A stretch of DNA of 64,000 nucleotides from assembly GCA_913043235.1 (NCBI GenBank), contig CAJWLO010000002.1:11055-75054 (forward strand), read 5' to 3'. Below the pieces are notes generated by a model, which saw nothing but the letters and a program-made list of their open reading frames with translations, had not been told where the DNA came from and did not search any database. The position numbers and the translations under genes were made by a program. Shown one piece after another: positions 1-64,000 of the stretch. How positions within the stretch are numbered: position 1 is the first letter of the stretch; the number at the start of each line of letters is the position of its first letter. Origin of the DNA: an uncultured Fidelibacterota bacterium (lineage in GTDB: Bacteria; Fidelibacterota; Marinisomatia; Marinisomatales; UBA1611).

Positions 1-821
1 CAGAATTTTTTGTGATTTTTGATAAGGAAAAGTATACAGTTTTGAGAGGCCTAAACTGGCAAATACCTTTCAGTGTTGGAGGTGTGAATACGGACAAGGA
101 CTTTACCGTCTCGGTAGAAGGAGGCAAGGATCTTGTGAAAGAACTTGTGAAAGGTCTGCCAAGGACTTTTCTTAAAGGAATTGGTAAAAGTGATGGCACC
201 ATTGAAGTGGTAGGGCTGAGGTCAAAGGATAAAAAATCAAGCCTTGCCAGTACAGAAGTTGTTGTTGTGGACCCTGCATATAGTTCACCCGCTGAAGAAA
301 ATGAAATATACACTGGTGAACAATATGTTTTTGACAGCAGGGTCAAAGATGTGGATCGGGATCGAATTTCTGTCAAAGTCTCCGGCACCGCAATGGGGGC
401 GAATGTCTATAATTCATATAGAGCAAATTTCACTCCTAAGAAAGAAGGGAAGCTTAAGCTGGAAACGTTTGTTGATGGTGTTGCTGTCCGTAATCTTGTG
501 CACAATGTCACCGTTAAAAAGATTCCACCGCCTAAGCTTACCTTTAAACGTTTGGGAAAGCGTACCAATAATATGCTTTTGACTGTTACCACATATGGCA
601 ATAAGAATGGAAAAAATAAGGTTGTCCCGCTGTCTGGTGTATATGGACGGCTTGAAGAAGAACAGAAGGAGAAGAGAGTAGGAAATAGGAGAGTAGTAAA
701 ATACAGTTTTGAGATGGATGAACCACAGTTTGGGTCCACTACTACGATTAAGATTAAGGTGATAGACAAATATAAAAAGCAATCAGTCTCTGATAATGAA
801 TTTGAATACTATGATAACTAG
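1..821 (+). CDS. GldM/PorM-like multi-Ig-domain protein, C-terminal part (5' end outside window)
   Basis: Frame is open from the window edge. Beta-rich Ig-like modules; 'VTVKKIPPPKL' resembles the GldM C-terminal 'FRVKxLPxP' motif. Family call is by eye. Confidence 0.45.
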   Translation, partial: EFFVIFDKEKYTVLRGLNWQIPFSVGGVNTDKDFTVSVEGGKDLVKELVKGLPRTFLKGIGKSDGTIEVVGLRSKDKKSSLASTEVVVVDPAYSSPAEENEIYTGEQYVFDSRVKDVDRDRISVKVSGTAMGANVYNSYRANFTPKKEGKLKLETFVDGVAVRNLVHNVTVKKIPPPKLTFKRLGKRTNNMLLTVTTYGNKNGKNKVVPLSGVYGRLEEEQKEKRVGNRRVVKYSFEMDEPQFGSTTTIKIKVIDKYKKQSVSDNEFEYYDN

Positions 822-2565
822 GAAAATAGTAAGGATTCTTATTTCACTGTTGACAGCGGTGATTTTTTCACAGGGTGAATCGCTCTATTGGGAAGTTGCG
901 GACCCTATCGTAAATAGTGAATTCATCGAAGCATATATTAATAAGCTAATAGAAACTGATAAATTTGAAGACAATACGATCCAGGCATCTCATTCGATCA
1001 TTATCCAGATGGCTCTTATGCCTGATGCAGTTGAACTTAAAAAACTGAAAGCCAAGAACTATCAGATGGGAGAATATCAGTCCTTCCTAATGGATCAGGT
1101 AGAAAAAATGGATCCATCGCTCGTTGAGCATCTTATGTCTAGGGAATATAAATGGAAAGATGTGAGCAGGAGGGACCTTTCAGAGCTGGAAATGTATAGT
1201 ACGCTGGATAATGTACTGCAGGAACGAAGTTTTAAGGATGCGAGAGATGCGTTCTGGTGGACAAATTCTCAGTTTGATGTCTCTACCGATATGACTGCTT
1301 TCATCCGGCAGAAGACAGGCAGCCTAGCATTTCGTTTGGAGTCTGGCCTGCCAGTCCTGGGTCTATATCGGCACCTTTCAAAAAATCTAAACCTTGGGAT
1401 CTCCAATGATATTGCCAGTACTTATATTATTATTCCCGGCGTAACCACCACTAGAATTGCTGCAGGGATTGAACATCCCGTCGAGGCCGTATATGGGGCA
1501 GGATTCAAATTTGATACCCATGCACTTGGTGGACAGATAAATTACATGGATGTTGGCGTTGATTTTGAAGCGAAAAATACTTACAGCCGTAAACACTTGG
1601 TTATACCTGCTTCCAGCGGTGTACTTTACTGGAGCAATACGTTCGGCCTGAATAGAAAAGTACTTACAGAATATGGGACTAGTGTCAAGGATCAGAAAAA
1701 GGCGAAAGAAATTGCTGCTCGGGAGCTTACTAGGTCCAGGCAATGGAAAACTAAAAAAGGTACCTTATATGAGGGGCGATTTGTAAAAGTTGAGAATGAA
1801 AAAGCATATATCGTCATGGAAAAAAATTCCCAGGCCCATAAGGAAGCAGAAAAGGGACGCAAGTGGACCTCCCGATCTGGAAATGAGATCCATGCATCGT
1901 TGGATCAGCAGGGAAAAACCGAAGTGATCCTGCTTAGAAAGAAGGATAAAAAACCAGTAAAATTAAAAATTGCTGATCTGAGTGACAGTGATCAGAAATT
2001 TCTGAAGAAATTGGTTTGGGACGGTAAAAAGGTTGGATCTCTCTCCCTACAGTCACTTAATGATGAAGATCAAAAATTAATACGTATCGCGAATGCTGTT
2101 ATACGAGAAAGATCGGGAAAAGGAAGAGAAATTAAGGTTAGTCAGCCGTTTGCTTCTTTAAGGCTAAAAGCTGGTCTATCTTTTACTCAATTTATTCATG
2201 GACGCATAGATTTGGCTAATCCTGATGTAGTCGATGATGTAGATATTTTTTCCATAACAGACAGAATTAACGGGGCAGAAGCATTAGGGTTTTTTGTAAA
2301 AGTGGAAGGAGTAACGGATAATAAAAAAAGCAAATCCTATTTCCAGTTTAATTCATCGGGAAGCGGGTTTAAGTCTGTTGGTTTTGGACTAGAACATAAT
2401 GTATGGAAAAGGATTAACCTGGGTGTGGACTGTGTTCTTTATCCTCGGGGAAGTGGTATTGAGTTTCGGTCTGATAAGGAATATCCAGATAAAACATGGA
2501 CATGGCATCCTGGAGGTAAAGGTGGTGTATTGCTTTTTGCTCCCTATATGGCGATCCAATTTTAA
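811..2565 (+). CDS. Signal-peptide protein, probable outer-membrane beta-barrel with inserted SHD1 domains
   Basis: ATG 811 gives a signal peptide (MITRKIVRILISLLTAVIFS). SHD1-like motifs 'RKWTSRSG...IADLSDSDQKFL'. C-terminal 'YMAIQF' ends in Phe. Confidence 0.55.
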   Translation: MITRKIVRILISLLTAVIFSQGESLYWEVADPIVNSEFIEAYINKLIETDKFEDNTIQASHSIIIQMALMPDAVELKKLKAKNYQMGEYQSFLMDQVEKMDPSLVEHLMSREYKWKDVSRRDLSELEMYSTLDNVLQERSFKDARDAFWWTNSQFDVSTDMTAFIRQKTGSLAFRLESGLPVLGLYRHLSKNLNLGISNDIASTYIIIPGVTTTRIAAGIEHPVEAVYGAGFKFDTHALGGQINYMDVGVDFEAKNTYSRKHLVIPASSGVLYWSNTFGLNRKVLTEYGTSVKDQKKAKEIAARELTRSRQWKTKKGTLYEGRFVKVENEKAYIVMEKNSQAHKEAEKGRKWTSRSGNEIHASLDQQGKTEVILLRKKDKKPVKLKIADLSDSDQKFLKKLVWDGKKVGSLSLQSLNDEDQKLIRIANAVIRERSGKGREIKVSQPFASLRLKAGLSFTQFIHGRIDLANPDVVDDVDIFSITDRINGAEALGFFVKVEGVTDNKKSKSYFQFNSSGSGFKSVGFGLEHNVWKRINLGVDCVLYPRGSGIEFRSDKEYPDKTWTWHPGGKGGVLLFAPYMAIQF

Positions 2566-2580
2566 GGTAGAGTGCATTAA

Positions 2581-4872
2581 ATGATTGAACATATTCGTTC
2601 CTATTTTTTTATAATTGCTGTTGCCATTGTTTTATTGACAACTGCAGGGCGGGCACAAAATGTCCAGGCGGTGAATGATAATATCATGCTGAAAGAGGAT
2701 GAAGCAAAGATTATTGATGTACTGAAAAATGATAAGTTAGAGAGTCGTGATAACCTAGATTTGATTATACTCTCCACGCCTAGTCTTGGTACTGCAGAAC
2801 TTCAGGGGTTTAATATATCATTTATTCCCAATGCAAATGTAAGTGGCACTGATGAATTCAAATATTCAATCGATGATGGGTTTTCTTCTGATACAGCAAA
2901 AATTAAGATCACTATTGTTCCAATGAATGATGTGCCAATTTCTATAGATCTAGAAAACAACAGTATAGCTGAGAATGGGGCTGACGTGACCCTCATAGGA
3001 GAATTATCCACGATAGACCCTGATTTAGATGATTCGTTTGAATATTCTTTCTCTGATGAAGGAGAAAATGATAACGCATATTTTGAAATCAGGGATAGAT
3101 CCATTTATTCAAATATAAGTTTCGATTATGAGTTGCGGGATAGTTATAAACTTATGGTAACGAGTAAGGATAAAAGTGATAAAAAGGTTACCAGTGAAAT
3201 TTTAGTAAATATAATTGATGTGAATGAAGCACCGAGATTTATAGAAAATCCTGAGTTGACAATTTCTCATCCAGAGGAGAATGAAAAAATAGTTGCAAAA
3301 TTGATGGCAGAAGATCCAGATCTTGATCAAGATTATGTTAAGTATAAGGTGGTTGGCGGCGATGATAAAGGACGTTTCAAGATTCTTCGTAGTGGAGAAT
3401 TGGCGTTTCTCAGAGAACCTGATTATGAATCACCCAAAGATGCAAATGGGGATAATACCTACCATGTCAAATTTAGGGTAACAGATTCCAAGGATAAAAA
3501 CCTATTTGTTGAAGGATCGGCTTCGATAACTATTGCGGACGAGATAGAAAAATCTATCGAGAGCCTTGACAGCAGAAAATACATTGCTTGGACCGTAGAT
3601 CATATGCCATATCATATCTTGATGGAAGATGCTATCGATGATTATATAAGTCTACGATTTGCAGTTGGGGCAGACGATGATGGTGCTTCATCCATTGAAG
3701 ATGGTGATGATGAATTTATTAGCCAAATGCACCCAAGTGATCAGATTATTATTGTGCAGGAAAAGGGGAACACAGAACAGATTCATCAGATTTGGTATGG
3801 TAATGGTGTAAATTATACAATTATTAATCGAGAAAGAGTTGACTGGGTTTTAAGCCAGGATATCCAGCAGGTTCTTATAGAAAAAAGCCAGTACCTTAAT
3901 AGTGAGTCTGAGGTTGTTTTCTTTCAGAACGAAAGTGAGAGACTTTTGGCGGGCTACAGTTCCAAATTCGCTGTCTGGCATCCAAATAATTTTATGATGT
4001 CCTTGCAAGGGTTCTCCATGCGGTCTAACCTGGTTCAATATGCAGCAAATATGTCTGTCGGAAATGAATTGATTGGCTTACCAGGTGTCACCGCAGGATC
4101 TACAGAGCTTGGTGTGGCCACCCGAAATTCAGAATTTGGATTTCGCTTGCCAGTCGGTTTCAGTTTAGGTTCACTGGGGAAGTTGGATGATCCAAAGTAT
4201 TTGAGCTCAGATTACCCAGGCCTTTATAGTAAAATCAATATTGATAATATGTTTTCAACTAGGACCGACTTTCATGCGTTAATGGGTTTCTCGTTTTATC
4301 CTAAAACTATTGGGAGTCCGATAAAGAACACGAATTTTTTCAATACAGATAGTGTTAAGGAAGAAGATCGTTACATAAATATCTTGGATATGTATGCCTT
4401 GATGGCTACCACGGTTGAAGTACCTCTACAATTGCCATTTTTTGCTAAAATGACAGCAACTCCCGGATTGCATTATCTGAAAGTTGCCCACAGAAGCAAG
4501 AGTGAAGAAGGCCTTTACGATCGTACCTTTCACCAGTCGGGATCAAAAGTAATTGATATTGATGAGGGTCGTTCATTTAGCCGCTACTGGGGCTTATTCG
4601 TTCGTTTTGATATTCTGGGAAAGATCGGTCAAAAACCGGAATTCCTTGAAAGAGTGAAATATTTTGATTTTATCAATATTAGCGACGTTCCTTTTTATGA
4701 AATATCCTTCCAGTTGATTTCATCGCTTAATACTATCACAACCTTAAACTTAAATATTTATGATAACTTGGCATTTACCATTACAAGGTATAATACAACT
4801 GGAGATATTCAAGGTAACTGGCTACCGGAAAAAAATACCTGGTTTGGGCTGAAATATCGCGGGAACTTTTGA
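2581..4872 (+). CDS. Secreted/outer-membrane protein with Ig-like (Big_9) and cadherin domains and a C-terminal probable beta-barrel
   Basis: Signal peptide; 'AVND...DVLKND', 'PMNDVP', 'FDYE', 'DVNEAP', 'PDYESPKDANGDNTY' cadherin motifs; C-terminal 'YRGNF'. Confidence 0.65.
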   Translation: MIEHIRSYFFIIAVAIVLLTTAGRAQNVQAVNDNIMLKEDEAKIIDVLKNDKLESRDNLDLIILSTPSLGTAELQGFNISFIPNANVSGTDEFKYSIDDGFSSDTAKIKITIVPMNDVPISIDLENNSIAENGADVTLIGELSTIDPDLDDSFEYSFSDEGENDNAYFEIRDRSIYSNISFDYELRDSYKLMVTSKDKSDKKVTSEILVNIIDVNEAPRFIENPELTISHPEENEKIVAKLMAEDPDLDQDYVKYKVVGGDDKGRFKILRSGELAFLREPDYESPKDANGDNTYHVKFRVTDSKDKNLFVEGSASITIADEIEKSIESLDSRKYIAWTVDHMPYHILMEDAIDDYISLRFAVGADDDGASSIEDGDDEFISQMHPSDQIIIVQEKGNTEQIHQIWYGNGVNYTIINRERVDWVLSQDIQQVLIEKSQYLNSESEVVFFQNESERLLAGYSSKFAVWHPNNFMMSLQGFSMRSNLVQYAANMSVGNELIGLPGVTAGSTELGVATRNSEFGFRLPVGFSLGSLGKLDDPKYLSSDYPGLYSKINIDNMFSTRTDFHALMGFSFYPKTIGSPIKNTNFFNTDSVKEEDRYINILDMYALMATTVEVPLQLPFFAKMTATPGLHYLKVAHRSKSEEGLYDRTFHQSGSKVIDIDEGRSFSRYWGLFVRFDILGKIGQKPEFLERVKYFDFINISDVPFYEISFQLISSLNTITTLNLNIYDNLAFTITRYNTTGDIQGNWLPEKNTWFGLKYRGNF

Positions 4873-4946
4873 TCTATATGATTGGTCAGTAGCCCGGACT
4901 TAAAACTATAAGGGTACTTATATAAATAATTTATAAAGAAGGAAGT

Positions 4947-5604
4947 ATGAATCTACTCAAATATATTTCCCAAATATCATTTTATGTTCTATCAACAGTA
5001 TTATTGAAAACACATCATTTAAAATAAATTACTTACCATTGAGTATTGATAGTGTGCTGATGGTGCCACTTTATATATATTGATATTAAATCCGGATGCA
5101 GCTAATAAGTTTGTAACAGAAGCTCAAGAAGTGAGCTTGACCTTTGGGTTTGGGCATATTCCAGATATTGATAATATTAATGGGAGTGAGTATGATCTCC
5201 GAATATCGCAAGATATTACAATTGTTACAGAAAGTAAGGGTAGTTTTTCAGGTATACCTGATGGGTGGGGGTACGTACCTGGGATCACATTGGTAATACA
5301 TTATACAACTATGGGAAATAATACGGATTTTGGAATTCCAAAGGATTTATCATTGTATCCAGTGTATCCCAATCCCTTCCATCCTACAACTGTTATAAGG
5401 TATGATATCCCAAAAAATAGTGATGTAAGTTTTTCGGGATATGATTTGCGAGGCAGGTTGGTAAAAAGGTTAATGAGCAAAAGGTCTAATCTTGGAAGGT
5501 ACCATTACAGATGTGTACCAGATATGGTTACTTCTGGTGTATATATACTAAGGATGAAAACTAAAGAAAAAGTATTCAATCAGAAGGTCACTTACATTAA
5601 ATGA
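4947..5604 (+). pseudogene. Probably degraded gene for a secreted protein with a T9SS/FlgD-type C-terminal sorting domain
   Basis: RBS plus ATG 4947 gives a signal-like peptide that stops at 5025-5027. A different frame (5080-5604) encodes 'YPNPFHPTTVIRYDIP...SGVYILRM...QKVTYIK'. Confidence 0.5.
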
Positions 5605-5893
5605 TCAACTTAGTTAGAATATATTTGGGTGTAGAGTAAATATATATTTTCATTGTAGCTATATTGTGATTGAGTGGTATTGAAGTAGTTTATTTTCTAC
5701 TGGTCATCGATGTCCTTCTTTATTTTAGTTTAACAGAAAATAGGATAAGTGAATTTATAAATTAAAGTAATACTTTAAGTGATGAAAGTATATTAAAAAA
5801 TATTCAAAATTAACATTAAAATAACTTAATATATTAATACTATAAATTCTAATATTAGCAGATTTAGGGTCTTTCTTTAAATAAAAAAAAGTT

Positions 5894-5922
5894 TTGACTC
5901 CATTGTAATAGAATTGTATTTT
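5894..5922 (+). promoter_or_regulatory. Sigma-70-type promoter, possibly producing a leaderless mRNA
   Basis: TTGACT-17 nt-TATTTT; ATG lies 8 nt downstream; no Shine-Dalgarno. Confidence 0.45.
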
Positions 5923-5930
5923 TACTTACT

Positions 5931-8900
5931 ATGCAAAAAATAAGAATCATTGCTGTACTGATAGTTTGTTCATTTTTACTTGCACAGAGCGGTAACAGCA
6001 ATAAAAAGAAAAAAGTGTATCGTACCCAATGGGGGACGTTTGTTACAGCACCGGATACACCTGAAAAAAATCAGGTTACAAAATCAAAGTCGGAGATGGA
6101 AAAGATTCAGAAAAGGATCCAGTCAAATCTTAAGAAGACTTCCCGGAATCACCGCCAGGAATTGGAAAATCTAAAGGGAGAATATGATTCTCAAATGGCT
6201 ACGATGCAGTTAGATTATAATTCACAGTTAGCCAAAATGCAGGAACAGATCAACCTATTATATCTATTAACGGAAAAAAAGGCAGACACTGTCTATACAG
6301 TCAGCCATGATACCATCACTGTTCATGATTCCACTGTCGTTTATGATACAACTTTTATTTATACCAATGCCACCACAACGGTTTATGATACAGCAGTTTT
6401 TTACGATAGTCTGTTTGTCTATAATTATGATACTACGACCATAGTAAATACAAACTTTGATACTGTAGTGGTTTATGACACATCATTTGTTCATACATAT
6501 GATACTACCTATGTAAATCTGGAAAAGACGAATTATGATACCACTGTTGTTCTTGACAGTTTATATATTTTTACCTTTGATACTACATTTATAAAAGATA
6601 CGCTATGGGTTTTTGCTTATGATACTACCACCGTATATGATACTGCCTGGGTATTTGCTTATGACACAACCTTTGTGCGGGATTCTATCTGGGTTTTTGC
6701 CCATGACACCATGGTGGTGTACGATACAACCACAGTGGTGAATAATGACACAGTTACAATACACACCTATGCCACCAATTTCAAACCAGAAATTATTGAT
6801 GGACAGCAAGCCCAATTCCCAATTTGGCAATCTTTGGATGATGCGATACAGGCCCGCAATGCTGGTGATGACCGGGCCCAGGAATGGATTAATGAAGCAC
6901 TTTATGCCGCTAATGGTGATTGGAATCGAGCCAAAGATGAATACAAAAAATTTCAGAGTATTTATTCATCCGCCACGGTAAAAAGTATTTTAGGGCAACC
7001 GTCTAACCCTGAGTTCATTGGTCCATTGGAAGCGCAGGATGCAATGAAATATCGTTCCGTGACATATGACACGCTTCGTTTTTTAACTGTAGATACCCTA
7101 GTGGTCCAGGATACGATTCGGGACCTGGTTAGGCAAGCAATCATAACTTATGATACGAGTGTAGTAACTAATCATAGTGAAGTCATCGAAAATACGACTC
7201 CATCTGAGCATGAGATGATGGTTCGTTATCATGATAACGGTCGTTTAAAAGAACGGGGGCTTATGAAAGGTTTAAAACGTAACGGTACTTGGATCTTTTA
7301 CAGCTCAGCCGGGAAGGAAGTTCGTAGAACTACTTATGACATGGGTCGTATCACAAAAGATGAGGATCTTGTAAATAACGGGAAAAATACCCTACGGAAT
7401 AAACCGCAAACAACAAGGCCAAAGGCTATGGCCAAAGCAGTGCATACAAAGTATGATACTCCTCCTAAGCCCAAGTCGCGAATTCTTCCGGTAGTAGATG
7501 TGGCCCATGGAGGAGCTACAGTAATTACACAGTGTTTGGTAGATAGAGATGGATATGTGGAGCAGGTCAATGTGATAAAAAGTAGCGCAATTCCAGCCTT
7601 GGACCAAGCAGCAATTTCGGCGATAAAAAACACTGACTTCAAACCTGCAACAGTTAATAATGTGCCAACTGCAGTATGGATAGAGCAGGAAATTCTATTT
7701 CCAGCCAATCCTTTGGAATCTGTTTTAAGTCCTGGAATTACCAGACAAGATTTTCATGCGCTCTATCTTGGCCAGATTGTCAAAGCGTTGGATCAAGAAG
7801 GTGAACAATTATCGGAGTTGCAACAGGATGAGTTCATGGAGAAACTCAAAACTTCTATTGACGAAACGTATTTTGAGATAGAAGCTTTATATTTAGAAGA
7901 AGAAGTAGCTTTTCTAAAAAATGAAATACAGAATTTTATTTTTCATATGGATAATGAAGAAGGTACTCTCCAGAGTGGAGTACAATTATATCGGGCTACG
8001 TCAGAATCCAGGATTACACTCATTGATCAAGATGGGACTGTCTTGGCAGATTCACACTTGGATGAAGATGGGATTAAATCCATGGATAATCATGCCTCCC
8101 GTCCTGAAGTCTTGGCATCAACAATATCCGAATATGGGGTTGCAGTTCGACACAGTGAAACTTTGGAAAAGAATTTAATATATGTTGCCCATGCTGTTGA
8201 TAAAGAAGATGATCACAGACGAATTTATGCACGTTTTTCCAAACCACTTGGTGTTATCCGGGAACAGCGTGCCTTACGAATATATGAGCAGGAGGTAATT
8301 AGTGCTCTCTTAGCTAGCAAGGTAAATTTAGCACAAAACAACCAATCCGGATTTTTGGCCAATTATATACAAGGTTTGAAAGATCATTTGGCAGAGCTCG
8401 GATATGGAGTAGATATAGAAGCCAATGAACAAATCATTCGTTCCTATACAGATAAATTAGAAGCAAAGAGTGGGGAAATAGCGGGTAACCTAAAGCGGGA
8501 GATCGATACTTTTATCAATTATCTTATTACGGTTTCTAAAGGAGGCTTACATTCTTCAGTGGCTTCTTATGCCCAGTCTGCAGATGTACGAATCACCTTG
8601 ATTGATGCTAATGGGGTAGTTCTTACTGATTCAGATCTGGACCTACTCCAATTATCTAAGATGGATAATCACATCAATCGTTTGGAAGTGGTACAATCCA
8701 ACACGCTCCCATACGGTACCGTATCCCGGTTCAGCAATACACTACAGCAAAAATTTGTTTATGTTGCTCGTCGTCTCCCAGAGACGATGCAGGAAGCACG
8801 ATATGTGCGTTTGGCTAGATCATTACGGGCAGATTATTCCCGGGTCCATATGGAAGAAGATGAACTCTTGAATTTATATGTATCTCTAATTGAAAAGAGT

Positions 8901-10268
8901 TTTGGCCGAGCTGGGGTGAATTTCACCGATGAGAAACGAAAGGATTTTAGCAATAGTTTTCAAATGGTGGTTAGAAAACGTAATGCCAAAGTACAAATGA
9001 ATCACAAATTGAAGCACTACCGACTCTATATAGAGGAAATCAATCAAGCATTGGATGTAGTCCAATTAATGACTAATTCAGATCAAGAAGAGCTATTTGC
9101 AAAAATTTACCAGGAAAATGTGATCCGTGAGTTCAGTTCTAGTAAAAGTGTAAATGTAGAATTAAATGAAGAATCTGTGAGAACATATCTTAAAAACGAG
9201 GCAGTAAAAGAAGAACAACGAAAAAAATTGGTTCTGAAAGAAGGTTTAATTGTTACCTACCATGACAACGGCCGTGTTAAAGAAAAAGGTATGTATATTG
9301 CTGGAAGAAAAGAAGGGGAATGGTATGTTTATAGTTCAAGAGGAAAACTAATAAAAACTGTTGATTATAAAAAAGGTAAAGCAATTGCCACTAACGCTCC
9401 CGATAAATTCAAGGATATCGCGACCTACCATGAAAACGGTCGTATCAAAGAACAGGGAATAACCCGAAATGGCAAAAGAGATGGTGAATGGAAACTATAT
9501 AATGCACGGGGTAAATTGGAGACAGTGAGGGTTTATGCAAGGGGGAAAATCGTTCGTCAAGATAGACCAGAAAAAATGGAAGAAGTTGCTGAATATCATG
9601 ATAATGGACGTATTAAGGCCCAAGGAAATATTAAAAATGGAAAGAAGGACGGTGTTTGGAAACTATACAGTAGCAGAGGAAAAATGATAAAATCAATCAC
9701 CTATGCCAGCGGTGAAATTATCAGGGATACAGAATCGTCTAAAAAAGATTTGTTGCAACCTCTGCGAGAAGGAGCCCATGTGGACTATCATGACAATGGT
9801 CGTATTAAGATATCAGGCACTTTTAAGAAAAACAAGAAATCTGGAGAATGGCGAGAATACGATAAACGGGGAACCATTATCTCCATTACCATTTATTCTG
9901 ATGGGGAGATATTATTCCAACAGAATCCTAATATAGTTAAGGCCTATACTTCTTATCATGATAATGGTCGTCTGAAAGAGCAGGGTATGTTAAAAGGCGA
10001 AAAGAGAGATGGTGAATGGTATTTATACAGTAAACGTGGGAAACTATTGCGGAAAACAAACTATTTTCAGGGTGCAATCATTAATCAGAATAGTACCAGA
10101 GTCATTAATTCATTTGTTACCTACCACAAGAATGGTTTTGTTAAAGAGGAAGGTATATTAAAAATGGGACAGCGTGATGGGATCTGGAAGCGGTATGATG
10201 ATGATGGTGAACATATTGAAACAGTGACCTATAACAATGGTAGAGTTTTGAGCCGAGAAAAGGTATAA
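5931..10268 (+). CDS. 1445-aa exported multidomain protein: coiled coil, D-(S/T) repeats, TonB C-terminal domain, two Cache-like domains, MORN-variant repeats
   Basis: Signal peptide; TonB_C 'VDRDGYVEQVNVIKSSAIPALDQAAISAIKNTDFKPA'; two copies of 'RITLIDxxGxVLxDS...MDNH..R.EV'; seven copies of 'YH(D/E/K)NG..KE.G....K(R/K).G.W..Y'. Confidence 0.8.
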   Translation: MQKIRIIAVLIVCSFLLAQSGNSNKKKKVYRTQWGTFVTAPDTPEKNQVTKSKSEMEKIQKRIQSNLKKTSRNHRQELENLKGEYDSQMATMQLDYNSQLAKMQEQINLLYLLTEKKADTVYTVSHDTITVHDSTVVYDTTFIYTNATTTVYDTAVFYDSLFVYNYDTTTIVNTNFDTVVVYDTSFVHTYDTTYVNLEKTNYDTTVVLDSLYIFTFDTTFIKDTLWVFAYDTTTVYDTAWVFAYDTTFVRDSIWVFAHDTMVVYDTTTVVNNDTVTIHTYATNFKPEIIDGQQAQFPIWQSLDDAIQARNAGDDRAQEWINEALYAANGDWNRAKDEYKKFQSIYSSATVKSILGQPSNPEFIGPLEAQDAMKYRSVTYDTLRFLTVDTLVVQDTIRDLVRQAIITYDTSVVTNHSEVIENTTPSEHEMMVRYHDNGRLKERGLMKGLKRNGTWIFYSSAGKEVRRTTYDMGRITKDEDLVNNGKNTLRNKPQTTRPKAMAKAVHTKYDTPPKPKSRILPVVDVAHGGATVITQCLVDRDGYVEQVNVIKSSAIPALDQAAISAIKNTDFKPATVNNVPTAVWIEQEILFPANPLESVLSPGITRQDFHALYLGQIVKALDQEGEQLSELQQDEFMEKLKTSIDETYFEIEALYLEEEVAFLKNEIQNFIFHMDNEEGTLQSGVQLYRATSESRITLIDQDGTVLADSHLDEDGIKSMDNHASRPEVLASTISEYGVAVRHSETLEKNLIYVAHAVDKEDDHRRIYARFSKPLGVIREQRALRIYEQEVISALLASKVNLAQNNQSGFLANYIQGLKDHLAELGYGVDIEANEQIIRSYTDKLEAKSGEIAGNLKREIDTFINYLITVSKGGLHSSVASYAQSADVRITLIDANGVVLTDSDLDLLQLSKMDNHINRLEVVQSNTLPYGTVSRFSNTLQQKFVYVARRLPETMQEARYVRLARSLRADYSRVHMEEDELLNLYVSLIEKSFGRAGVNFTDEKRKDFSNSFQMVVRKRNAKVQMNHKLKHYRLYIEEINQALDVVQLMTNSDQEELFAKIYQENVIREFSSSKSVNVELNEESVRTYLKNEAVKEEQRKKLVLKEGLIVTYHDNGRVKEKGMYIAGRKEGEWYVYSSRGKLIKTVDYKKGKAIATNAPDKFKDIATYHENGRIKEQGITRNGKRDGEWKLYNARGKLETVRVYARGKIVRQDRPEKMEEVAEYHDNGRIKAQGNIKNGKKDGVWKLYSSRGKMIKSITYASGEIIRDTESSKKDLLQPLREGAHVDYHDNGRIKISGTFKKNKKSGEWREYDKRGTIISITIYSDGEILFQQNPNIVKAYTSYHDNGRLKEQGMLKGEKRDGEWYLYSKRGKLLRKTNYFQGAIINQNSTRVINSFVTYHKNGFVKEEGILKMGQRDGIWKRYDDDGEHIETVTYNNGRVLSREKV

Positions 10269-10286
10269 CAAAAAATTATCTCAAAC

Positions 10287-10320
10287 ATTGAAAAATCCTG
10301 CTGCGGCAGGGTTTTTCAAT
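10287..10320. terminator. Rho-independent terminator, probably bidirectional
   Basis: attgaaaaatcctgc-tgcg-gcagggtttttcaat hairpin with A and T tracts, just after the stop codon. Confidence 0.8.
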
Positions 10321-10395
10321 TACAACCATATTATTTTCCTTGAGAATCAATTCTTTTTTTCTCATACTATGCTATATAAGAATTGAGGAAAAATA

Positions 10396-10635
10396 ATGAA
10401 AGAATATATTAAGGGCCTGATCACAGGTTTAATACTATCATTCTGCGTATTGACACTTTCTGGAGCCGGAGGAACAAGTAGTACAAACAAAATTCTTGAG
10501 AAAATCGAGAAAGATATAAGTAATATAGAGAGTGATATATACCGTATAAGCGAGAAGGGAGTGGAATGCCTCAGCGCCGTTCGCTGTGGCGGTGGTTTTG
10601 TGGATCGCATATTAGAAGATGTGAACTGTCAGTGA
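10396..10635 (+). CDS. Small exported/membrane hypothetical protein with three C-terminal Cys
   Basis: RBS gagga; hydrophobic N-terminus; short coiled segment. Confidence 0.6.
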   Translation: MKEYIKGLITGLILSFCVLTLSGAGGTSSTNKILEKIEKDISNIESDIYRISEKGVECLSAVRCGGGFVDRILEDVNCQ

Positions 10636-11114
10636 AGATCATGTTACAAACCTTCTTTTTAAGCCTAGTATTCAGGATGCTTGTCTGTGAGTTCTTGGAA
10701 GCCCAGTCGGTATTTATTTCGATTCAACCATTTGAGTATACAACTGGCGAACAAAAATTAACGGAAGATATTATATACCTTTTTGAAACCCAGTTTAGGA
10801 AAACTCCTTTAGTAGCATTGGTTCCTAAAGAACAGGAGACAGAAATCATGGATCAGGACCAATACCTATTAGATGGGTCTATCCGTATTAAGCCCATCCG
10901 TCTGAGAGACATGTATGGCAAATATAAGGTTATTCGCGGTCATCTGGGTCTGTTTCCTGAACACTACACTCTTTCTGCAGAAATGGTTGATAAGAATACG
11001 GGAGCTCTGGAATACTCTTTCCAATTTAAGGGTTCACTTCATGATGTTCGGACCTTAGGTGTAGACCAAATGGTTATAGAATTCTCTAGTCGTTTGGCAA
11101 AACTGGGTCTTTGA
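10632..11114 (+). CDS. Hypothetical exported protein (TolB-N/CsgG-like alpha/beta fold possible)
   Basis: GTGA overlap with the upstream stop (alternative ATG 10641); signal-like N-terminus; 'SIQPFE...LSAEMVDKNTG'. Confidence 0.5.
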   Translation: MKIMLQTFFLSLVFRMLVCEFLEAQSVFISIQPFEYTTGEQKLTEDIIYLFETQFRKTPLVALVPKEQETEIMDQDQYLLDGSIRIKPIRLRDMYGKYKVIRGHLGLFPEHYTLSAEMVDKNTGALEYSFQFKGSLHDVRTLGVDQMVIEFSSRLAKLGL

Positions 11115-11204
11115 ATATTTTATAGTTTGTTCTGTCTTTGTATAGATAATTATTGACAGTAACATGGTAATATTTTGTAATAACTTGGCAAAAGACCTAA
11201 GTTA

Positions 11205-11325
11205 ACGATGCACTCTTAGCCAAAAGGCCTACGTTTTTCCTGATGGAAGTGATAAGGTCTACGGCCGGTACGGTTTGACCGGAAACGGTTATACCGCTCC
11301 CGATTCCCGGTTCCTTGGGATGAAT
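11205..11325 (+). ncRNA. Moco (molybdenum cofactor) riboswitch-like RNA motif
   Basis: Directly 5' of moaA. Has 'actcttagcc' at the 5' end, ggcct/aggtct and ttcc-tgat-ggaa stems, a 'gaccGGAAACggtt' hairpin and 'gctcccg', as in Moco RNA consensus elements. Confidence 0.7.
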
Positions 11326-11329
11326 TGGA

Positions 11330-12376
11330 ATGAGTATGAATAACGATACTAAAACTGAAAAATCTGTCGAAAGTAGGCAGAAAATCCGTTCTTCCGCACT
11401 TTTAGACCAGTTCGGCCGTACCTTTGATTATGTTCGGATTGCAGTGAATGAAAAATGTAACCTACGTTGTATCTACTGCATGCCTGAAAATGGCGTACCC
11501 TTTAAACCTGAAAATAATTTGCTTAACCCGGATGAAATCAAACAACTCGTTAATATTTTGGCTAGCTTGGGTGTTAAAAAAGTACGTTTTACTGGTGGAG
11601 AGCCATTATTGCATAATGATATTATTGAATTAATCCAAACGGCAGCATTTACACCAGGAATTCGATCTGTGCATCTAACAACAAATGGCGTTTTGCTTAA
11701 ATCAAAAATATCAGAATTACAGGATTCAGGGTTAACCGGTGTCAATATCAGTTTAGATACTTTGGATTCTGAAAAATTTGAGCAGATAACTCGCCGTAAA
11801 AATTTATATAATGTAATGTCTGGATTAGATGCTGTCTTAGCATCAGGACGATTTAAAACAAAATTAAATGTGGTTGTTATGCGGAATTTTAATGAGGATG
11901 AATTGGATCGCTTTGTTGGAATGACCAAACATCGTGATATTGTTGTACGTTTCATTGAATTGATGCCCTTTGATTCACAGCAGATCTGGAAAACAGGTAA
12001 ATTCTATGGTGCAGATCAAATTATAAGGGATATTAAGAATGCATTCCCACACCTGGTTATCGATAAGGGATCAAGGACGGAGCACAACATTTACAGAATA
12101 CCAGGCTACCGAGGGAAAATCGCTGTGATACCTTCATATTCCCGGAATTTATGCGGGGCCTGTAATCGTATCCGTATCACGGCAGATGGCAAAATATTAA
12201 ACTGTCTATTTTCAGGTCAAGAAACCAGTCTAATTGATCGATTGCGTGGAGGCGCAAGTGATGGAGAAATTGCTGAGTTAATAAAAACGGCAATGTGGCA
12301 TAAACTGGAAAATGGCTGGCAAGCTCAGAAAACAGGTGAAGAACAAAGAAACAGTATGACCCAGATCGGAGGATGA
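11330..12376 (+). CDS. moaA: GTP 3',8-cyclase
   Basis: Radical SAM CNLRCIYC, TGGEP, CxxCNRIR...C, C-terminal 'MTQIGG'. Confidence 0.97.
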   Translation: MSMNNDTKTEKSVESRQKIRSSALLDQFGRTFDYVRIAVNEKCNLRCIYCMPENGVPFKPENNLLNPDEIKQLVNILASLGVKKVRFTGGEPLLHNDIIELIQTAAFTPGIRSVHLTTNGVLLKSKISELQDSGLTGVNISLDTLDSEKFEQITRRKNLYNVMSGLDAVLASGRFKTKLNVVVMRNFNEDELDRFVGMTKHRDIVVRFIELMPFDSQQIWKTGKFYGADQIIRDIKNAFPHLVIDKGSRTEHNIYRIPGYRGKIAVIPSYSRNLCGACNRIRITADGKILNCLFSGQETSLIDRLRGGASDGEIAELIKTAMWHKLENGWQAQKTGEEQRNSMTQIGG

Positions 12377-12379
12377 TTT

Positions 12380-13321
12380 ATGAAAGAATTTTCACATCTG
12401 GATAAAGATGGTAATGTTTACATGGTGGACGTTACTGAAAAACAGGTTAGTATGCGAACCGCGAAAGCAGAAGGAAAAATTTTTCTTAGTGCTGAAACGA
12501 TCCATAAAATGAAGGAAGATGCTATTCCCAAAGGGAATGTGCTAACTACAGCCAAGTTGGCAGGAATCCAAGCTGCTAAGAAGACATCAGAACTAATACC
12601 CATGTGCCACCAGCTTCAACTTTCTCACGTTGATTTGACATTTGAACTAAAAAAGAAACATATTATAATTAGGTCTATTGTAAAAACAAAGGAAGCTACC
12701 GGGGTGGAGATGGAAGCATTGACAGCAGTTTCCGCGTCCGCCTTGACAATATACGATATGTGCAAGGCATTGGATAAGGATATGGTCCTAGGTGAGATTG
12801 CACTTATAAATAAAAAAGGCGGCACATCCAGTCATACGGTCACCTATCGGCCGCTAGTAGGTATTATTACTATGAGTGATGGTGTGGCTGCGGGAAGCAG
12901 GGAAGACAAATCTGGGAAAATATTATCTGATGGTTTTAAACGGGCAGGTTGTTCCATCCAAAAACAGCTGGTATTGCCTGACGGTTCGGAAGAACTTAGA
13001 GAAACCATCCAATCCTGGATTGATTCTGGAGTAGAACTGATTATGACTACGGGAGGAACCGGCCTGGGACCGCGGGACCTAACCATTTCTTTAATGGAAA
13101 CAATGTTCAATTCCCGTTTACCAGGGATCGAACAAGCTCTCCATGCTTATGGCAGGGGAAAACTGGCGACAGCCAGCCTGTCTCGTCTGGCAGCAGGCGT
13201 AGTTGGTCCCGCCATCGTAATTTGTTTACCCGGAAGCCCCGGGGCAGTGAGGGATGGCCTTGTGGTATTGATTCCAGCCATTTTTCATGCCTACCACATG
13301 ATGAAGGGTGAAGGACATTAA
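12380..13321 (+). CDS. moaCB: Bifunctional MoaC-MoaB/MogA fusion
   Basis: 'MVDV', 'LIPMCH', 'TGVEMEALT' (MoaC) followed by 'TTGGTGLGPRD', 'LPGSP' (MoaB/MogA). Confidence 0.93.
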   Translation: MKEFSHLDKDGNVYMVDVTEKQVSMRTAKAEGKIFLSAETIHKMKEDAIPKGNVLTTAKLAGIQAAKKTSELIPMCHQLQLSHVDLTFELKKKHIIIRSIVKTKEATGVEMEALTAVSASALTIYDMCKALDKDMVLGEIALINKKGGTSSHTVTYRPLVGIITMSDGVAAGSREDKSGKILSDGFKRAGCSIQKQLVLPDGSEELRETIQSWIDSGVELIMTTGGTGLGPRDLTISLMETMFNSRLPGIEQALHAYGRGKLATASLSRLAAGVVGPAIVICLPGSPGAVRDGLVVLIPAIFHAYHMMKGEGH

Positions 13322-13349
13322 TGCATTTATTTTCCATTAGGCGTCTTGC

Positions 13350-14573
13350 ATGCTTACGGTAGAAAAAGCCAGGAATATTATAACTGAAAACGTGAAGCTT
13401 CTGGATATCCAGCAGGTAAAACTACAGGAAACATCCGGACGGGTTCTAGCTGAAGATATCACTGCGTTGTTTCCCATGCCTCGCTTCGATAATTCAGCTA
13501 TGGATGGATTTGCGGTTAAAGCAGCCGACATCGCTGGTGCGGGAAAGGATAATGCAGTATCACTGAAAATGATCGGCGGTGTCTCAGCGGGTGATCCAGG
13601 TGATCTTGTGCTAAAACCAGGAGAGTGTGCACAGTGTATGACTGGTGCACCTATCCCCGAGGGTGCGGACGCTGTAGTCATGGTAGAAGATACCAGCGGT
13701 TATGATAGCAGTGGAACAGTGAAAATTTACCTTGAAGCATATCCTGGAAAACATATCCGCAGAAAGGGTGAAGAAATTTCTGAGGGTGATGTGCTTATTC
13801 AGAAAAAAACTAAAATTACACCAGCGGAAATGGGTACTCTAGCTACTTTTGGTTACAAACATGTTCAGGTCTATCGTAGCCCAAGAGTAGCCTTGATTGG
13901 AACTGGCGATGAATTGGTAAAACCAGGTCGTCCTCTTAAACCTGGGCAAATATATAATTCCAATTTATTTGTATTTTCCGATCTGGCTAACAGGTTGGGA
14001 GCAAAGGTTATCATAGATGATATCGTTGCAGATGATCCAAAGGCACTCCATACATGCCTATCCCAGGCATTGATGGAATGTGATGTTGTTATTTCATCAG
14101 GAGGTGTTTCTATGGGCCGTCACGACTATGTACGGAAAATATTTATGGAATTGGGAGTGAGTGAACATTTCTGGCGAGTGGCACAAAAACCAGGTAAACC
14201 ATTATTCTTTGGGACCACTGCCGATACGTTAATTTTTGGTCTGCCTGGTAACCCGGTATCCAGTTTCATTGGTTTTATGGAATGGGTATGGCCGGCCATA
14301 GAAAAAATGATGGGCATAACCGCGAGCAGAACTATACCCGCTATATTGGCAGATCAATTTCCTCGAGAGCGAGTTAAAACCCGTTTTCTTTTTGGCCGGG
14401 CTTGGTGGGATGAAGGCCATCTGGTCTGTGCATCTTCTTTAAAGGTTGGTTCTCATATGCTTTCGTCTTCGCTGGATGCCAATTGTATCATTAGCAGCGA
14501 GCCTGGCGATAAACCCCTCCAACCAGGGGAAATGGTGCAGATACGAATTTTGCCATGGAAATCGATCCCATGA
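13350..14573 (+). CDS. moeA: Molybdopterin molybdotransferase
   Basis: 'FDNSAMDGFA', 'MTGAPIPEGADAVVMVE', 'SGGVSMG', 'GLPGNP'. Confidence 0.96.
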   Translation: MLTVEKARNIITENVKLLDIQQVKLQETSGRVLAEDITALFPMPRFDNSAMDGFAVKAADIAGAGKDNAVSLKMIGGVSAGDPGDLVLKPGECAQCMTGAPIPEGADAVVMVEDTSGYDSSGTVKIYLEAYPGKHIRRKGEEISEGDVLIQKKTKITPAEMGTLATFGYKHVQVYRSPRVALIGTGDELVKPGRPLKPGQIYNSNLFVFSDLANRLGAKVIIDDIVADDPKALHTCLSQALMECDVVISSGGVSMGRHDYVRKIFMELGVSEHFWRVAQKPGKPLFFGTTADTLIFGLPGNPVSSFIGFMEWVWPAIEKMMGITASRTIPAILADQFPRERVKTRFLFGRAWWDEGHLVCASSLKVGSHMLSSSLDANCIISSEPGDKPLQPGEMVQIRILPWKSIP

Positions 14574-15559
14574 TTATTACACCTCATGAACTACAGCAGT
14601 GGATGGATGAAAAGCGAATATTTCAATCCATTGATTTACGTTCATCAAATCAGCGACGGGAATTCCCTTTGACTGCGATAAAACCGCTAATCGCAGATAC
14701 TGAATCATTACCGGTACCCAATGGAGAGCCAATGGTTCTTATTTGCCAGTTTGGTATTATTACAGAAGGGATAATTATTGAAAAGGAATTGGAAAAGGCT
14801 TATAGTCTTCTGGGTGGTGCCCTGGCTTGGGAAGCATTGCAATCTGATAAACAGGATCTTAGTCGTTGGTCACGGCAGACTGTATTGCCTGAAATTGGGA
14901 CAATTGGGCAAGGAAAATTAAATAGGGCTTCCATCGCTATCGTGGGTGTTGGTGGCTTGGGTTGCCCGGCTGCGACTATGCTTGCTGCAGCTGGTATAGG
15001 TACCTTAATACTCATTGATGGTGATAGAGTTGAACTTTCCAATATTCACCGCCAGCCTCTTTATGGTATTGGCGATGTTGGCAAAATGAAAGTGACTGCA
15101 GCAACAGCCATCTTAAACAATCATTATGATCAGGTTAGCGTGGTACCAGTAGTTAAAACTCTTAATGAAGGCAATGCCTTGGATTATTTACAAGGGGTGG
15201 ATGTAATTATCGATGCAACCGATAATATTGAGGCAAGGCAGGTCATCGACCGTGCTTCTAGAGAGTTAACGATTCCCATGGTATATGGTGGCCTCTATCG
15301 ATTCGAGGGGCAAGTTGCGATTTTGAACCATGATGGCAGTCCTGGTTTCAATGAATTATTTCCTCAACCTTCCTCCGTTGGAGATACTTGTACGGATGCG
15401 GGTGTATTAGGAATGTTGCCGGGGATTATTGGTAACATGCAGGCTCTGGAAGCAGTCAAACTGATTGTGGATCTGAATTCAACCCTATCCGGGAAACTGC
15501 TTATTTACGATGGTCTTACCCATGAAACAACCATAATAAAATTGTGCGAGAATAAATGA
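14570..15559 (+). CDS. moeB: Molybdopterin-synthase adenylyltransferase (ThiF/MoeB) with N-terminal rhodanese-like domain
   Basis: ATGA overlap with moeA; 'RWSRQ', 'GVGGLG', 'DGDRVELSNIHRQ', 'TCTDAGVLG'; N-terminal 'IDLR...LICQFG...SLLGG'. Confidence 0.9.
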   Translation: MIITPHELQQWMDEKRIFQSIDLRSSNQRREFPLTAIKPLIADTESLPVPNGEPMVLICQFGIITEGIIIEKELEKAYSLLGGALAWEALQSDKQDLSRWSRQTVLPEIGTIGQGKLNRASIAIVGVGGLGCPAATMLAAAGIGTLILIDGDRVELSNIHRQPLYGIGDVGKMKVTAATAILNNHYDQVSVVPVVKTLNEGNALDYLQGVDVIIDATDNIEARQVIDRASRELTIPMVYGGLYRFEGQVAILNHDGSPGFNELFPQPSSVGDTCTDAGVLGMLPGIIGNMQALEAVKLIVDLNSTLSGKLLIYDGLTHETTIIKLCENK

Positions 15560-15798
15560 AAGTTACAGTTAAATGTTTTTCTCAGGTAAAATATGCCCTG
15601 AAGGTTAATCAAATATTCTTGGATCTGGAACCAGGGCAAACGACGGCAGATGTGGAAGAAGCAGTCCGCAAACATGCCACGGGAAAGTTGGATGGTATTA
15701 GTCTGCGTATCGCAGTTAACCGCGTTTATGTACAGGAACCAGTGGTTGTAGAGGATGGCGACGAAGTTGCTCTAATTCCTCCGGTACAGGGTGGATAG
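15556..15798 (+). CDS. moaD: Molybdopterin synthase sulfur carrier
   Basis: Ubiquitin-like; ends 'DEVALIPPVQGG'. Confidence 0.93.
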   Translation: MKVTVKCFSQVKYALKVNQIFLDLEPGQTTADVEEAVRKHATGKLDGISLRIAVNRVYVQEPVVVEDGDEVALIPPVQGG

Positions 15799-16212
15799 AT
15801 GATTATTACTGAAATCGTGCATGGTCGGATTATACATTTTCCTACAGATGAAACACGCCGGGACGAAGGAGCCGAGTTAGTCTTTAATGGTCGGGTACGC
15901 AGTACAGAAAATGGGGAACTAATCCTTGCTTTGGAATATGAACATTATAGTGGTATGGCCGAAAAAGAACTAAATGGTTTAGCACAGGAGACAGTAGAAA
16001 AATTTCCACTGAGGGATTTATTTTGCCGACACCGTATTGGCCGGATCAATATTGGTGAAACCAGTCTACATGTTGCAATTTGGTCCAAGCATCGCAAAGA
16101 AGGTCTGGAAGCAATGACCTATTTCATTACTGAACTCAAGAAGCGGGTGCCCATTTGGAAATGGGCCATTTTACGCGATGGAGAGAAGGTCCCCAGCGAA
16201 TGTATACATTAA
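15799..16212 (+). CDS. moaE: Molybdopterin synthase catalytic subunit
   Basis: 'FNGRVR', 'LEYEHY', 'HRIG', 'HRKEG', 'KKRVPIWK'. Confidence 0.93.
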   Translation: MIITEIVHGRIIHFPTDETRRDEGAELVFNGRVRSTENGELILALEYEHYSGMAEKELNGLAQETVEKFPLRDLFCRHRIGRINIGETSLHVAIWSKHRKEGLEAMTYFITELKKRVPIWKWAILRDGEKVPSECIH

Positions 16213-16272
16213 ATAACTGATATGTAATTATATACAATATCCTTTGCTAAGTAGCAAGAATTCAACTTTGTC

Positions 16273-16301
16273 TTGATAATCATAAACGACTGTTATATTT
16301 T
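16273..16301 (+). promoter_or_regulatory. Sigma-70-type promoter for the coxGSLM-like operon
   Basis: TTGATA-17 nt-TATTTT, overlapping a TGn-TATATT extended -10. Confidence 0.45.
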
Positions 16302-16375
16302 AATCTACCTTATTCCTTGGACTAACGTAGGGTTCCACATACCAGGTTTTAACAAATGAAGAAATTGGAGTTCAT

Positions 16376-16831
16376 TTGGCAATACGCCTGGAAAAAGAAT
16401 ATCATATAGACCTTCCTCGCGAAGATGTCTGGTATGCGATCCAGAACCCAGATATCCTAGCACAGATTCTCCCTAACTGCCAGTCTCTTGAACCAAAGGG
16501 GAATAATCAATTCACAGCCCACATTGATATTAAGGTGGGACCCGTTCGTAGCAAATTCGAGTCTAGCTTTGAAATGTTTGATATACATGAACCAGAAGGA
16601 TACAAATTTCTTGTTCGTGGTAACGGCAAGAATGGATCCATGAATGGCCAGGGAGAGATAAAACTTCACTCCAATAAAGATGGTACTAATTTCACGTTTA
16701 TTGCTGAAGGAAATGTCGCTGGGATTCTTGCCCGTGTTGGTCAGCGTTTGATTGAGGCAACTGGGAAAAAATTAATGGACCAGGGGTTTGAAAATTTTAA
16801 GAATAAAGTAATTGAAAGCAATATGGCATAG
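16376..16831 (+). CDS. coxG: CoxG/SRPBCC-family protein
   Basis: TTG start with GGAG RBS; 'VW..IQNPDIL..ILPNC', 'KVGPV', 'LARVGQRLI'. Confidence 0.85.
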
Positions 16832-16857
16832 TGATACCTAAAATAAAGGAGCAAATT

Positions 16858-17334
16858 ATGAGTCATAAAATATCGATGACAGTAAATGGTAATTCATGTA
16901 CTGGTGATGTAGAAGCAAGGACCTTATTGGTAGATTTTCTTCGCGACCATTTAGATTTAACAGGTACGAATATTGGTTGTGATACCAGCCAATGCGGTGC
17001 TTGCACCATTATTATGGATGGTTGTGTTATAAAATCTTGCACAGCACTGGCTGTCCAGGCTGATGGCAGTGAGATTACCACCATTGAAGGACTTGCAAAC
17101 AGTGGCGAATTGCATCCCCTCCAGCAGGCATTTTGGGATGAGCATGGTTTGCAGTGTGGCTATTGTACGCCAGGTATGATTATGGCTGGTGTTGGTTTAC
17201 TGGGTGACAATCCGAAACCATCTGAGTTTGAGATACGACATTCCCTTGAAGGCAATATATGCCGTTGTACCGGGTACCAGAATATTGTAAAAGCTATCCA
17301 AACCACATCACAGACGATGGAAGGAGGCGCATAA
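16858..17334 (+). CDS. coxS: Molybdenum hydroxylase 2Fe-2S subunit (CoxS-like)
   Basis: RBS aaggag plus ATG 16858; '[10 protein letters not shown]...C' and 'QCGYC...CRC'. Confidence 0.92.
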
Positions 17335-19691
17335 TGGGTAAACATATAGGCAAAAGTGTAAAAAGAGTAGAAGACCCGAGGTTTATTCAGGGAAAGGGTA
17401 ATTATGTAGCGAACATTAAACTCCCAGAAATGGCTCATGTAGCAGTTCTGAGGAGCCCCCATGCCCATGCTAAGATCAACAGTATAAATATAGACGCCGC
17501 TAAAGCTTTGGATGGTGTAATTGATATATTTGTTGGAAAGGATCTCATTGATGATGGTGTCGGTAAAATGCCTGTTATCTGGCAGGTGCCAGATAACAAA
17601 ATTCCAGACCGCTGGCCTTTGGTACCAGACAAAGTACGTCATGTTGGAGATAGTGTCGCAGCTGTCGTAGCGGAAAATCAATATATAGCACGCGACGCCC
17701 TAGATTTAATTCAAGTTGATTATGAAGTGCTTGACGCTACAATAGGTGCTAAGGCTACCACGGAAGATGGAAAACCTCTCGTTCATGATGAAATTGAAAA
17801 TAATATTAGTTTCAAATGGGGTTTAGGAGATAGGGAAGCATGTGATAAAGCCTTTGAAGAAGCGGATCATGTGGTAAAATTGGATTTGATCAACCAGCGT
17901 CTGATTGCTAATGCCATGGAACCAAGAGCTTGTGCTGCCCAATGGGTCACTGCGACAGAGAATATGACAGTGTGGACGACTAGTCAGAATCCGCACATTA
18001 TCCGTTTTGGGCTAAGTGCTGTTACTCTGCCAATGCTTGATGAGCATAAACTGAGGGTCATTTCTCCGGATGTAGGTGGTGGGTTTGGGAGCAAAATATT
18101 CCATTACCCGGAAGAGGTGATTGTGCCTTGGATAGCAAAAAAGATTAACAGGCCCTGCAAATGGGTTGCCACAAGAAGTGAATCTTTTATGACCGACTCT
18201 CAAGGACGTGATCATGTCCAAAACTGCAAGTTAGCATTAAAAAGTGACGGTACTATTACTGGACTATACGTGGAACTTCATGCTGACATGGGTGCATACT
18301 TATCAAGTATTGCACCATTGATTCCAACTGTCATTTGCATTACTCTTTTTTCCGGATTATATAAAAATCCAGGGATATGGGGTGAAACCACGGGAACACT
18401 AACTAATACTGTTCCTGTAGATGCCTACCGCGGTGCAGGAAGGCCAGAAGCATCTTACTTACTGGAACGAATCATAGATGTGGCTGCCAAGGAACTAGAT
18501 ATGGATCCTATTGAAATACGAAGAAAGAATTTTATTGGAAAAGATGAATTTCCTTATCAGACACCGGTGGCATTTTTATACGACAGTGGTGATTACCATG
18601 CCATGTTCGATAAACTGGAAGAAATTGCAGATTACAAAGGTATGCGAGCTGCCCAGGCTAGTGCAAAAGATGAAGGACGGCTTGTGGGAATTGGTGTAAG
18701 TGGTAGCGTAGAAGCAAGTGGATATGGTCCAGCGGCTACCGTAGGAGCACTGGGATTTTATGGTGGTATGTGGGAGCACGGAGGTATTCGAGTTCACCCG
18801 ACAGGTAAAGTTACAGCTTTTACGGGTTCTCATTCACATGGACAGGGTCATGAGACCACTATGGCTCAAATTGTAGCTGATAAATTGGGTATTGAAGTTG
18901 CCGATGTTGATGTAGTACATGGTGACACTGATCTTGTAACCCAAGGTATGGGTACCTACGGAAGCCGCAGTGCAGCGGTTGGTGGTGAAGCACTGTCAAA
19001 TGCTGCAAAGACGATACGTAATAAGCTAGTAACACTCGCTGCCCATCTCATGGAAGTGTCTGAAGATGATTTGGCATACGACGATGAAAATGGCACTGTT
19101 CATGTAAAAGGTGTTCCGGAAAAATCGAAGGCATTTGGAGAACTCGCATTTGCTGCCTACAGCGGCCATAGCCTACCGGAAGGAATGGATCCTGGTTTGG
19201 AAACCGCAGCCTATTATAATCCTGGAAATTTTACATTCCCGTCCTCTGCTCACCTGGTGCAAGTGGAAGTAGATAAAGATACTGGTGAAATTGAGGTTCA
19301 GAAATATGTTGCAGTTGAGGATTGTGGAAATGTAATTAATCCCATGGTGGTTGAAGGCCAGATTTTGGGCGGAATAGCACAGGGTGTGGGACAGGCTCTT
19401 TATGAGCATGGTGTCTATGATGATGATGGCCAATTGGTCACTGGGTCTATGCTGGATTATACCATGCCTAGAGCTGACAATTTTCCTATGATTGAATCTG
19501 ACCGTATAGAAACTCCATCCCCCAGTAATACTCTGGGAGTCAAGGGTGTAGGTGAAATGGGAAGTATCACATCACCACCAGCAGTGGTAAATGCTGTTGT
19601 TGATGCCTTATCCGGTTATGGTGTAAAGGATATTGAGATGCCACTTACATCAGAAAAAATCTGGAACCTAATACAAACAAACGGAGGTTAG
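17334..19691 (+). CDS. Xanthine-oxidase-family molybdopterin-binding large subunit, 'form II CoxL'/aldehyde-oxidoreductase type
   Basis: TAATG overlap; 'GGGFGSK'; active-site loop AYRGAGR at 18423-18443 (no Cu-binding Cys); 'HGQGHET', 'KGVGE'. Confidence 0.92.
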   Translation: MGKHIGKSVKRVEDPRFIQGKGNYVANIKLPEMAHVAVLRSPHAHAKINSINIDAAKALDGVIDIFVGKDLIDDGVGKMPVIWQVPDNKIPDRWPLVPDKVRHVGDSVAAVVAENQYIARDALDLIQVDYEVLDATIGAKATTEDGKPLVHDEIENNISFKWGLGDREACDKAFEEADHVVKLDLINQRLIANAMEPRACAAQWVTATENMTVWTTSQNPHIIRFGLSAVTLPMLDEHKLRVISPDVGGGFGSKIFHYPEEVIVPWIAKKINRPCKWVATRSESFMTDSQGRDHVQNCKLALKSDGTITGLYVELHADMGAYLSSIAPLIPTVICITLFSGLYKNPGIWGETTGTLTNTVPVDAYRGAGRPEASYLLERIIDVAAKELDMDPIEIRRKNFIGKDEFPYQTPVAFLYDSGDYHAMFDKLEEIADYKGMRAAQASAKDEGRLVGIGVSGSVEASGYGPAATVGALGFYGGMWEHGGIRVHPTGKVTAFTGSHSHGQGHETTMAQIVADKLGIEVADVDVVHGDTDLVTQGMGTYGSRSAAVGGEALSNAAKTIRNKLVTLAAHLMEVSEDDLAYDDENGTVHVKGVPEKSKAFGELAFAAYSGHSLPEGMDPGLETAAYYNPGNFTFPSSAHLVQVEVDKDTGEIEVQKYVAVEDCGNVINPMVVEGQILGGIAQGVGQALYEHGVYDDDGQLVTGSMLDYTMPRADNFPMIESDRIETPSPSNTLGVKGVGEMGSITSPPAVVNAVVDALSGYGVKDIEMPLTSEKIWNLIQTNGG

Positions 19692-19694
19692 ACC

Positions 19695-20540
19695 ATGCAA
19701 CCAGCAAATTTTGATTACTATCGAGCCAGTTCAATTGATGAAGCCGAATCATTATTTAAAGCTAATGCTGATGCTAGTTTTCTGGCGGGAGGGCACAGCA
19801 TTATTCCAGCAATGAAACTTCGCCTATCCGAACCAGGTTCCCTTGTTGATATTGCAGGGATAAATGATCTGAAGGGTATTAGCAAGGATGATGATACGAT
19901 CCATATTGGTGCTTTGACCACCCATGCTGAGGTGGAAAATTCAGGTGTAGTGAAGGATGGTTGCGAGGCATTGGCAGAAGCAGCCGGTATGATTGGAGAT
20001 CCACAGGTTCGTAATCGTGGTACAATTGGTGGCAATGTTGCACATGCTGATCCCGCTTCAGATTATCCAGGAATTTTAATGGCACTAGGAGCAAAAATAA
20101 TAACGAGTGGCAGAACAATCTCTGTAGAAGACTTTTTTACCGGTTTATTTGAAACGGCATTAAATGATGGGGAAGTTATTACAGAAATACAGGTTCCAGT
20201 ATTAAGCAATGGTAGTGGTGCCGCCTATGCCAAATTTTTTAATCCAGCATCCCGCTATGCTGTGGTTGGAGTTGGAGCTGTTGTTACTTTAGATAACGGA
20301 TCCTGTACCTCCTGCAGGATTGGTGTTACAGGTGCTAGTGATCATGCATTTCGTGCTTCAGCAGCAGAAGATGCTCTAACCGGTTCTGATCTTGGCGATG
20401 ATGCCATAGTTGCTGCGGCAGCAAAAGCAGCTGATGGTCAGGATATGCTCAGTGACCTTGTCGCTTCCGCTGATTATCGTACCCATCTTTGTGGTGTTAT
20501 ACTAAAAAGAGCGGTTTCTAACGCAGCCGAACGAGTTTAA
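19695..20540 (+). CDS. coxM: Molybdenum hydroxylase FAD subunit (CoxM-like)
   Basis: 'AGGHSI', 'DPQVRNRGTIGGNVAHADP'. Confidence 0.92.
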   Translation: MQPANFDYYRASSIDEAESLFKANADASFLAGGHSIIPAMKLRLSEPGSLVDIAGINDLKGISKDDDTIHIGALTTHAEVENSGVVKDGCEALAEAAGMIGDPQVRNRGTIGGNVAHADPASDYPGILMALGAKIITSGRTISVEDFFTGLFETALNDGEVITEIQVPVLSNGSGAAYAKFFNPASRYAVVGVGAVVTLDNGSCTSCRIGVTGASDHAFRASAAEDALTGSDLGDDAIVAAAAKAADGQDMLSDLVASADYRTHLCGVILKRAVSNAAERV

Positions 20541-20577
20541 TGCCTATAGGCCCTGGTAGCCCACCTTTTTTCCGAAT

Positions 20578-21345
20578 ATGCCCGTTGGCAGTACTCAACT
20601 GCCAACGGGCACTTCACAAGGTCCTCTATCCGGTACTCCATTTGAACAGGAACCTGATCAGTCTTATTATGAGACGCCAGATCAGTTTATAAAAATCCCA
20701 ACCGGTATCGCTTTGATCGGTGAAGGAGATGACAGCCATTCTATTTCAATAAATTCTTTTGAGATTAGTAAGTTCCCGGTAACAAACCTCGCCTATCAGC
20801 GATTTATAGAACAGACTAATCACACTCTTCCTTCTCATTGGCATAGGGGATTTCCTGAAATCCTATGTGATCATCCTGTTGTGGAAGTGAACTGGTATGA
20901 TGCTATAGCCTATTGTAAATGGTTAAGCGATGCTACAGGAGTTAAACATAGAATTCCCACAGAAATTGAATGGGAACGAGCTGCTCGCGGTGTGGAAAAT
21001 AATGTATACCCTTGGGGAAATTCTTTCAATTTCAAAAATTGCAATTGTTGGGAATTAGGCGTTGGGTGGACCACACCAGTGAACTGTTTTTTAAGTAGTG
21101 CAAGTTCATTTGGTGTCCTTGATATGGTTGGGAATGTCTGGGAATGGTGCAGTACCCTATTTATTGATTACCCCTATAAGGTTCATGATGGAAGAGAAGA
21201 TTTTGAAGTAGATGGTTGGCGGGTTCTCCGTGGCGGTTCTTGGATGGATCATGAATGGGGAGTTCGTGCTGCACGACGCTTAAGTGGGAATCCAATTGCT
21301 TTTAGCCATAATACAGGATTTCGTGTTATCCGAGAAATATCTTGA
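20578..21345 (+). CDS. FGE-sulfatase (SUMF1/EgtB/NirV)-fold protein without the FGE catalytic cysteines
   Basis: 'PVTN..Y..F', 'HPVVEVNWYDAIAYC', 'RIPTEIEWERAARG', 'DMVGNVWEW', 'RGGSW', 'GFR'. Confidence 0.88.
   Translation: MPVGSTQLPTGTSQGPLSGTPFEQEPDQSYYETPDQFIKIPTGIALIGEGDDSHSISINSFEISKFPVTNLAYQRFIEQTNHTLPSHWHRGFPEILCDHPVVEVNWYDAIAYCKWLSDATGVKHRIPTEIEWERAARGVENNVYPWGNSFNFKNCNCWELGVGWTTPVNCFLSSASSFGVLDMVGNVWEWCSTLFIDYPYKVHDGREDFEVDGWRVLRGGSWMDHEWGVRAARRLSGNPIAFSHNTGFRVIREIS
20579..20611. repeat. Perfect 14-bp inverted repeat
   Basis: tgcccgttggcagt-actca-actgccaacgggca; overlaps ATG 20578; no U-tract follows. Confidence 0.85.
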
Positions 21346-21385
21346 TGAAAAATCAAATTAATTAATATAAATAAATAGAAAAAAA

Positions 21386-21799
21386 ATGAAGAAAACAACA
21401 AATAAACTTAATAGTAATGGAAAAGATCTTACTATAACAAAAGATTCAGTAATTGAAGCACTCAGAGATTGCTATGACCCTTGCTGTGAAGATCGGGGAA
21501 TTAGTGTAGTTGATATGGGGTTAATTGAAGATATTAAAGTGAATAATAGAAAGGTTGATATTGAAATATTATTAACTACAGGATGGTGTCCATCAGTATC
21601 TATTCTATTTAAGATGATGAAGGAGAGGATTGAAGAATTTGAAGAAGTTGATAATGTTGATGTTAAGGTTGTCTGGGATCCAGTGTGGACAATGGAAAGG
21701 CTTTCAGAATCAGCGAGAAAAAAACTTACAATTCCATTGAAAGAATTGATTCCATTAAAGAAAAAACAATTATTAGAACAACAACAAGGAGGAAAATAA
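21386..21799 (+). CDS. DUF59/SufT-like metal-sulfur cluster assembly factor
   Basis: 'ALRDCYDPCC..GISVVDMGLI', 'LTTGWCP', 'VWDPVWTMERLS'. Confidence 0.88.
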   Translation: MKKTTNKLNSNGKDLTITKDSVIEALRDCYDPCCEDRGISVVDMGLIEDIKVNNRKVDIEILLTTGWCPSVSILFKMMKERIEEFEEVDNVDVKVVWDPVWTMERLSESARKKLTIPLKELIPLKKKQLLEQQQGGK

Positions 21800-21800
21800 A

Positions 21801-22808
21801 ATGGCAATACCAAAAGATGTATTCGTATTCGACTGTGTTTGTCACATTTTCAATTTTGACAAGTCAAACGCATTTGACTCAGCTGGTGATCTTTTTGATG
21901 AACACCTTTATGCGTTTCACGCTTTTTTAACTAAAGAAGGTGAAAAAGTTATTGACCGTGATGACTTTTTTCGCGAATGGAGCGTGGATGAAATCTATGA
22001 TATGGTTATTGAAGAATCCGATACAGATATGATTGTCTCACAACCCCTCCCGCTCACTGATCTTTTCAAGGATGGTTTGTCCCCATGGGAGAAATGTGCA
22101 GAAATGGCGCAAAAGCATCCAGACCGTGCTGTATTTTGGGGATCAATTAATCCTCTTGAAGGGAAAAAAGCATTGGATTTAATGGAAGTACAAGTTAAGG
22201 AATATGGAGCAAAAGGATTCAAACTTTACAATGTACGATATGACTATGGACAGCCGTTTCCATGGAGGATGGATGATCCGCGTGTTGCTTATCCTGTATT
22301 TGAAAAAGCACAGGAACTTGGCATCAATCTTATTGGAGTACATAAAGGTGTGCCTCTTGGTCCACAACCAGTAGAGCATACCCGGACTTTTGATATGGAT
22401 GGAGCAGCTTCAAACTTCCCAGATATTAATTTCGTGATCTTTCATATTGGTTTGCCCTGGCTTGATGAAGTTCTCTGGCAGACAATACGCTATCCGAATT
22501 TATATGCATCCATTGCTGCCACATTGAATTTCATTGGTCGTCATCCAAGGGTATTTGCGGAAATAATGGCCAAACTGATGTGGTGGTGTGGTGAAGATAA
22601 GGTGATTTATGGAGGTGAAGCACCTATATGGCATCCACAATGGGCATTGGAAGAATTCTGGAACTTTGAGCTCCCCGAAGATCTGACAACAGAATATGGA
22701 TATCCACCACTGACAGAACAAGCCAAAAGGAAGATATTAGGAGAAAATCTAGCCCGGCTCCATGGTATGGACTTAGATGCAAAGAAAAAGGAATTGGGTT
22801 TAGCCTAA
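21801..22808 (+). CDS. Amidohydrolase-superfamily (Amidohydro_2) metalloprotein
   Basis: RBS aggagg; 'FDCVCH', 'GFKLY', 'HKG', 'FPDINFVIFHIGLP', 'KILGENLARLHG'. Confidence 0.88.
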   Translation: MAIPKDVFVFDCVCHIFNFDKSNAFDSAGDLFDEHLYAFHAFLTKEGEKVIDRDDFFREWSVDEIYDMVIEESDTDMIVSQPLPLTDLFKDGLSPWEKCAEMAQKHPDRAVFWGSINPLEGKKALDLMEVQVKEYGAKGFKLYNVRYDYGQPFPWRMDDPRVAYPVFEKAQELGINLIGVHKGVPLGPQPVEHTRTFDMDGAASNFPDINFVIFHIGLPWLDEVLWQTIRYPNLYASIAATLNFIGRHPRVFAEIMAKLMWWCGEDKVIYGGEAPIWHPQWALEEFWNFELPEDLTTEYGYPPLTEQAKRKILGENLARLHGMDLDAKKKELGLA

Positions 22809-22821
22809 TTTATTATCGTGA

Positions 22822-22872
22822 AAGGAACTGAAGGGTTTAATTATCTTATCTTTATCTTCCCTTCAGTTCCTT
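22822..22872. terminator. 14-bp stem-loop closing the amidohydrolase unit
   Basis: aaggaactgaaggg-(23-nt loop)-cccttcagttcctt. Confidence 0.6.
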
Positions 22873-23075
22873 ATCGTATTTGTAAAACGATTAATATATT
22901 ATTGATAGAACTTTTTTTAAGAATCAATTATAAAAAAATACTAGTGTAGATGTCATGTTTACAATTTTTCAAACTAAAATTAAATAAATCATCTAATATT
23001 ATTTGGGAAGAATGGATATTATAAATTATCGAAAGATACAATCAGCATTGGTAAATAAGAATAAAGGCATTTAAA

Positions 23076-23663
23076 ATGGATCATATTTACAATATAGCCA
23101 AGTTTTTACATGTTATTGGTTTTGCATTTATGTCCATCCCATTATTCAATTTGATTATTGTTAATGAAAGAGCGCTTATGGGGCCATCGCTTAATTATGC
23201 CACAGACCGTTATTTTGAAAATATCATTAAACGAGGAGCCATCCGTTGTTATGTATTTCAATGTACAGTGTTCCTATCAGGGATAGTAATTTTATTTCTC
23301 GGCTCAGGCTTAAATGCTATTTGGTCCAACTGGGTATTAACTGCCAAAACACTCATTTTGCTTTTGCTAATAAGTTTACTTTCCTATGTTCATTTTTCAA
23401 TCCAGCCGAAAATTGAGAGCCTGCTGGAGTCTTTAACACCTACTGAATTGACCTCTGAAGATTTGCCAGAAAAACTTGCCCCATTTCGAATTCTACGTAA
23501 AAAATTGGCTACAGTATGTCTATTCTTAGTAATTACGGCCATTATACTTGGCGTTCAGACAAACTATCGTTTCCATCCATTTGTTTCATTGTTTTTGCTT
23601 CTTCTTGCAGCTGGTTTTTCATTACGTGCAAACAAATCCTTGATTCGTTTTGGCTGGTTTTAA
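23076..23663 (+). CDS. Integral membrane protein (about 5 TM), DUF2269/CopD-like topology
   Basis: Hydrophobic helices with His in 'FLHVIG' and 'YVHF'. Confidence 0.7.
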   Translation: MDHIYNIAKFLHVIGFAFMSIPLFNLIIVNERALMGPSLNYATDRYFENIIKRGAIRCYVFQCTVFLSGIVILFLGSGLNAIWSNWVLTAKTLILLLLISLLSYVHFSIQPKIESLLESLTPTELTSEDLPEKLAPFRILRKKLATVCLFLVITAIILGVQTNYRFHPFVSLFLLLLAAGFSLRANKSLIRFGWF

Positions 23664-23777
23664 AATCTTGATTAAACGATTGATAAAGGACAGTATCAAA
23701 GCTGAATTAGAAACCTATCCTTAAAAACTGGTATAATATTTTTTTAAATAATTAAATAAAATTATAGAAATTATTTG

Positions 23778-25679
23778 ATGTCTTATTTAAGTGAATACCA
23801 AGATTCAATTAATAATCCAGATAAGTATTGGCAAAATCATGCCGAAAAAATCCATTGGTTTAAATTTCCAGAATCCATTCTTTCAAAAAGTAAGCAAGGT
23901 CATTATCGTTGGTTTGAAGGAGGTGAGCTAAACACTTGCTATTTGGCCTTGGATCAGCATGTGCTGAGAGGTCGTGGTGACCAACTCGCTCTTATTTATG
24001 ATTCACCTGTTACAAATAGTAAAAGGTCTTTTACTTATAATGAATTGTTAGAGCAAGTATCCCATTTTGCTGGTGTATTGGCTAATCTTGGAATTGAAAA
24101 AGGGGATCGTGTTGTTATCTATATGCCCATGGTGCCGGAGGCTGTAATTGCAATGTTGGCCAGTGCTAGATTGGGAGCCATCCATTCGGTTGTTTTTGGT
24201 GGATTTGCTTCAAATGAATTAGCGATAAGAATAGATGATGCAAAACCAAAAATAATTATATCATCCACATGCGGTATTGAATTCAAAAATATAATACCAT
24301 ATAAACCGTTGTTGGATGCTGCCATAGAATCAGCTCTTCATAAACCGGATCACACTATAATCCTAAAACGTCCTCAAGAAAATTGCGAACTTATTGATGG
24401 AAGGGATCATGATTGGGAAGATTGCATGAGCCAAGCAAGTCGGCACAATATTGTTCCTGTAAAAAGTACTGATCCGCTATATATATTGTATACTTCTGGA
24501 ACAACTGGGAAACCGAAAGGGATTGTCCGTGACAATGGAGGTCATGCTGTCTCTCTGAATTACAGTATGGATGCCATTTACGATATTTCTCCCGGAGATG
24601 TATATTGGGCCGCTTCTGATGTAGGTTGGGTTGTGGGGCATTCATACATCGTATATGCTCCTCTGATTCGTGGTTGTACCACAATCCTTTTTGAGGGTAA
24701 GCCAGTTAGAACACCCGATCCCGGTTCATTCTGGCGTGTCATAGAAGAATATAATGTTAAAACATTTTTTACAGCTCCTACTGCATTTCGGGCAATAAAA
24801 AAAGAAGACGCTGACGGAAAATTTATAGAAAAATATAATTTATCAACATTAGAATCCGTTTTTCTAGCTGGTGAGAGACTTGATCCTCCAACCTATAAAT
24901 GGCTGTCTGATCTTTTGGATTGTCCTGTGATTGATCATTGGTGGCAGACTGAAACAGGCTGGCCGATTTGTTCAAATATGTTGGGTACTGAATTGAAAAA
25001 AATCAAGATGGGATCTGCCACCGTACCCGTTCCTGGGTTTGATGTTCAGATTCTTAATAAGCATGGTCGCCGCGTGAAATCTTCAGAGACCGGGAGCATT
25101 GTTATAAAACTTCCGTTACCTCCTGGATGCTTGCCTACTTTATGGAATGATAATGAACGCTATGAAAGTTCCTATTTATCTTCATTCCCTGGGTATTACC
25201 TAACTGGAGATGGGGGTTATATAGATAATGATGGGTATGTATTTGTAATGGGTAGGACTGACGATGTAATTAATGTTGCTGGGCACCGTTTATCCACTGG
25301 TGAAATGGAAGAATTAATAGGAAGTCATAGAGCAGTAGCAGAATGCGCTGTTGTTGGTGTTGCTGATCAGCTCAAAGGTCAAGTTCCTGCGGGTTTTGTA
25401 GTACTCAAGGATGGGTTTAGTTTGCAAAATGAAGACTTGGTAACTGATTTGATTATGATTATTCGCAACAATATTGGAGCAGTTGCTAATTTTAAACAGA
25501 TAGCTATTCTGAAAAGATTACCTAAAACAAGGTCAGGAAAGATATTGAGAAAATCCATAAGAGCCTTGGCAGATCAAGGTCAAACGGAAATCCCATCTAC
25601 AATTGATGATCCCACTGTTATAGAAGAAATAAAACTTGTTTTAAAAAAGCTACAAATTGGAATGGCCTTTCATAATTGA
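23778..25679 (+). CDS. prpE: Propionyl-CoA/short-chain acyl-CoA synthetase
   Basis: 'YILYTSGTTGKPKGIVRDNGGH', 'AASDVGWVVGHSY', 'DHWWQTETG', 'LPKTRSGKILR'. Confidence 0.88.
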   Translation: MSYLSEYQDSINNPDKYWQNHAEKIHWFKFPESILSKSKQGHYRWFEGGELNTCYLALDQHVLRGRGDQLALIYDSPVTNSKRSFTYNELLEQVSHFAGVLANLGIEKGDRVVIYMPMVPEAVIAMLASARLGAIHSVVFGGFASNELAIRIDDAKPKIIISSTCGIEFKNIIPYKPLLDAAIESALHKPDHTIILKRPQENCELIDGRDHDWEDCMSQASRHNIVPVKSTDPLYILYTSGTTGKPKGIVRDNGGHAVSLNYSMDAIYDISPGDVYWAASDVGWVVGHSYIVYAPLIRGCTTILFEGKPVRTPDPGSFWRVIEEYNVKTFFTAPTAFRAIKKEDADGKFIEKYNLSTLESVFLAGERLDPPTYKWLSDLLDCPVIDHWWQTETGWPICSNMLGTELKKIKMGSATVPVPGFDVQILNKHGRRVKSSETGSIVIKLPLPPGCLPTLWNDNERYESSYLSSFPGYYLTGDGGYIDNDGYVFVMGRTDDVINVAGHRLSTGEMEELIGSHRAVAECAVVGVADQLKGQVPAGFVVLKDGFSLQNEDLVTDLIMIIRNNIGAVANFKQIAILKRLPKTRSGKILRKSIRALADQGQTEIPSTIDDPTVIEEIKLVLKKLQIGMAFHN

Positions 25680-25777
25680 AAGATAATAGCCTTATAATAT
25701 AAAAAATTGGTAAATTGAAGTATCAAGAAGCGTCACCTTGATTATGCACATGAGTTTTTTATTAAGGGGAGGATGCT

Positions 25778-26665
25778 ATGATACCAGGTTCTTTTAATTA
25801 CCACTCGCCGTCATCTTTGGATGAGGCCATAAAGCTGTTGGAAGATCTTGGTGATGACGCCAAAATCCTAGCCGGCGGACACAGTTTAATACCCATGATG
25901 AAACTTCGATTGGCTGAACCGGATCATTTGGTGGATATTAATGGTCTATCGGATCTTGATTATATCAGAGAAGAAGTGGGTGTGCTTTGTATTGGGGCAA
26001 TGGCGAGAGAATCTGCTCTAGAAAATTCTGAACTAATCGCAGAAAAATACCCTATTCTGAAGGATACTTCTGAAGTAATTGCAGATCCACTAGTACGAAA
26101 TTTGGCTACTGTGGGTGGAAATATCGCACATGGTGATCCAGCAAATGATCATCCTGCCACGATGGTAGCGCTGGATGCTGAAGTTGTGGCATCGGGTCCC
26201 TCAGGATTATTGGGAAGTGGTAGAAGAACTATTGCCATTGATGATTTTTTTCAGGGTCCTCTAATGACGGCACTTACAGATAATGAAATTTTGACTGAGA
26301 TTCGGATTCCAAGTCCAAATGGTAAATTCGGCGCTGCATATAAAAAAATGGAGCGCAAAGTGGGTGACTATGCCATCGCAGGTTCTGCCGCCGCATTAAA
26401 TTTTGATGGGGATACTTGTAGTAAGGCAGGAATTGCTTTAACTAATGTAGGGCCAACACCGGTCCGTTGTTCTGATGCGCAGGATGTGTTGGTAGGTACT
26501 AGCGTATCGCAGGAAGATGCAGATGAGGCAGGTAAACTTGCAGCAGCAGCATCCCAGCCAGTGGGTGACCATCGTGGCTCAGAAGAGTATAAGCGAGCAG
26601 TAGTAAAAGTGCTGACATCACGGGCTATTATGAAAGCTAAAGAAAGAGCAGAAGGAGGGAGTTAA
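25778..26665 (+). CDS. coxM: Aerobic CO dehydrogenase medium (FAD) subunit
   Basis: '[13 protein letters not shown]', '[19 protein letters not shown]', 'RKVGDYA'. Confidence 0.95.
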
Positions 26666-26666
26666 T

Positions 26667-27158
26667 ATGGCCACACAATCAATTACAGTGACAATTAATG
26701 GAGAACCCAGAACTGCTGAAGTGGAAGATAGATTGCTTTTGGTTCACTTGATCCGTGATAATTGTGCATTAACTGGAACTCATATAGGATGCGATACCAC
26801 CCATTGTGGTGCATGTACAGTTCTTTTGGATGGAACAGCAGTTAAATCTTGTACAGTTTTTGCTGTTCAAGCTAATGGAAGAGAAGTAACTACCATTGAA
26901 GGGATGGAAGGAGAAACACTTCACCCATTACAAGAAGGCTTTATGGAAGAACATGGTTTGCAGTGCGGTTTTTGTACACCAGGGATGATTATGTCATCAA
27001 AACACTTACTAGATAATAATCCAACCCCAACTGAAGATGAAATTCGTTGGGGAATTTCTGGAAATCTATGCCGTTGTACTGGTTACCAAAACATTGTAAA
27101 AGCGGTGCAATATGCATCAAACACACTTCAAGAAAAAGCTACAGAAGGAGGCGAATAA
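26667..27158 (+). CDS. coxS: Aerobic CO dehydrogenase small (2Fe-2S) subunit
   Basis: '[10 protein letters not shown]', 'QCGFCTPG', '[15 protein letters not shown]'. Confidence 0.95.
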
Positions 27159-29524
27159 TGTCAAAATGTAAAACATCTCCTGAAGTTGGAGGAATGGGAC
27201 ATTCAATTAAACGTAAAGAAGACCCAAGATTCATACGCGGCCAGGGAAACTATGTGGATGATGTTGTTAGGCCAGGTATGGTATTTATGGATATTGTACG
27301 CAGTCCATATGCACATGCTAAAATTAAGAGTATTAATACAGAGAAAGCACTAGCACACCCCGGTGTTGCTGCAGTAATTACGGGTGAAACTTTGAAGGAA
27401 TACAATCTTCATATGATGCCCACTTTAATGTCCGATACACAGATGGTTTTACCAATCGATAAAGTTTGCTATCAGGCCCAGGAAGTGGCAGCGGTGGTTG
27501 CCACTGATCGTTACAGTGCTGCAGATGGAGTGGAATTGGTAGAAGTGGAATACGAGCCACTTCCTGTTGTGGTTGATCCACATAAGGCGACTGAACCAGA
27601 TGCACCAATAATACGGGATGATAAAGAAGGTCAGGAAAATAATCATATTTTTCACTGGGAGGCAGGCGATAAGGCAGAGACAGAAGAAATTTTCAACAAT
27701 GCAGATGTAACAGTAAAAGAAGATATTTATCTTCCTCGAATTCATGTTGCATCGATTGAAACATGTGGCTGTATTTCAGAGTTTGATTCTGTAACGGGTA
27801 GACTCACGGTTTGGTTGACCACGCAGGCCCCGCATGCTATACGCACTGTGGTTGCATTGGTAGCCGGGCATGTGGGACTCCAAGAAGATAAAATCCGTAT
27901 CATCTCGCCTGATATAGGCGGAGGTTTCGGTGGCAAGGTCCCAGTTTACCCAGGTTATGTAATCGCTATTGCGGCTTCCGTTGTTACAGGGCTACCAATT
28001 AAATGGATAGAAGATCGACGTGAAAATCTGCAAGCAGATTCATTTGCCAGAGATTATCATATGACTTGTGAGATAGCTGCCGATAAGGATGGTACATTAA
28101 ATGGTTTGAGAATCAAAACGCTGGCAGACCATGGTTATGCTGATGCTGCAGCAAATCCATCAAAGTTCCCTGCGGGTATGTTTTCAATTTGCACTGGTTC
28201 TTATGATTTCAAGAAAGCTTTTGTGGAAGTGGATGGTGTTTATACCAATAAACCGCCAGGTGGGATAGCATACCGTTGCTCGTTCCGGGTTACAGAAGCA
28301 GTCCATGCAATTGAACGTATGGTAGATGTTGTTGCGGATGAAATAGGTATGGATGCAGCTGAAATTAGAATGAATAATTTTATTCCAAAGGATGCTTTCC
28401 CTTATCAATCACCCATGGGTTGGGAATATGACAGCGGTGATTATCATGGCGCATTAAAGCTAGCCATGGATAAGATTGGCTATGATGAACTTTTAAAGGA
28501 ACAAGCTGAGAAACGTGAAAAAGGTGAACTTATGGGAATAGGTATTTCATCATTTACTGAAGTCGTCGGGGCTGGCCCTTCCAAGGATTTTGATATTCTT
28601 GGAATTAAAATGTTTGATAGCTCTGAAATACGTATACATCCGACAGGAAAAGTGATCGCCCGTTTTGGTACAAAATCACAGGGACAGGGACATGAAACGA
28701 CTTACGCTCAAATTATTGCAGAAGAATTAGGCATACCTCATTCTGATGTAACTGTTGAAGAAGGAGATACAGATACTGCACCTTATGGTTTAGGAACCTA
28801 TGCCAGTAGATCAACGCCCACTGCAGGTGCAGCAGCAGCGGTGGCTTGCCGGAAAATCAAGGATAAATCTCAGAAGATAGCGGCTCATTTGTTAGAAGTA
28901 GCGGAAGAAGATCTGGAATGGGAAGTTGGGAAATTTTCAGTAAAAGGTGTACCGGATAAGTCAGTTACGATTCAAGAGGTTGCCTTTGCTGCTTATACCA
29001 ACCATCCGCAGGGATTAGAAGCAGGATTAGAAGCTACACATTATTATGATCCTCCTAATATGACTTATCCTTTTGGAAGCTATATTGCTGTTGTGGATAT
29101 TGATCCTGATACTGGAGAAGTAAAGATACGTAGGTTTGTGGCGATCGATGATTGTGGAAATATAATTAATCCTATGATCGTTGAAGGCCAAATTCATGGA
29201 GGTTTGACACAAGGTTTGGCACCTGCTCTATTTGAAGAAATTAGCTACGATGATGAAGGGAATATAACTGGTGGCAGTTTTATGGAATACTTAGTTCCTA
29301 CAGCGGTTGAGACTCCTCATTGGGAAACAGATAAAACAATAACTCCTTCACCTCATCATCCATTAGGTGCTAAAGGAGTAGGAGAGTCACCAACCGTGGG
29401 AGCGCCTCCTGCAATTGCAAATGCTGTAGTCGATGCTTTATCTCACCTTGGTGTAAGGCATATAGATATACCTATTACACCAGAAAAGGTATGGCGTGCT
29501 ATTCATAAGCAGAATGCTGCTTGA
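27158..29524 (+). CDS. coxL: Form I aerobic Mo-Cu CO dehydrogenase large subunit
   Basis: Diagnostic AYRCSFR at 28268-28288; M-S-L gene order; TAATG overlap start. Confidence 0.97.
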   Translation: MSKCKTSPEVGGMGHSIKRKEDPRFIRGQGNYVDDVVRPGMVFMDIVRSPYAHAKIKSINTEKALAHPGVAAVITGETLKEYNLHMMPTLMSDTQMVLPIDKVCYQAQEVAAVVATDRYSAADGVELVEVEYEPLPVVVDPHKATEPDAPIIRDDKEGQENNHIFHWEAGDKAETEEIFNNADVTVKEDIYLPRIHVASIETCGCISEFDSVTGRLTVWLTTQAPHAIRTVVALVAGHVGLQEDKIRIISPDIGGGFGGKVPVYPGYVIAIAASVVTGLPIKWIEDRRENLQADSFARDYHMTCEIAADKDGTLNGLRIKTLADHGYADAAANPSKFPAGMFSICTGSYDFKKAFVEVDGVYTNKPPGGIAYRCSFRVTEAVHAIERMVDVVADEIGMDAAEIRMNNFIPKDAFPYQSPMGWEYDSGDYHGALKLAMDKIGYDELLKEQAEKREKGELMGIGISSFTEVVGAGPSKDFDILGIKMFDSSEIRIHPTGKVIARFGTKSQGQGHETTYAQIIAEELGIPHSDVTVEEGDTDTAPYGLGTYASRSTPTAGAAAAVACRKIKDKSQKIAAHLLEVAEEDLEWEVGKFSVKGVPDKSVTIQEVAFAAYTNHPQGLEAGLEATHYYDPPNMTYPFGSYIAVVDIDPDTGEVKIRRFVAIDDCGNIINPMIVEGQIHGGLTQGLAPALFEEISYDDEGNITGGSFMEYLVPTAVETPHWETDKTITPSPHHPLGAKGVGESPTVGAPPAIANAVVDALSHLGVRHIDIPITPEKVWRAIHKQNAA

Positions 29525-29553
29525 TACCCCTATTTATATACATTAAATAAAGA

Positions 29554-30132
29554 GTGAAAGTAGAGATTTCAAAAACCTTCTCTATACGTGCGCCTGTGAG
29601 TAAAGTATGGGGATTAATGACTGATGTGAAAAAAGTATCTTCTTGTATCCCTGGGGCTCAGTATGAGCAAGATATGGGTGATAATAAACACTCCGTGATG
29701 ATGGTTGTGAAGGTTGGTCCAATTAAATCGAGTTATCGAGGTGAAGTATCTATACGATCAATGGATCAGGAAAATCATATTATTGAAATTGATGGGAAGG
29801 GCACAGATACCAAAGGTAAGGGAGGTGCTACGATGGAGTTAGTTGGCTCAATAACGGATAAAGGAGATGGGACATCTGAAGTTAAGGGTGACTCCACCAT
29901 TACAATACAAGGTATGCTTGCACAATTTGGTTCCCGTATGATTGAAGATGTTTCTAACCAATTATTCCTACAATTTACCGCATCACTTGCTGAAGTTTTG
30001 GAAGGTAATGGTAAAAATTTAGTTAATGATAATCAAGCTGCGGATGCATTGAGCGGAGTTGCTGTGGCATTGGCGGCTATTAAAGGTGTATTTGGGCGAT
30101 TGATGGATAAGTTAAAATCGAAAAAAGAATAA
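29554..30132 (+). CDS. coxG: CoxG/SRPBCC protein with C-terminal amphipathic anchor
   Basis: 'VW.LMTD...SCIPGA', 'KVGPI', 'LAQFGSRMIEDVS'. Confidence 0.88.
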   Translation: MKVEISKTFSIRAPVSKVWGLMTDVKKVSSCIPGAQYEQDMGDNKHSVMMVVKVGPIKSSYRGEVSIRSMDQENHIIEIDGKGTDTKGKGGATMELVGSITDKGDGTSEVKGDSTITIQGMLAQFGSRMIEDVSNQLFLQFTASLAEVLEGNGKNLVNDNQAADALSGVAVALAAIKGVFGRLMDKLKSKKE

Positions 30133-30142
30133 GATCTACAAT

Positions 30143-31102
30143 ATGAAATTTAACTGGATCAGAAGAGCTGCAGAACTCGAGAAAGCAGGAACACCATTTG
30201 CCATCGCGACGGTAATTGATACAATAGCTCCAACTTCTGCCAAACCAATGGCCAAGGCTATAATTACGTCAGATGGTAAAATGGAAGGTTGGATCGGCGG
30301 TGGTTGCTCGCAGAATACAGTTATAGAAGAAGGATTAAAATGTATTCGTGATGGGATGGCTTCTATTATCCGCCTCAGCCCAGAGAAAAGTAACAATGGT
30401 AATGTAACCTATAAAAAAGCAATATTTTTAACCTGTGAAAGTGGAGGTACACTTGAATTTCATATTGAACCGGTATTACCAATGACTAAATTAGTTATTT
30501 ATGGCAATACGCCTACAGTGTCAGCTCTTGCAAAAATGGGGCTGTTTCTTGAATTTGATGTAATTGTGCTATCTCCTGATTTATCTGATATTGACCTAGA
30601 TCAGAAGGTTACTAAAATAACTGAATTCTCTAGCGTAGAAGGCCCCTGTATGGCAGTGGTGGCAACTCAGGGGAATGGTGATCTGCGTGCATTGAATGCG
30701 GCTATAGCTTCGAAACCGGAATTTTTATCTCTTATAGCCAGCAAAAAGAAAACCAAAAGCCTTTTAGAACGTTTGGAAAGGCGAAATATTCAGCCTGAAC
30801 AGATTGAAAGGATCAAGTTTCCTGCAGGCTTAGATATCGGTGCGGTAACACCTGAAGAAATTGCTGTTTCAATCATGGCAGAATTGGTGCAAAATCGAAG
30901 AGAAATCACCAGAAAAGATGAAATTATTATCGAAACTGTGAACCACGATTCGGGAAAAGAAAAGGATCCTATATGTGGTATGTTTGTGGATCCGGCCACG
31001 GCAGATTGTTTTTTGGTTTATGAAGATGTAACATATTATTTTTGTTGCGGAGGGTGCAAAGACAGATTTAAAGCTGAGCCCAATTCCTACATTCAGATAT
31101 AA
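30143..31102 (+). CDS. coxF: XdhC/CoxF-family maturation factor with C-terminal YHS domain
   Basis: 'GWIGGGC', 'CESGG', 'PAGLDIGAVTPEEIAVSI', then 'DPICGM...YYFCCGGCKDRF'. Confidence 0.85.
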   Translation: MKFNWIRRAAELEKAGTPFAIATVIDTIAPTSAKPMAKAIITSDGKMEGWIGGGCSQNTVIEEGLKCIRDGMASIIRLSPEKSNNGNVTYKKAIFLTCESGGTLEFHIEPVLPMTKLVIYGNTPTVSALAKMGLFLEFDVIVLSPDLSDIDLDQKVTKITEFSSVEGPCMAVVATQGNGDLRALNAAIASKPEFLSLIASKKKTKSLLERLERRNIQPEQIERIKFPAGLDIGAVTPEEIAVSIMAELVQNRREITRKDEIIIETVNHDSGKEKDPICGMFVDPATADCFLVYEDVTYYFCCGGCKDRFKAEPNSYIQI

Positions 31103-31156
31103 ATTAACTAAAGCCCAAAGGGCGTAAAGCAGTTAATTTTAGTTACTTTTAAGAAT

Positions 31157-32077
31157 ATGAAACTGACTTCATTCAATGCGGTAGAAGACATCCAGACAAC
31201 TCTGGATGATCATAATTATATTACCCATCGTTCTCTTGCAACATCTATATATTTATCCTTGAAAATGGGTATGCCCATTTTCTTGGAAGGTGAACCAGGG
31301 GTAGGCAAAACAGAAGTGGCCAAGGTGTTATCTCGTATTCTGGATACAGAACTCATTCGTTTGCAATGCTATGAAGGTTTGGATGTGCATAATGCCATCT
31401 ATGAATGGAATTACTCGAAGCAGATCCTCCAGATTCGTTTGTTGGAAGCTGGAGGAGAATCAGATAATGAGAAAATGGCAAAGGAAATATTTGGTCAGGA
31501 TTTTTTGATCAAACGACCCCTTTATCAGGCCCTGGAACATAAGGGGGATGCTCCTGCCGTATTGCTCATTGATGAGTTAGATCGGGCTGATGAGGAGTTT
31601 GAAGCCTATTTGTTGGAAGTTCTCTCTGATTTTCAAATATCAATTCCAGAAATTGGCACCATTAAGTCAGATAATCCACCGGTTGTAGTGATCACATCCA
31701 ATCGTACCCGTGAAATTCATGATGCATTAAAAAGACGCTGTCTTTACCATTGGATTGATTATCCGACTGCGGAGCAGGAGTTTGAGATCATAAAAAGAAA
31801 AATTCCAACAGTGAATGTAATTCTAGGCAAGCAGGTAGTTGCTTTTGTTCAGGCCATACGTGAAAAAGATTTTTATAAGTTGCCAGGGATTGCAGAGACA
31901 TTGGACTGGGCAAATGCGCTCATCAAGCTAGGTACTACAGAACTTTCTACTGAAGTCACTTCTGATACATTAGGAACTCTATTGAAATATCAGGATGATA
32001 TTGAAAAAATGGACGGGAAAACCACTCATGGCCTAATACAGCGTGCTTTTGCAGAAGCAGAACTCATTTCAATGTAA
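31157..32077 (+). CDS. coxD: MoxR-type AAA+ ATPase CoxD
   Basis: 'GEPGVGKT', 'RLQCYEGLD', 'LLIDELDR', 'TSNRTREIHDALKRRC'. Confidence 0.93.
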   Translation: MKLTSFNAVEDIQTTLDDHNYITHRSLATSIYLSLKMGMPIFLEGEPGVGKTEVAKVLSRILDTELIRLQCYEGLDVHNAIYEWNYSKQILQIRLLEAGGESDNEKMAKEIFGQDFLIKRPLYQALEHKGDAPAVLLIDELDRADEEFEAYLLEVLSDFQISIPEIGTIKSDNPPVVVITSNRTREIHDALKRRCLYHWIDYPTAEQEFEIIKRKIPTVNVILGKQVVAFVQAIREKDFYKLPGIAETLDWANALIKLGTTELSTEVTSDTLGTLLKYQDDIEKMDGKTTHGLIQRAFAEAELISM

Positions 32078-32081
32078 ACCA

Positions 32082-33302
32082 TTGCCATTACAACCAACTG
32101 TAACATCTAGACTACATGATGCCATTACTGTATTTGGCCGGTTTCTGCGTCAGGCAGGATGCCCTGTAGGAACTGTAGAAATTATGAACGCTATTGAATC
32201 GAGTTCTTATATAGAACTCGTTAATCGGGAAGATTTTCGCCAAGCAATGAAAGCCTGTTTCATCACAGATTATAAGTTACTGCCCCTGTTTGACAAGTTA
32301 TTTGATCTTTACTGGCGTAATCCAGATCGGATCAAGAATGTCTCTCAAATTCTGCGGAAATTATATGAATCCAGATTAACTCAGACCGACTTAAAAAATA
32401 TGAAGGAACGGGATCAGAAATTGATATATAAAAAGGTTGATGATTCTCAGGAAAGAGATGAGAACTCTGAAAAAGAACAGGAAGATGAGAAAACCTTTGA
32501 TGTTTTTCTATATAGTCCCCAAGAGATATTGCGCTCTAAACGTTTTGATGAATATAGCAATGAAGAGCTTGATCTTGCTCGAGAATTTATTGCTCGATGG
32601 GAATGGCGTTTGGGTGAGAAACGACTACGTCGTCTCGAACCTGGGCGAAAACCACTGCGTTTGAATATTAGGCAGACTATTCGCGAGAATATATTCCCTT
32701 CCCAGGATTTTATAGAATTACATTGGAAGCAGAAAAAAGTTAAGCCTCGCCCCTTGGTTATCATCACTGATATCAGTGGGTCAATGGAGACTTATACCAG
32801 AATCTTACTTCATTTTATGTATACACTAAATACGGCCCATAAGAATTTGGAAGCATTCACGTTCGGTACCCGACTCAACCGTATCACTCATTATTTACGT
32901 AAAAAAGATGTAAATGATGCCTTGGAGCTGGTAAATAAAAGTGTGAAGGATTGGTCAGGCGGAACTAAGATTGGGGAGAACCTAGAAGCTTTCAATCGGA
33001 AATGGACCCGACGAGTGCTAGGTGGAGGTGCAGTAGTGCTTCTCATCAGCGATGGCTGGGATACAGGAAATATAGAATTACTTAGAAAACAAACAGACCG
33101 GTTACGTCGAAGTTGCCATCGCTTAATATGGTTGAATCCAAACCTTGGCTTTAAGGACTTTCAACCATTGACAAAAGGTGTACAGGCAATATTATCTAAT
33201 GTGGATGATTTTCTGCCGATCCATAACCTTAATAGTTTAGTAGATCTTGGCAAAGTCCTCTCAAGGTTTGATAAAAATACCAATCTTAAAGCAATGGCAT
33301 GA
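32082..33302 (+). CDS. coxE: VWA-domain protein CoxE
   Basis: MIDAS 'DISGSM', 'WSGGTKIG', 'SDGWD', 'WLNP'. Start uncertain (TTG 32082 or GTG 32043). Confidence 0.9.
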   Translation: MPLQPTVTSRLHDAITVFGRFLRQAGCPVGTVEIMNAIESSSYIELVNREDFRQAMKACFITDYKLLPLFDKLFDLYWRNPDRIKNVSQILRKLYESRLTQTDLKNMKERDQKLIYKKVDDSQERDENSEKEQEDEKTFDVFLYSPQEILRSKRFDEYSNEELDLAREFIARWEWRLGEKRLRRLEPGRKPLRLNIRQTIRENIFPSQDFIELHWKQKKVKPRPLVIITDISGSMETYTRILLHFMYTLNTAHKNLEAFTFGTRLNRITHYLRKKDVNDALELVNKSVKDWSGGTKIGENLEAFNRKWTRRVLGGGAVVLLISDGWDTGNIELLRKQTDRLRRSCHRLIWLNPNLGFKDFQPLTKGVQAILSNVDDFLPIHNLNSLVDLGKVLSRFDKNTNLKAMA

Positions 33303-33895
33303 AAATTTCTGCTATTATACTTGCTGCGGGTGGATCTACTCGGATGGCTGGAAAAAATAAACTGTTGCTTCCATACAATAACAAATCAATAATTAATCAT
33401 GTATGTAGAACGGTTCTGAATACCGTTTTAAGTCCCGTGATTGTGGTGACTGGCTTTGAGAATAGTCTAGTAGAGGAAGAACTGCCCAGGGAGATTGATA
33501 TTATTGTCAATAATAATGATTGGAAACGGGGCATGGCCAGTTCAATCTATCAGGGAATATCTGCCCTTTCGCGAGATATTCAGGGAAGTATGATTGTGCT
33601 TGGAGACATGCCTCTTATTACAAAACTGACATTGGATCTGCTTGTTGGTGAATTCAAAAATCACGAGGGTGGAAAAATTGTATACCCACTTTACGATCAC
33701 TCCCAGGCAAACCCAGTAATTTTCCCTAAAAAATATTTTCAAGAGATTCTTAGTAGTAATGGCGATAGAGGCTGTAAAAAAGTACTGAAAAAATACCCCG
33801 ATGATGCAATTGGTATACCTATCGAATCCGATGAGGTCGTTCTTGATTGCGATACACAGGATGATTATTTTCTTATCAAAAGCGAAAAGTCTTAA
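33299..33895 (+). CDS. mocA: Molybdenum cofactor cytidylyltransferase
   Basis: 'ILAAGGSTRM..NKLLL', 'GMASSI..G', 'LGDMP', 'NPVIF', 'GDRG', 'DCDT'. Confidence 0.88.
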   Translation: MKISAIILAAGGSTRMAGKNKLLLPYNNKSIINHVCRTVLNTVLSPVIVVTGFENSLVEEELPREIDIIVNNNDWKRGMASSIYQGISALSRDIQGSMIVLGDMPLITKLTLDLLVGEFKNHEGGKIVYPLYDHSQANPVIFPKKYFQEILSSNGDRGCKKVLKKYPDDAIGIPIESDEVVLDCDTQDDYFLIKSEKS

Positions 33896-33896
33896 A

Positions 33897-34715
33897 ATGT
33901 CTAAACATAAAGATCTCATCCATAAAATGAATAATTTGGAAATAGAAGAAACTCCCTATGCAATCGCCACTGTTTTCAGTGTTACTGGTTCTTCATCTGG
34001 AAAAGTAGGTGACAAGGCTTTGTTTGATGAAAACGGAAAACGCATCCTAGGGTATATTGGTGGTGGATGTATCGAAAATCGTGTTGCTGCCACAGCAAAG
34101 GAAACATTAATAAATGGTTTGCCAAAAACAGTAGAGATCGACCTAGATAGTGATGAAATAGGCATGGGCATTCCGTGTGGAGGATATATGTCAGTAATTG
34201 TAGAGCCACAATTGGTCAATTCGACTCTGTTAATCCGGGGTATGGGCCGACTGGTAGAAATTATATGTCAAATGGCTAGTCTTTTGAAGTTAAAGGTTAT
34301 TGTACAAACGTCAGAACAAGAAAAAGATCGTTATCCTGGGGCAGATGAGATAATCACTGAATCCTTGGAAATGGAAGATATTAATTTTTCAGTAGACTAT
34401 TTTATTCTGGCCACACATCATCGTGATGATGATAGAGTGACTCTTGAAGCATTGAAGAAAGGCATCCCTTATGTAGGGGTTGTAGCGAGTGCTAAGAAAA
34501 CAGGAATTATATTGGAATATCTCCATGAAAATGGAATTACAGATGAAGAACTGGAGCATTTTTTTTCTCCTACAGGTCTGGAACTGCTGGCCAACACTCC
34601 GGAAGAGATTGCACTCAGTATCCTGTCCGAAATGGTTATGCTGGCCAATGGAGGTACGGGTAAGCATAAACGGGTAATGAACCTTGATAATTATAAGTTG
34701 AAAGACAAATCCTAA
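33897..34715 (+). CDS. xdhC: XdhC/CoxI-family molybdoenzyme maturation factor
   Basis: 'GYIGGGCIE', 'GIPCGG', 'PTGL..ANTPEEIALSI'. Confidence 0.85.
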   Translation: MSKHKDLIHKMNNLEIEETPYAIATVFSVTGSSSGKVGDKALFDENGKRILGYIGGGCIENRVAATAKETLINGLPKTVEIDLDSDEIGMGIPCGGYMSVIVEPQLVNSTLLIRGMGRLVEIICQMASLLKLKVIVQTSEQEKDRYPGADEIITESLEMEDINFSVDYFILATHHRDDDRVTLEALKKGIPYVGVVASAKKTGIILEYLHENGITDEELEHFFSPTGLELLANTPEEIALSILSEMVMLANGGTGKHKRVMNLDNYKLKDKS

Positions 34716-34766
34716 GTATTGGTCTTGTATTCCATTGATTTTTTATAAGCATAGGAATATCTTTTT

Positions 34767-35957
34767 ATGAATAGACCCATTTACCTGGATAATCAAGCTA
34801 CCACACCCCCAGATCCAGAAGTCGTTAAAGCCATGTTGCCGTATTTCCAAGAGAAATTCGGGAATGCAGCCAGTGTGCACCATTCCTATGGACAGGAAGG
34901 GAAGGAAGCTGTGGAACAGGGTCGCAGAGTTATGGCTGAAAGTATTCAGGGCAGTCCCAGAGAAATTATTTTTACCAGTGGCGCTACCGAAGCTATTAAT
35001 CTTGCACTTAAAGGTGTTGCTGAAAAATATATTGATCGAGGACAGCATATTATTACCCAAGTAACTGAGCATAAAGCTGTATTAGATACCTGTAATTATC
35101 TTGTTCGTAAGGGCTGGAAGGTAACCACATTGCCCGTGGACTCTAAGGGAATGGTCAACCCAAGCCATGTAACAAATGCCATAACTAGGGAGACTGTCCT
35201 GGTTGCCATAATGCATGCCAACAATGAGATCGGAACCATCCAACCGGTGCAAGAGATTGGCACTATTTGTCGACAGAAAAATATATTATTTATGGTGGAC
35301 GCCTGCCAGTCGTTTGGGAAACTGGATTTAAATGTAAAATCAATGAATATTAATTTATTAGCAGCCACGGCGCATAAGTTGTATGGCCCAAAAGGGATCG
35401 GATTTCTATTCGTGAGCCAGAAAGACCCTAAGGTGGAATTGCAGATACAGATGGAAGGAGGTGGGCATGAGCGAGGTTTTCGGTCTGGAACCCTGGCTGT
35501 ACCCTTGATAGTTGGTTTTGCACGGGCAGTGGAACTCAGTTTGGAGTGTATAAATAAGGAAAACCTACGTCTTGGTGAGCTCCGGGACCAATTGTATTCT
35601 GGAATCAGGGTTATTCATCCTGAAGTGATCTTGAATGGTAGCCGCGATAAACGTTTAGCTCATAATCTAAGTCTCTGTTTTCCAGGATTGGATGGAGAAA
35701 CAATGATTATGAAAATGAAAGGTATCGCTTGTTCCACAGGCTCGGCCTGTAGTAGTGCTAGTCTTGAGCCTTCCCACGTGATAAAAGCACTGGGACGGGA
35801 TACGGAGTTGGCTCATTCCGCCATCCGTTTCAGCCTGGGGCGTTTCAATACTACAGCAGAAATTGATACCGCTATTTCAGTAATAAACCGGGTTGTAAGA
35901 GATCTAAAGGAAAAGAAATTGCACCGCCGCAGAATACACGCAGATGGCTTTGAGTAA
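34767..35957 (+). CDS. iscS: PLP-dependent cysteine desulfurase (IscS/NifS group I)
   Basis: 'YLDNQATT', 'TSGATE', 'AHKLYGPKG', 'STGSACSS'. Confidence 0.93.
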   Translation: MNRPIYLDNQATTPPDPEVVKAMLPYFQEKFGNAASVHHSYGQEGKEAVEQGRRVMAESIQGSPREIIFTSGATEAINLALKGVAEKYIDRGQHIITQVTEHKAVLDTCNYLVRKGWKVTTLPVDSKGMVNPSHVTNAITRETVLVAIMHANNEIGTIQPVQEIGTICRQKNILFMVDACQSFGKLDLNVKSMNINLLAATAHKLYGPKGIGFLFVSQKDPKVELQIQMEGGGHERGFRSGTLAVPLIVGFARAVELSLECINKENLRLGELRDQLYSGIRVIHPEVILNGSRDKRLAHNLSLCFPGLDGETMIMKMKGIACSTGSACSSASLEPSHVIKALGRDTELAHSAIRFSLGRFNTTAEIDTAISVINRVVRDLKEKKLHRRRIHADGFE

Positions 35958-36624
35958 AATTTCTGCGTTGCTTCGCCCTGCTCAGAAAATTCCTACGACA
36001 GTTTGGAGCTCAGAAGATCCCAGAAATTTACTGCCAAGGCTGGATACACTATTTTTTCTGATTAGCGGACTGTGGATATTTGGAACCGGTGAAGCATTAA
36101 TCATTAATGCGAGGCTGGGAGTAAGTCCTTGGACTGTTCTTGCCCAGGGCATTGGGTTTCAGTTGGAATGGACAATTGGTTTTGCCACATTTATTGTCAG
36201 TGTAGTAGTGTTGATTATGTGGATTCCGCTTAAGGAAACACCGGGGCTGGGTACGTTGTTGAATGCGGTGTTGATCGCCGTAGCAATTAATATAATGATG
36301 CCCTTGCTCCCTCAACCATCTTCCTGGCCCATCGCCGCAACCCAGGCTATGCTCGGGGTCTTGGTGGTAGGGATAGGCAGTTGTATATACCTCACAGCAA
36401 ATCTAGGACCGGGGCCGCGAGACGGATGGATGACGAGTATCCAGCGTAGGACGGGATGGCCGATTGGCCGAGTGCGAACTGGAATAGAAGTTAGCGTTTT
36501 GCTTGCTGGCTGGTTACTAGGCGGAACCATAGGCTTGGGTACCTTGTTCTTTGCTTTGGGTGTAGGCCCTGCACTTGCAGGCTGCCTCACATTGGCTGGT
36601 TTCTGGGACGTATCCGAAAGATGA
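35944..36624 (+). CDS. YczE/YitT-family membrane protein
   Basis: 'LGVSPWTVL.QG', 'PGLGT', 'LGPGPRDG', 'GGTIGLGT'. Confidence 0.85.
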   Translation: MALSKISALLRPAQKIPTTVWSSEDPRNLLPRLDTLFFLISGLWIFGTGEALIINARLGVSPWTVLAQGIGFQLEWTIGFATFIVSVVVLIMWIPLKETPGLGTLLNAVLIAVAINIMMPLLPQPSSWPIAATQAMLGVLVVGIGSCIYLTANLGPGPRDGWMTSIQRRTGWPIGRVRTGIEVSVLLAGWLLGGTIGLGTLFFALGVGPALAGCLTLAGFWDVSER

Positions 36625-36744
36625 TGGACCAAGTCAATGGAATTACCTGCCAGTATGCCCTTTAGTATGAGAACCAGAATTATGGTTGTGTCTCGGAAAT
36701 ATGAAGAGTATTTTTATGTAAAATGGGTTAGCCTAAATTAGTCA

Positions 36745-37989
36745 ATGACAAAACCAATAATCACCAATGATGCTGTCGTTTTGGGTATCCTACTTGGCAT
36801 TCTTGCTTTTGTTTTTCGAACTGCAAAAAGTAATAATCCATTCTGGAAAAAATTCTATACTTATGTGCCTAACTTGCTGCTGTGTTATTTTATCCCTTCT
36901 ATATTCAATTCATTGGGAATCATTTCCGGTGAAAAATCTAAACTGTATTTTGTTGCTTCTAGGTATCTGTTACCTGCCAGCTTGGTACTACTAACCATTA
37001 GCATTGACCTTAAGGAAATTATGAAACTGGGGCACAAGGCTTTGGTCATGTTCTTGACTGCTACGGCAGGTATTGTTCTTGGTGGACCCCTAGCCATTCT
37101 TATTACGGCATTTTTTGCACCGGAACTGGTGGGAGGTGCCGGCCCTGATGCGGTATGGCGTGGGTTTACCACGGTGGCTGGCAGTTGGATCGGTGGTGGG
37201 GCTAATCAGGCAGCGATGAAAGAAATATTTGCCGTTAGTGATCATCTGTTCTCTGCCATGATAACCGTAGATGTGATTGTAGCAAATATTTGGATGGCTT
37301 TTCTGCTGTATGGTTCCGGAATAGGTCAGAAGCTGGATCGTTGGTTAAAAGCCGATACTGGTGCCATAGCCGAACTGAAGCGAAATATGGAAGAATATCG
37401 GTCCCAGATCATGCGCATACCAGATTTGACCGATACCATCACTGTTATGACAGTAGCATTCGGCATCACGGCTGTAGCTCATTTTATGTCAGACAGGATT
37501 GTGCCTTGGATTGGAAGCTATGCTCCAGGCCTGTCAAAATTCAGCCTCACATCAGAATTTTTCTGGCTTGTTGTATTGGCTACCTCCTTGGCTTTGGCAC
37601 TGTCTTTTACTCCGATCCGAAGGTTGGAAGGAATAGGAGCATCCCGTTACGGGAGTTTGTTTTTGTACATTTTAGTAGCCACCATCGGTATGAAAATGGA
37701 TATTCTGGCTATCTTTGAAAGTCCTGCTCTTTTTCTGGTAGGTATCCTCTGGATGGGTTTCCACGCCGGGCTGTTGCTGCTGGTGGCGAAATTGATACGA
37801 GCACCTTTCTTTTTTCTGGCTGTGGGTAGCCAGGCCAATGTAGGTGGCGCAGCTTCAGCACCCATTGTGGCTTCTGCCTTTCATCCATCTTTGGCGCCAG
37901 TGGGTGTGCTTCTGGCAGTTTTGGGCTATGCTGTAGGTACCTATGGAGCCTGGATCTGTGGTATAATGATGCAGTTTGCTTCCCCGTGA
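36745..37989 (+). CDS. DUF819-family membrane transporter
   Basis: 'AGSWIGGGANQAAMKE', 'SQANVGGAASAP'. Confidence 0.88.
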   Translation: MTKPIITNDAVVLGILLGILAFVFRTAKSNNPFWKKFYTYVPNLLLCYFIPSIFNSLGIISGEKSKLYFVASRYLLPASLVLLTISIDLKEIMKLGHKALVMFLTATAGIVLGGPLAILITAFFAPELVGGAGPDAVWRGFTTVAGSWIGGGANQAAMKEIFAVSDHLFSAMITVDVIVANIWMAFLLYGSGIGQKLDRWLKADTGAIAELKRNMEEYRSQIMRIPDLTDTITVMTVAFGITAVAHFMSDRIVPWIGSYAPGLSKFSLTSEFFWLVVLATSLALALSFTPIRRLEGIGASRYGSLFLYILVATIGMKMDILAIFESPALFLVGILWMGFHAGLLLLVAKLIRAPFFFLAVGSQANVGGAASAPIVASAFHPSLAPVGVLLAVLGYAVGTYGAWICGIMMQFASP

Positions 37990-38237
37990 TTGTTTTTCCA
38001 CTGGTTTCCTGTATCGGGTGACACTATCCAATAAAATTATCGCCAACATGAGAAGCGACTTATTATAACTTATTTTCTTCCTTCTTTATTATTTTGTTCT
38101 AAAAGTGATATGATGAAAAATATCTAGGTAGTAATCTTTTAATTATTGATTATAAATCTTTGGAAGTTTGGACGGTATCCTGAATTTCCGCGTCTATTTT
38201 TCTACCTGATATCTATATTTGAGATTATAAACAAACT

Positions 38238-40064
38238 ATGAGAAAAAATAAATTTAGAAATATCGCCATTATTGCTCACGTCGATCATGGAAAAACTACC
38301 TTGGTAAATGAACTGTTAAAGCAAAGCGGTACTTTTCATAGTCACCAAGAAATTAAAGACCGGGTTATGGATTCTTTGGATCTGGAACAAGAGAGAGGTA
38401 TCACAATTATGGCAAAGAATACTGCAGTTTATTACAATGAAGTGAAAATCAATATTATGGATACACCAGGACACGCTGATTTTGGAGGTGAAGTGGAAAG
38501 AAGTTTGAATCTGGTAGATGGCGCTTTACTACTGGTGGATGCGAGTGAGGGTCCTTTACCTCAGACTAGATTCGTTTTGAAAAAAGCATTGGAGAAAAAG
38601 CTGCCCGTTATCTTGGTAATCAATAAAATTGACCGGCCAGATGCGCGTATTCAAGAAGTAATTGATGAAGTGTATGATTTGTTTATTGACCTGGATGCTA
38701 CGGAAGAACAAATAGAATTCCCAATTTTGTATACAAATGCAAAAATAGGTTTAGCAAAAACGAAATTGAATGATAATTCTGCGAACTTGCATCCACTATT
38801 TGATGCCATATTAACCAAAGTACCGGGTCCTGTGGCGGATGACAAACATATTCCGCAATTTTTAGTAACCAATTTGGATTATGACCCTTACTTGGGGCAA
38901 GTTGCTATCGGCAGGTTAAATAATGGAATTATCGGGGTAAATAAGCAATATAGTCTTTGTACTGCTAATGGAATTAAACATGGTATTAAACTTTCAGCTT
39001 GCTATACTTTTAAAGGACTCAAAAAAATTCACGCTGACATGTTAGAAGCGGGGGATATTATTGCTGTCACCGGTGTGGATGGTATTGCCATTGGGGATAC
39101 TATCTCAGATAATAATGCTCCAGAACCTTTGCCTAGAATCATTATTGATGAACCGACAGTTTCCATGCTATTTTATGTGAATGATAGTCCATTTGCAGGT
39201 AAAGATGGGAAATATCTTACCTCTAGGCATCTCAGTGAGCGTTTAAAAAAAGAGATACTTGGTAATGTTTCTCTGAACTTTATGGAAACCGATAGGACAG
39301 ATGTATTTGAAGTGCAAGGTCGAGGTGAGCTTCAAATGGCGGTTCTGATAGAAACGATGCGCCGTGAGGGGTACGAATTTATGGTATCTAAACCACGTGT
39401 TATTACCCAGGAAATAGATGGGAAAATATTGGAACCTATGGAACAGGTTTTTCTGGATATTCCAGAAGAGAAAGTAGGTATTGTAACTGAAAAATTATCA
39501 ATCCGAAAAGGAAGAATGACCAATCTGCAGAATCATGGTCACGGCCGTGTAGCTATGGAATTTACTATTCCATCCAGGGGGTTGATTGGTTTTCGAAGCC
39601 AATTTTTAACGGATACTCAAGGTGCAGGGATAATGAATAAGCTAATGGATGGATTCGCTCCATGGTTTGGGCCCATACCACAGCGAACAAGTGGTGCATT
39701 GGTTTCAGATAGAAAAGGCTTAGTAACGACTTATGCTTGCCTGGGTATGGTAGATCGTGGTGAGTTATTTGTAGAAGTAGGGACAGAAGTATTTGATGGT
39801 ATGATTATAGGGGAAAGAAATCGCTCTAAAGATTTAATGATAAATATTACACGCGAAAAAAAATTGACCAATATGAGAAGTGCAAATTCGGAAATGACAG
39901 TCACATTACGTCCGCCAAAACGGTTATCTCTTGATCAAGCAATTGAGTTTATTGCTGAAGATGAGCTCGTTGAAATTACACCGGCAACTATACGATTGCG
40001 AAAAATGGAACTGGATGTAAACAAAAGGCTAGCGCAACAGAAAAAAGAAAAATATTCCACCTAA
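38238..40064 (+). CDS. typA: Translational GTPase TypA/BipA
   Basis: '[14 protein letters not shown]', '[14 protein letters not shown]', 'GRGEL', 'KKLTNMRS'. Confidence 0.97.
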
Positions 40065-40124
40065 TCAGATTGTTTTAATAGTTAGAGATTTTGAATTGAT
40101 CCTATTCTCATTCTAACTTAAGCC

Positions 40125-41321
40125 ATGCCTCGAAAATTAATTTTTGCAGTTGTACTTTTCTTTACCCTATTTAGGCCCATCTCGGCCTGCTGGATATGGG
40201 CGGTTTCTGCAAAATCAGAACTGACTTTATCTGAATTAGATCAATATGATAAAAATCTAATATATAGCGAGTTAGAAGGATTAGTTCAACAATCACAATA
40301 TGCAAATGATGGTTGGGCACTTCTGGGATATAACTTGGGACAATCCGATCCACTTGGTCTTCTGCAGCGATCGGAAATACCAGCCTATATGGATTCAGTG
40401 AATTTCTGGATCACGGTAGATTCCTTGTTGGAAGGTAACGCACGGAAATTGGGTCTGGGGCATGTACGAGCCGCCTCTTCTGGTGCGAGTAATATTCCTA
40501 ATCCCCATCCCTGGCTCTTCACTGGGAATCTAACCTATTCACTGGTTCACGGTGGTACAGTAAATAAAAATATGCTTTATAACCTGATTACGGATAGTGG
40601 CAATGACCTTTCATGGCTAACAACTCATCCTCCTCAGACCTTTGGGGTTGACACATGGCAGGATTCCACCGGCTGGGCTAATGTTGTGGATTCGGAACTG
40701 ATCCTGCTCTTTATTATGCAGCAAATAGAATTTCAAGGTACGATCCTACTGGGACTGGAAACGGCTTTTTCTTTATTACTTTCTGCCGGGGTTTCCCCTG
40801 GGCAATTGAACATCGTTTTTTCTGATGGGCAGAATCTTTTCGTTTTTGGTGGAACTAGAGGTCTTTCAATTACCGAAACCGAATCTCACATTGCGGTTAT
40901 GACCACTCCTCCTGTGGAAGGAGATGCTTCCAACTTAATTTGGTCAGGACTGGGAAATGGAGAATTATTGGTTATTGGTAGCGATGGTATAAGTAGATAC
41001 CCTGATTTTGCCGGTATCACTGTACAAGACCCGCCCGATTCCATTATTCCCACAGGAGCTTGGTTGCTTCCGGCATATCCGAATCCTTTTAATGGGGCTG
41101 TTACCATCCGTTTTAATCTTAATCATGCCCAAAACCCAAAGTTGACAATTTATGATCTCTTGGGGGAAACGGTCTTTAGAACCGAGATACCTTCATGGAG
41201 CAAGGCAGTAGGTTCTTTTGTCTGGACTCCTATTGGACAATCGTTGTCCTCGGGAACCTATCTTGTCCACATACAGGCTGATAATGGGTACGATTCCCAG
41301 AAGATTCTCTTTATAAAATAA
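40125..41321 (+). CDS. Secreted class II glutamine-amidotransferase-like (Ntn hydrolase) protein with T9SS-type C-terminal domain
   Basis: Signal peptide then Cys; 'DGWA', 'GHVRAAS', 'NPHPW', 'VDSE'; CTD 'YPNPFN...SGTYLV...KILFIK'. Confidence 0.8.
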   Translation: MPRKLIFAVVLFFTLFRPISACWIWAVSAKSELTLSELDQYDKNLIYSELEGLVQQSQYANDGWALLGYNLGQSDPLGLLQRSEIPAYMDSVNFWITVDSLLEGNARKLGLGHVRAASSGASNIPNPHPWLFTGNLTYSLVHGGTVNKNMLYNLITDSGNDLSWLTTHPPQTFGVDTWQDSTGWANVVDSELILLFIMQQIEFQGTILLGLETAFSLLLSAGVSPGQLNIVFSDGQNLFVFGGTRGLSITETESHIAVMTTPPVEGDASNLIWSGLGNGELLVIGSDGISRYPDFAGITVQDPPDSIIPTGAWLLPAYPNPFNGAVTIRFNLNHAQNPKLTIYDLLGETVFRTEIPSWSKAVGSFVWTPIGQSLSSGTYLVHIQADNGYDSQKILFIK

Positions 41322-41397
41322 AAGATATTTTATAAATTAATCGTTTTTAAACCATAGCTATATTATCATTTGCACCACTTTTACGAGGGAACATATC

Positions 41398-42339
41398 TTG
41401 GCCAAAACAAAAACTAAGCAATCTCAGGACCTGAAAACTGACACAAAAAAGACCGTATCGCAAAAGGGAGAGAAACCAAAACAGCCGGAAAAGAAAAAGA
41501 AAGTTAGTAAGGTTAACAGTGGAAGTATAAGTATGTATCTGGCGGAGATCGGCAAATTTGAGCCTCTGCCACCGCAACGGGAGGTGGAACTGGCCATACG
41601 TATTCAAGATGGGGATGAACTAGCCATGAAGGAATTGGTGGAAGCTAACCTGCGGTTTGTAGTATCGGTGGCTAAAAAATATCAGGGCAACGGCTTGTCT
41701 CTGGCGGATATAATCAATGAAGGCAATATGGGACTCATTAAAGCGGCGAAGCGCTTTGACCATACCCGGGGTTTTAAATTTATTTCTTATGCTGTTTGGT
41801 GGATTCGCCAATCGATCCTTCAAGCGCTAGCAGAACAGTCCCGTTTGATTCGTCTGCCTTTGAACCGAGTAGGTACCATCACCAAGATTACCCGGGCGGC
41901 AGAAAAACTTGAAGCTGAGGTGGAACGTCAGCCTAAGGGAAATGAAATTGGATCTCAGCTGGAAATGAGTGGGGATGAAGTACTCATGGCCATGCAATAT
42001 TCACGACGCCATAGCTCCTTGAATTCCCCTTTCCAGGAGGGGGAGAATAGCAGCCTGTTGGACATAATCGAAGATTCCGAATCCGATGAACCGGAAGCCC
42101 AGATCATGATGGAGTCCATGTCTGAAGAAGTGGCATCTGCCCTAGAAACTCTCTCCGATCGGGAACGTACCGTTTTGGAAATGTATTTTGGTATTGATCG
42201 AGATAGTGCCATGACCCTAAATGAGATTGGTGAGGAATTTGACTTAACCCGGGAAAGGGTCCGTCAGATTAAGGAAAAAGCCATCCAACGTCTTCGGCAC
42301 CGTTCCCGCGCCAAGAGCTTGAGAAGGTATTTAGGGTAA
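41398..42339 (+). CDS. RNA polymerase sigma-70 factor, RpoD/SigA family without region 1.1
   Basis: TTG start with RBS gaggga; 'ANLRFVVSVAKKY', 'KFISYAVWWIRQSI', 'TRERVRQIKEKA'. Confidence 0.95.
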   Translation: MAKTKTKQSQDLKTDTKKTVSQKGEKPKQPEKKKKVSKVNSGSISMYLAEIGKFEPLPPQREVELAIRIQDGDELAMKELVEANLRFVVSVAKKYQGNGLSLADIINEGNMGLIKAAKRFDHTRGFKFISYAVWWIRQSILQALAEQSRLIRLPLNRVGTITKITRAAEKLEAEVERQPKGNEIGSQLEMSGDEVLMAMQYSRRHSSLNSPFQEGENSSLLDIIEDSESDEPEAQIMMESMSEEVASALETLSDRERTVLEMYFGIDRDSAMTLNEIGEEFDLTRERVRQIKEKAIQRLRHRSRAKSLRRYLG

Positions 42340-42356
42340 ACAACATTGTTTTTTTT

Positions 42357-42380
42357 AAGGGGTCGTAAGACCCCTTTTTT
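42357..42380 (+). terminator. Rho-independent terminator
   Basis: aaggggtc-gtaa-gacccctt followed by a T-run. Confidence 0.85.
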
Positions 42381-42726
42381 ATTTTCCATCCTTCATCAGT
42401 GAGTTTTCCTGTGAGACAATAAAAGTTGATACGTATATAGATCGAGAACCGGTTCTATGAGTTTCTGATTCTGAAAGCATAGGAATAGTCTATTCTGAAA
42501 CTTCCCTAAGTCATTAATCGAATGAAAACCATGAAAACCTGCAATTAACACTTTTCATATATCTTGGGGAACTGGGTACTATAAAGAGGTTAAGGGCACA
42601 AACATTTGTTTCTAGGTAGGTGCGTACCCGGAACTAAAACCTAGGCCTTGCAATCCAGTAGTTGCCTTTAATTATTAATTTATATCTTTGGTTCAGGTAA
42701 TCCTATGTCTCGGGATTGATTCTGGA

Positions 42727-44034
42727 TCAAGGTCGATAAAAGGTAAGGCAATAATGGTGGAAGGTATTACTGACCCAGGTATAGCGGTAACCGTAAGGTG
42801 CTATGCGCAGGTCATCTTGGCACCAAATGCCCAGATGGACCATTCTCATGCCTGAAGTACTTAATTTTTCTCCCAGATCAAAGGCGAGCGGGTAGTGCTG
42901 CCCTTTTTTCTTTACATTTTTCACCACGATCGTTAGGAAACCGCTACTTTTTAATAGGCTGGCTGTCTGATGATAAATTTTAGATAGCAGGTTGAGAAAC
43001 GTATCATAGTCATTCTCATTGCCAAGGTCATGCTTATTATCTGAATAGCTAGTTTTCAATCCTTTTAGACGGCGAGCAGTCTGAATTTCGGCACCTTTCA
43101 TATTGAGCATATCCCAGTAAGGTGGGGAGGTAATGACATAATCCATCGTAGGAAATTTCATGGTTTCAATATTCAGGGCATCTCCTTGAATTAGTTTGAA
43201 CTTTCCATCCGGACCCGCATTCTCTCGGCATCGATCTTGGGCAATTCGGTGAAATAGAGGACTTAATTCTACACCATAAGTCATTCGTTTCAGCTTTAGG
43301 GCAGCCACTTGGGTGCTTCCTGTACCGCTCATGGGATCAAAAACAGAATCTCCTTCGCTTGAAAAATGCTCTAGGTACATTCGGACCAGTTCTTCCGGAT
43401 ACTTAGCTGGATGCAGGATCACATCTTTGCTACGGGGTCTGGGTTTAATGATGAACCATCCCGGAACGCTATGATTTTCCCATTGGCGCAGTTCGCCAGT
43501 TTCTATTCGCGGTTCTTTCATTTTTGACTGTTCGTCCCGGCGGAAATAGAGAGCAGTCCAAGTTGTTCCGTTGGCCAAGCAGATGATTTTTTCATCTTTC
43601 CGGGTTAAAAAACCAGAGAGTGCGTTGGAAATAGACCATGCTAAGGGCAGGTAGGCATGATTGAGTAAACTGTTTGAAACGAGAACCCATAGGAATTTTC
43701 GATGTCCAAGTCTAGTGCCGTAGCTGCTGATCCAGTCCATGCATGCCTTTATTGATTCTATTTCCGATTCTATCCAAGTAAGGTCACAAGCTAGAAAACT
43801 TAATTCCTGATCATCAGCATTGTAGCGTATCTTCAGATTTTTTGCACAGGATTTCGAGATATCCATAAATTCGGCATTGCCCCAGGATGCCACCGCTGGT
43901 CCCGGATTACTGGAAGGTTTGGTAAAAAAACTAAAATTGGATCGTACCAGGGCTTCCATGGTTTCAAACCGGGTGAAGGATTTCTGAAACGGAAGCCATT
44001 CTTTGGAGCTTAGATCGTTAAAGCGATTATCCAT
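42727..44034 (-). CDS. Orphan amino-DNA methyltransferase (N4-C/N6-A type)
   Basis: 'HPAKYP', motif I 'FDPMSGTGST', motif IV 'TSPPY'; probable start at MDNRFNDL (44034). Confidence 0.85.
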   Translation of the reverse strand: MDNRFNDLSSKEWLPFQKSFTRFETMEALVRSNFSFFTKPSSNPGPAVASWGNAEFMDISKSCAKNLKIRYNADDQELSFLACDLTWIESEIESIKACMDWISSYGTRLGHRKFLWVLVSNSLLNHAYLPLAWSISNALSGFLTRKDEKIICLANGTTWTALYFRRDEQSKMKEPRIETGELRQWENHSVPGWFIIKPRPRSKDVILHPAKYPEELVRMYLEHFSSEGDSVFDPMSGTGSTQVAALKLKRMTYGVELSPLFHRIAQDRCRENAGPDGKFKLIQGDALNIETMKFPTMDYVITSPPYWDMLNMKGAEIQTARRLKGLKTSYSDNKHDLGNENDYDTFLNLLSKIYHQTASLLKSSGFLTIVVKNVKKKGQHYPLAFDLGEKLSTSGMRMVHLGIWCQDDLRIAPYGYRYTWVSNTFHHYCLTFYRP

Positions 44035-44182
44035 GCTCACAGAGTTTAGCTGAGATTCATATAAGTGTGTATGAAAAATCAGATCCAAGGATAATTAATT
44101 TCCTGTTTCCTGCGGTTTCACAATCTGTAAATTGATACTGATATTTGGTGTAAATGTATTATGTTCTAATTAAGGAGAAATT

Positions 44183-47100
44183 ATGACCAGGAAACCTCTG
44201 TTCTGGACCATTTTTTCGCTATTATTCATTGGCTCTCTCTACTTTTTTGTCCGTAACTATGATAAGGCGTTTCCTGTCCTCTCCCTAGATATCCGTATGA
44301 GCCGGGAAATGGCTCTAGATGCCGCTGCAGACTTAGGAGAAAAGTACAACTGGCAGCCCAACGAATACCGTACAGCAGTAACCTTCTACTCAGAAAGGAA
44401 TATACAGACTTTTGTGGAGTTGGAAGGTGGCGGACTAGAAACATTCAAGTCATTATCCGATGATAGTGTCTATTTCCCTTATGGTTGGCAAGTGCGACAT
44501 TTCCAAGAGAATAATCCCAATGAAACAAGTGTATGGTTTACCCCTGCGGGGAGTCCATATAGTTTCAGACAGAAACTTGGGGAAGATGAACCGGGTTCAT
44601 CACTAAGTCGGGATTCTGCTTTTGCTATTGCCCAGGCCGGTCTGCGGGAAGAATGGGCTGTGGATCTGGATACTTATGAACTGGTAGATGAAGCAGAGAA
44701 AACCCAGCCCAGCGGGAGGGTTGATCATACCTTTACTTATCAGCGTTCTGGATTTGAACTTGGGGAAAATGGTTTTGTGCGTCTCCGGCTCAAAGTTAGT
44801 GGAGATGCTCTTACTGAGCTAATGCATTATGTACAGATTCCTGAAGCTTTCCAACGGCGATTTGATGAAATGCGTTCCGCTAATGATACCATCGCTTTTA
44901 CTGCTTCCATGGGAATGGCTTTCCTGTACGGCCTTGGAGGTATTGTATTTGGTATTTTTTTTCTGTTGCGCCAGCGTCGTGTGCTATGGAAAAGTGCCTT
45001 GCTCTGGGGGATTATTATTGCTCTGATCCAGACATTATCTGAGATCAATTTTCTTCCCTTAATGTGGATGAATTATGATACATCTATTACGGCACAAAGT
45101 TTTATCGTGCAGGTTGCTATCAGCGCTCTGGCAAATTTTTTGCTTATGGCTACCCTTTATACGCTTTCATTTATTGCAGCGGAAAGTTTGACCCGGAAAG
45201 CATTTCCAAACCGCATCCAGTTCTGGAAGTTGTGGTCCCCGGAAGTAGGCAATTCTCTATCTGTACTTGGCCGTACCGTAGGTGGCTACCTCACTGCCGG
45301 TCTATTTTTATTTTACAGTCTGGTATTTTATATGTTTACCCATGATGCCTTGGGTTGGTGGTCTCCTGCAGATACTGATTATGATCCCAATATTTTGGCG
45401 GCATATTTCCCTTGGCTTACTTCTATAGCTATCTCCTTAGGTGCAGGTTTTTGGGAAGAATGCCTGTTTCGTGCGGTACCCCTTGCAAGCGCTGCGTTGC
45501 TTGGTGATCGCTATGGAAAACGGAATTTATTTATCGGGATTGCCATGGTTATTCAGGCACTTATTTTTGGTGCCGGTCATGCCAATTATCCTGTGCAGCC
45601 TGCTTATGCTCGGGTGGTGGAGTTGATTATCCCTTCCCTGGTATTCGGTTTTATCTATCTACGTTTTGGCTTGCTGGCAGGCATTGTAATGCATTATGCC
45701 GTTGACGTGGCTTTCATTTCGATGCCACTTTTTGTGGCCCAGGTTCCGGGAATATGGGTTCATCGTTTAGCGGTCATTGTACTACTGCTGGTCCCACTAT
45801 GGGTCATATTATACCATCGATTTCAGGCTGGTAGTTGGGCAGGACAACTTGGTCATTTCTACAACCGAGATTGGCAGGTACCTGCTGCCCCGGTGAACGA
45901 TAAAGAACCTGTTCCCATTGCAGGTCAGTCACCGGTGCAGAAATCCAAGCATGCTTCAAACAGAGTATTGTCATTTCTTGCCGGGATGGGTTTGCTGCTG
46001 TGGTTATCCCAGATAACTTTTGATGCAGATCTTCCCGCAATGGAAATTTCCAGGGCAGATGCAGAGGGAACTGCAACTCGAGCTCTATCCGATTGGGGAT
46101 TCATTCCGGATACTTCTTGGACCTTAGATAGTCAGCCGATTGCTCGGGATAGACAAGATTACCGCTTTATTTGGCAAAGTGCAGGACCAGACATATTTAC
46201 CGGAATGATGGGTACATATCTTGTAGGACCCACTTGGGTGGTTCGCTACCGGCTGTTTGAGGGTGATGTAGCGTCCAGGGCTGAAGAATATATTTGCTGG
46301 CTTAGCCCCCGCGGTGAGCGAACCCGGATTATTCATCGCCTTCCGGAAGAGACTCCAGGTGCTACCCTTTCCGAAGATGAAGCGCGTAGTGAAGCCCTAA
46401 ATTTCCTGAATAAAACATATGCTGTAGTAATCGACCGTTTAGTAGAATTAGAGGCTAGGTCGGAGAAGAAACCAAACCGCTTAGATTGGGAGTTCCTGTA
46501 TCAGGATACTTCTATAATTGATTTGGATCAGGGAGAACTGAGGTTGCTGGTTAAACTGGCCGGTGAAGACATAGTGGATTTCCAGCGTATGATTCATGTT
46601 CCGGAGGAATGGTCTCGTGCTGAAAATGAAAAAAATGCTAATAAAGCTCCCTTTAATTTTATGGTGATACTCGTAATAGTGTTATCATTACTAGCGGCAG
46701 TTGTGTCAGGTCTGATCCGCTGGAGCAGGAAGAAGTTCCAGTTGATTCTATTTGTCAAAAGTCTGTTGATTCTTGTAGCGATAGGATTGATGGATGCCTG
46801 GAATGGCTGGCCCAATATGCTATGGGGGTTCTCCACGGCAGAACCATTTAACGACCAGCTATATCAGGGGCTATTTAGTGCGGGCCTGGGTATTGTATTT
46901 TTGAGCCTCTTCCAAGCACTATTAATAGGATCTACACACAGTTTAGCCCATACTCAGGTTGATGATCAACCAGATTCTAGCCCCAAGAAAGGACTTTATA
47001 CTGGATTGTTTCTGGCGGGTCTATTGGCTATATCTGGGACATTTTTCCCGTCCTTGGGGCCTAAGATTGGATCTTGGAGTGCATTCAAGGAACAAGTTCC

Positions 47101-47545
47101 TATCCTGGGTATAGTGCTCCAACATCTAGCCAGTTTTATTCTATTGACTCTGATTGGTTTGGTGGTGGTAACTGGTATAAGTACACTAACACGAAACTGG
47201 AGCATTAGGATACCATATGCCATTGTTTACCTATTTCTATTGGGGCTGGTTATGGTGACAGGTATTGATAGTTCCTTGGAGTCTATGCCCTTGTGGTTGG
47301 TTTGGGGTATGTTCCTTGGTGTGATTTTGGTATTTTTATACAAGGATCTGTTACGCTTTCATCCGGCAGTTATTCCGATTCTAACGGCAACATTGACAGT
47401 TTTAGATGCATTAGAAAATGGAGTATTGAATCTGCATCCCGGTACCTTGGCAGGAACGGTGTTTGCTTGTATAATTGTATATGCCATTGCCTATGGTTGG
47501 TACCAGGAATTGCTAAAGGGACCTGAAGGAAAAAAGACTGCATAA
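44183..47545 (+). CDS. Large CPBP (Abi/CAAX)-family intramembrane metalloprotease with an internal duplication
   Basis: RBS aaggag; 'EECLFR', 'FGAGH', 'HYAVD' CPBP motifs; many TM helices. Confidence 0.85.
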   Translation: MTRKPLFWTIFSLLFIGSLYFFVRNYDKAFPVLSLDIRMSREMALDAAADLGEKYNWQPNEYRTAVTFYSERNIQTFVELEGGGLETFKSLSDDSVYFPYGWQVRHFQENNPNETSVWFTPAGSPYSFRQKLGEDEPGSSLSRDSAFAIAQAGLREEWAVDLDTYELVDEAEKTQPSGRVDHTFTYQRSGFELGENGFVRLRLKVSGDALTELMHYVQIPEAFQRRFDEMRSANDTIAFTASMGMAFLYGLGGIVFGIFFLLRQRRVLWKSALLWGIIIALIQTLSEINFLPLMWMNYDTSITAQSFIVQVAISALANFLLMATLYTLSFIAAESLTRKAFPNRIQFWKLWSPEVGNSLSVLGRTVGGYLTAGLFLFYSLVFYMFTHDALGWWSPADTDYDPNILAAYFPWLTSIAISLGAGFWEECLFRAVPLASAALLGDRYGKRNLFIGIAMVIQALIFGAGHANYPVQPAYARVVELIIPSLVFGFIYLRFGLLAGIVMHYAVDVAFISMPLFVAQVPGIWVHRLAVIVLLLVPLWVILYHRFQAGSWAGQLGHFYNRDWQVPAAPVNDKEPVPIAGQSPVQKSKHASNRVLSFLAGMGLLLWLSQITFDADLPAMEISRADAEGTATRALSDWGFIPDTSWTLDSQPIARDRQDYRFIWQSAGPDIFTGMMGTYLVGPTWVVRYRLFEGDVASRAEEYICWLSPRGERTRIIHRLPEETPGATLSEDEARSEALNFLNKTYAVVIDRLVELEARSEKKPNRLDWEFLYQDTSIIDLDQGELRLLVKLAGEDIVDFQRMIHVPEEWSRAENEKNANKAPFNFMVILVIVLSLLAAVVSGLIRWSRKKFQLILFVKSLLILVAIGLMDAWNGWPNMLWGFSTAEPFNDQLYQGLFSAGLGIVFLSLFQALLIGSTHSLAHTQVDDQPDSSPKKGLYTGLFLAGLLAISGTFFPSLGPKIGSWSAFKEQVPILGIVLQHLASFILLTLIGLVVVTGISTLTRNWSIRIPYAIVYLFLLGLVMVTGIDSSLESMPLWLVWGMFLGVILVFLYKDLLRFHPAVIPILTATLTVLDALENGVLNLHPGTLAGTVFACIIVYAIAYGWYQELLKGPEGKKTA

Positions 47546-47669
47546 ATAATACTCATCATTACTAGCGTAATAAATCAATCTTGTTTTGTTAGTTTCATTC
47601 AAAATAGGTGTATTGCCGGGTTTGTTGTAATTATTTTCTTTTAGTAATGAAATGGGTGACTGAAATAAT

Positions 47670-48974
47670 ATGTATGTAAAAATATTTCGCAACCTATCTA
47701 TTTTAATACTGGCCGTATTATTACCGCTAAGTGCTCAATTACTTGACGCGGTTCTGGAATTACCCATCGAAACAGACCAAACTGTGACCCGTACCACTGA
47801 CGGCTTTATTGTTGCAGGGACAGTGACCTTGCCGGATTCTGCCCTAGAATTAAGCGGTGCTGTCCTTAGATTGGCATCAAATGGGATAGTAAATGTTTCC
47901 ATTACTGCTGGCTCTGATGAAAATAATGTAGACTTTCAAGAAGTACGTTTATTTCCGGAGCCTTATTCGAACCGCACTATTGCTGTTTCCCGTTATGACA
48001 CGCCATTCACTATAGATAAAATACATTTTACAGTTAAATCTTCTAGTAGAATCACCATCCTGTCTTTTGGCATTCTGGATGCAGAAGATAATGATATATA
48101 TCCAGAAATGGTGCCCGGTATCCTTCGCAGAGGACTTGCTGGTATTGAAAAACCAGTAGTTATTTCCCGGGATGAGTGGAATGCGAATCCGCCTAAGTAT
48201 AATTATACCCACCATCCTTACTTTAACAAACTGACTCTACATCATGCCGCTGGCTGGCAGGCTTGGACGATGGGAGAGGGCAAAAAACAGGTCAAGGCTA
48301 TCCAGGAGTTTCACCAGGATGGTAGAGGCTGGAATGATATTGGTTACCATTTTCTGGTGGATCTTTCGGGTAACATCTACCAAGGGCGTCCCGAGATTGT
48401 TATCGGTGCTCATGTCGGCGGAGCAAACACTGGTAACATCGGTGTCTGTATTTTGGGATGCTATCATCCTCCAGAAACTGGCTGGCCCTGTTATGATACT
48501 ATGACAAAGGAGACAGAAAATGCACTGACCTATCTTTATGCCTGGATCGCTGATACTTACGCGATAGCTCCCCAAGTGCTATTGGGTCATAGAGATTATT
48601 TTGGTACCACCGTCTGTCCCGGTGATAATGTCTGGCCATTACTGCCGGGTATGCGCGAAGATATTGAATTATTTATCGCCAGTGGCGGACCACCGGATGC
48701 TTTCCAACTGCTGCCAAATTATCCTAATCCTTTCAATGCCATGACGACTATCCCCTTTCGTACGACTGGTGGCCAGTCCGCACGGATTGTCATTACAGAT
48801 CTTTTAGGGAAGCAGATTGCTTCCCTAGAGAAAAATAATACTCTGAACGGCTATAATGAAGTACACTGGAATGGACGGGATCTTTCAGGGTTACAGGCGA
48901 CCACGGGGATATATTTATATGCATTGGAGACTGGAGGTGAAAGAAAGTCTGGAAAGATGGTTTACCTTAAGTAG
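47670..48974 (+). CDS. Secreted PGRP-type N-acetylmuramoyl-L-alanine amidase with T9SS/FlgD-type CTD
   Basis: 'ISRDEWNA', 'LHHAA', 'GWNDIGYHFLVD', 'GAH', 'GHRD', 'CPG'; CTD 'NYPNPFN'. Confidence 0.9.
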   Translation: MYVKIFRNLSILILAVLLPLSAQLLDAVLELPIETDQTVTRTTDGFIVAGTVTLPDSALELSGAVLRLASNGIVNVSITAGSDENNVDFQEVRLFPEPYSNRTIAVSRYDTPFTIDKIHFTVKSSSRITILSFGILDAEDNDIYPEMVPGILRRGLAGIEKPVVISRDEWNANPPKYNYTHHPYFNKLTLHHAAGWQAWTMGEGKKQVKAIQEFHQDGRGWNDIGYHFLVDLSGNIYQGRPEIVIGAHVGGANTGNIGVCILGCYHPPETGWPCYDTMTKETENALTYLYAWIADTYAIAPQVLLGHRDYFGTTVCPGDNVWPLLPGMREDIELFIASGGPPDAFQLLPNYPNPFNAMTTIPFRTTGGQSARIVITDLLGKQIASLEKNNTLNGYNEVHWNGRDLSGLQATTGIYLYALETGGERKSGKMVYLK

Positions 48975-48989
48975 AATTAGGCCTATTTA

Positions 48990-49310
48990 ATGAAACAATA
49001 CCATGTCTATGTAATTGAATTAGATTCTGTGGTGGCGGATAAACGAAAATTCCGTGCAAAAAATCCGAAGTATATCAAAGGGAACAGTTGCGTCTATGTT
49101 GGCCAGTCCGCAAGAAAACCAGCACTGAGGTTTGAACAGCATAAGGAAGGGTATAAAGCTAATAAATACGCAAAAATCTATGGTGTGAAACTGCGCCCTG
49201 ACCTTTTTGAAAAATACAATCCTATTCCCACCAGAAAAGATGCGGAAGAAATTGAAGCCATGCTGGGCCGGGAACTGCGCGAACGAGGTTTTGGCGTATG
49301 GTTCAATTAA
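48990..49310 (+). CDS. Small GIY-YIG-superfamily protein
   Basis: 'YHVYVIEL...VYVGQS...RFEQHKEG...AEEIE'. Confidence 0.7.
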   Translation: MKQYHVYVIELDSVVADKRKFRAKNPKYIKGNSCVYVGQSARKPALRFEQHKEGYKANKYAKIYGVKLRPDLFEKYNPIPTRKDAEEIEAMLGRELRERGFGVWFN

Positions 49311-49449
49311 TAAACTCAATCTCTGAGAGAAGGTTACTGTCATGATGATCCCGGGGTCGAATCCTGTAGCCTTGACCTAGCATACAGATAGTTTTTTGTT
49401 TTCAGGATCAGAAGTAGATTTGCAAAGATTTAAAGGAGATTATGTAACT

Positions 49450-49947
49450 GTGGAAAACTTAGTTCAATATTTGCTAGTTGAAGGAACCGTTTGGTTGCCT
49501 CGGATAATCGGCGTGGTGGCAATTCTGATCACTTTTTATGTTATTTCGAAAGTGTTAAAAAGAATCATTATTACAGCCGCTGGTCGATTAGAACTGGATC
49601 AAAACTTGATTGCTTTGTTTGCCAGGGCTAGCAGTGTCATGGTTATGATCTTCGGTTTTATCACCGCTTTGGGAACGGTAGGTGTAGATGTCTCTGCCTT
49701 AGTTGCAGGTCTGGGGCTTACAGGTTTCGCCCTTGGTTTTGCACTGAAAGATACCATATCCAACCTGCTCTCTGGCGTACTCATCCTGCTTTATCAGCCA
49801 TTTCAGGTTGGGGACCGCATTAAAATATCTAGCTTCGAAGGCCTTGTGATCTCTATTGATCTGCGCTATACAAAGCTCGAAGCTGAAAGCAGTACAGTAC
49901 TGGTTCCCAATGCAAAACTATTTACAGATCCCATTACAATCCTGTAG
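49450..49947 (+). CDS. Short MscS-family mechanosensitive channel
   Basis: GTG start downstream of aaggag; 'GLGLTGFALGFALKDTISN..SG...PFQVGD'. Confidence 0.85.
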   Translation: MENLVQYLLVEGTVWLPRIIGVVAILITFYVISKVLKRIIITAAGRLELDQNLIALFARASSVMVMIFGFITALGTVGVDVSALVAGLGLTGFALGFALKDTISNLLSGVLILLYQPFQVGDRIKISSFEGLVISIDLRYTKLEAESSTVLVPNAKLFTDPITIL

Positions 49948-50102
49948 GAACTGGAAAAGAAGACTGTGGGAGGTGGTGATTAGCTACCAACCGAGAATAA
50001 AGGACTCACTTCCGGATGAATGCGTTTGGTCAGCCGAAGGATTTTTTGTTGTTTTCTTTGCAGATACTAGATTTGACAATCATTAAAGTAGGAGAAATAA
50101 TC

Positions 50103-50318
50103 ATGAATGAAGCATTGGTAGTACATTATAATGAAAGTGCACTAAGTACCTTGTTTCTAGGCTCAGCCAAGGTAAATACCGAACGGCTCACAGAATTCCT
50201 AAATGAATACACTACCCAAGGGTATACCATCAAAGCCGTTGAACGGGAATACCGGCGTATGCTGCTATTTTTCAAACGCGAAGCGTTTATTATTTTCATG
50301 GAAAGGCCTCGACCATGA
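50103..50318 (+). CDS. DUF4177-like small protein
   Basis: RBS aggaga; 'LTEFLNEY...GY...RRMLLFFKRE'. Confidence 0.7.
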   Translation: MNEALVVHYNESALSTLFLGSAKVNTERLTEFLNEYTTQGYTIKAVEREYRRMLLFFKREAFIIFMERPRP

Positions 50319-50965
50319 ACCTGAAACTCAAGGAAAAATATTTCATAGATATCCACAAAGGTATGACGGGAATTTTTATCATACTTTTGATGCAGACATA
50401 CGGCACTTGGGAGAATGCCACATCCTGGACCTACTTGGCCCTCCATGGGTCCTATGGTATCCTTTGGGTATTGAAAAGCTTCATTTTCCCCGATAAAACC
50501 TGGGAACGACAGACCAAAGTATGGTATGGGCTTTATATGTGGTTTGGGCTTACCTTGTACTGGGCCTCGGCCTGGATCATCAATTCCGGCTTTTTTAATG
50601 GAAATATGCCAGTTGCGGCTCCGTCATGGCTTATGGGTCTATGTATTGCCATGTTTAGTTTTGGTGTTTTTTTCCATTTTTCTGCCGACATGTACAAGCA
50701 CACCCTACTGGAAATAAAACCGGGAGAACTCATATCCGGTGGTATCATGTCCAGATGCCGGAATATCAATTATTTCGGGGAACTGCTCATTTACCTTTCC
50801 TTTGCACTTCTGACCCTACACTGGCTTCCTCTGGTTTTTCTTGCTATGATGATGATAATTGTCTGGTTCCCTAATATGTTCCGCAAGGATAAGTCCCTTT
50901 CTCGTTATCCTGGTTTTTCTGAATACCAGAGAAACAGCAGTCTTTTTATTCCTTATCTTTATTGA
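50315..50965 (+). CDS. DUF1295/steroid 5-alpha-reductase-like membrane protein
   Basis: ATGA overlap; 'YLALHGSYG', 'RNINYFGELLIY', 'KDKSLSRY'. Confidence 0.8.
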   Translation: MNLKLKEKYFIDIHKGMTGIFIILLMQTYGTWENATSWTYLALHGSYGILWVLKSFIFPDKTWERQTKVWYGLYMWFGLTLYWASAWIINSGFFNGNMPVAAPSWLMGLCIAMFSFGVFFHFSADMYKHTLLEIKPGELISGGIMSRCRNINYFGELLIYLSFALLTLHWLPLVFLAMMMIIVWFPNMFRKDKSLSRYPGFSEYQRNSSLFIPYLY

Positions 50966-51131
50966 AAAATTGTAAAAAGCATTATTTTAGAAGAATTCGT
51001 CTGATCTGTGTTTTCTAGGGATAAAAATGGAATTAAGAACCTGTTGAGCTAGGTGAAAATTAAGCCCAGGTCAACCGGGGTTTGTTGTTTGTGTGGGCGA
51101 TAGTAGATTTGATTGGGCCAAGGAGATTGCT

Positions 51132-54100
51132 ATGAAAGATCTTAAAATTATAATAATCAGTTCATTTTTTATTATCGCGATTGCTTTTCCTCAATGGTCT
51201 ACAGACCCTGCATCCCCGCAATCGCTGGGCAGCGGTATTCAGGCTCAGTTAGCACCCACTCCCGATGGAGGGTGCTATGTAGCCTGGTTGGGAGATGGCA
51301 ATAATTATACAATCTATCTTCAGCGCCTGAATTCTGTTGGTGAACCCCAATGGAGTGATGGTGGAATTATTGTAAGTAATAATGTAAATGCATCCTGGAT
51401 TGCTGTATATCACTTGAATCTTGCTGTAGATAGCGAGGGCAATGCGATTATCACAACAGTTGATCAGAGGTCAGGTGGTGATTGGGAGGTGTATGCCTAT
51501 AAAATCGCTCCTAATAGCTCCATGTTATGGGGTGATGATGGATTGGCACTTACCGCTAATAGTGTGAGCAACATGTCACCCCGGTTGGCGGTACTGCCAG
51601 ACAATAGCGTGGTAGTTACCTGGATGCATGATAATAATACTGTTCTTTTTCAACGCATTTCATCTTCAGGTTTACTACTTTGGGGCACGGGAATCCTAAT
51701 TGAAGATAATGATGCCACTTTACTCTCGCCCCAGCCGGACGTCACCGTGGGAGACGACGTATTAATCCAATGGATCCGACAATCAGGACCTTTCTGGGCT
51801 GCTAATAGCGAGTTGTATCTGCAGAAATACGATCTGGATGGCAATCCTATTTGGAATAATCCCATCGTGGCTACTGGGCCAGTAGTATTTCCTATGGGTA
51901 ACTGGTTGCAGCAGTCAATTGCGGATGCCGAGAGTGGCAGTTTCTCAGCGTGGACGGAAATGTCCGGCAGTGTACAGAATGCTAAGGTACAGCATATTAA
52001 TGGAGACGGTATGCTATCATGGACGGGTGGAGTTGATCTATCAACCAATTCCAGCAACTTCCATATTTCACCACGGCTTACTATTGCTGGTGAAACACAG
52101 GAAATTATGGCGATCTGGAAAGAAAAAAACGAAAGCCAATCTCAGATTGGTATTTATGCCCAGCGGCTAGATAGTGGAGGGAATCGGATCTGGAGTGCCA
52201 CTGGCATTCCTGTGGTAGGACTAAATAGTAGTTATGACTATCTTGATCTATCTATTGCAGGATTTGAAAATGATATGATCGCAGTTTACATTCAACAAAG
52301 CGTAAATCTAAACAGCGATATCTATGCTGCCCGCCTAGATGCCAATGGAAATTCAGTCTGGATGGACGGAAGTTTGCCAGTAACCAATTCCAATAGTCCT
52401 AAATCAGATATGGTGGCTGCCAAGGGTCTTGGATGCCTTTTCATTGCTTGGACTGAGAATGGTTCTGTCTACGCTCACTGTTTGCTTGGAGATGGAACAT
52501 TTGGTCCTCCAGGAAATACCCTATTAGTCCCTTCAGAATATCAAACCATCCAGGATGCTATTGATTCTGCGAGTGATGGTGATATGGTCTTGGTTGCATC
52601 TGGTACTTATGATGAGTATATCAATTATAACGGAAAGAAAATTTCTATTATTGGCGAAAGTAGGGGAACGACTATAATCGATGCTAATGGAGCACGATAT
52701 GGAGTAGTTATTGATTCTAGTGCTCTCCTAAAAAGTTTTACAATACAAAATGCTTCGGGTGGAAATAATTTTGATGGTGGTGGAATTAAGATGTTAGGAA
52801 ATGCAACCCTAGATGATTTAATTGTTCAAAACAATCAAGCCAGTGGAGATGGTTTTGGTTCAGGTTTCGGAGGTGGCGTAATTGCTAGCGGCTCTGGAAT
52901 ATTAAAAAATTCAATTCTTAGAAATAATTCTGGGCCTGATGATTATGGAGAACTTTGTGTGGATAATGGCACAACTGATTTTTACGATGATACTTTAACA
53001 GTTGAGAACTGTTTAATTAATTCTTCATTTAATTCTATTTTATTTAAGTATGGCACACCAAGAATGATCATGAAAAATTGTACTGCAACTGGATCTGCAA
53101 AAATATTAAGTGGTTATGCTTCTATAAATAACTCTATTATTTTCAGCAACAATAATGATCCCATAAATCAAGAGTATGAAAACCTAATTATAACATATTC
53201 GAATATAACAAATGGCTATGAAGGCGAAGGGAACATCAATGTTGACCCTCTTTTTTGCAATTTCCTAAATGGGGATTATACTTTAGCACAAAACTCACCC
53301 TGTATTGGAACTGGCGAGAATGGTGCTAATATGGGTGCGTTTGGAATTGGTTGTGCTCCTTTTAATTTGAAATTATATGTTGCTACTATAGGTTCAGATT
53401 CAACAGGGTCTGGCACAGAAACCAACCCATTTGCTTCCATTCAATTTGGGTTGAATACTGCTAATGAAGGTGACACAGTTTTAGTTGCATCGGGGACGTA
53501 TGTTGAGAATATCACCTGGCCTGAAACAAATGGTATAAAACTTGTTGGAAGTGATGCTGCTGACTGCATTATAGATGGGGATTCTTCTGGGATAGTAATC
53601 GCTTTCTCGGATAGCTTGGGTGGTATTATTGACTCAACGACTCTGATTACTGGGTTTACTATCCAACATGGTAGTGCCGATGATTATGATCAAGCTGGTG
53701 GCCTACTATGTAGAAATGCCAGTCCTAAGTTTACAAACAGTATTGTCAAAGATAATTTTAATGGAGCCGGTCGTGGTAATGGTGGTGGTATTGCTATATT
53801 GGATAGTTCTAGTATGATCATTGAAAATGTAACTATTATTGGGAATATAGCTAAAAGTCAATATTTTGTGCCGGGACCGGGTGGACCTCGCTATCGAGGA
53901 AAGGGAGGAGGTGTATATATTTCCGGTTCTGATCCTACATTAATTAATGTTCTAATAACCAATAACTTTGCAGATGAACTAGGAGGCGGTGTCTCCCTGA
54001 ATTCTTCATCACCTTCATTTATAAATTGTACAATCTCGGATAATATAAGCTTAAATAGTGGTGGAGGTATTTCTTGCGCAGGAAGATTGGATGGTCAGTT

Positions 54101-55928
54101 TATTGGAGGGGAAATTTCCAATAATTCTGCTGATTATGATGGTGGCGGAATCCATATAGGTACACCTGGACCTGTAGATTCTTCTCAGCTATATTTTACG
54201 AATGTTGATATCTTTAATAATCTTGCTTGGGCAGGTGGCGGAATATCAATATGGGATCCCATAATCATTACGATGGCTGGTTGTACAATAAAAGAAAACA
54301 CAGCTATAAGAGAAGCTGGAGGCATAGCCATATCTAATATTGGTGGAATACATGGAGAAATTATCTTCTCTTCAACTAATAGATGTAATATCTATTCTAA
54401 TACGATTCAATATGAAGAGCATGGAAGCAGGGGACTTGGTTTAGATATCCATCTAGATGAAGATGTAATGTTTAATGTAATCGTAGATACATTTTCGGTG
54501 TTAACGCCTACTGATTACTATACTTCTCCGATAGAAAATTTCACTTTCGATATAATAAATGCTATCCATGGCAATCTAATTAACTCAGATATTTATGTCT
54601 CAAATAATGGTGATAATACCAATGTTGGTACATCGCCAGGGTCTGCGTTTAAAACGATTGAGCATGCTCTATCAAGAATATACGTTGACAGTCTTAATAT
54701 TAATACCATACACCTTGCACCCGGTATATATAGCCCTGATACAAATGGAGAAGACTATCCTTTGGTTTGGGCAAGATTTGTTAATCTATCAGGAAGCGGT
54801 GAGGAAGAAACAGTTTTGAGAGCAGATAACTTGTTTGAAAGAATAATGATCTTTCATGACGTGTCTAATATTATTGTTGACAGTCTAACAATACAATATG
54901 GGGCTGGAGTACGTTTTAGTAATTCTAGTCCTATCATTAATAATGTTACCTTTGCAAATAATTTTTCTGACAATGGTGGGGCTGTTTATTGTAATGATAA
55001 TGCTTCACCTGTATTTAATAATGTTACATTTAAAAATAATTTTGCAGAATTTGATGAGGATAGTTCCCATCTTGGGTTATCTGGAGTGGGTGGCGCAGTA
55101 TATATTGGAGATGATTCAAATCCAAGTCCAAGTTTTAATTATTGTTCATTCTTAAATAACCATTCTAGCGGAAGTGGCGGTGCGGTTTACGTTCATTATG
55201 GAACACCCGATTTTAATTATTGTTTATTTGCAAATAATAAATCTGAATCGGATGGTGCATCAATTTTTATTGGAAACAGTCCAGAAGATACTATAATTAT
55301 TAATAATTCCACCTTTTATGATAATCAATCTTTTGACTCTGTTGGTGTAAATATTTTCACAAATTCTATATATGATATAGTTATTATTAATAGCAGTATT
55401 ATGTGGAATAATTTACCAGATGAATTCTCCCATAATGATTCTCTCAATATCATATTTTCAAATATAGAAGGTGGTTTTGAAGGTGAGGGAAACATTAATA
55501 TAGATCCACTGTTTTGTAACCCGGATAGTATAGACTTTAATCTAACAGAAGAATCTCCATGTATAGGTACTGGCCAATATGGCGTTAATATGGGCGCATT
55601 TGGAGTTGGCTGTAACGAAACACTATCTTCTAGTAGTAATCTAATTCCTTCAAAGTTTGTTCTCTACCAGAATTACCCTAACCCATTTAATCCGAACACA
55701 AATATACGTTATGATTTACCTAATAATGACTTGGTAATTTTTACCATCTACGATTTAATGGGTCGTGTTGTTAAAACGATGCAAAACAGCCAGAAGAAAG
55801 CCGGATATAAAACTATAAAATGGAATGCAACAAATGATGCTGGAACTCCAGTTAGTGCAGGTATCTATCTATATATGATACAGGCTGGAGAGTTAAGGCA
55901 GACCAAGAAGATGATCCTGATAAAATAG
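51132..55928 (+). CDS. Large secreted protein: N-terminal repeat/beta-propeller-like region, three DUF1565/parallel beta-helix modules, T9SS/FlgD-type CTD
   Basis: RBS aggag plus ATG 51132; signal peptide; 'VPSEYQTIQDAID', 'GTETNPFASIQ', 'AFKTIEHAL', GGG/GGA repeats; 'QNYPNPFNP'. Confidence 0.85.
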   Translation: MKDLKIIIISSFFIIAIAFPQWSTDPASPQSLGSGIQAQLAPTPDGGCYVAWLGDGNNYTIYLQRLNSVGEPQWSDGGIIVSNNVNASWIAVYHLNLAVDSEGNAIITTVDQRSGGDWEVYAYKIAPNSSMLWGDDGLALTANSVSNMSPRLAVLPDNSVVVTWMHDNNTVLFQRISSSGLLLWGTGILIEDNDATLLSPQPDVTVGDDVLIQWIRQSGPFWAANSELYLQKYDLDGNPIWNNPIVATGPVVFPMGNWLQQSIADAESGSFSAWTEMSGSVQNAKVQHINGDGMLSWTGGVDLSTNSSNFHISPRLTIAGETQEIMAIWKEKNESQSQIGIYAQRLDSGGNRIWSATGIPVVGLNSSYDYLDLSIAGFENDMIAVYIQQSVNLNSDIYAARLDANGNSVWMDGSLPVTNSNSPKSDMVAAKGLGCLFIAWTENGSVYAHCLLGDGTFGPPGNTLLVPSEYQTIQDAIDSASDGDMVLVASGTYDEYINYNGKKISIIGESRGTTIIDANGARYGVVIDSSALLKSFTIQNASGGNNFDGGGIKMLGNATLDDLIVQNNQASGDGFGSGFGGGVIASGSGILKNSILRNNSGPDDYGELCVDNGTTDFYDDTLTVENCLINSSFNSILFKYGTPRMIMKNCTATGSAKILSGYASINNSIIFSNNNDPINQEYENLIITYSNITNGYEGEGNINVDPLFCNFLNGDYTLAQNSPCIGTGENGANMGAFGIGCAPFNLKLYVATIGSDSTGSGTETNPFASIQFGLNTANEGDTVLVASGTYVENITWPETNGIKLVGSDAADCIIDGDSSGIVIAFSDSLGGIIDSTTLITGFTIQHGSADDYDQAGGLLCRNASPKFTNSIVKDNFNGAGRGNGGGIAILDSSSMIIENVTIIGNIAKSQYFVPGPGGPRYRGKGGGVYISGSDPTLINVLITNNFADELGGGVSLNSSSPSFINCTISDNISLNSGGGISCAGRLDGQFIGGEISNNSADYDGGGIHIGTPGPVDSSQLYFTNVDIFNNLAWAGGGISIWDPIIITMAGCTIKENTAIREAGGIAISNIGGIHGEIIFSSTNRCNIYSNTIQYEEHGSRGLGLDIHLDEDVMFNVIVDTFSVLTPTDYYTSPIENFTFDIINAIHGNLINSDIYVSNNGDNTNVGTSPGSAFKTIEHALSRIYVDSLNINTIHLAPGIYSPDTNGEDYPLVWARFVNLSGSGEEETVLRADNLFERIMIFHDVSNIIVDSLTIQYGAGVRFSNSSPIINNVTFANNFSDNGGAVYCNDNASPVFNNVTFKNNFAEFDEDSSHLGLSGVGGAVYIGDDSNPSPSFNYCSFLNNHSSGSGGAVYVHYGTPDFNYCLFANNKSESDGASIFIGNSPEDTIIINNSTFYDNQSFDSVGVNIFTNSIYDIVIINSSIMWNNLPDEFSHNDSLNIIFSNIEGGFEGEGNINIDPLFCNPDSIDFNLTEESPCIGTGQYGVNMGAFGVGCNETLSSSSNLIPSKFVLYQNYPNPFNPNTNIRYDLPNNDLVIFTIYDLMGRVVKTMQNSQKKAGYKTIKWNATNDAGTPVSAGIYLYMIQAGELRQTKKMILIK

Positions 55929-56023
55929 ATTTTTTCTAAATAAGAATTCTCACTTTAGCGGGGTTTTTGTTTGTCTATTATGGCAGTAGATTCATTGAAG
56001 TAATCCATACGATAATAAAAAAT

Positions 56024-56371
56024 ATGTCTGATAACAAAACAACCATACAGGGATTGAAATTGCTGGTCCAGGCTTTTGTTGATGCCCGCGATTGGCAGCA
56101 ATTCCATAGTCCCAAGAATTTGTCTATGTCCTTGTCTATTGAGGCGGCGGAACTGATGGAGTTATTTCAATGGCTGGATCTGGACGAGGCCAGAGATGCT
56201 ATGAAAACCGGTGGGGACAGGGAAAACGCTATAGATGAGATTGCTGATGTACTGATTTATGCCCTTGCATTCTGTAACAGCAATGATATTGATATTACTG
56301 AGGCAGTAACCCGGAAAATGGAAAAAAATAACCGAAAATACCCTGCTGAAAAATTCAAAGGCCATTTTTAA
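56024..56371 (+). CDS. MazG-like nucleotide pyrophosphohydrolase (DCTPP1 type)
   Basis: 'RDWQQFHSPKNL...EAAELME.FQW', 'DEIADV', 'KYP'. Confidence 0.9.
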   Translation: MSDNKTTIQGLKLLVQAFVDARDWQQFHSPKNLSMSLSIEAAELMELFQWLDLDEARDAMKTGGDRENAIDEIADVLIYALAFCNSNDIDITEAVTRKMEKNNRKYPAEKFKGHF

Positions 56372-56550
56372 CTGAAGAATAAAACCAAAGCCTGTTTATA
56401 TTATATTATTTCGTTGGAACCCGATCATAGATTAAGGGGATCTATATTAAAAATGATATGCTAATTGGATGAAATACAGTTATGTTTCTGTCGAAAATAT
56501 TAAATAGAGATGGAGTCTTACATGCATTTTCAATCCGCAAATTCACCTAG

Positions 56551-57156
56551 ATGCCCTATATTATGAATATCGTTATTTGGTTTATTATCATCCTGGGTAT
56601 CATAGCCCTAGTATCCTGGTTTTTTATAGTCTATAATGGCTTGGTGCAGGTACGGGAAAATATTAAAAAATCTTGGGCCAATATTGATGTACTTCTCATG
56701 CAGCGCTCCGATGAGATCCCCAAATTAATCAAAACGGTAAAAGCATTTGCCACACATGAGAAGAAGATGTTTGATTCTGTTATGGATGCCCGGGAGAAAT
56801 ACCTTGGTGCCAACAGTGTTGGTGAAAAGGCGGATGCGGACAATATGGTCAGTGGTGCGTTAAAATCCATTTTTGGATTGTCTGAGTCCTACCCGGAACT
56901 ACGCTCTAATGAAAATTTTATTCAGTTCCAGAACCGAATCAGCGGCCTGGAAAATGAGATCGCAGATCGCAGGGAATTTTATAATGAAAGTGTGAATAAC
57001 TATAATATCCGCATCCAATCCCTACCGGATGTATGGATCGCTGGCTCCATGGGCCTTCAGCAAGAAGAAATGTTCGAAGTCCCCATAGAAAAAAAAGAGG
57101 ACGTGGAGATTGATCTGGATAATTTGTACAGTAATAAGGAATCGGACCAGCAGTAG
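56551..57156 (+). CDS. lemA: LemA-family protein
   Basis: N-terminal TM helix; 'YNGLV', 'WANIDVLL.QR.D.IP', 'ESYPELRSNENF'. Confidence 0.92.
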   Translation: MPYIMNIVIWFIIILGIIALVSWFFIVYNGLVQVRENIKKSWANIDVLLMQRSDEIPKLIKTVKAFATHEKKMFDSVMDAREKYLGANSVGEKADADNMVSGALKSIFGLSESYPELRSNENFIQFQNRISGLENEIADRREFYNESVNNYNIRIQSLPDVWIAGSMGLQQEEMFEVPIEKKEDVEIDLDNLYSNKESDQQ

Positions 57157-57176
57157 CACCAGTTATTGAGTATACA

Positions 57177-57947
57177 GTGAAGGTACTCTTGGTCATCCAG
57201 AAAGCCGGTTCGGGGGATGGAATCGGTTTTGCACTTATCCTTATTTTTGGTGGACTGCTGCTGTTTTATAGCGGTTTAAAAAAAATGCAGCGGGATCGCC
57301 TGATCGCCAATATTCCTACTTCCAAGATTCGATCCATGGCAATGGGTATTGTGGAACTCTATGGTAAGATCCGAACATATGAAGAAACATTAACAGCCCC
57401 ACTTAGCGGCAAGGAGTGTGTGTATTGCCGTGTATCAGTTTCTGAATGGCGCCGCAGGGGTAAACGAACCCACCTGGTAGAGCACCGAGCCCGGGAAAAA
57501 GGTGTCCTTTTTTATGTGGAAGATGATACGGGAAAGGTTTTGGTTGACGCCAGGGGTGCAGACCTAACCAGCCTAACCCGAGATGTATCTATTAAACTGG
57601 ATCAGGGCCATGAAATGACGGATCGGATCAAGCATTATTGTGATAAACACAATATCAATTGGCAGAATCGCAGAATGGAATTTGAAGAGACATTTATAGA
57701 ACCAGGAGAAGAACTCTATATCATGGGTACAGCCCAACCCAATCCACACCAGGATTCGAATGAGCAGCCGGAAGGCCACAAAAATATAATGATTGGTTAT
57801 GCCCAGGGCCAGCGTATGTACTATATTTCAGACAAAAGTGAAAAGGAATTGCTCCATAATTCCGGCTCACGAACTCGATTTATGATATTAAGCGGAATAT
57901 TTCTTGCTGGACTGGGTTTGTTTATGATTATAAGTCAGTTTAAATAA
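57177..57947 (+). CDS. GIDE-domain membrane protein
   Basis: TM-domain-TM layout; 'PTSKIRSMAMG.VEL.G', 'APLSGKECVY', 'FYVEDDTGKVLVD', 'FYISDKSEKEL'-like end. Confidence 0.8.
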   Translation: MKVLLVIQKAGSGDGIGFALILIFGGLLLFYSGLKKMQRDRLIANIPTSKIRSMAMGIVELYGKIRTYEETLTAPLSGKECVYCRVSVSEWRRRGKRTHLVEHRAREKGVLFYVEDDTGKVLVDARGADLTSLTRDVSIKLDQGHEMTDRIKHYCDKHNINWQNRRMEFEETFIEPGEELYIMGTAQPNPHQDSNEQPEGHKNIMIGYAQGQRMYYISDKSEKELLHNSGSRTRFMILSGIFLAGLGLFMIISQFK

Positions 57948-57948
57948 T

Positions 57949-58569
57949 ATGGAAACCAATAAGAAATCCGGAAAGTTTTTTAGGTCTTTAAAAGGACAGG
58001 CCGTGATTTTTCTATTGGTATGGTCATCATGTAATACTGTTTCTTATTTTTGGGCAACAGCAGATCACCGCAAGGCAGTAAGCATAGCAAAAGATTACAC
58101 AGAATATGATGCATTGATCGAAGGGGTAGATAGTTACCGGTTCCAGTTTCCTAATGGAGAAAACATGCGTGTCAAATACGAGAAGGGTCGAAACACACAA
58201 AAAACAGTCTTTTTTTCGGTTGGGCCAAATATAAAAGGATACTTGAAGCGTAATGATCTTTCATTTAGGCCCGACAGTACACGTGTTGGTACCACCTTCC
58301 CTTTGGTGATATCCAACAAGGATCAGAACCTATTCATGGATGCTAAAAAGTTTGAAGACGGCATTGAAAATAAAGATATTGTCCGGCTAATGAAGATAAG
58401 TGGATTAGTCTGGGCGGGGATCCTGGTTCTATTGTGGCTAATAGGCTGGATTCTTTACCGGGTGAATTCAGATGAGAGTATTCTAAATACACCGGAAAAA
58501 GATATACGTTCGCGGCAGGTGCTCCGGGCAAATGCTGAAGTGCCCGATGACTGGGATGAAGACCTGTGA
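57949..58569 (+). CDS. Hypothetical two-TM membrane protein
   Basis: Starts 1 nt after the GIDE gene; two hydrophobic helices around a beta-rich domain. Confidence 0.7.
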   Translation: METNKKSGKFFRSLKGQAVIFLLVWSSCNTVSYFWATADHRKAVSIAKDYTEYDALIEGVDSYRFQFPNGENMRVKYEKGRNTQKTVFFSVGPNIKGYLKRNDLSFRPDSTRVGTTFPLVISNKDQNLFMDAKKFEDGIENKDIVRLMKISGLVWAGILVLLWLIGWILYRVNSDESILNTPEKDIRSRQVLRANAEVPDDWDEDL

Positions 58570-59519
58570 TATTAATAGACACTGAAAATAGATTTGATCA
58601 GAACCTGAAACAAGATATCTGGTATATAAATACAAAAAGATATCGAGATATTCGAAACCAATTAAAGCTTTATTTCTTGATTGTTCCTGCCCTGATATTT
58701 CTTAACTGTTCTGCAGATAAGGTTGTAATGGGAGAGGAGGTCGTGGCAGATTGTGTGCAAACGGAGCCGTCAGGGGAGGTGCCCCAGGATCTGTATCAAG
58801 CAGATTCGGTCCGCTCAACAGATGAATTTCCTCCTTTTACAAAAAAACTCACCGTTTGTGGTATTACCCTCATTGCACGGGAGGATGTTGCAGACCTGTT
58901 TATGGAGAAGGTGGCCGCTACCGTCAGCGCTATGTTTGTGGTTCATGACCATACCGATACATTGCTACAGCGTGAACTGCTTTCCAACCTGTACCGCTAC
59001 AAGACAACGATCCCTCTCTTTTACGGTGAAGACTGGAGCATCTCGTCCTTGGAAGAGCAGGCCTGGGATCAAACATCCGATGCAAACAGTATCTGTGATA
59101 TTATTATGGCCGGAGTTCCTGACCCGGTCATGGAAGTAGTGGAGCATATCCTGCACCATGTAACCGATGTGGGTCTCCATTATACCTTCCCCCAGGATTG
59201 GGGTCTATCCAATTCATCTCGGCTCTACACTGTGACCCAGGAAGCGATCGATCTGGATTATTACGCTATTGAACAATACAGCGATATTGGTGAACCGGGT
59301 ATTCGTAACCGGGTGATTCTGCAGGAATACGCCTATTGGATCATTTACACGGCCTGGGATCTTCGTGAGGCCTATGGACCGCAGGAAAGTGAATGGGTCA
59401 TCATGAACAGCAATCAATTGCAGGATAAACTGCCGGGATCCTACGGCCTTTTCGAAGAAACAATTCCACAGGTGTTAACTTGTCCCGGACCGGAGATACT
59501 GAATATATTTTTAGACTGA
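58566..59519 (+). CDS. Hypothetical probable lipoprotein, zinc-peptidase-like 'EHxLH...QEY' motif
   Basis: 'LIFLNC' lipobox-like; 'MEVVEHILHHVT', 'QEYAYW'; true start uncertain. Confidence 0.6.
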   Translation: MILIDTENRFDQNLKQDIWYINTKRYRDIRNQLKLYFLIVPALIFLNCSADKVVMGEEVVADCVQTEPSGEVPQDLYQADSVRSTDEFPPFTKKLTVCGITLIAREDVADLFMEKVAATVSAMFVVHDHTDTLLQRELLSNLYRYKTTIPLFYGEDWSISSLEEQAWDQTSDANSICDIIMAGVPDPVMEVVEHILHHVTDVGLHYTFPQDWGLSNSSRLYTVTQEAIDLDYYAIEQYSDIGEPGIRNRVILQEYAYWIIYTAWDLREAYGPQESEWVIMNSNQLQDKLPGSYGLFEETIPQVLTCPGPEILNIFLD

Positions 59520-59578
59520 TCCATCAAAGAATCCCTAGCTAAAAAACAAATGGACAAGATGATTATGTATTTATTGTT

Positions 59579-61495
59579 TTAGGGAACCCGTATCCGGTCG
59601 ATCATTTCTGTTATTTCCTGCGGAGGATCAGGGCTGCGTGATGCTACCAGATATGCCACCACAAAGTTTACAATAGCACCTACTGCGCCAAAAGCATTGG
59701 GCTCGATACCAAAGAACCAGTTTGGCTCCATATCACCAAGGAACGCTGTGGATTTGATAAACATAATACCCTTGTGCTGAAATACATACAGTAGGGTAAC
59801 ACTGATTCCCGAAAGCATGCCGGCAATGGCACCCTCTTTATTCATTTTCTTGGAAAAAATACCCATCATAATAGCTGGGAATATGGATGATGCTGCAAGA
59901 CCAAATGCCAGGGCTACCGTTCCAGCTGCAAAATCAGGTGGATTAAAGCCAAAATACCCTGCAACCGCGATGGATCCAGCCATGGCGATCCGGCTCGCCA
60001 TCAGTTCTTGTTTTTCAGAAATTTCCGGACGGAAAACACCTTTTAACAAGTCATGAGAGATGGATGAAGCAATAGCCAGCAGCAAACCTGCTGCAGTAGA
60101 CAGAGCCGCCGCCAGTCCGCCAGCAGCCACCAGGGCAATCACCCAGTTAGGTAGACCTGCAATCTCTGGGTTTGCCAATACCATGATGTCCCGGTCTACT
60201 TTTACCATTTCATTTGTAGCCCCTGCATCTTCAACGGCATCGATTCCCCAGCCATTGCCGTCGAATGATTCATCATAGTTATCATACATATTATTGTCTA
60301 TTAGACCTTTTGTACGCTGGTTTGCAAGATCAATAGGAGATGATCCTGAAAGATTATTCCAATCTTCCATTTTAGACAGTGTACTATAAGATTGCTGATT
60401 CCTTAATACGTTAGATACTTCATCGCCGCGGTATTTAACTCCTGTATATTGGATCAGGCCATCTTTATTCTTGTCTTCAAATTGCAATAAGCCTGTTTTT
60501 TCCCAATTATAAAACCAGGAAGGTCGATCTTTGTAAGCCAGGTTTTTCTCTTGCTCCGGCTGATCAATGGTGTTCATTAGGTTGAACCTGGCCATGGCAG
60601 CTACCGCAGGTGCTGTGGTATACAAAACAGCAATAAAGAATAAAGCCCATCCTGCAGATGAACGGGCTGCTTTCACAGAAGGTACCGTAAAAAATCGCAT
60701 AATCACATGGGGCAGGCCTGCGGTACCGATCATTAAAGACAGAGTATAGAAAAACATATTGGACAAGCTAAGGCGGGCATTGGTGGTATACTCTTTAAAC
60801 CCAAGCTGGGTCATGATTTGGTCCAATTTATCCAGCAGGTAGCTGCCGTCTTGCAGGGTGCCACCTAACCCAAATTGGGGAACTGGATTCCCAGTGAGCA
60901 TAAAAGAAATAAAAATAGCAGGAATAGTATAGGCAATGATCATGATTACATACTGAGCGATCTGCGTATAGGTAATCCCTTTCATACCCCCCATGACCGC
61001 ATAAACAAAAACAATACTCATTCCGATGGTCAGGCCTTTATCGTAATCCACTTCCAAGAAGCGAGAAAAAGCAACACCTATACCCTTCATCTGTCCAATC
61101 ACATAAGTGACAGATGCAATGATAAGACAGGTCACGGCCACTACACGGGCGGTTTTGGAGTAGTACCTATCACTGATGAACTCAGGGACCGTGAAGGTTC
61201 CATGCTTTCGGAGGTAGGGTGCGAGTAGAAGAGCTAGCAGTACATAGCCACCGGTCCAGCCCATTAAGAACACGGACCCGCCATATCCGTAAAAAGCGAT
61301 GAGTCCGGCCATGGAAATAAAAGAAGCTGCAGACATCCAGTCTGCAGCGGTGGCCATGCCGTTAGCAACAGGGTGTACCCCACCACCAGCGATATAAAAT
61401 TCGTTTGTATTGTCGGCTCTGGCCCAGAAAGCGATACCGATATAAATAGCAAATGTTGCGCCGACAATTAAGAAAGTAAGAGTCTGGAGATCCAT
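59579..61495 (-). CDS. actP: Cation/acetate symporter (SSS family)
   Basis: 'NGMATAADWMSAASFISMAG', 'GTAGLPH', 'DIMVLANPEIA'. Confidence 0.9.
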   Translation of the reverse strand: MDLQTLTFLIVGATFAIYIGIAFWARADNTNEFYIAGGGVHPVANGMATAADWMSAASFISMAGLIAFYGYGGSVFLMGWTGGYVLLALLLAPYLRKHGTFTVPEFISDRYYSKTARVVAVTCLIIASVTYVIGQMKGIGVAFSRFLEVDYDKGLTIGMSIVFVYAVMGGMKGITYTQIAQYVIMIIAYTIPAIFISFMLTGNPVPQFGLGGTLQDGSYLLDKLDQIMTQLGFKEYTTNARLSLSNMFFYTLSLMIGTAGLPHVIMRFFTVPSVKAARSSAGWALFFIAVLYTTAPAVAAMARFNLMNTIDQPEQEKNLAYKDRPSWFYNWEKTGLLQFEDKNKDGLIQYTGVKYRGDEVSNVLRNQQSYSTLSKMEDWNNLSGSSPIDLANQRTKGLIDNNMYDNYDESFDGNGWGIDAVEDAGATNEMVKVDRDIMVLANPEIAGLPNWVIALVAAGGLAAALSTAAGLLLAIASSISHDLLKGVFRPEISEKQELMASRIAMAGSIAVAGYFGFNPPDFAAGTVALAFGLAASSIFPAIMMGIFSKKMNKEGAIAGMLSGISVTLLYVFQHKGIMFIKSTAFLGDMEPNWFFGIEPNAFGAVGAIVNFVVAYLVASRSPDPPQEITEMIDRIRVP

Positions 61496-61507
61496 CGTTG
61501 TGTTTAC

Positions 61508-61765
61508 TTATTTTGAATTCTCATTAGCATGATATTTTTTATCTATTTCGCCCATTTTATGCGAATAATAAAAAATGAGCATTACAAATATATAGATCGA
61601 ACCCTGCTGGGAGAACCAGAACCCCAGTTTGTATCCTCCCAGGCGTATTGTATTTAATGTATCAACCAGCAAAATACTGAATCCATAGGAAACGATGAAC
61701 CAGACTACCAGGCACTTAAGTATAAGAGCAATATTCTCTTCCCAATATGTGTTTTGTTCTTTCAG
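61508..61765 (-). CDS. DUF4212 small membrane partner of the SSS transporter (absent from the ORF track; no ATG/GTG/TTG start)
   Basis: Manual translation: (L)KEQNTYWEENIALILKCLVVWFIVSYGFSILLVDTLNTIRLGGYKLGFWFSQQGSIYIFVMLIFYYSHKMGEIDKKYHANENSK*. Confidence 0.85.
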   Translation of the reverse strand: MKEQNTYWEENIALILKCLVVWFIVSYGFSILLVDTLNTIRLGGYKLGFWFSQQGSIYIFVMLIFYYSHKMGEIDKKYHANENSK

Positions 61766-61844
61766 AATTTGTACACTACAAGTATAGTTTTAACTAAAAC
61801 GGATAGAAAGAATATCAAACTAATATTATTTTATAATAAAACAA

Positions 61845-62723
61845 TTATTTGATACTTGCTACCTGCAGTACTTCTTTGGTCGTCTGATTTTGGATAAAGG
61901 CTACTACCTTCAGATTGGCAACATCATACTCCACTTCGGTCCAGCTTGTCTCAAAATTGTTTTGGGGCCAGTTACTAGGCATTTCCCAGGTATAGGATTT
62001 TGATTTATCTTTTTTGGATAGTGATAATAATTCCCCATTCATTCCTTCAGTGATCCAGCCAAGAAAAACATCTTGATGGTGTTTTTCACCATTATAGCCT
62101 TCGTAATCAACATTATCTATGGTGGCGGCAATGAAAAGGTATAAAGAGTTTTCTGATGTAAGATCACTGCTGCTGCTGATAGTGACCTTAACCTCAATAT
62201 CCGGTCCATCTATGGTTGTCCCATCTAGGCTTATTTGAACCGGGGTCATTTGGGATAAGGGACCTGATGCCATATCCGCGTTTACTAATTTATAGCTGCC
62301 ATTTGTATAGGTTGTTGGAACACCACTAATATTATACCAGCTTCCCTCTTCAAATCGTACATAGCAAAAATCATCTTCGGCTTCTTCACCGCGTAGAAAT
62401 TCATACATTGGATCTCCCCTTGAAGGATTATAGGTATGGTAATTGATCAGGAACCACTTGTCTGCAGTGCTGACGCCTACATAATTCTCGTGAGCCGGGT
62501 CCAGATAGCTGAGCAGTAAACTGTTGTCAGCCGGGCAATAGGGACAATTTGTTGAACCAACAAACTCAGTTAACGCATTCTTAGATACATCAGCACTAAG
62601 GCCACTTCCTGTAACTGTCCAATCATCATAGAATTGGTTATTATCATTATTATCATCGCTGCATGATAGAAAAATGAATGTTGTAAATAGAAAGATAGTG
62701 AATACATGAGTAGGTGTTTTCAT
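61845..62723 (-). CDS. Omp28-like lipoprotein with thioredoxin-like CxxC
   Basis: Lipobox 'FLSC'; 'TEFVGSTNCPYCP', 'GVPT', 'NGEKHH', 'VVAFIQN..TKEVLQ'. Confidence 0.8.
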   Translation of the reverse strand: MKTPTHVFTIFLFTTFIFLSCSDDNNDNNQFYDDWTVTGSGLSADVSKNALTEFVGSTNCPYCPADNSLLLSYLDPAHENYVGVSTADKWFLINYHTYNPSRGDPMYEFLRGEEAEDDFCYVRFEEGSWYNISGVPTTYTNGSYKLVNADMASGPLSQMTPVQISLDGTTIDGPDIEVKVTISSSSDLTSENSLYLFIAATIDNVDYEGYNGEKHHQDVFLGWITEGMNGELLSLSKKDKSKSYTWEMPSNWPQNNFETSWTEVEYDVANLKVVAFIQNQTTKEVLQVASIK

Positions 62724-62842
62724 TATAATTACTTTTCCCTATATAATTGAGGTTGAACATAAATTTAGTTTGTATTTATTATACAATACTATTCCTTAAG
62801 TATGAGCTACAAATTAAGAATATTTATTAGTTGTTTTAGATT

Positions 62843-63610
62843 ATGGTGATCAGGAACCAGTATAACCGGATCGATATAGGTTTCACTGTAGTCTTAATCT
62901 GGTGCTCAATGTTTTCAGCCAGTGGACAAGATTTTAAAAATCGGGACCTGTCCTTTGAGTTCAATTATCCCAGTTCGGATGTGTATGTTGGTTCTGATTC
63001 GGTGGGATCTTTTAATGGGACCATCAAAAATATTTCTACAGGTACAATCACCATTGCTGTTGTTCGTCGAGTCAATGCACTGGCGGAAACCTGGACATCA
63101 TCTATCTGTCTTGGTCAGATATGTTATAATGAATCTTTAGATAGTGTCGCCATTGAATTGAATGCCGGCGATTCAACCTTTTGTGGGATTTTGATCTGGA
63201 CAGCTGGTGCAGATACAGGTATGATTCAGCTTGACCTATTCGACCTAACCAACATCAATGAACATATATTCGTTGATCTGAATATTTATACAAGTACAAC
63301 GGCAGGAGTGGGTGATAACACATTAGTTCCTGAACAAATAATACTTTATCCTGCATTTCCCAACCCGTTTAACCCTGTAACAGAAATAGGCTATGAACTG
63401 AAAAATGATATATATATAAGTTTAATAATATATGATATTATAGGCAATAATATAAAGTCATTAGTGATGTCTGATCAAACGGCAGGTTACCAATCAGTAC
63501 GCTGGAATGCTACAAATAATCTTGGTGCGGCTGTTTCTGCAGGGATCTATATCTATATGATCCAGGCTGGTGGGTTCAGTCAGAGTCGGAAGATATTGCT
63601 CTTGAAATAA
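62843..63610 (+). CDS. Secreted Ig-like protein with T9SS/FlgD-type CTD
   Basis: Signal-like N-terminus; 'WTSSICLGQICY'; 'AFPNPFNP...VSAGIYIY...KILLLK'. Confidence 0.8.
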   Translation: MVIRNQYNRIDIGFTVVLIWCSMFSASGQDFKNRDLSFEFNYPSSDVYVGSDSVGSFNGTIKNISTGTITIAVVRRVNALAETWTSSICLGQICYNESLDSVAIELNAGDSTFCGILIWTAGADTGMIQLDLFDLTNINEHIFVDLNIYTSTTAGVGDNTLVPEQIILYPAFPNPFNPVTEIGYELKNDIYISLIIYDIIGNNIKSLVMSDQTAGYQSVRWNATNNLGAAVSAGIYIYMIQAGGFSQSRKILLLK

Positions 63611-63621
63611 ATCTCCCTGTA

Positions 63622-64000
63622 ATGATTAATCATATTCAAAAAAATATTACTGCCTTATCTGTGGACTGCATTGTCAACGCTGCTAATGAGCGGCTAGTAT
63701 CTGGCGGTGGTGTTTGTGGCGCTATCCACGCTGCTGCCGGACCGGAACTGGCAGAAGAATGCCACAGGATCGGCCACTGTGGTGTAGGTGAAGCTCGAAT
63801 CACCGGTTCATATAATATTACCAATGTAAGGCATATTATCCATACAGTAGGACCTGTTTGGAAGGACGGTCATCAGGGAGAAAGAGATTACCTTGCGAAT
63901 TGCTATAAAAAAACACTCCTGCTGGCTTCGCACCACCATATCGGCACCATTGCATTTCCCAATATCAGTACTGGTATTTTTGGATTTCCCAAAGAAGTTG
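63622..64000 (+). CDS. Macro-domain ADP-ribose (O-acetyl-ADP-ribose) hydrolase, YmdB-like (runs off the window)
   Basis: Manual translation from ATG 63622: 'VDCIVNAANERLVSGGGVCGAIH.AAGP...IIHTVGPVW...IAFPNISTGIFGFP'. Confidence 0.92.
   Translation, partial: MINHIQKNITALSVDCIVNAANERLVSGGGVCGAIHAAAGPELAEECHRIGHCGVGEARITGSYNITNVRHIIHTVGPVWKDGHQGERDYLANCYKKTLLLASHHHIGTIAFPNISTGIFGFPKEV

Follow-up and report, generated by a model that had tools for sequence, protein, structure and literature searches.

What brings together, on one strand of a marine bacterium's genome, a CoxL-type molybdenum enzyme, a protein of the FGE-sulfatase fold, a DUF59 protein, an atypical amidohydrolase (hereafter AH) and a short-chain acyl-CoA ligase? 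These genes occupy 9.3 kb of the window, that is, the whole stretch of 64,000 nucleotides that was analysed. A previous sequence-only reading had proposed that they form a single catabolic pathway. Here we describe the proteins, their homologues and their neighbourhoods, and we refer to the FGE-fold, DUF59 and AH genes together as the trio.

Organization of the locus

Searches of the open reading frames with Pfam and NCBIfam placed all the named genes, in the same orientation, between a molybdenum cofactor (Moco) operon and a form I Mo-Cu carbon monoxide dehydrogenase (CODH), as had been described:

11330-16212, + strand: upstream Moco genes MoaA, MoaC-MogA, MoeA, MoeB, MoaD and MoaE
16376-16831, + strand: CoxG-like SRPBCC protein (PF06240, E 5.6e-26), opening the form II block
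16831-17334, + strand: CoxS-like [2Fe-2S] small subunit, form II (Fer2_2, E 1.6e-34)
17334-19691, + strand: form II CoxL-type molybdopterin large subunit (AYRGAGR, without the Cu-binding Cys)
19695-20540, + strand: CoxM-like FAD medium subunit, form II (FAD_binding_5, CO_deh_flav_C)
20578-21345, + strand: FGE-sulfatase fold protein, first gene of the trio (PF03781, E 7.7e-49)
21386-21799, + strand: DUF59 protein (PF01883), three invariant Cys (DPCC, TTGWCP)
21801-22808, + strand: AH, an ACMSD-type Amidohydro_2 TIM-barrel (PF04909, E 1.5e-35)
22822-22871, + strand: 14-bp perfect hairpin, directly 3' of the AH stop codon
23076-23663, + strand: 195-aa hydrophobic membrane protein, no Pfam or NCBIfam match
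23775-25679, + strand: PrpE/Acs-like short-chain acyl-CoA ligase (NCBIfam models NF007815, NF001208)
25778-29524, + strand: form I Mo-Cu CODH coxM-S-L (AYRCSFR; TIGR02416 1254 bits)

Downstream of the form I coxM-S-L genes, Pfam identified CoxG, XdhC-YHS, CoxD, CoxE, a MobA-like protein and XdhC. From coxG through AH, the genes form a single tight block with intergenic gaps of at most 40 nt: coxG and coxS overlap by 1 nt, and 37 nt separate coxM(II) from the FGE-fold gene. This last junction is bridged by contigs from two marine RNA libraries, evidence that consists of contigs only, falls short of demonstrating one transcript and may include DNA carry-over. The block is followed by a 267-nt AT-rich gap starting with the 14-bp perfect hairpin (-24.9 kcal/mol, z -5.38), which was equalled by none of 200 shuffles and is likely an operon end or an RNA-stabilising element. 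The strong hairpin and the gap lie between AH and the ligase and speak against the proposed coupling of the two. The tight coxG-AH block, the hairpin-opened gap and the 195-aa membrane protein were absent from the sequence-only reading. This last protein had no BLASTP match in the best 80 AH loci and was not seen in related loci.

The form II molybdoenzyme

The translation of the large subunit reads VDAYRGAGRPEA, which bears out the earlier call of a Cys-less AYRGAGR enzyme. Since AYRGAGR stands in place of AYXCSFR, this form II CoxL lacks a Cu-ligating Cys. With the form I large subunit of the window it shares 42% identity, and its TIGR02416 score of 678 bits falls short of the cut-off of 991, as compared with 1254 bits for the form I protein. 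Hence, in its motif, its coxS-L-M gene order, the lack of the Cu-ligating Cys and its score under the form I cut-off, it resembles other form II ("putative") CoxL proteins. The two motifs are set apart in the available part of PMC13203968, and the role of form II CoxL is described as unclear in the available parts of PMC13203968 and PMC8941161. Unlike the usual form II CoxL, the copy in the window has coxG ahead and the trio behind in the same tight block.

On the other hand, neither a curated cut-off nor a near solved member places the enzyme among the molybdenum aldehyde oxidoreductases (PaoABC, Desulfovibrio MOP and archaeal glyceraldehyde dehydrogenase). The large subunit reached 678 bits on NF041018 (glyceraldehyde dehydrogenase alpha; cut-off 790) and 208 bits on the PaoC model (cut-off 1180), and the CoxS-like subunit 244 bits on the glyceraldehyde dehydrogenase gamma model (cut-off 290). 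The closest solved relatives of the large subunit are a CODH large chain (8uem, 639 bits) and quinoline 2-oxidoreductase (1t3q, 518 bits), as against just 111-171 bits for solved aldehyde oxidoreductases.

The proteins of the trio

The FGE-fold protein scores 167 bits on PF03781 (cut-off 23.3), a fold common to FGE, ToxD, CalU17, the C-domain of EgtB, PvdO and PorK, and its closest solved chains are ToxD (7spq, E 2.3e-30) and CalU17 (E 5e-24). In FGE, two conserved Cys after RGGS bind Cu(I). In the window these positions are D224 and G228 (the region reads RGGSWMDHEWGVRAARR), which sets the protein apart from a formylglycine-generating enzyme proper; moreover, every NCBIfam equivalog score is far under its cut-off. 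D224 and G228, following RGGSW, and also C155 are invariant among 23 orthologues. No sulfatase gene adjoins the FGE-fold gene within the window, and the protein has a 16-residue insertion in common with the Anaerolineae copies.

The DUF59 protein (137 aa) scores 35.6 bits on PF01883 (cut-off 23.5). The DUF59/MIP18 family, including SufT and PaaD, is marked by a Cys within T-x-x-x-C-P, and the TTGWCP sequence, invariant in the orthologues, assigns the protein to this family. It stayed below the cut-offs for SufT or PaaD proper, with 76 against 143 for SUF_assoc, 71 against 180 for haloarchaeal PaaD and 65 against 203 for SufT. Three Cys, C33 and C34 of DPCC and C68 of TTGWCP, are invariant in 25 orthologues; DPCC is missing from the DUF59 partner of the T. 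roseum paralogue. In addition, four natural DUF59-AH fusions (P0039, P0051, P0052 and P0066) point to a partner or subunit of AH instead of the maturation factor suggested before.

AH is encoded by a single gene in the genome and scores 123.8 bits on PF04909. Its AlphaFold model (pLDDT 95.6) retrieved with Foldseek, at E 4.5e-12 to 1e-9 and 12-19% identity, 3irs, gamma-resorcylate decarboxylase, LigJ, LigY and LigW, the top matches belonging throughout to the ACMSD superfamily. AH thus shares its TIM-barrel with the ACMSD-type enzymes 2dvt, the hydratase LigJ, the C-C hydrolase LigY, the decarboxylase LigW and the uncharacterised BB4693 (3irs). Strand 1 of Amidohydro_2/ACMSD proteins carries H-x-H (or E-x-H) metal ligands. 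In AH this strand reads FVFDCVCH, and D11-x3-H15 replaces H-x-H; across 56 family members, H15 never varies and D11 hardly does. The strand 5 and strand 6 histidines of ACMSD-type enzymes have aligned counterparts in His181 and His215, and their acidic residue at strand 8 is also matched, apparently by Glu273 and not by Asp. Among AH orthologues, C99 and C263 are fully conserved and K141 and K182 almost so. To our knowledge, none of gamma-resorcylate decarboxylase, LigJ, LigY, LigW and BB4693 needs a DUF59 partner.

AH is 72-85% identical across phyla, and in loci that also encode form I CoxL it is the better conserved of the two proteins (79-85% identity, against 61-74% for CoxL). Its GC3 is host-like (0.33, versus 0.97 in locus L005). 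With 85% of the amino acids identical, only 26% of the codons at conserved residues are, and synonymous sites are saturated although the protein is 80-85% identical across phyla. The host-like GC3 and the low codon identity argue for long residence and strong purifying selection on AH.

The trio is an autonomous, imported operon

Relatives of AH are encoded in 470 of the 583 candidate stretches from species-representative genomes, and neighbourhoods were taken from the best 80 of them. In these 80 loci, DUF59 lies directly upstream of AH in all cases, joined there by FGE in 77; tblastn gave an FGE match in 79, with query coverage above 60% in 74. All other neighbour clusters occur in at most 11 of the best 80, save an antisense-ORF artefact at 15, and the neighbours in 15 diverse AH loci are mainly housekeeping or unrelated genes. 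FGE-DUF59-AH is a very conserved, autonomous three-gene set, and the inheritance of the stretch is mosaic. An IclR regulator adjoins the trio in five loci and also adjoins paralogous AH-DUF59 pairs.

Among the same best 80 loci, form II coxL was found beside the AH orthologue in three (L001, L003 and L004, all keeping the coxM(II)-FGE adjacency) and the ligase orthologue also in three (L001-L003). These four loci all belong to Marinimicrobia. The other 76 have neither form II cox nor the ligase orthologue within 10 kb; hence any hand-over to these enzymes is local to the lineage at best. The sequence-only reading had named the lack of conserved linkage to such enzymes as an outcome that would speak against it, and this is what we found at the level of AH orthologues. 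Moreover, a sample of 201 genomes from the window's phylum yielded AH only once, in the window's own genome (G000). Its AH clusters in the tree with Anaerolineae and Actinomycetota sequences, and the insertion that the FGE-fold protein has in common with Anaerolineae copies likewise points to import. The trio has been imported horizontally into the window's lineage as a self-contained operon.

The ligase and the cox island in relatives

The ligase falls short of the PrpE model NF007815 (770 bits, cut-off 955), of a further PrpE equivalog (731, cut-off 827) and of the Acs equivalog (675, cut-off 725), and exceeds the cut-off of the Acs subfamily model NF001208 (676 against 657). A second Acs-like gene, on contig C133, is 37% identical to it. 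Orthologues of the ligase (74-76% identity) adjoin form I cox in two genomes without the trio, G059 and G146. Within the window's phylum, the linkage of the ligase is with the form I cox cluster, not with the trio. Form II cox likewise normally adjoins the form I CODH cluster in this phylum, and form II cox, ligase and form I cox are present together in relatives that lack the trio. Thus, G146 (97% complete) has a CoxL2 orthologue at 84% and no AH. In G059, form II CoxL heads a one-strand operon of coxG-S-L-M(II), E1alpha, E1beta, E2, an NAD-kinase-like gene and the PrpE-like ligase orthologue, so that the slot of the trio in the window is taken in this relative by a carbonyl-cleaving E1/E2 cassette. 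The form I cox genes converge on the ligase in L002, L003, G059 and G146 and are co-oriented with it in the window.

Altogether, every component of the five-part pathway is present and co-oriented, but the components do not make up a conserved unit. As the stretch is pieced together from three separately inherited blocks, support for the single-pathway proposal is only partial.

Related amidohydrolase-DUF59 pairs and a working model

Amidohydrolase-DUF59 pairs beside propane-type di-iron monooxygenases, which the sequence-only reading had mentioned, do exist and are homologous to the AH of the window. The plasmids pAMI4 of Paracoccus aminophilus and pCB82_1 of Bradyrhizobium sp. CB82 encode hydroxylase alpha, reductase, hydroxylase beta, MmoB, amidohydrolase, DUF59, GroEL and alcohol dehydrogenase (ADH). 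Their amidohydrolases are 36.5% and 39.2% identical to AH, respectively, over 97-98% of its length. The amidohydrolases linked to monooxygenase and ADH form the sister clade of AH (joint clade support 100/98). In Gordonia and Mycobacterium, the pair downstream of the propane/phenol-type soluble di-iron monooxygenase genes is described, in the available part of PMC6849523, as a predicted amidohydrolase together with a protein whose function is unknown; the DUF59 member of such pairs carries the annotation "iron-sulfur cluster assembly protein". The monooxygenase-linked pairs share with the window an obligate DUF59 neighbour beside a homologous barrel. They differ in gene order (AH-DUF59, as against DUF59-AH in the window), in a longer DUF59 protein (about 270 aa versus 137 aa with DPCC) and in having no FGE-fold gene. 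Branches are also longer in these pairs (0.3-0.9) than in the slowly evolving orthologue clade (0.02-0.2). No di-iron monooxygenase, GroEL-like chaperonin or alcohol dehydrogenase was found within the window.

Elsewhere, paralogous pairs are found with IclR and ADH, with SDR and epoxide hydrolase, or with an E1/E2 cassette and AMP-binding ligases. These contexts of the wider family (Zn-ADH, SDR, epoxide hydrolase, E1/E2 and AMP-binding ligases) fit small-oxygenate catabolism, in line with the small-substrate route proposed before, which nevertheless leaves the link to form I CODH unexplained. Judging by homology and gene context, the high conservation of AH, the DUF59-AH fusions, the IclR regulator and the paralogues in catabolic clusters point to the trio being an enzyme rather than a helper.

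The best explanation that we can offer, and one that we hold tentatively, combines the mosaic with small-oxygenate catabolism. The stretch is a lineage-specific mosaic of three modules, namely form II coxG-S-L-M, the imported trio and a cox-island ligase. The trio would have been inserted right behind coxM(II), where joint transcription with the form II block is probable. AH and DUF59 may constitute one cytoplasmic two-protein metalloenzyme built on a metal-dependent ACMSD-type barrel, to which DUF59 possibly supplies a Cys-ligated metal or Fe-S site, and the FGE-fold protein could serve as a non-catalytic binding subunit. As the trio fills the slot of the carbonyl-cleaving cassette of a relative, its substrate might be a small C2-C4 oxygenate of ketone, hydroxyketone or aldehyde level; an aldehyde product would then be oxidised by the form II enzyme, and the ligase would activate the resulting acid. 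What the data show directly is the gene content, the mosaic inheritance of the stretch, the independence and exceptional conservation of the trio, its relationship to the monooxygenase/ADH-linked pairs and its joint occurrence with form I CODH. The complex and its metal site, the class of substrate and any passing on of products to the form II enzyme or the ligase are our inferences.

Association with form I CODH and alternative explanations

Form I CoxL, called by a TIGR02416 score above the cut-off, is present in 27 of the 29 trio-type genomes examined (the exceptions being G419 and G260), a count that rests on a split into trio-type and pair-type genomes made after seeing the data and on related genomes that are not independent. 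In one family sample, it was found in 8/8 AH-positive and 29/93 AH-negative genomes. The background is low (30/201 in the class sample and 6/201 in the window's phylum), and in a control the NiFe hydrogenase large subunit occurred in just 7 of 15 trio genomes, with form I CoxL in all 15. The association runs one way: the trio is missing from 29 of the 37 form I genomes of the family sample and from 5 of the 6 found in the window's phylum. A Chloroflexota clade with DUF59-AH only breaks the rule, with form I CoxL in 2 of 18 AH-positive genomes and in 0 of 15 on re-check. Finally, cox clusters harbour or adjoin the trio in the window, L002, L003, L009, L061 (coxM-S-L, FmdA, FGE, DUF59, AH) and L069 (coxM-S-L, x, CMD, trio, x, XdhC-YHS), a placement shared by three or more phyla. 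The small-oxygenate model does not predict that the trio should be so nearly confined to genomes with form I CODH.

That the juxtaposition is meaningless appears rather doubtful. An unrelated enzyme would then have been transferred into a permissive, transfer-prone cox island, and common lineages and lifestyle would account for the co-occurrence with CODH. In many loci the trio does sit among housekeeping genes (tRNA synthetases, recG, plsX, fpg and smc), the cox island is rearranged among relatives, and AH-positive genomes cluster by lineage. Against this reading stand the recurrent placement in cox clusters, an association that holds inside one family, and the 37-nt coxM(II)-FGE gap with its adjacency kept in three further Marinimicrobia loci.

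A role of the trio as a dispensable helper of CoxL-type molybdenum enzymes, chiefly form I Mo-Cu CODH, is unlikely. It might then deliver metal, sulfur or Fe-S clusters, repair the Cu-S-Mo site or remove an inhibitor, with the Cys of the DUF59 and FGE-fold proteins carrying metal or sulfur. The distribution of form I CoxL against its low backgrounds, the hydrogenase control and the placement in cox clusters would agree with such a role, as would the three invariant Cys of DUF59, a family annotated in Fe-S assembly. In contrast, most form I genomes manage without the trio, the Chloroflexota AH-positive genomes mostly lack form I CoxL, and paralogous pairs occur in cox-free contexts. AH is also more conserved than its supposed client, the IclR regulator suggests an inducible catabolic operon, and the distribution carries the post hoc split and non-independence noted above.

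Much less probable still is a catabolic trio that liberates CO, with a small hydroxy- or oxo-carbonyl compound as one conceivable source, and passes other products to the form II enzyme and the ligase. The trio would then be kept only where form I CODH burns the CO, which matches the one-way nesting, the flanking of the window's trio by an aldehyde-oxidase-like enzyme, an acyl-CoA ligase and a CO oxidase, and the C-C cleavage performed in the ACMSD superfamily (decarboxylases, LigY); against it stands the Chloroflexota DUF59-AH clade without form I CODH, and we know of no amidohydrolase-fold enzyme that releases CO.

Compared with the small-oxygenate mosaic that we favour, a functional coupling of the trio to aerobic CO oxidation, be it as a CO-releasing, C-C cleaving metalloenzyme or as an optional helper of the Mo-Cu active site, commands limited confidence. 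If true, it would explain why an operon scattered horizontally over at least three phyla is almost confined to genomes with form I CoxL and repeatedly found inside cox clusters. This near-confinement is the new observation.

Gene layout and RNA contigs

The sequence-only reading placed a form II molybdenum enzyme (the Cys-less AYRGAGR type), an FGE-fold protein, a DUF59 protein, an amidohydrolase and an acyl-CoA ligase between a Moco operon and a form I (Mo-Cu) CO dehydrogenase (CODH), and proposed that the five form one catabolic module. Open reading frames and domain models confirmed the presence and order of these genes. Hereafter, AH denotes the amidohydrolase, CoxL2 the form II large subunit of the window, and the trio the FGE-fold, DUF59 and AH genes.

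Features of the region (window positions, strand, description)
11330-16212, plus: Moco operon
starts 16376, plus: coxG of the form II block
starts 16831, plus: coxS (form II)
17334-19691, plus: form II large subunit (CoxL2), motif stretch VDAYRGAGRPEA
starts 19695, plus: coxM (form II)
starts 20578, plus: FGE-fold protein
starts 21386, plus: DUF59 protein
21801-22808, plus: AH, Amidohydro_2 barrel
22822-22871: hairpin directly after the AH stop codon, 14-bp perfect inverted repeat, 23-nt loop
starts 23076, plus: 195-aa membrane protein without family
23775-25679, plus: PrpE/Acs-like ligase
downstream, plus: form I coxM-S-L, AYRCSFR, TIGR02416 1254 bits
then in order, plus: coxG, XdhC-YHS, coxD, coxE, MobA-like gene, xdhC

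From the form II coxG to AH, every gap measures 40 nt or less. A 267-nt AT-rich gap lies 3' of AH, and the hairpin at its start (-24.9 kcal/mol, z -5.4) is probably the end of a transcript running from coxG(II) to AH. Scans of positions 15500-27000 yielded 34 sigma-70 promoter-like sites against 34.8 expected, in a phylum that may use other promoters, and 9 terminator-like sites where 9.1 were expected.

Contigs from four marine metatranscriptome libraries align to the stretch. Most of them do so at 90-95% identity and hence stem from relatives. One 386-nt contig piece matches AH with a single difference, and the junction between coxM(II) and the FGE-fold gene is spanned by two contigs, each from a different study. 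Contigs cannot demonstrate a single transcript or an expression level, and their depth cannot rank genes. None aligns to 22865-24828, an interval that includes the membrane protein and the greater part of the ligase, but this is uninformative on expression. In two studies, contigs join the 3' end of coxS(II) (17294) to that of coxS(I) (27139) with 35 other letters between. These most likely derive from relatives that match both paralogous places, and not from a deletion.

Directly 3' of the form I coxG, positions 30143-31102 encode an XdhC/CoxF-like chaperone that ends in a fused YHS domain, which is a putative copper-binding module. This fusion also adjoins form I cox in L009 and L069 (loci fetched from other genomes carry L numbers) and in other genomes of the phylum. 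Immediately 3' of the second xdhC lies a class V aminotransferase of the cysteine desulfurase type (34767-35957), for which a role in Mo-centre sulfuration would fit.

The trio as the conserved unit

AH is exceptionally conserved: across the best 120 of 1346 database matches, identity to it ranges from 72 to 99%, and the names attached to them are Acidimicrobiia, Anaerolineae, Ktedonobacteraceae, Chloroflexales and Bacillota. The 120 include four natural DUF59-AH fusions of 460-480 aa. In a library clustered at 50% identity, full-length matches drop from the orthologue group directly to 46% or less.

A scan of species-representative genomes returned 470 AH relatives, of which the best 80 loci were fetched and read; those closest to the window are named Candidatus Marinimicrobia, and the window itself derives from a Marinimicrobia-type bacterium. 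In these best 80 of 470, a DUF59 gene lies immediately upstream of AH in every case. The FGE-fold gene was found upstream in 77 by BLASTP on ORFs, and tblastn gave an FGE match in 79, with more than 60% query coverage in 74. A form II coxL adjoins AH only in L001, L003 and L004, and a ligase orthologue (74-75% identity) only in L001-L003, all of them Marinimicrobia; three further AMP-binding matches in these loci (23-32% identity) belong to unrelated ligases. One antisense-ORF artefact apart, every other neighbour family occurs in at most 11 of the 80 loci, and the neighbours of 15 diverse trio loci are mostly housekeeping or unrelated genes. What is conserved as a unit is the trio rather than the five-part module: the part of the proposal that linked the FGE-fold, DUF59 and AH genes held, whereas their linkage to form II cox and the ligase is confined to Marinimicrobia loci.

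Among cultured bacteria, Solirubrobacter soli DSM 22325 carries the trio and Nonomuraea gerenzanensis the DUF59-AH pair. Full-text literature searches found no description of the trio in the papers covered. Genes near the trio include CN_hydrolase (8 loci), FmdA_AmdA (5 plus L061) and an amide-type ABC transporter (up to 11/80). A nitrile, formamide or cyanide role was dropped, since such neighbours are too few and come mostly from one lineage.

Protein features

The predicted fold of AH is an ACMSD-type barrel (pLDDT 95.6). Among solved structures, the closest folds are those of BB4693, gamma-resorcylate decarboxylase, LigJ, LigY and LigW (12-19% identity), from which AH differs on strand 1 by D11-x3-H15 in place of H-x-H. 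Across 56 family members, H15, H215 and N233 are invariant and D11, K141, H181 and K182 nearly so; a profile alignment puts E273 at the strand 8 ligand position. Searching solved-structure sequences with AH profiles returned only 3irs and weak ACMSD-type matches, and the ESM Atlas only 'amidohydrolase' clusters. DUF59 orthologues share invariant DPCC and TTGWCP motifs.

ToxD and CalU17 are the closest matches of the FGE-fold protein, in which the FGE cysteine pair is absent and a single invariant cysteine, C155, is retained. A true FGE serving a sulfatase was rejected because this catalytic pair is missing; a sulfatase does lie upstream of the trio in 7/80 loci, all from related MAGs.

Paralogous AH-DUF59 pairs

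Paralogous AH-DUF59 pairs (33-39% identity) make up the sister clade of the AH orthologue group. The statement of the sequence-only reading that such pairs occur beside monooxygenase clusters was borne out on Paracoccus and Bradyrhizobium plasmids, where the pair stands behind di-iron monooxygenase genes with GroEL and an alcohol dehydrogenase (ADH). Elsewhere, paralogous pairs accompany IclR and ADH (Thermomicrobium roseum and G698, one of the sampled genomes, which carry G numbers), ADH and a cupin (L007), SDRs and an epoxide hydrolase (Rhodococcus), or an E1/E2 cassette, an SDR and AMP-binding ligases (Natrinema). Taken together, these contexts point to short-chain alcohol, ketone or aldehyde chemistry.

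A co-directional cluster on the minus strand of L105 (G698:C2, 8658-14228) comprises IclR, an AH paralogue, a long DUF59, a Zn-ADH, a short DUF59 and the AH orthologue, so that both kinds of pair stand side by side. L007 has a similar pairing plus an FGE-fold gene.

Origin of the trio in this lineage

Among 201 evenly sampled genomes of the phylum, only the window's own (G000) yielded AH; form I CoxL occurs in 6/201, and another four genomes or contigs have a form II-like CoxL. Three relatives allow the island to be reconstructed. In G137, a form I coxM lies directly 3' of form II coxG-S-L-M. G146 carries an 84% CoxL2 orthologue and a 74% ligase orthologue adjoining form I cox, and has no AH. 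In G059, form I coxM-S-L-G and XdhC-YHS are followed by a convergent ligase orthologue (76%). The strand of this ligase also carries form II coxG-S-L-M (AYRGAGR), E1alpha, E1beta, E2 and an NAD-kinase-fold gene, which together with the PrpE-like ligase make up one operon (L092, G059:C13, 6325-16941, minus strand); a form II CoxL thus lies within what looks like an acetoin or 2-oxoacid cleavage operon. By these contexts, the ancestral island consisted of form II cox, a variable cassette, the ligase and form I cox, and the trio is an insertion.

In the AH tree, the Marinimicrobia rows are nested among Anaerolineae and Actinomycetota rows. Moreover, a 16-residue insertion in the window's FGE-fold protein is common to the Anaerolineae copies. 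AH has a GC3 of 0.33 in the window versus 0.97 in L005, and at conserved residues only 26% of codons are identical, yet 85% of residues are. The low GC3 and few identical codons indicate that the transfer was not recent, and the excess of residue over codon identity points to purifying selection on AH.

Co-occurrence with form I CODH

We scored form I CoxL as present when its TIGR02416 score exceeded the cut-off. It was found in 5/5, 5/5, 5/5 and 4/5 of the trio genomes reached through loci. A class sample had it in 3/4 AH-positive genomes against a background of 30/201, and in a family sample of 101 genomes it was present in 8/8 AH-positive versus 29/93 AH-negative genomes (one-sided hypergeometric P ~2e-4, uncorrected; ~1.4e-3 after leaving out two genomes known beforehand). 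Counting each genome once and including G000, 27/29 trio-type genomes carry form I CoxL; the two others are G419 (1.2 Mb) and G260. Furthermore, L002, L003, L009, L061, L069 and the window have the trio next to or within a form I cluster. The NiFe hydrogenase large subunit served as a control: of 15 trio genomes, each with form I CoxL, 7 had it, and a general 'trace-gas scavenger' explanation was dropped on this count.

A Chloroflexota sample (301 genomes) speaks against the association: it contains 18 AH-positive and 38 form I-positive genomes, with both in only 2. Among 15 re-checked AH-positive Chloroflexota genomes, none had form I CoxL above the cut-off. Their 780-837-bit matches are form II, as judged by AYRGAGR and the S-L-M order, with coxG upstream in 2/5 loci read. 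The Chloroflexota AH copies are 72-76% identical to that of the window and form a DUF59-AH pair with no adjacent FGE in all 4 loci read; a search of G644, G566 and G708 gave no FGE orthologue with an E of 1e-20 or lower. As these pair genomes mostly lack form I, the form I rule holds for the trio type and not the pair type, a split that was made after seeing the data and among related, non-independent genomes.

CoxL2-like genes occur in 105/301 Chloroflexota genomes (a count that includes the unpublished G457 and G646) and in 17/18 AH-positive ones, most of one clade. A specific tie of AH to CoxL2 orthologues was dropped: 64-68% orthologues occur in 3/301 Chloroflexota, one of them AH-positive.

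Interpretation

The best-supported reading of the stretch is a mosaic. The trio, acquired horizontally and now located 3' of a form II molybdenum enzyme, would be a metalloenzyme of two or three proteins. The most likely local logic, which we put forward tentatively, would lead from a small carbonyl compound to an aldehyde, an acid and finally an acyl-CoA. We favour it because the E1/E2 carbonyl-cleaving cassette of G059 fills the slot of the trio, and because of the family contexts. In addition, a form II coxL heads that E1/E2 and ligase operon, which makes an aldehyde oxidase role plausible for the form II enzyme. Comparison with relatives thus provides concrete, testable ideas for both the slot and the oxidase. 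Form II CoxL and monooxygenase-linked amidohydrolase-DUF59 pairs, two long-standing annotations with no assigned function, are here joined in one operon.

Two bolder readings draw on the association of the trio with form I CODH. The trio might be an optional CODH helper, or it might be an enzyme that releases CO. That the trio is nearly confined to form I CODH genomes offers a new lead on the trace-gas metabolism of soil Actinomycetota, Chloroflexota and marine Marinimicrobia.

Other features of the window

An N6/N4 DNA methylase (42727-44088, minus strand) lies on the opposite strand to its neighbour at 44183-47545, a 1120-aa protein with no Pfam family; around 42727-47545 the AT skew is about -0.17, unlike the remainder of the window. 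The regions 796-10268 and 51093-55928 encode several very large proteins, secreted or located at the surface, that carry cadherin/Big_9, MORN/TonB_C and Por_Secre_tail domains, together with two proteins, of 589 and 269 aa, that have no family. Several proteins of the window carry a T9SS sorting domain.
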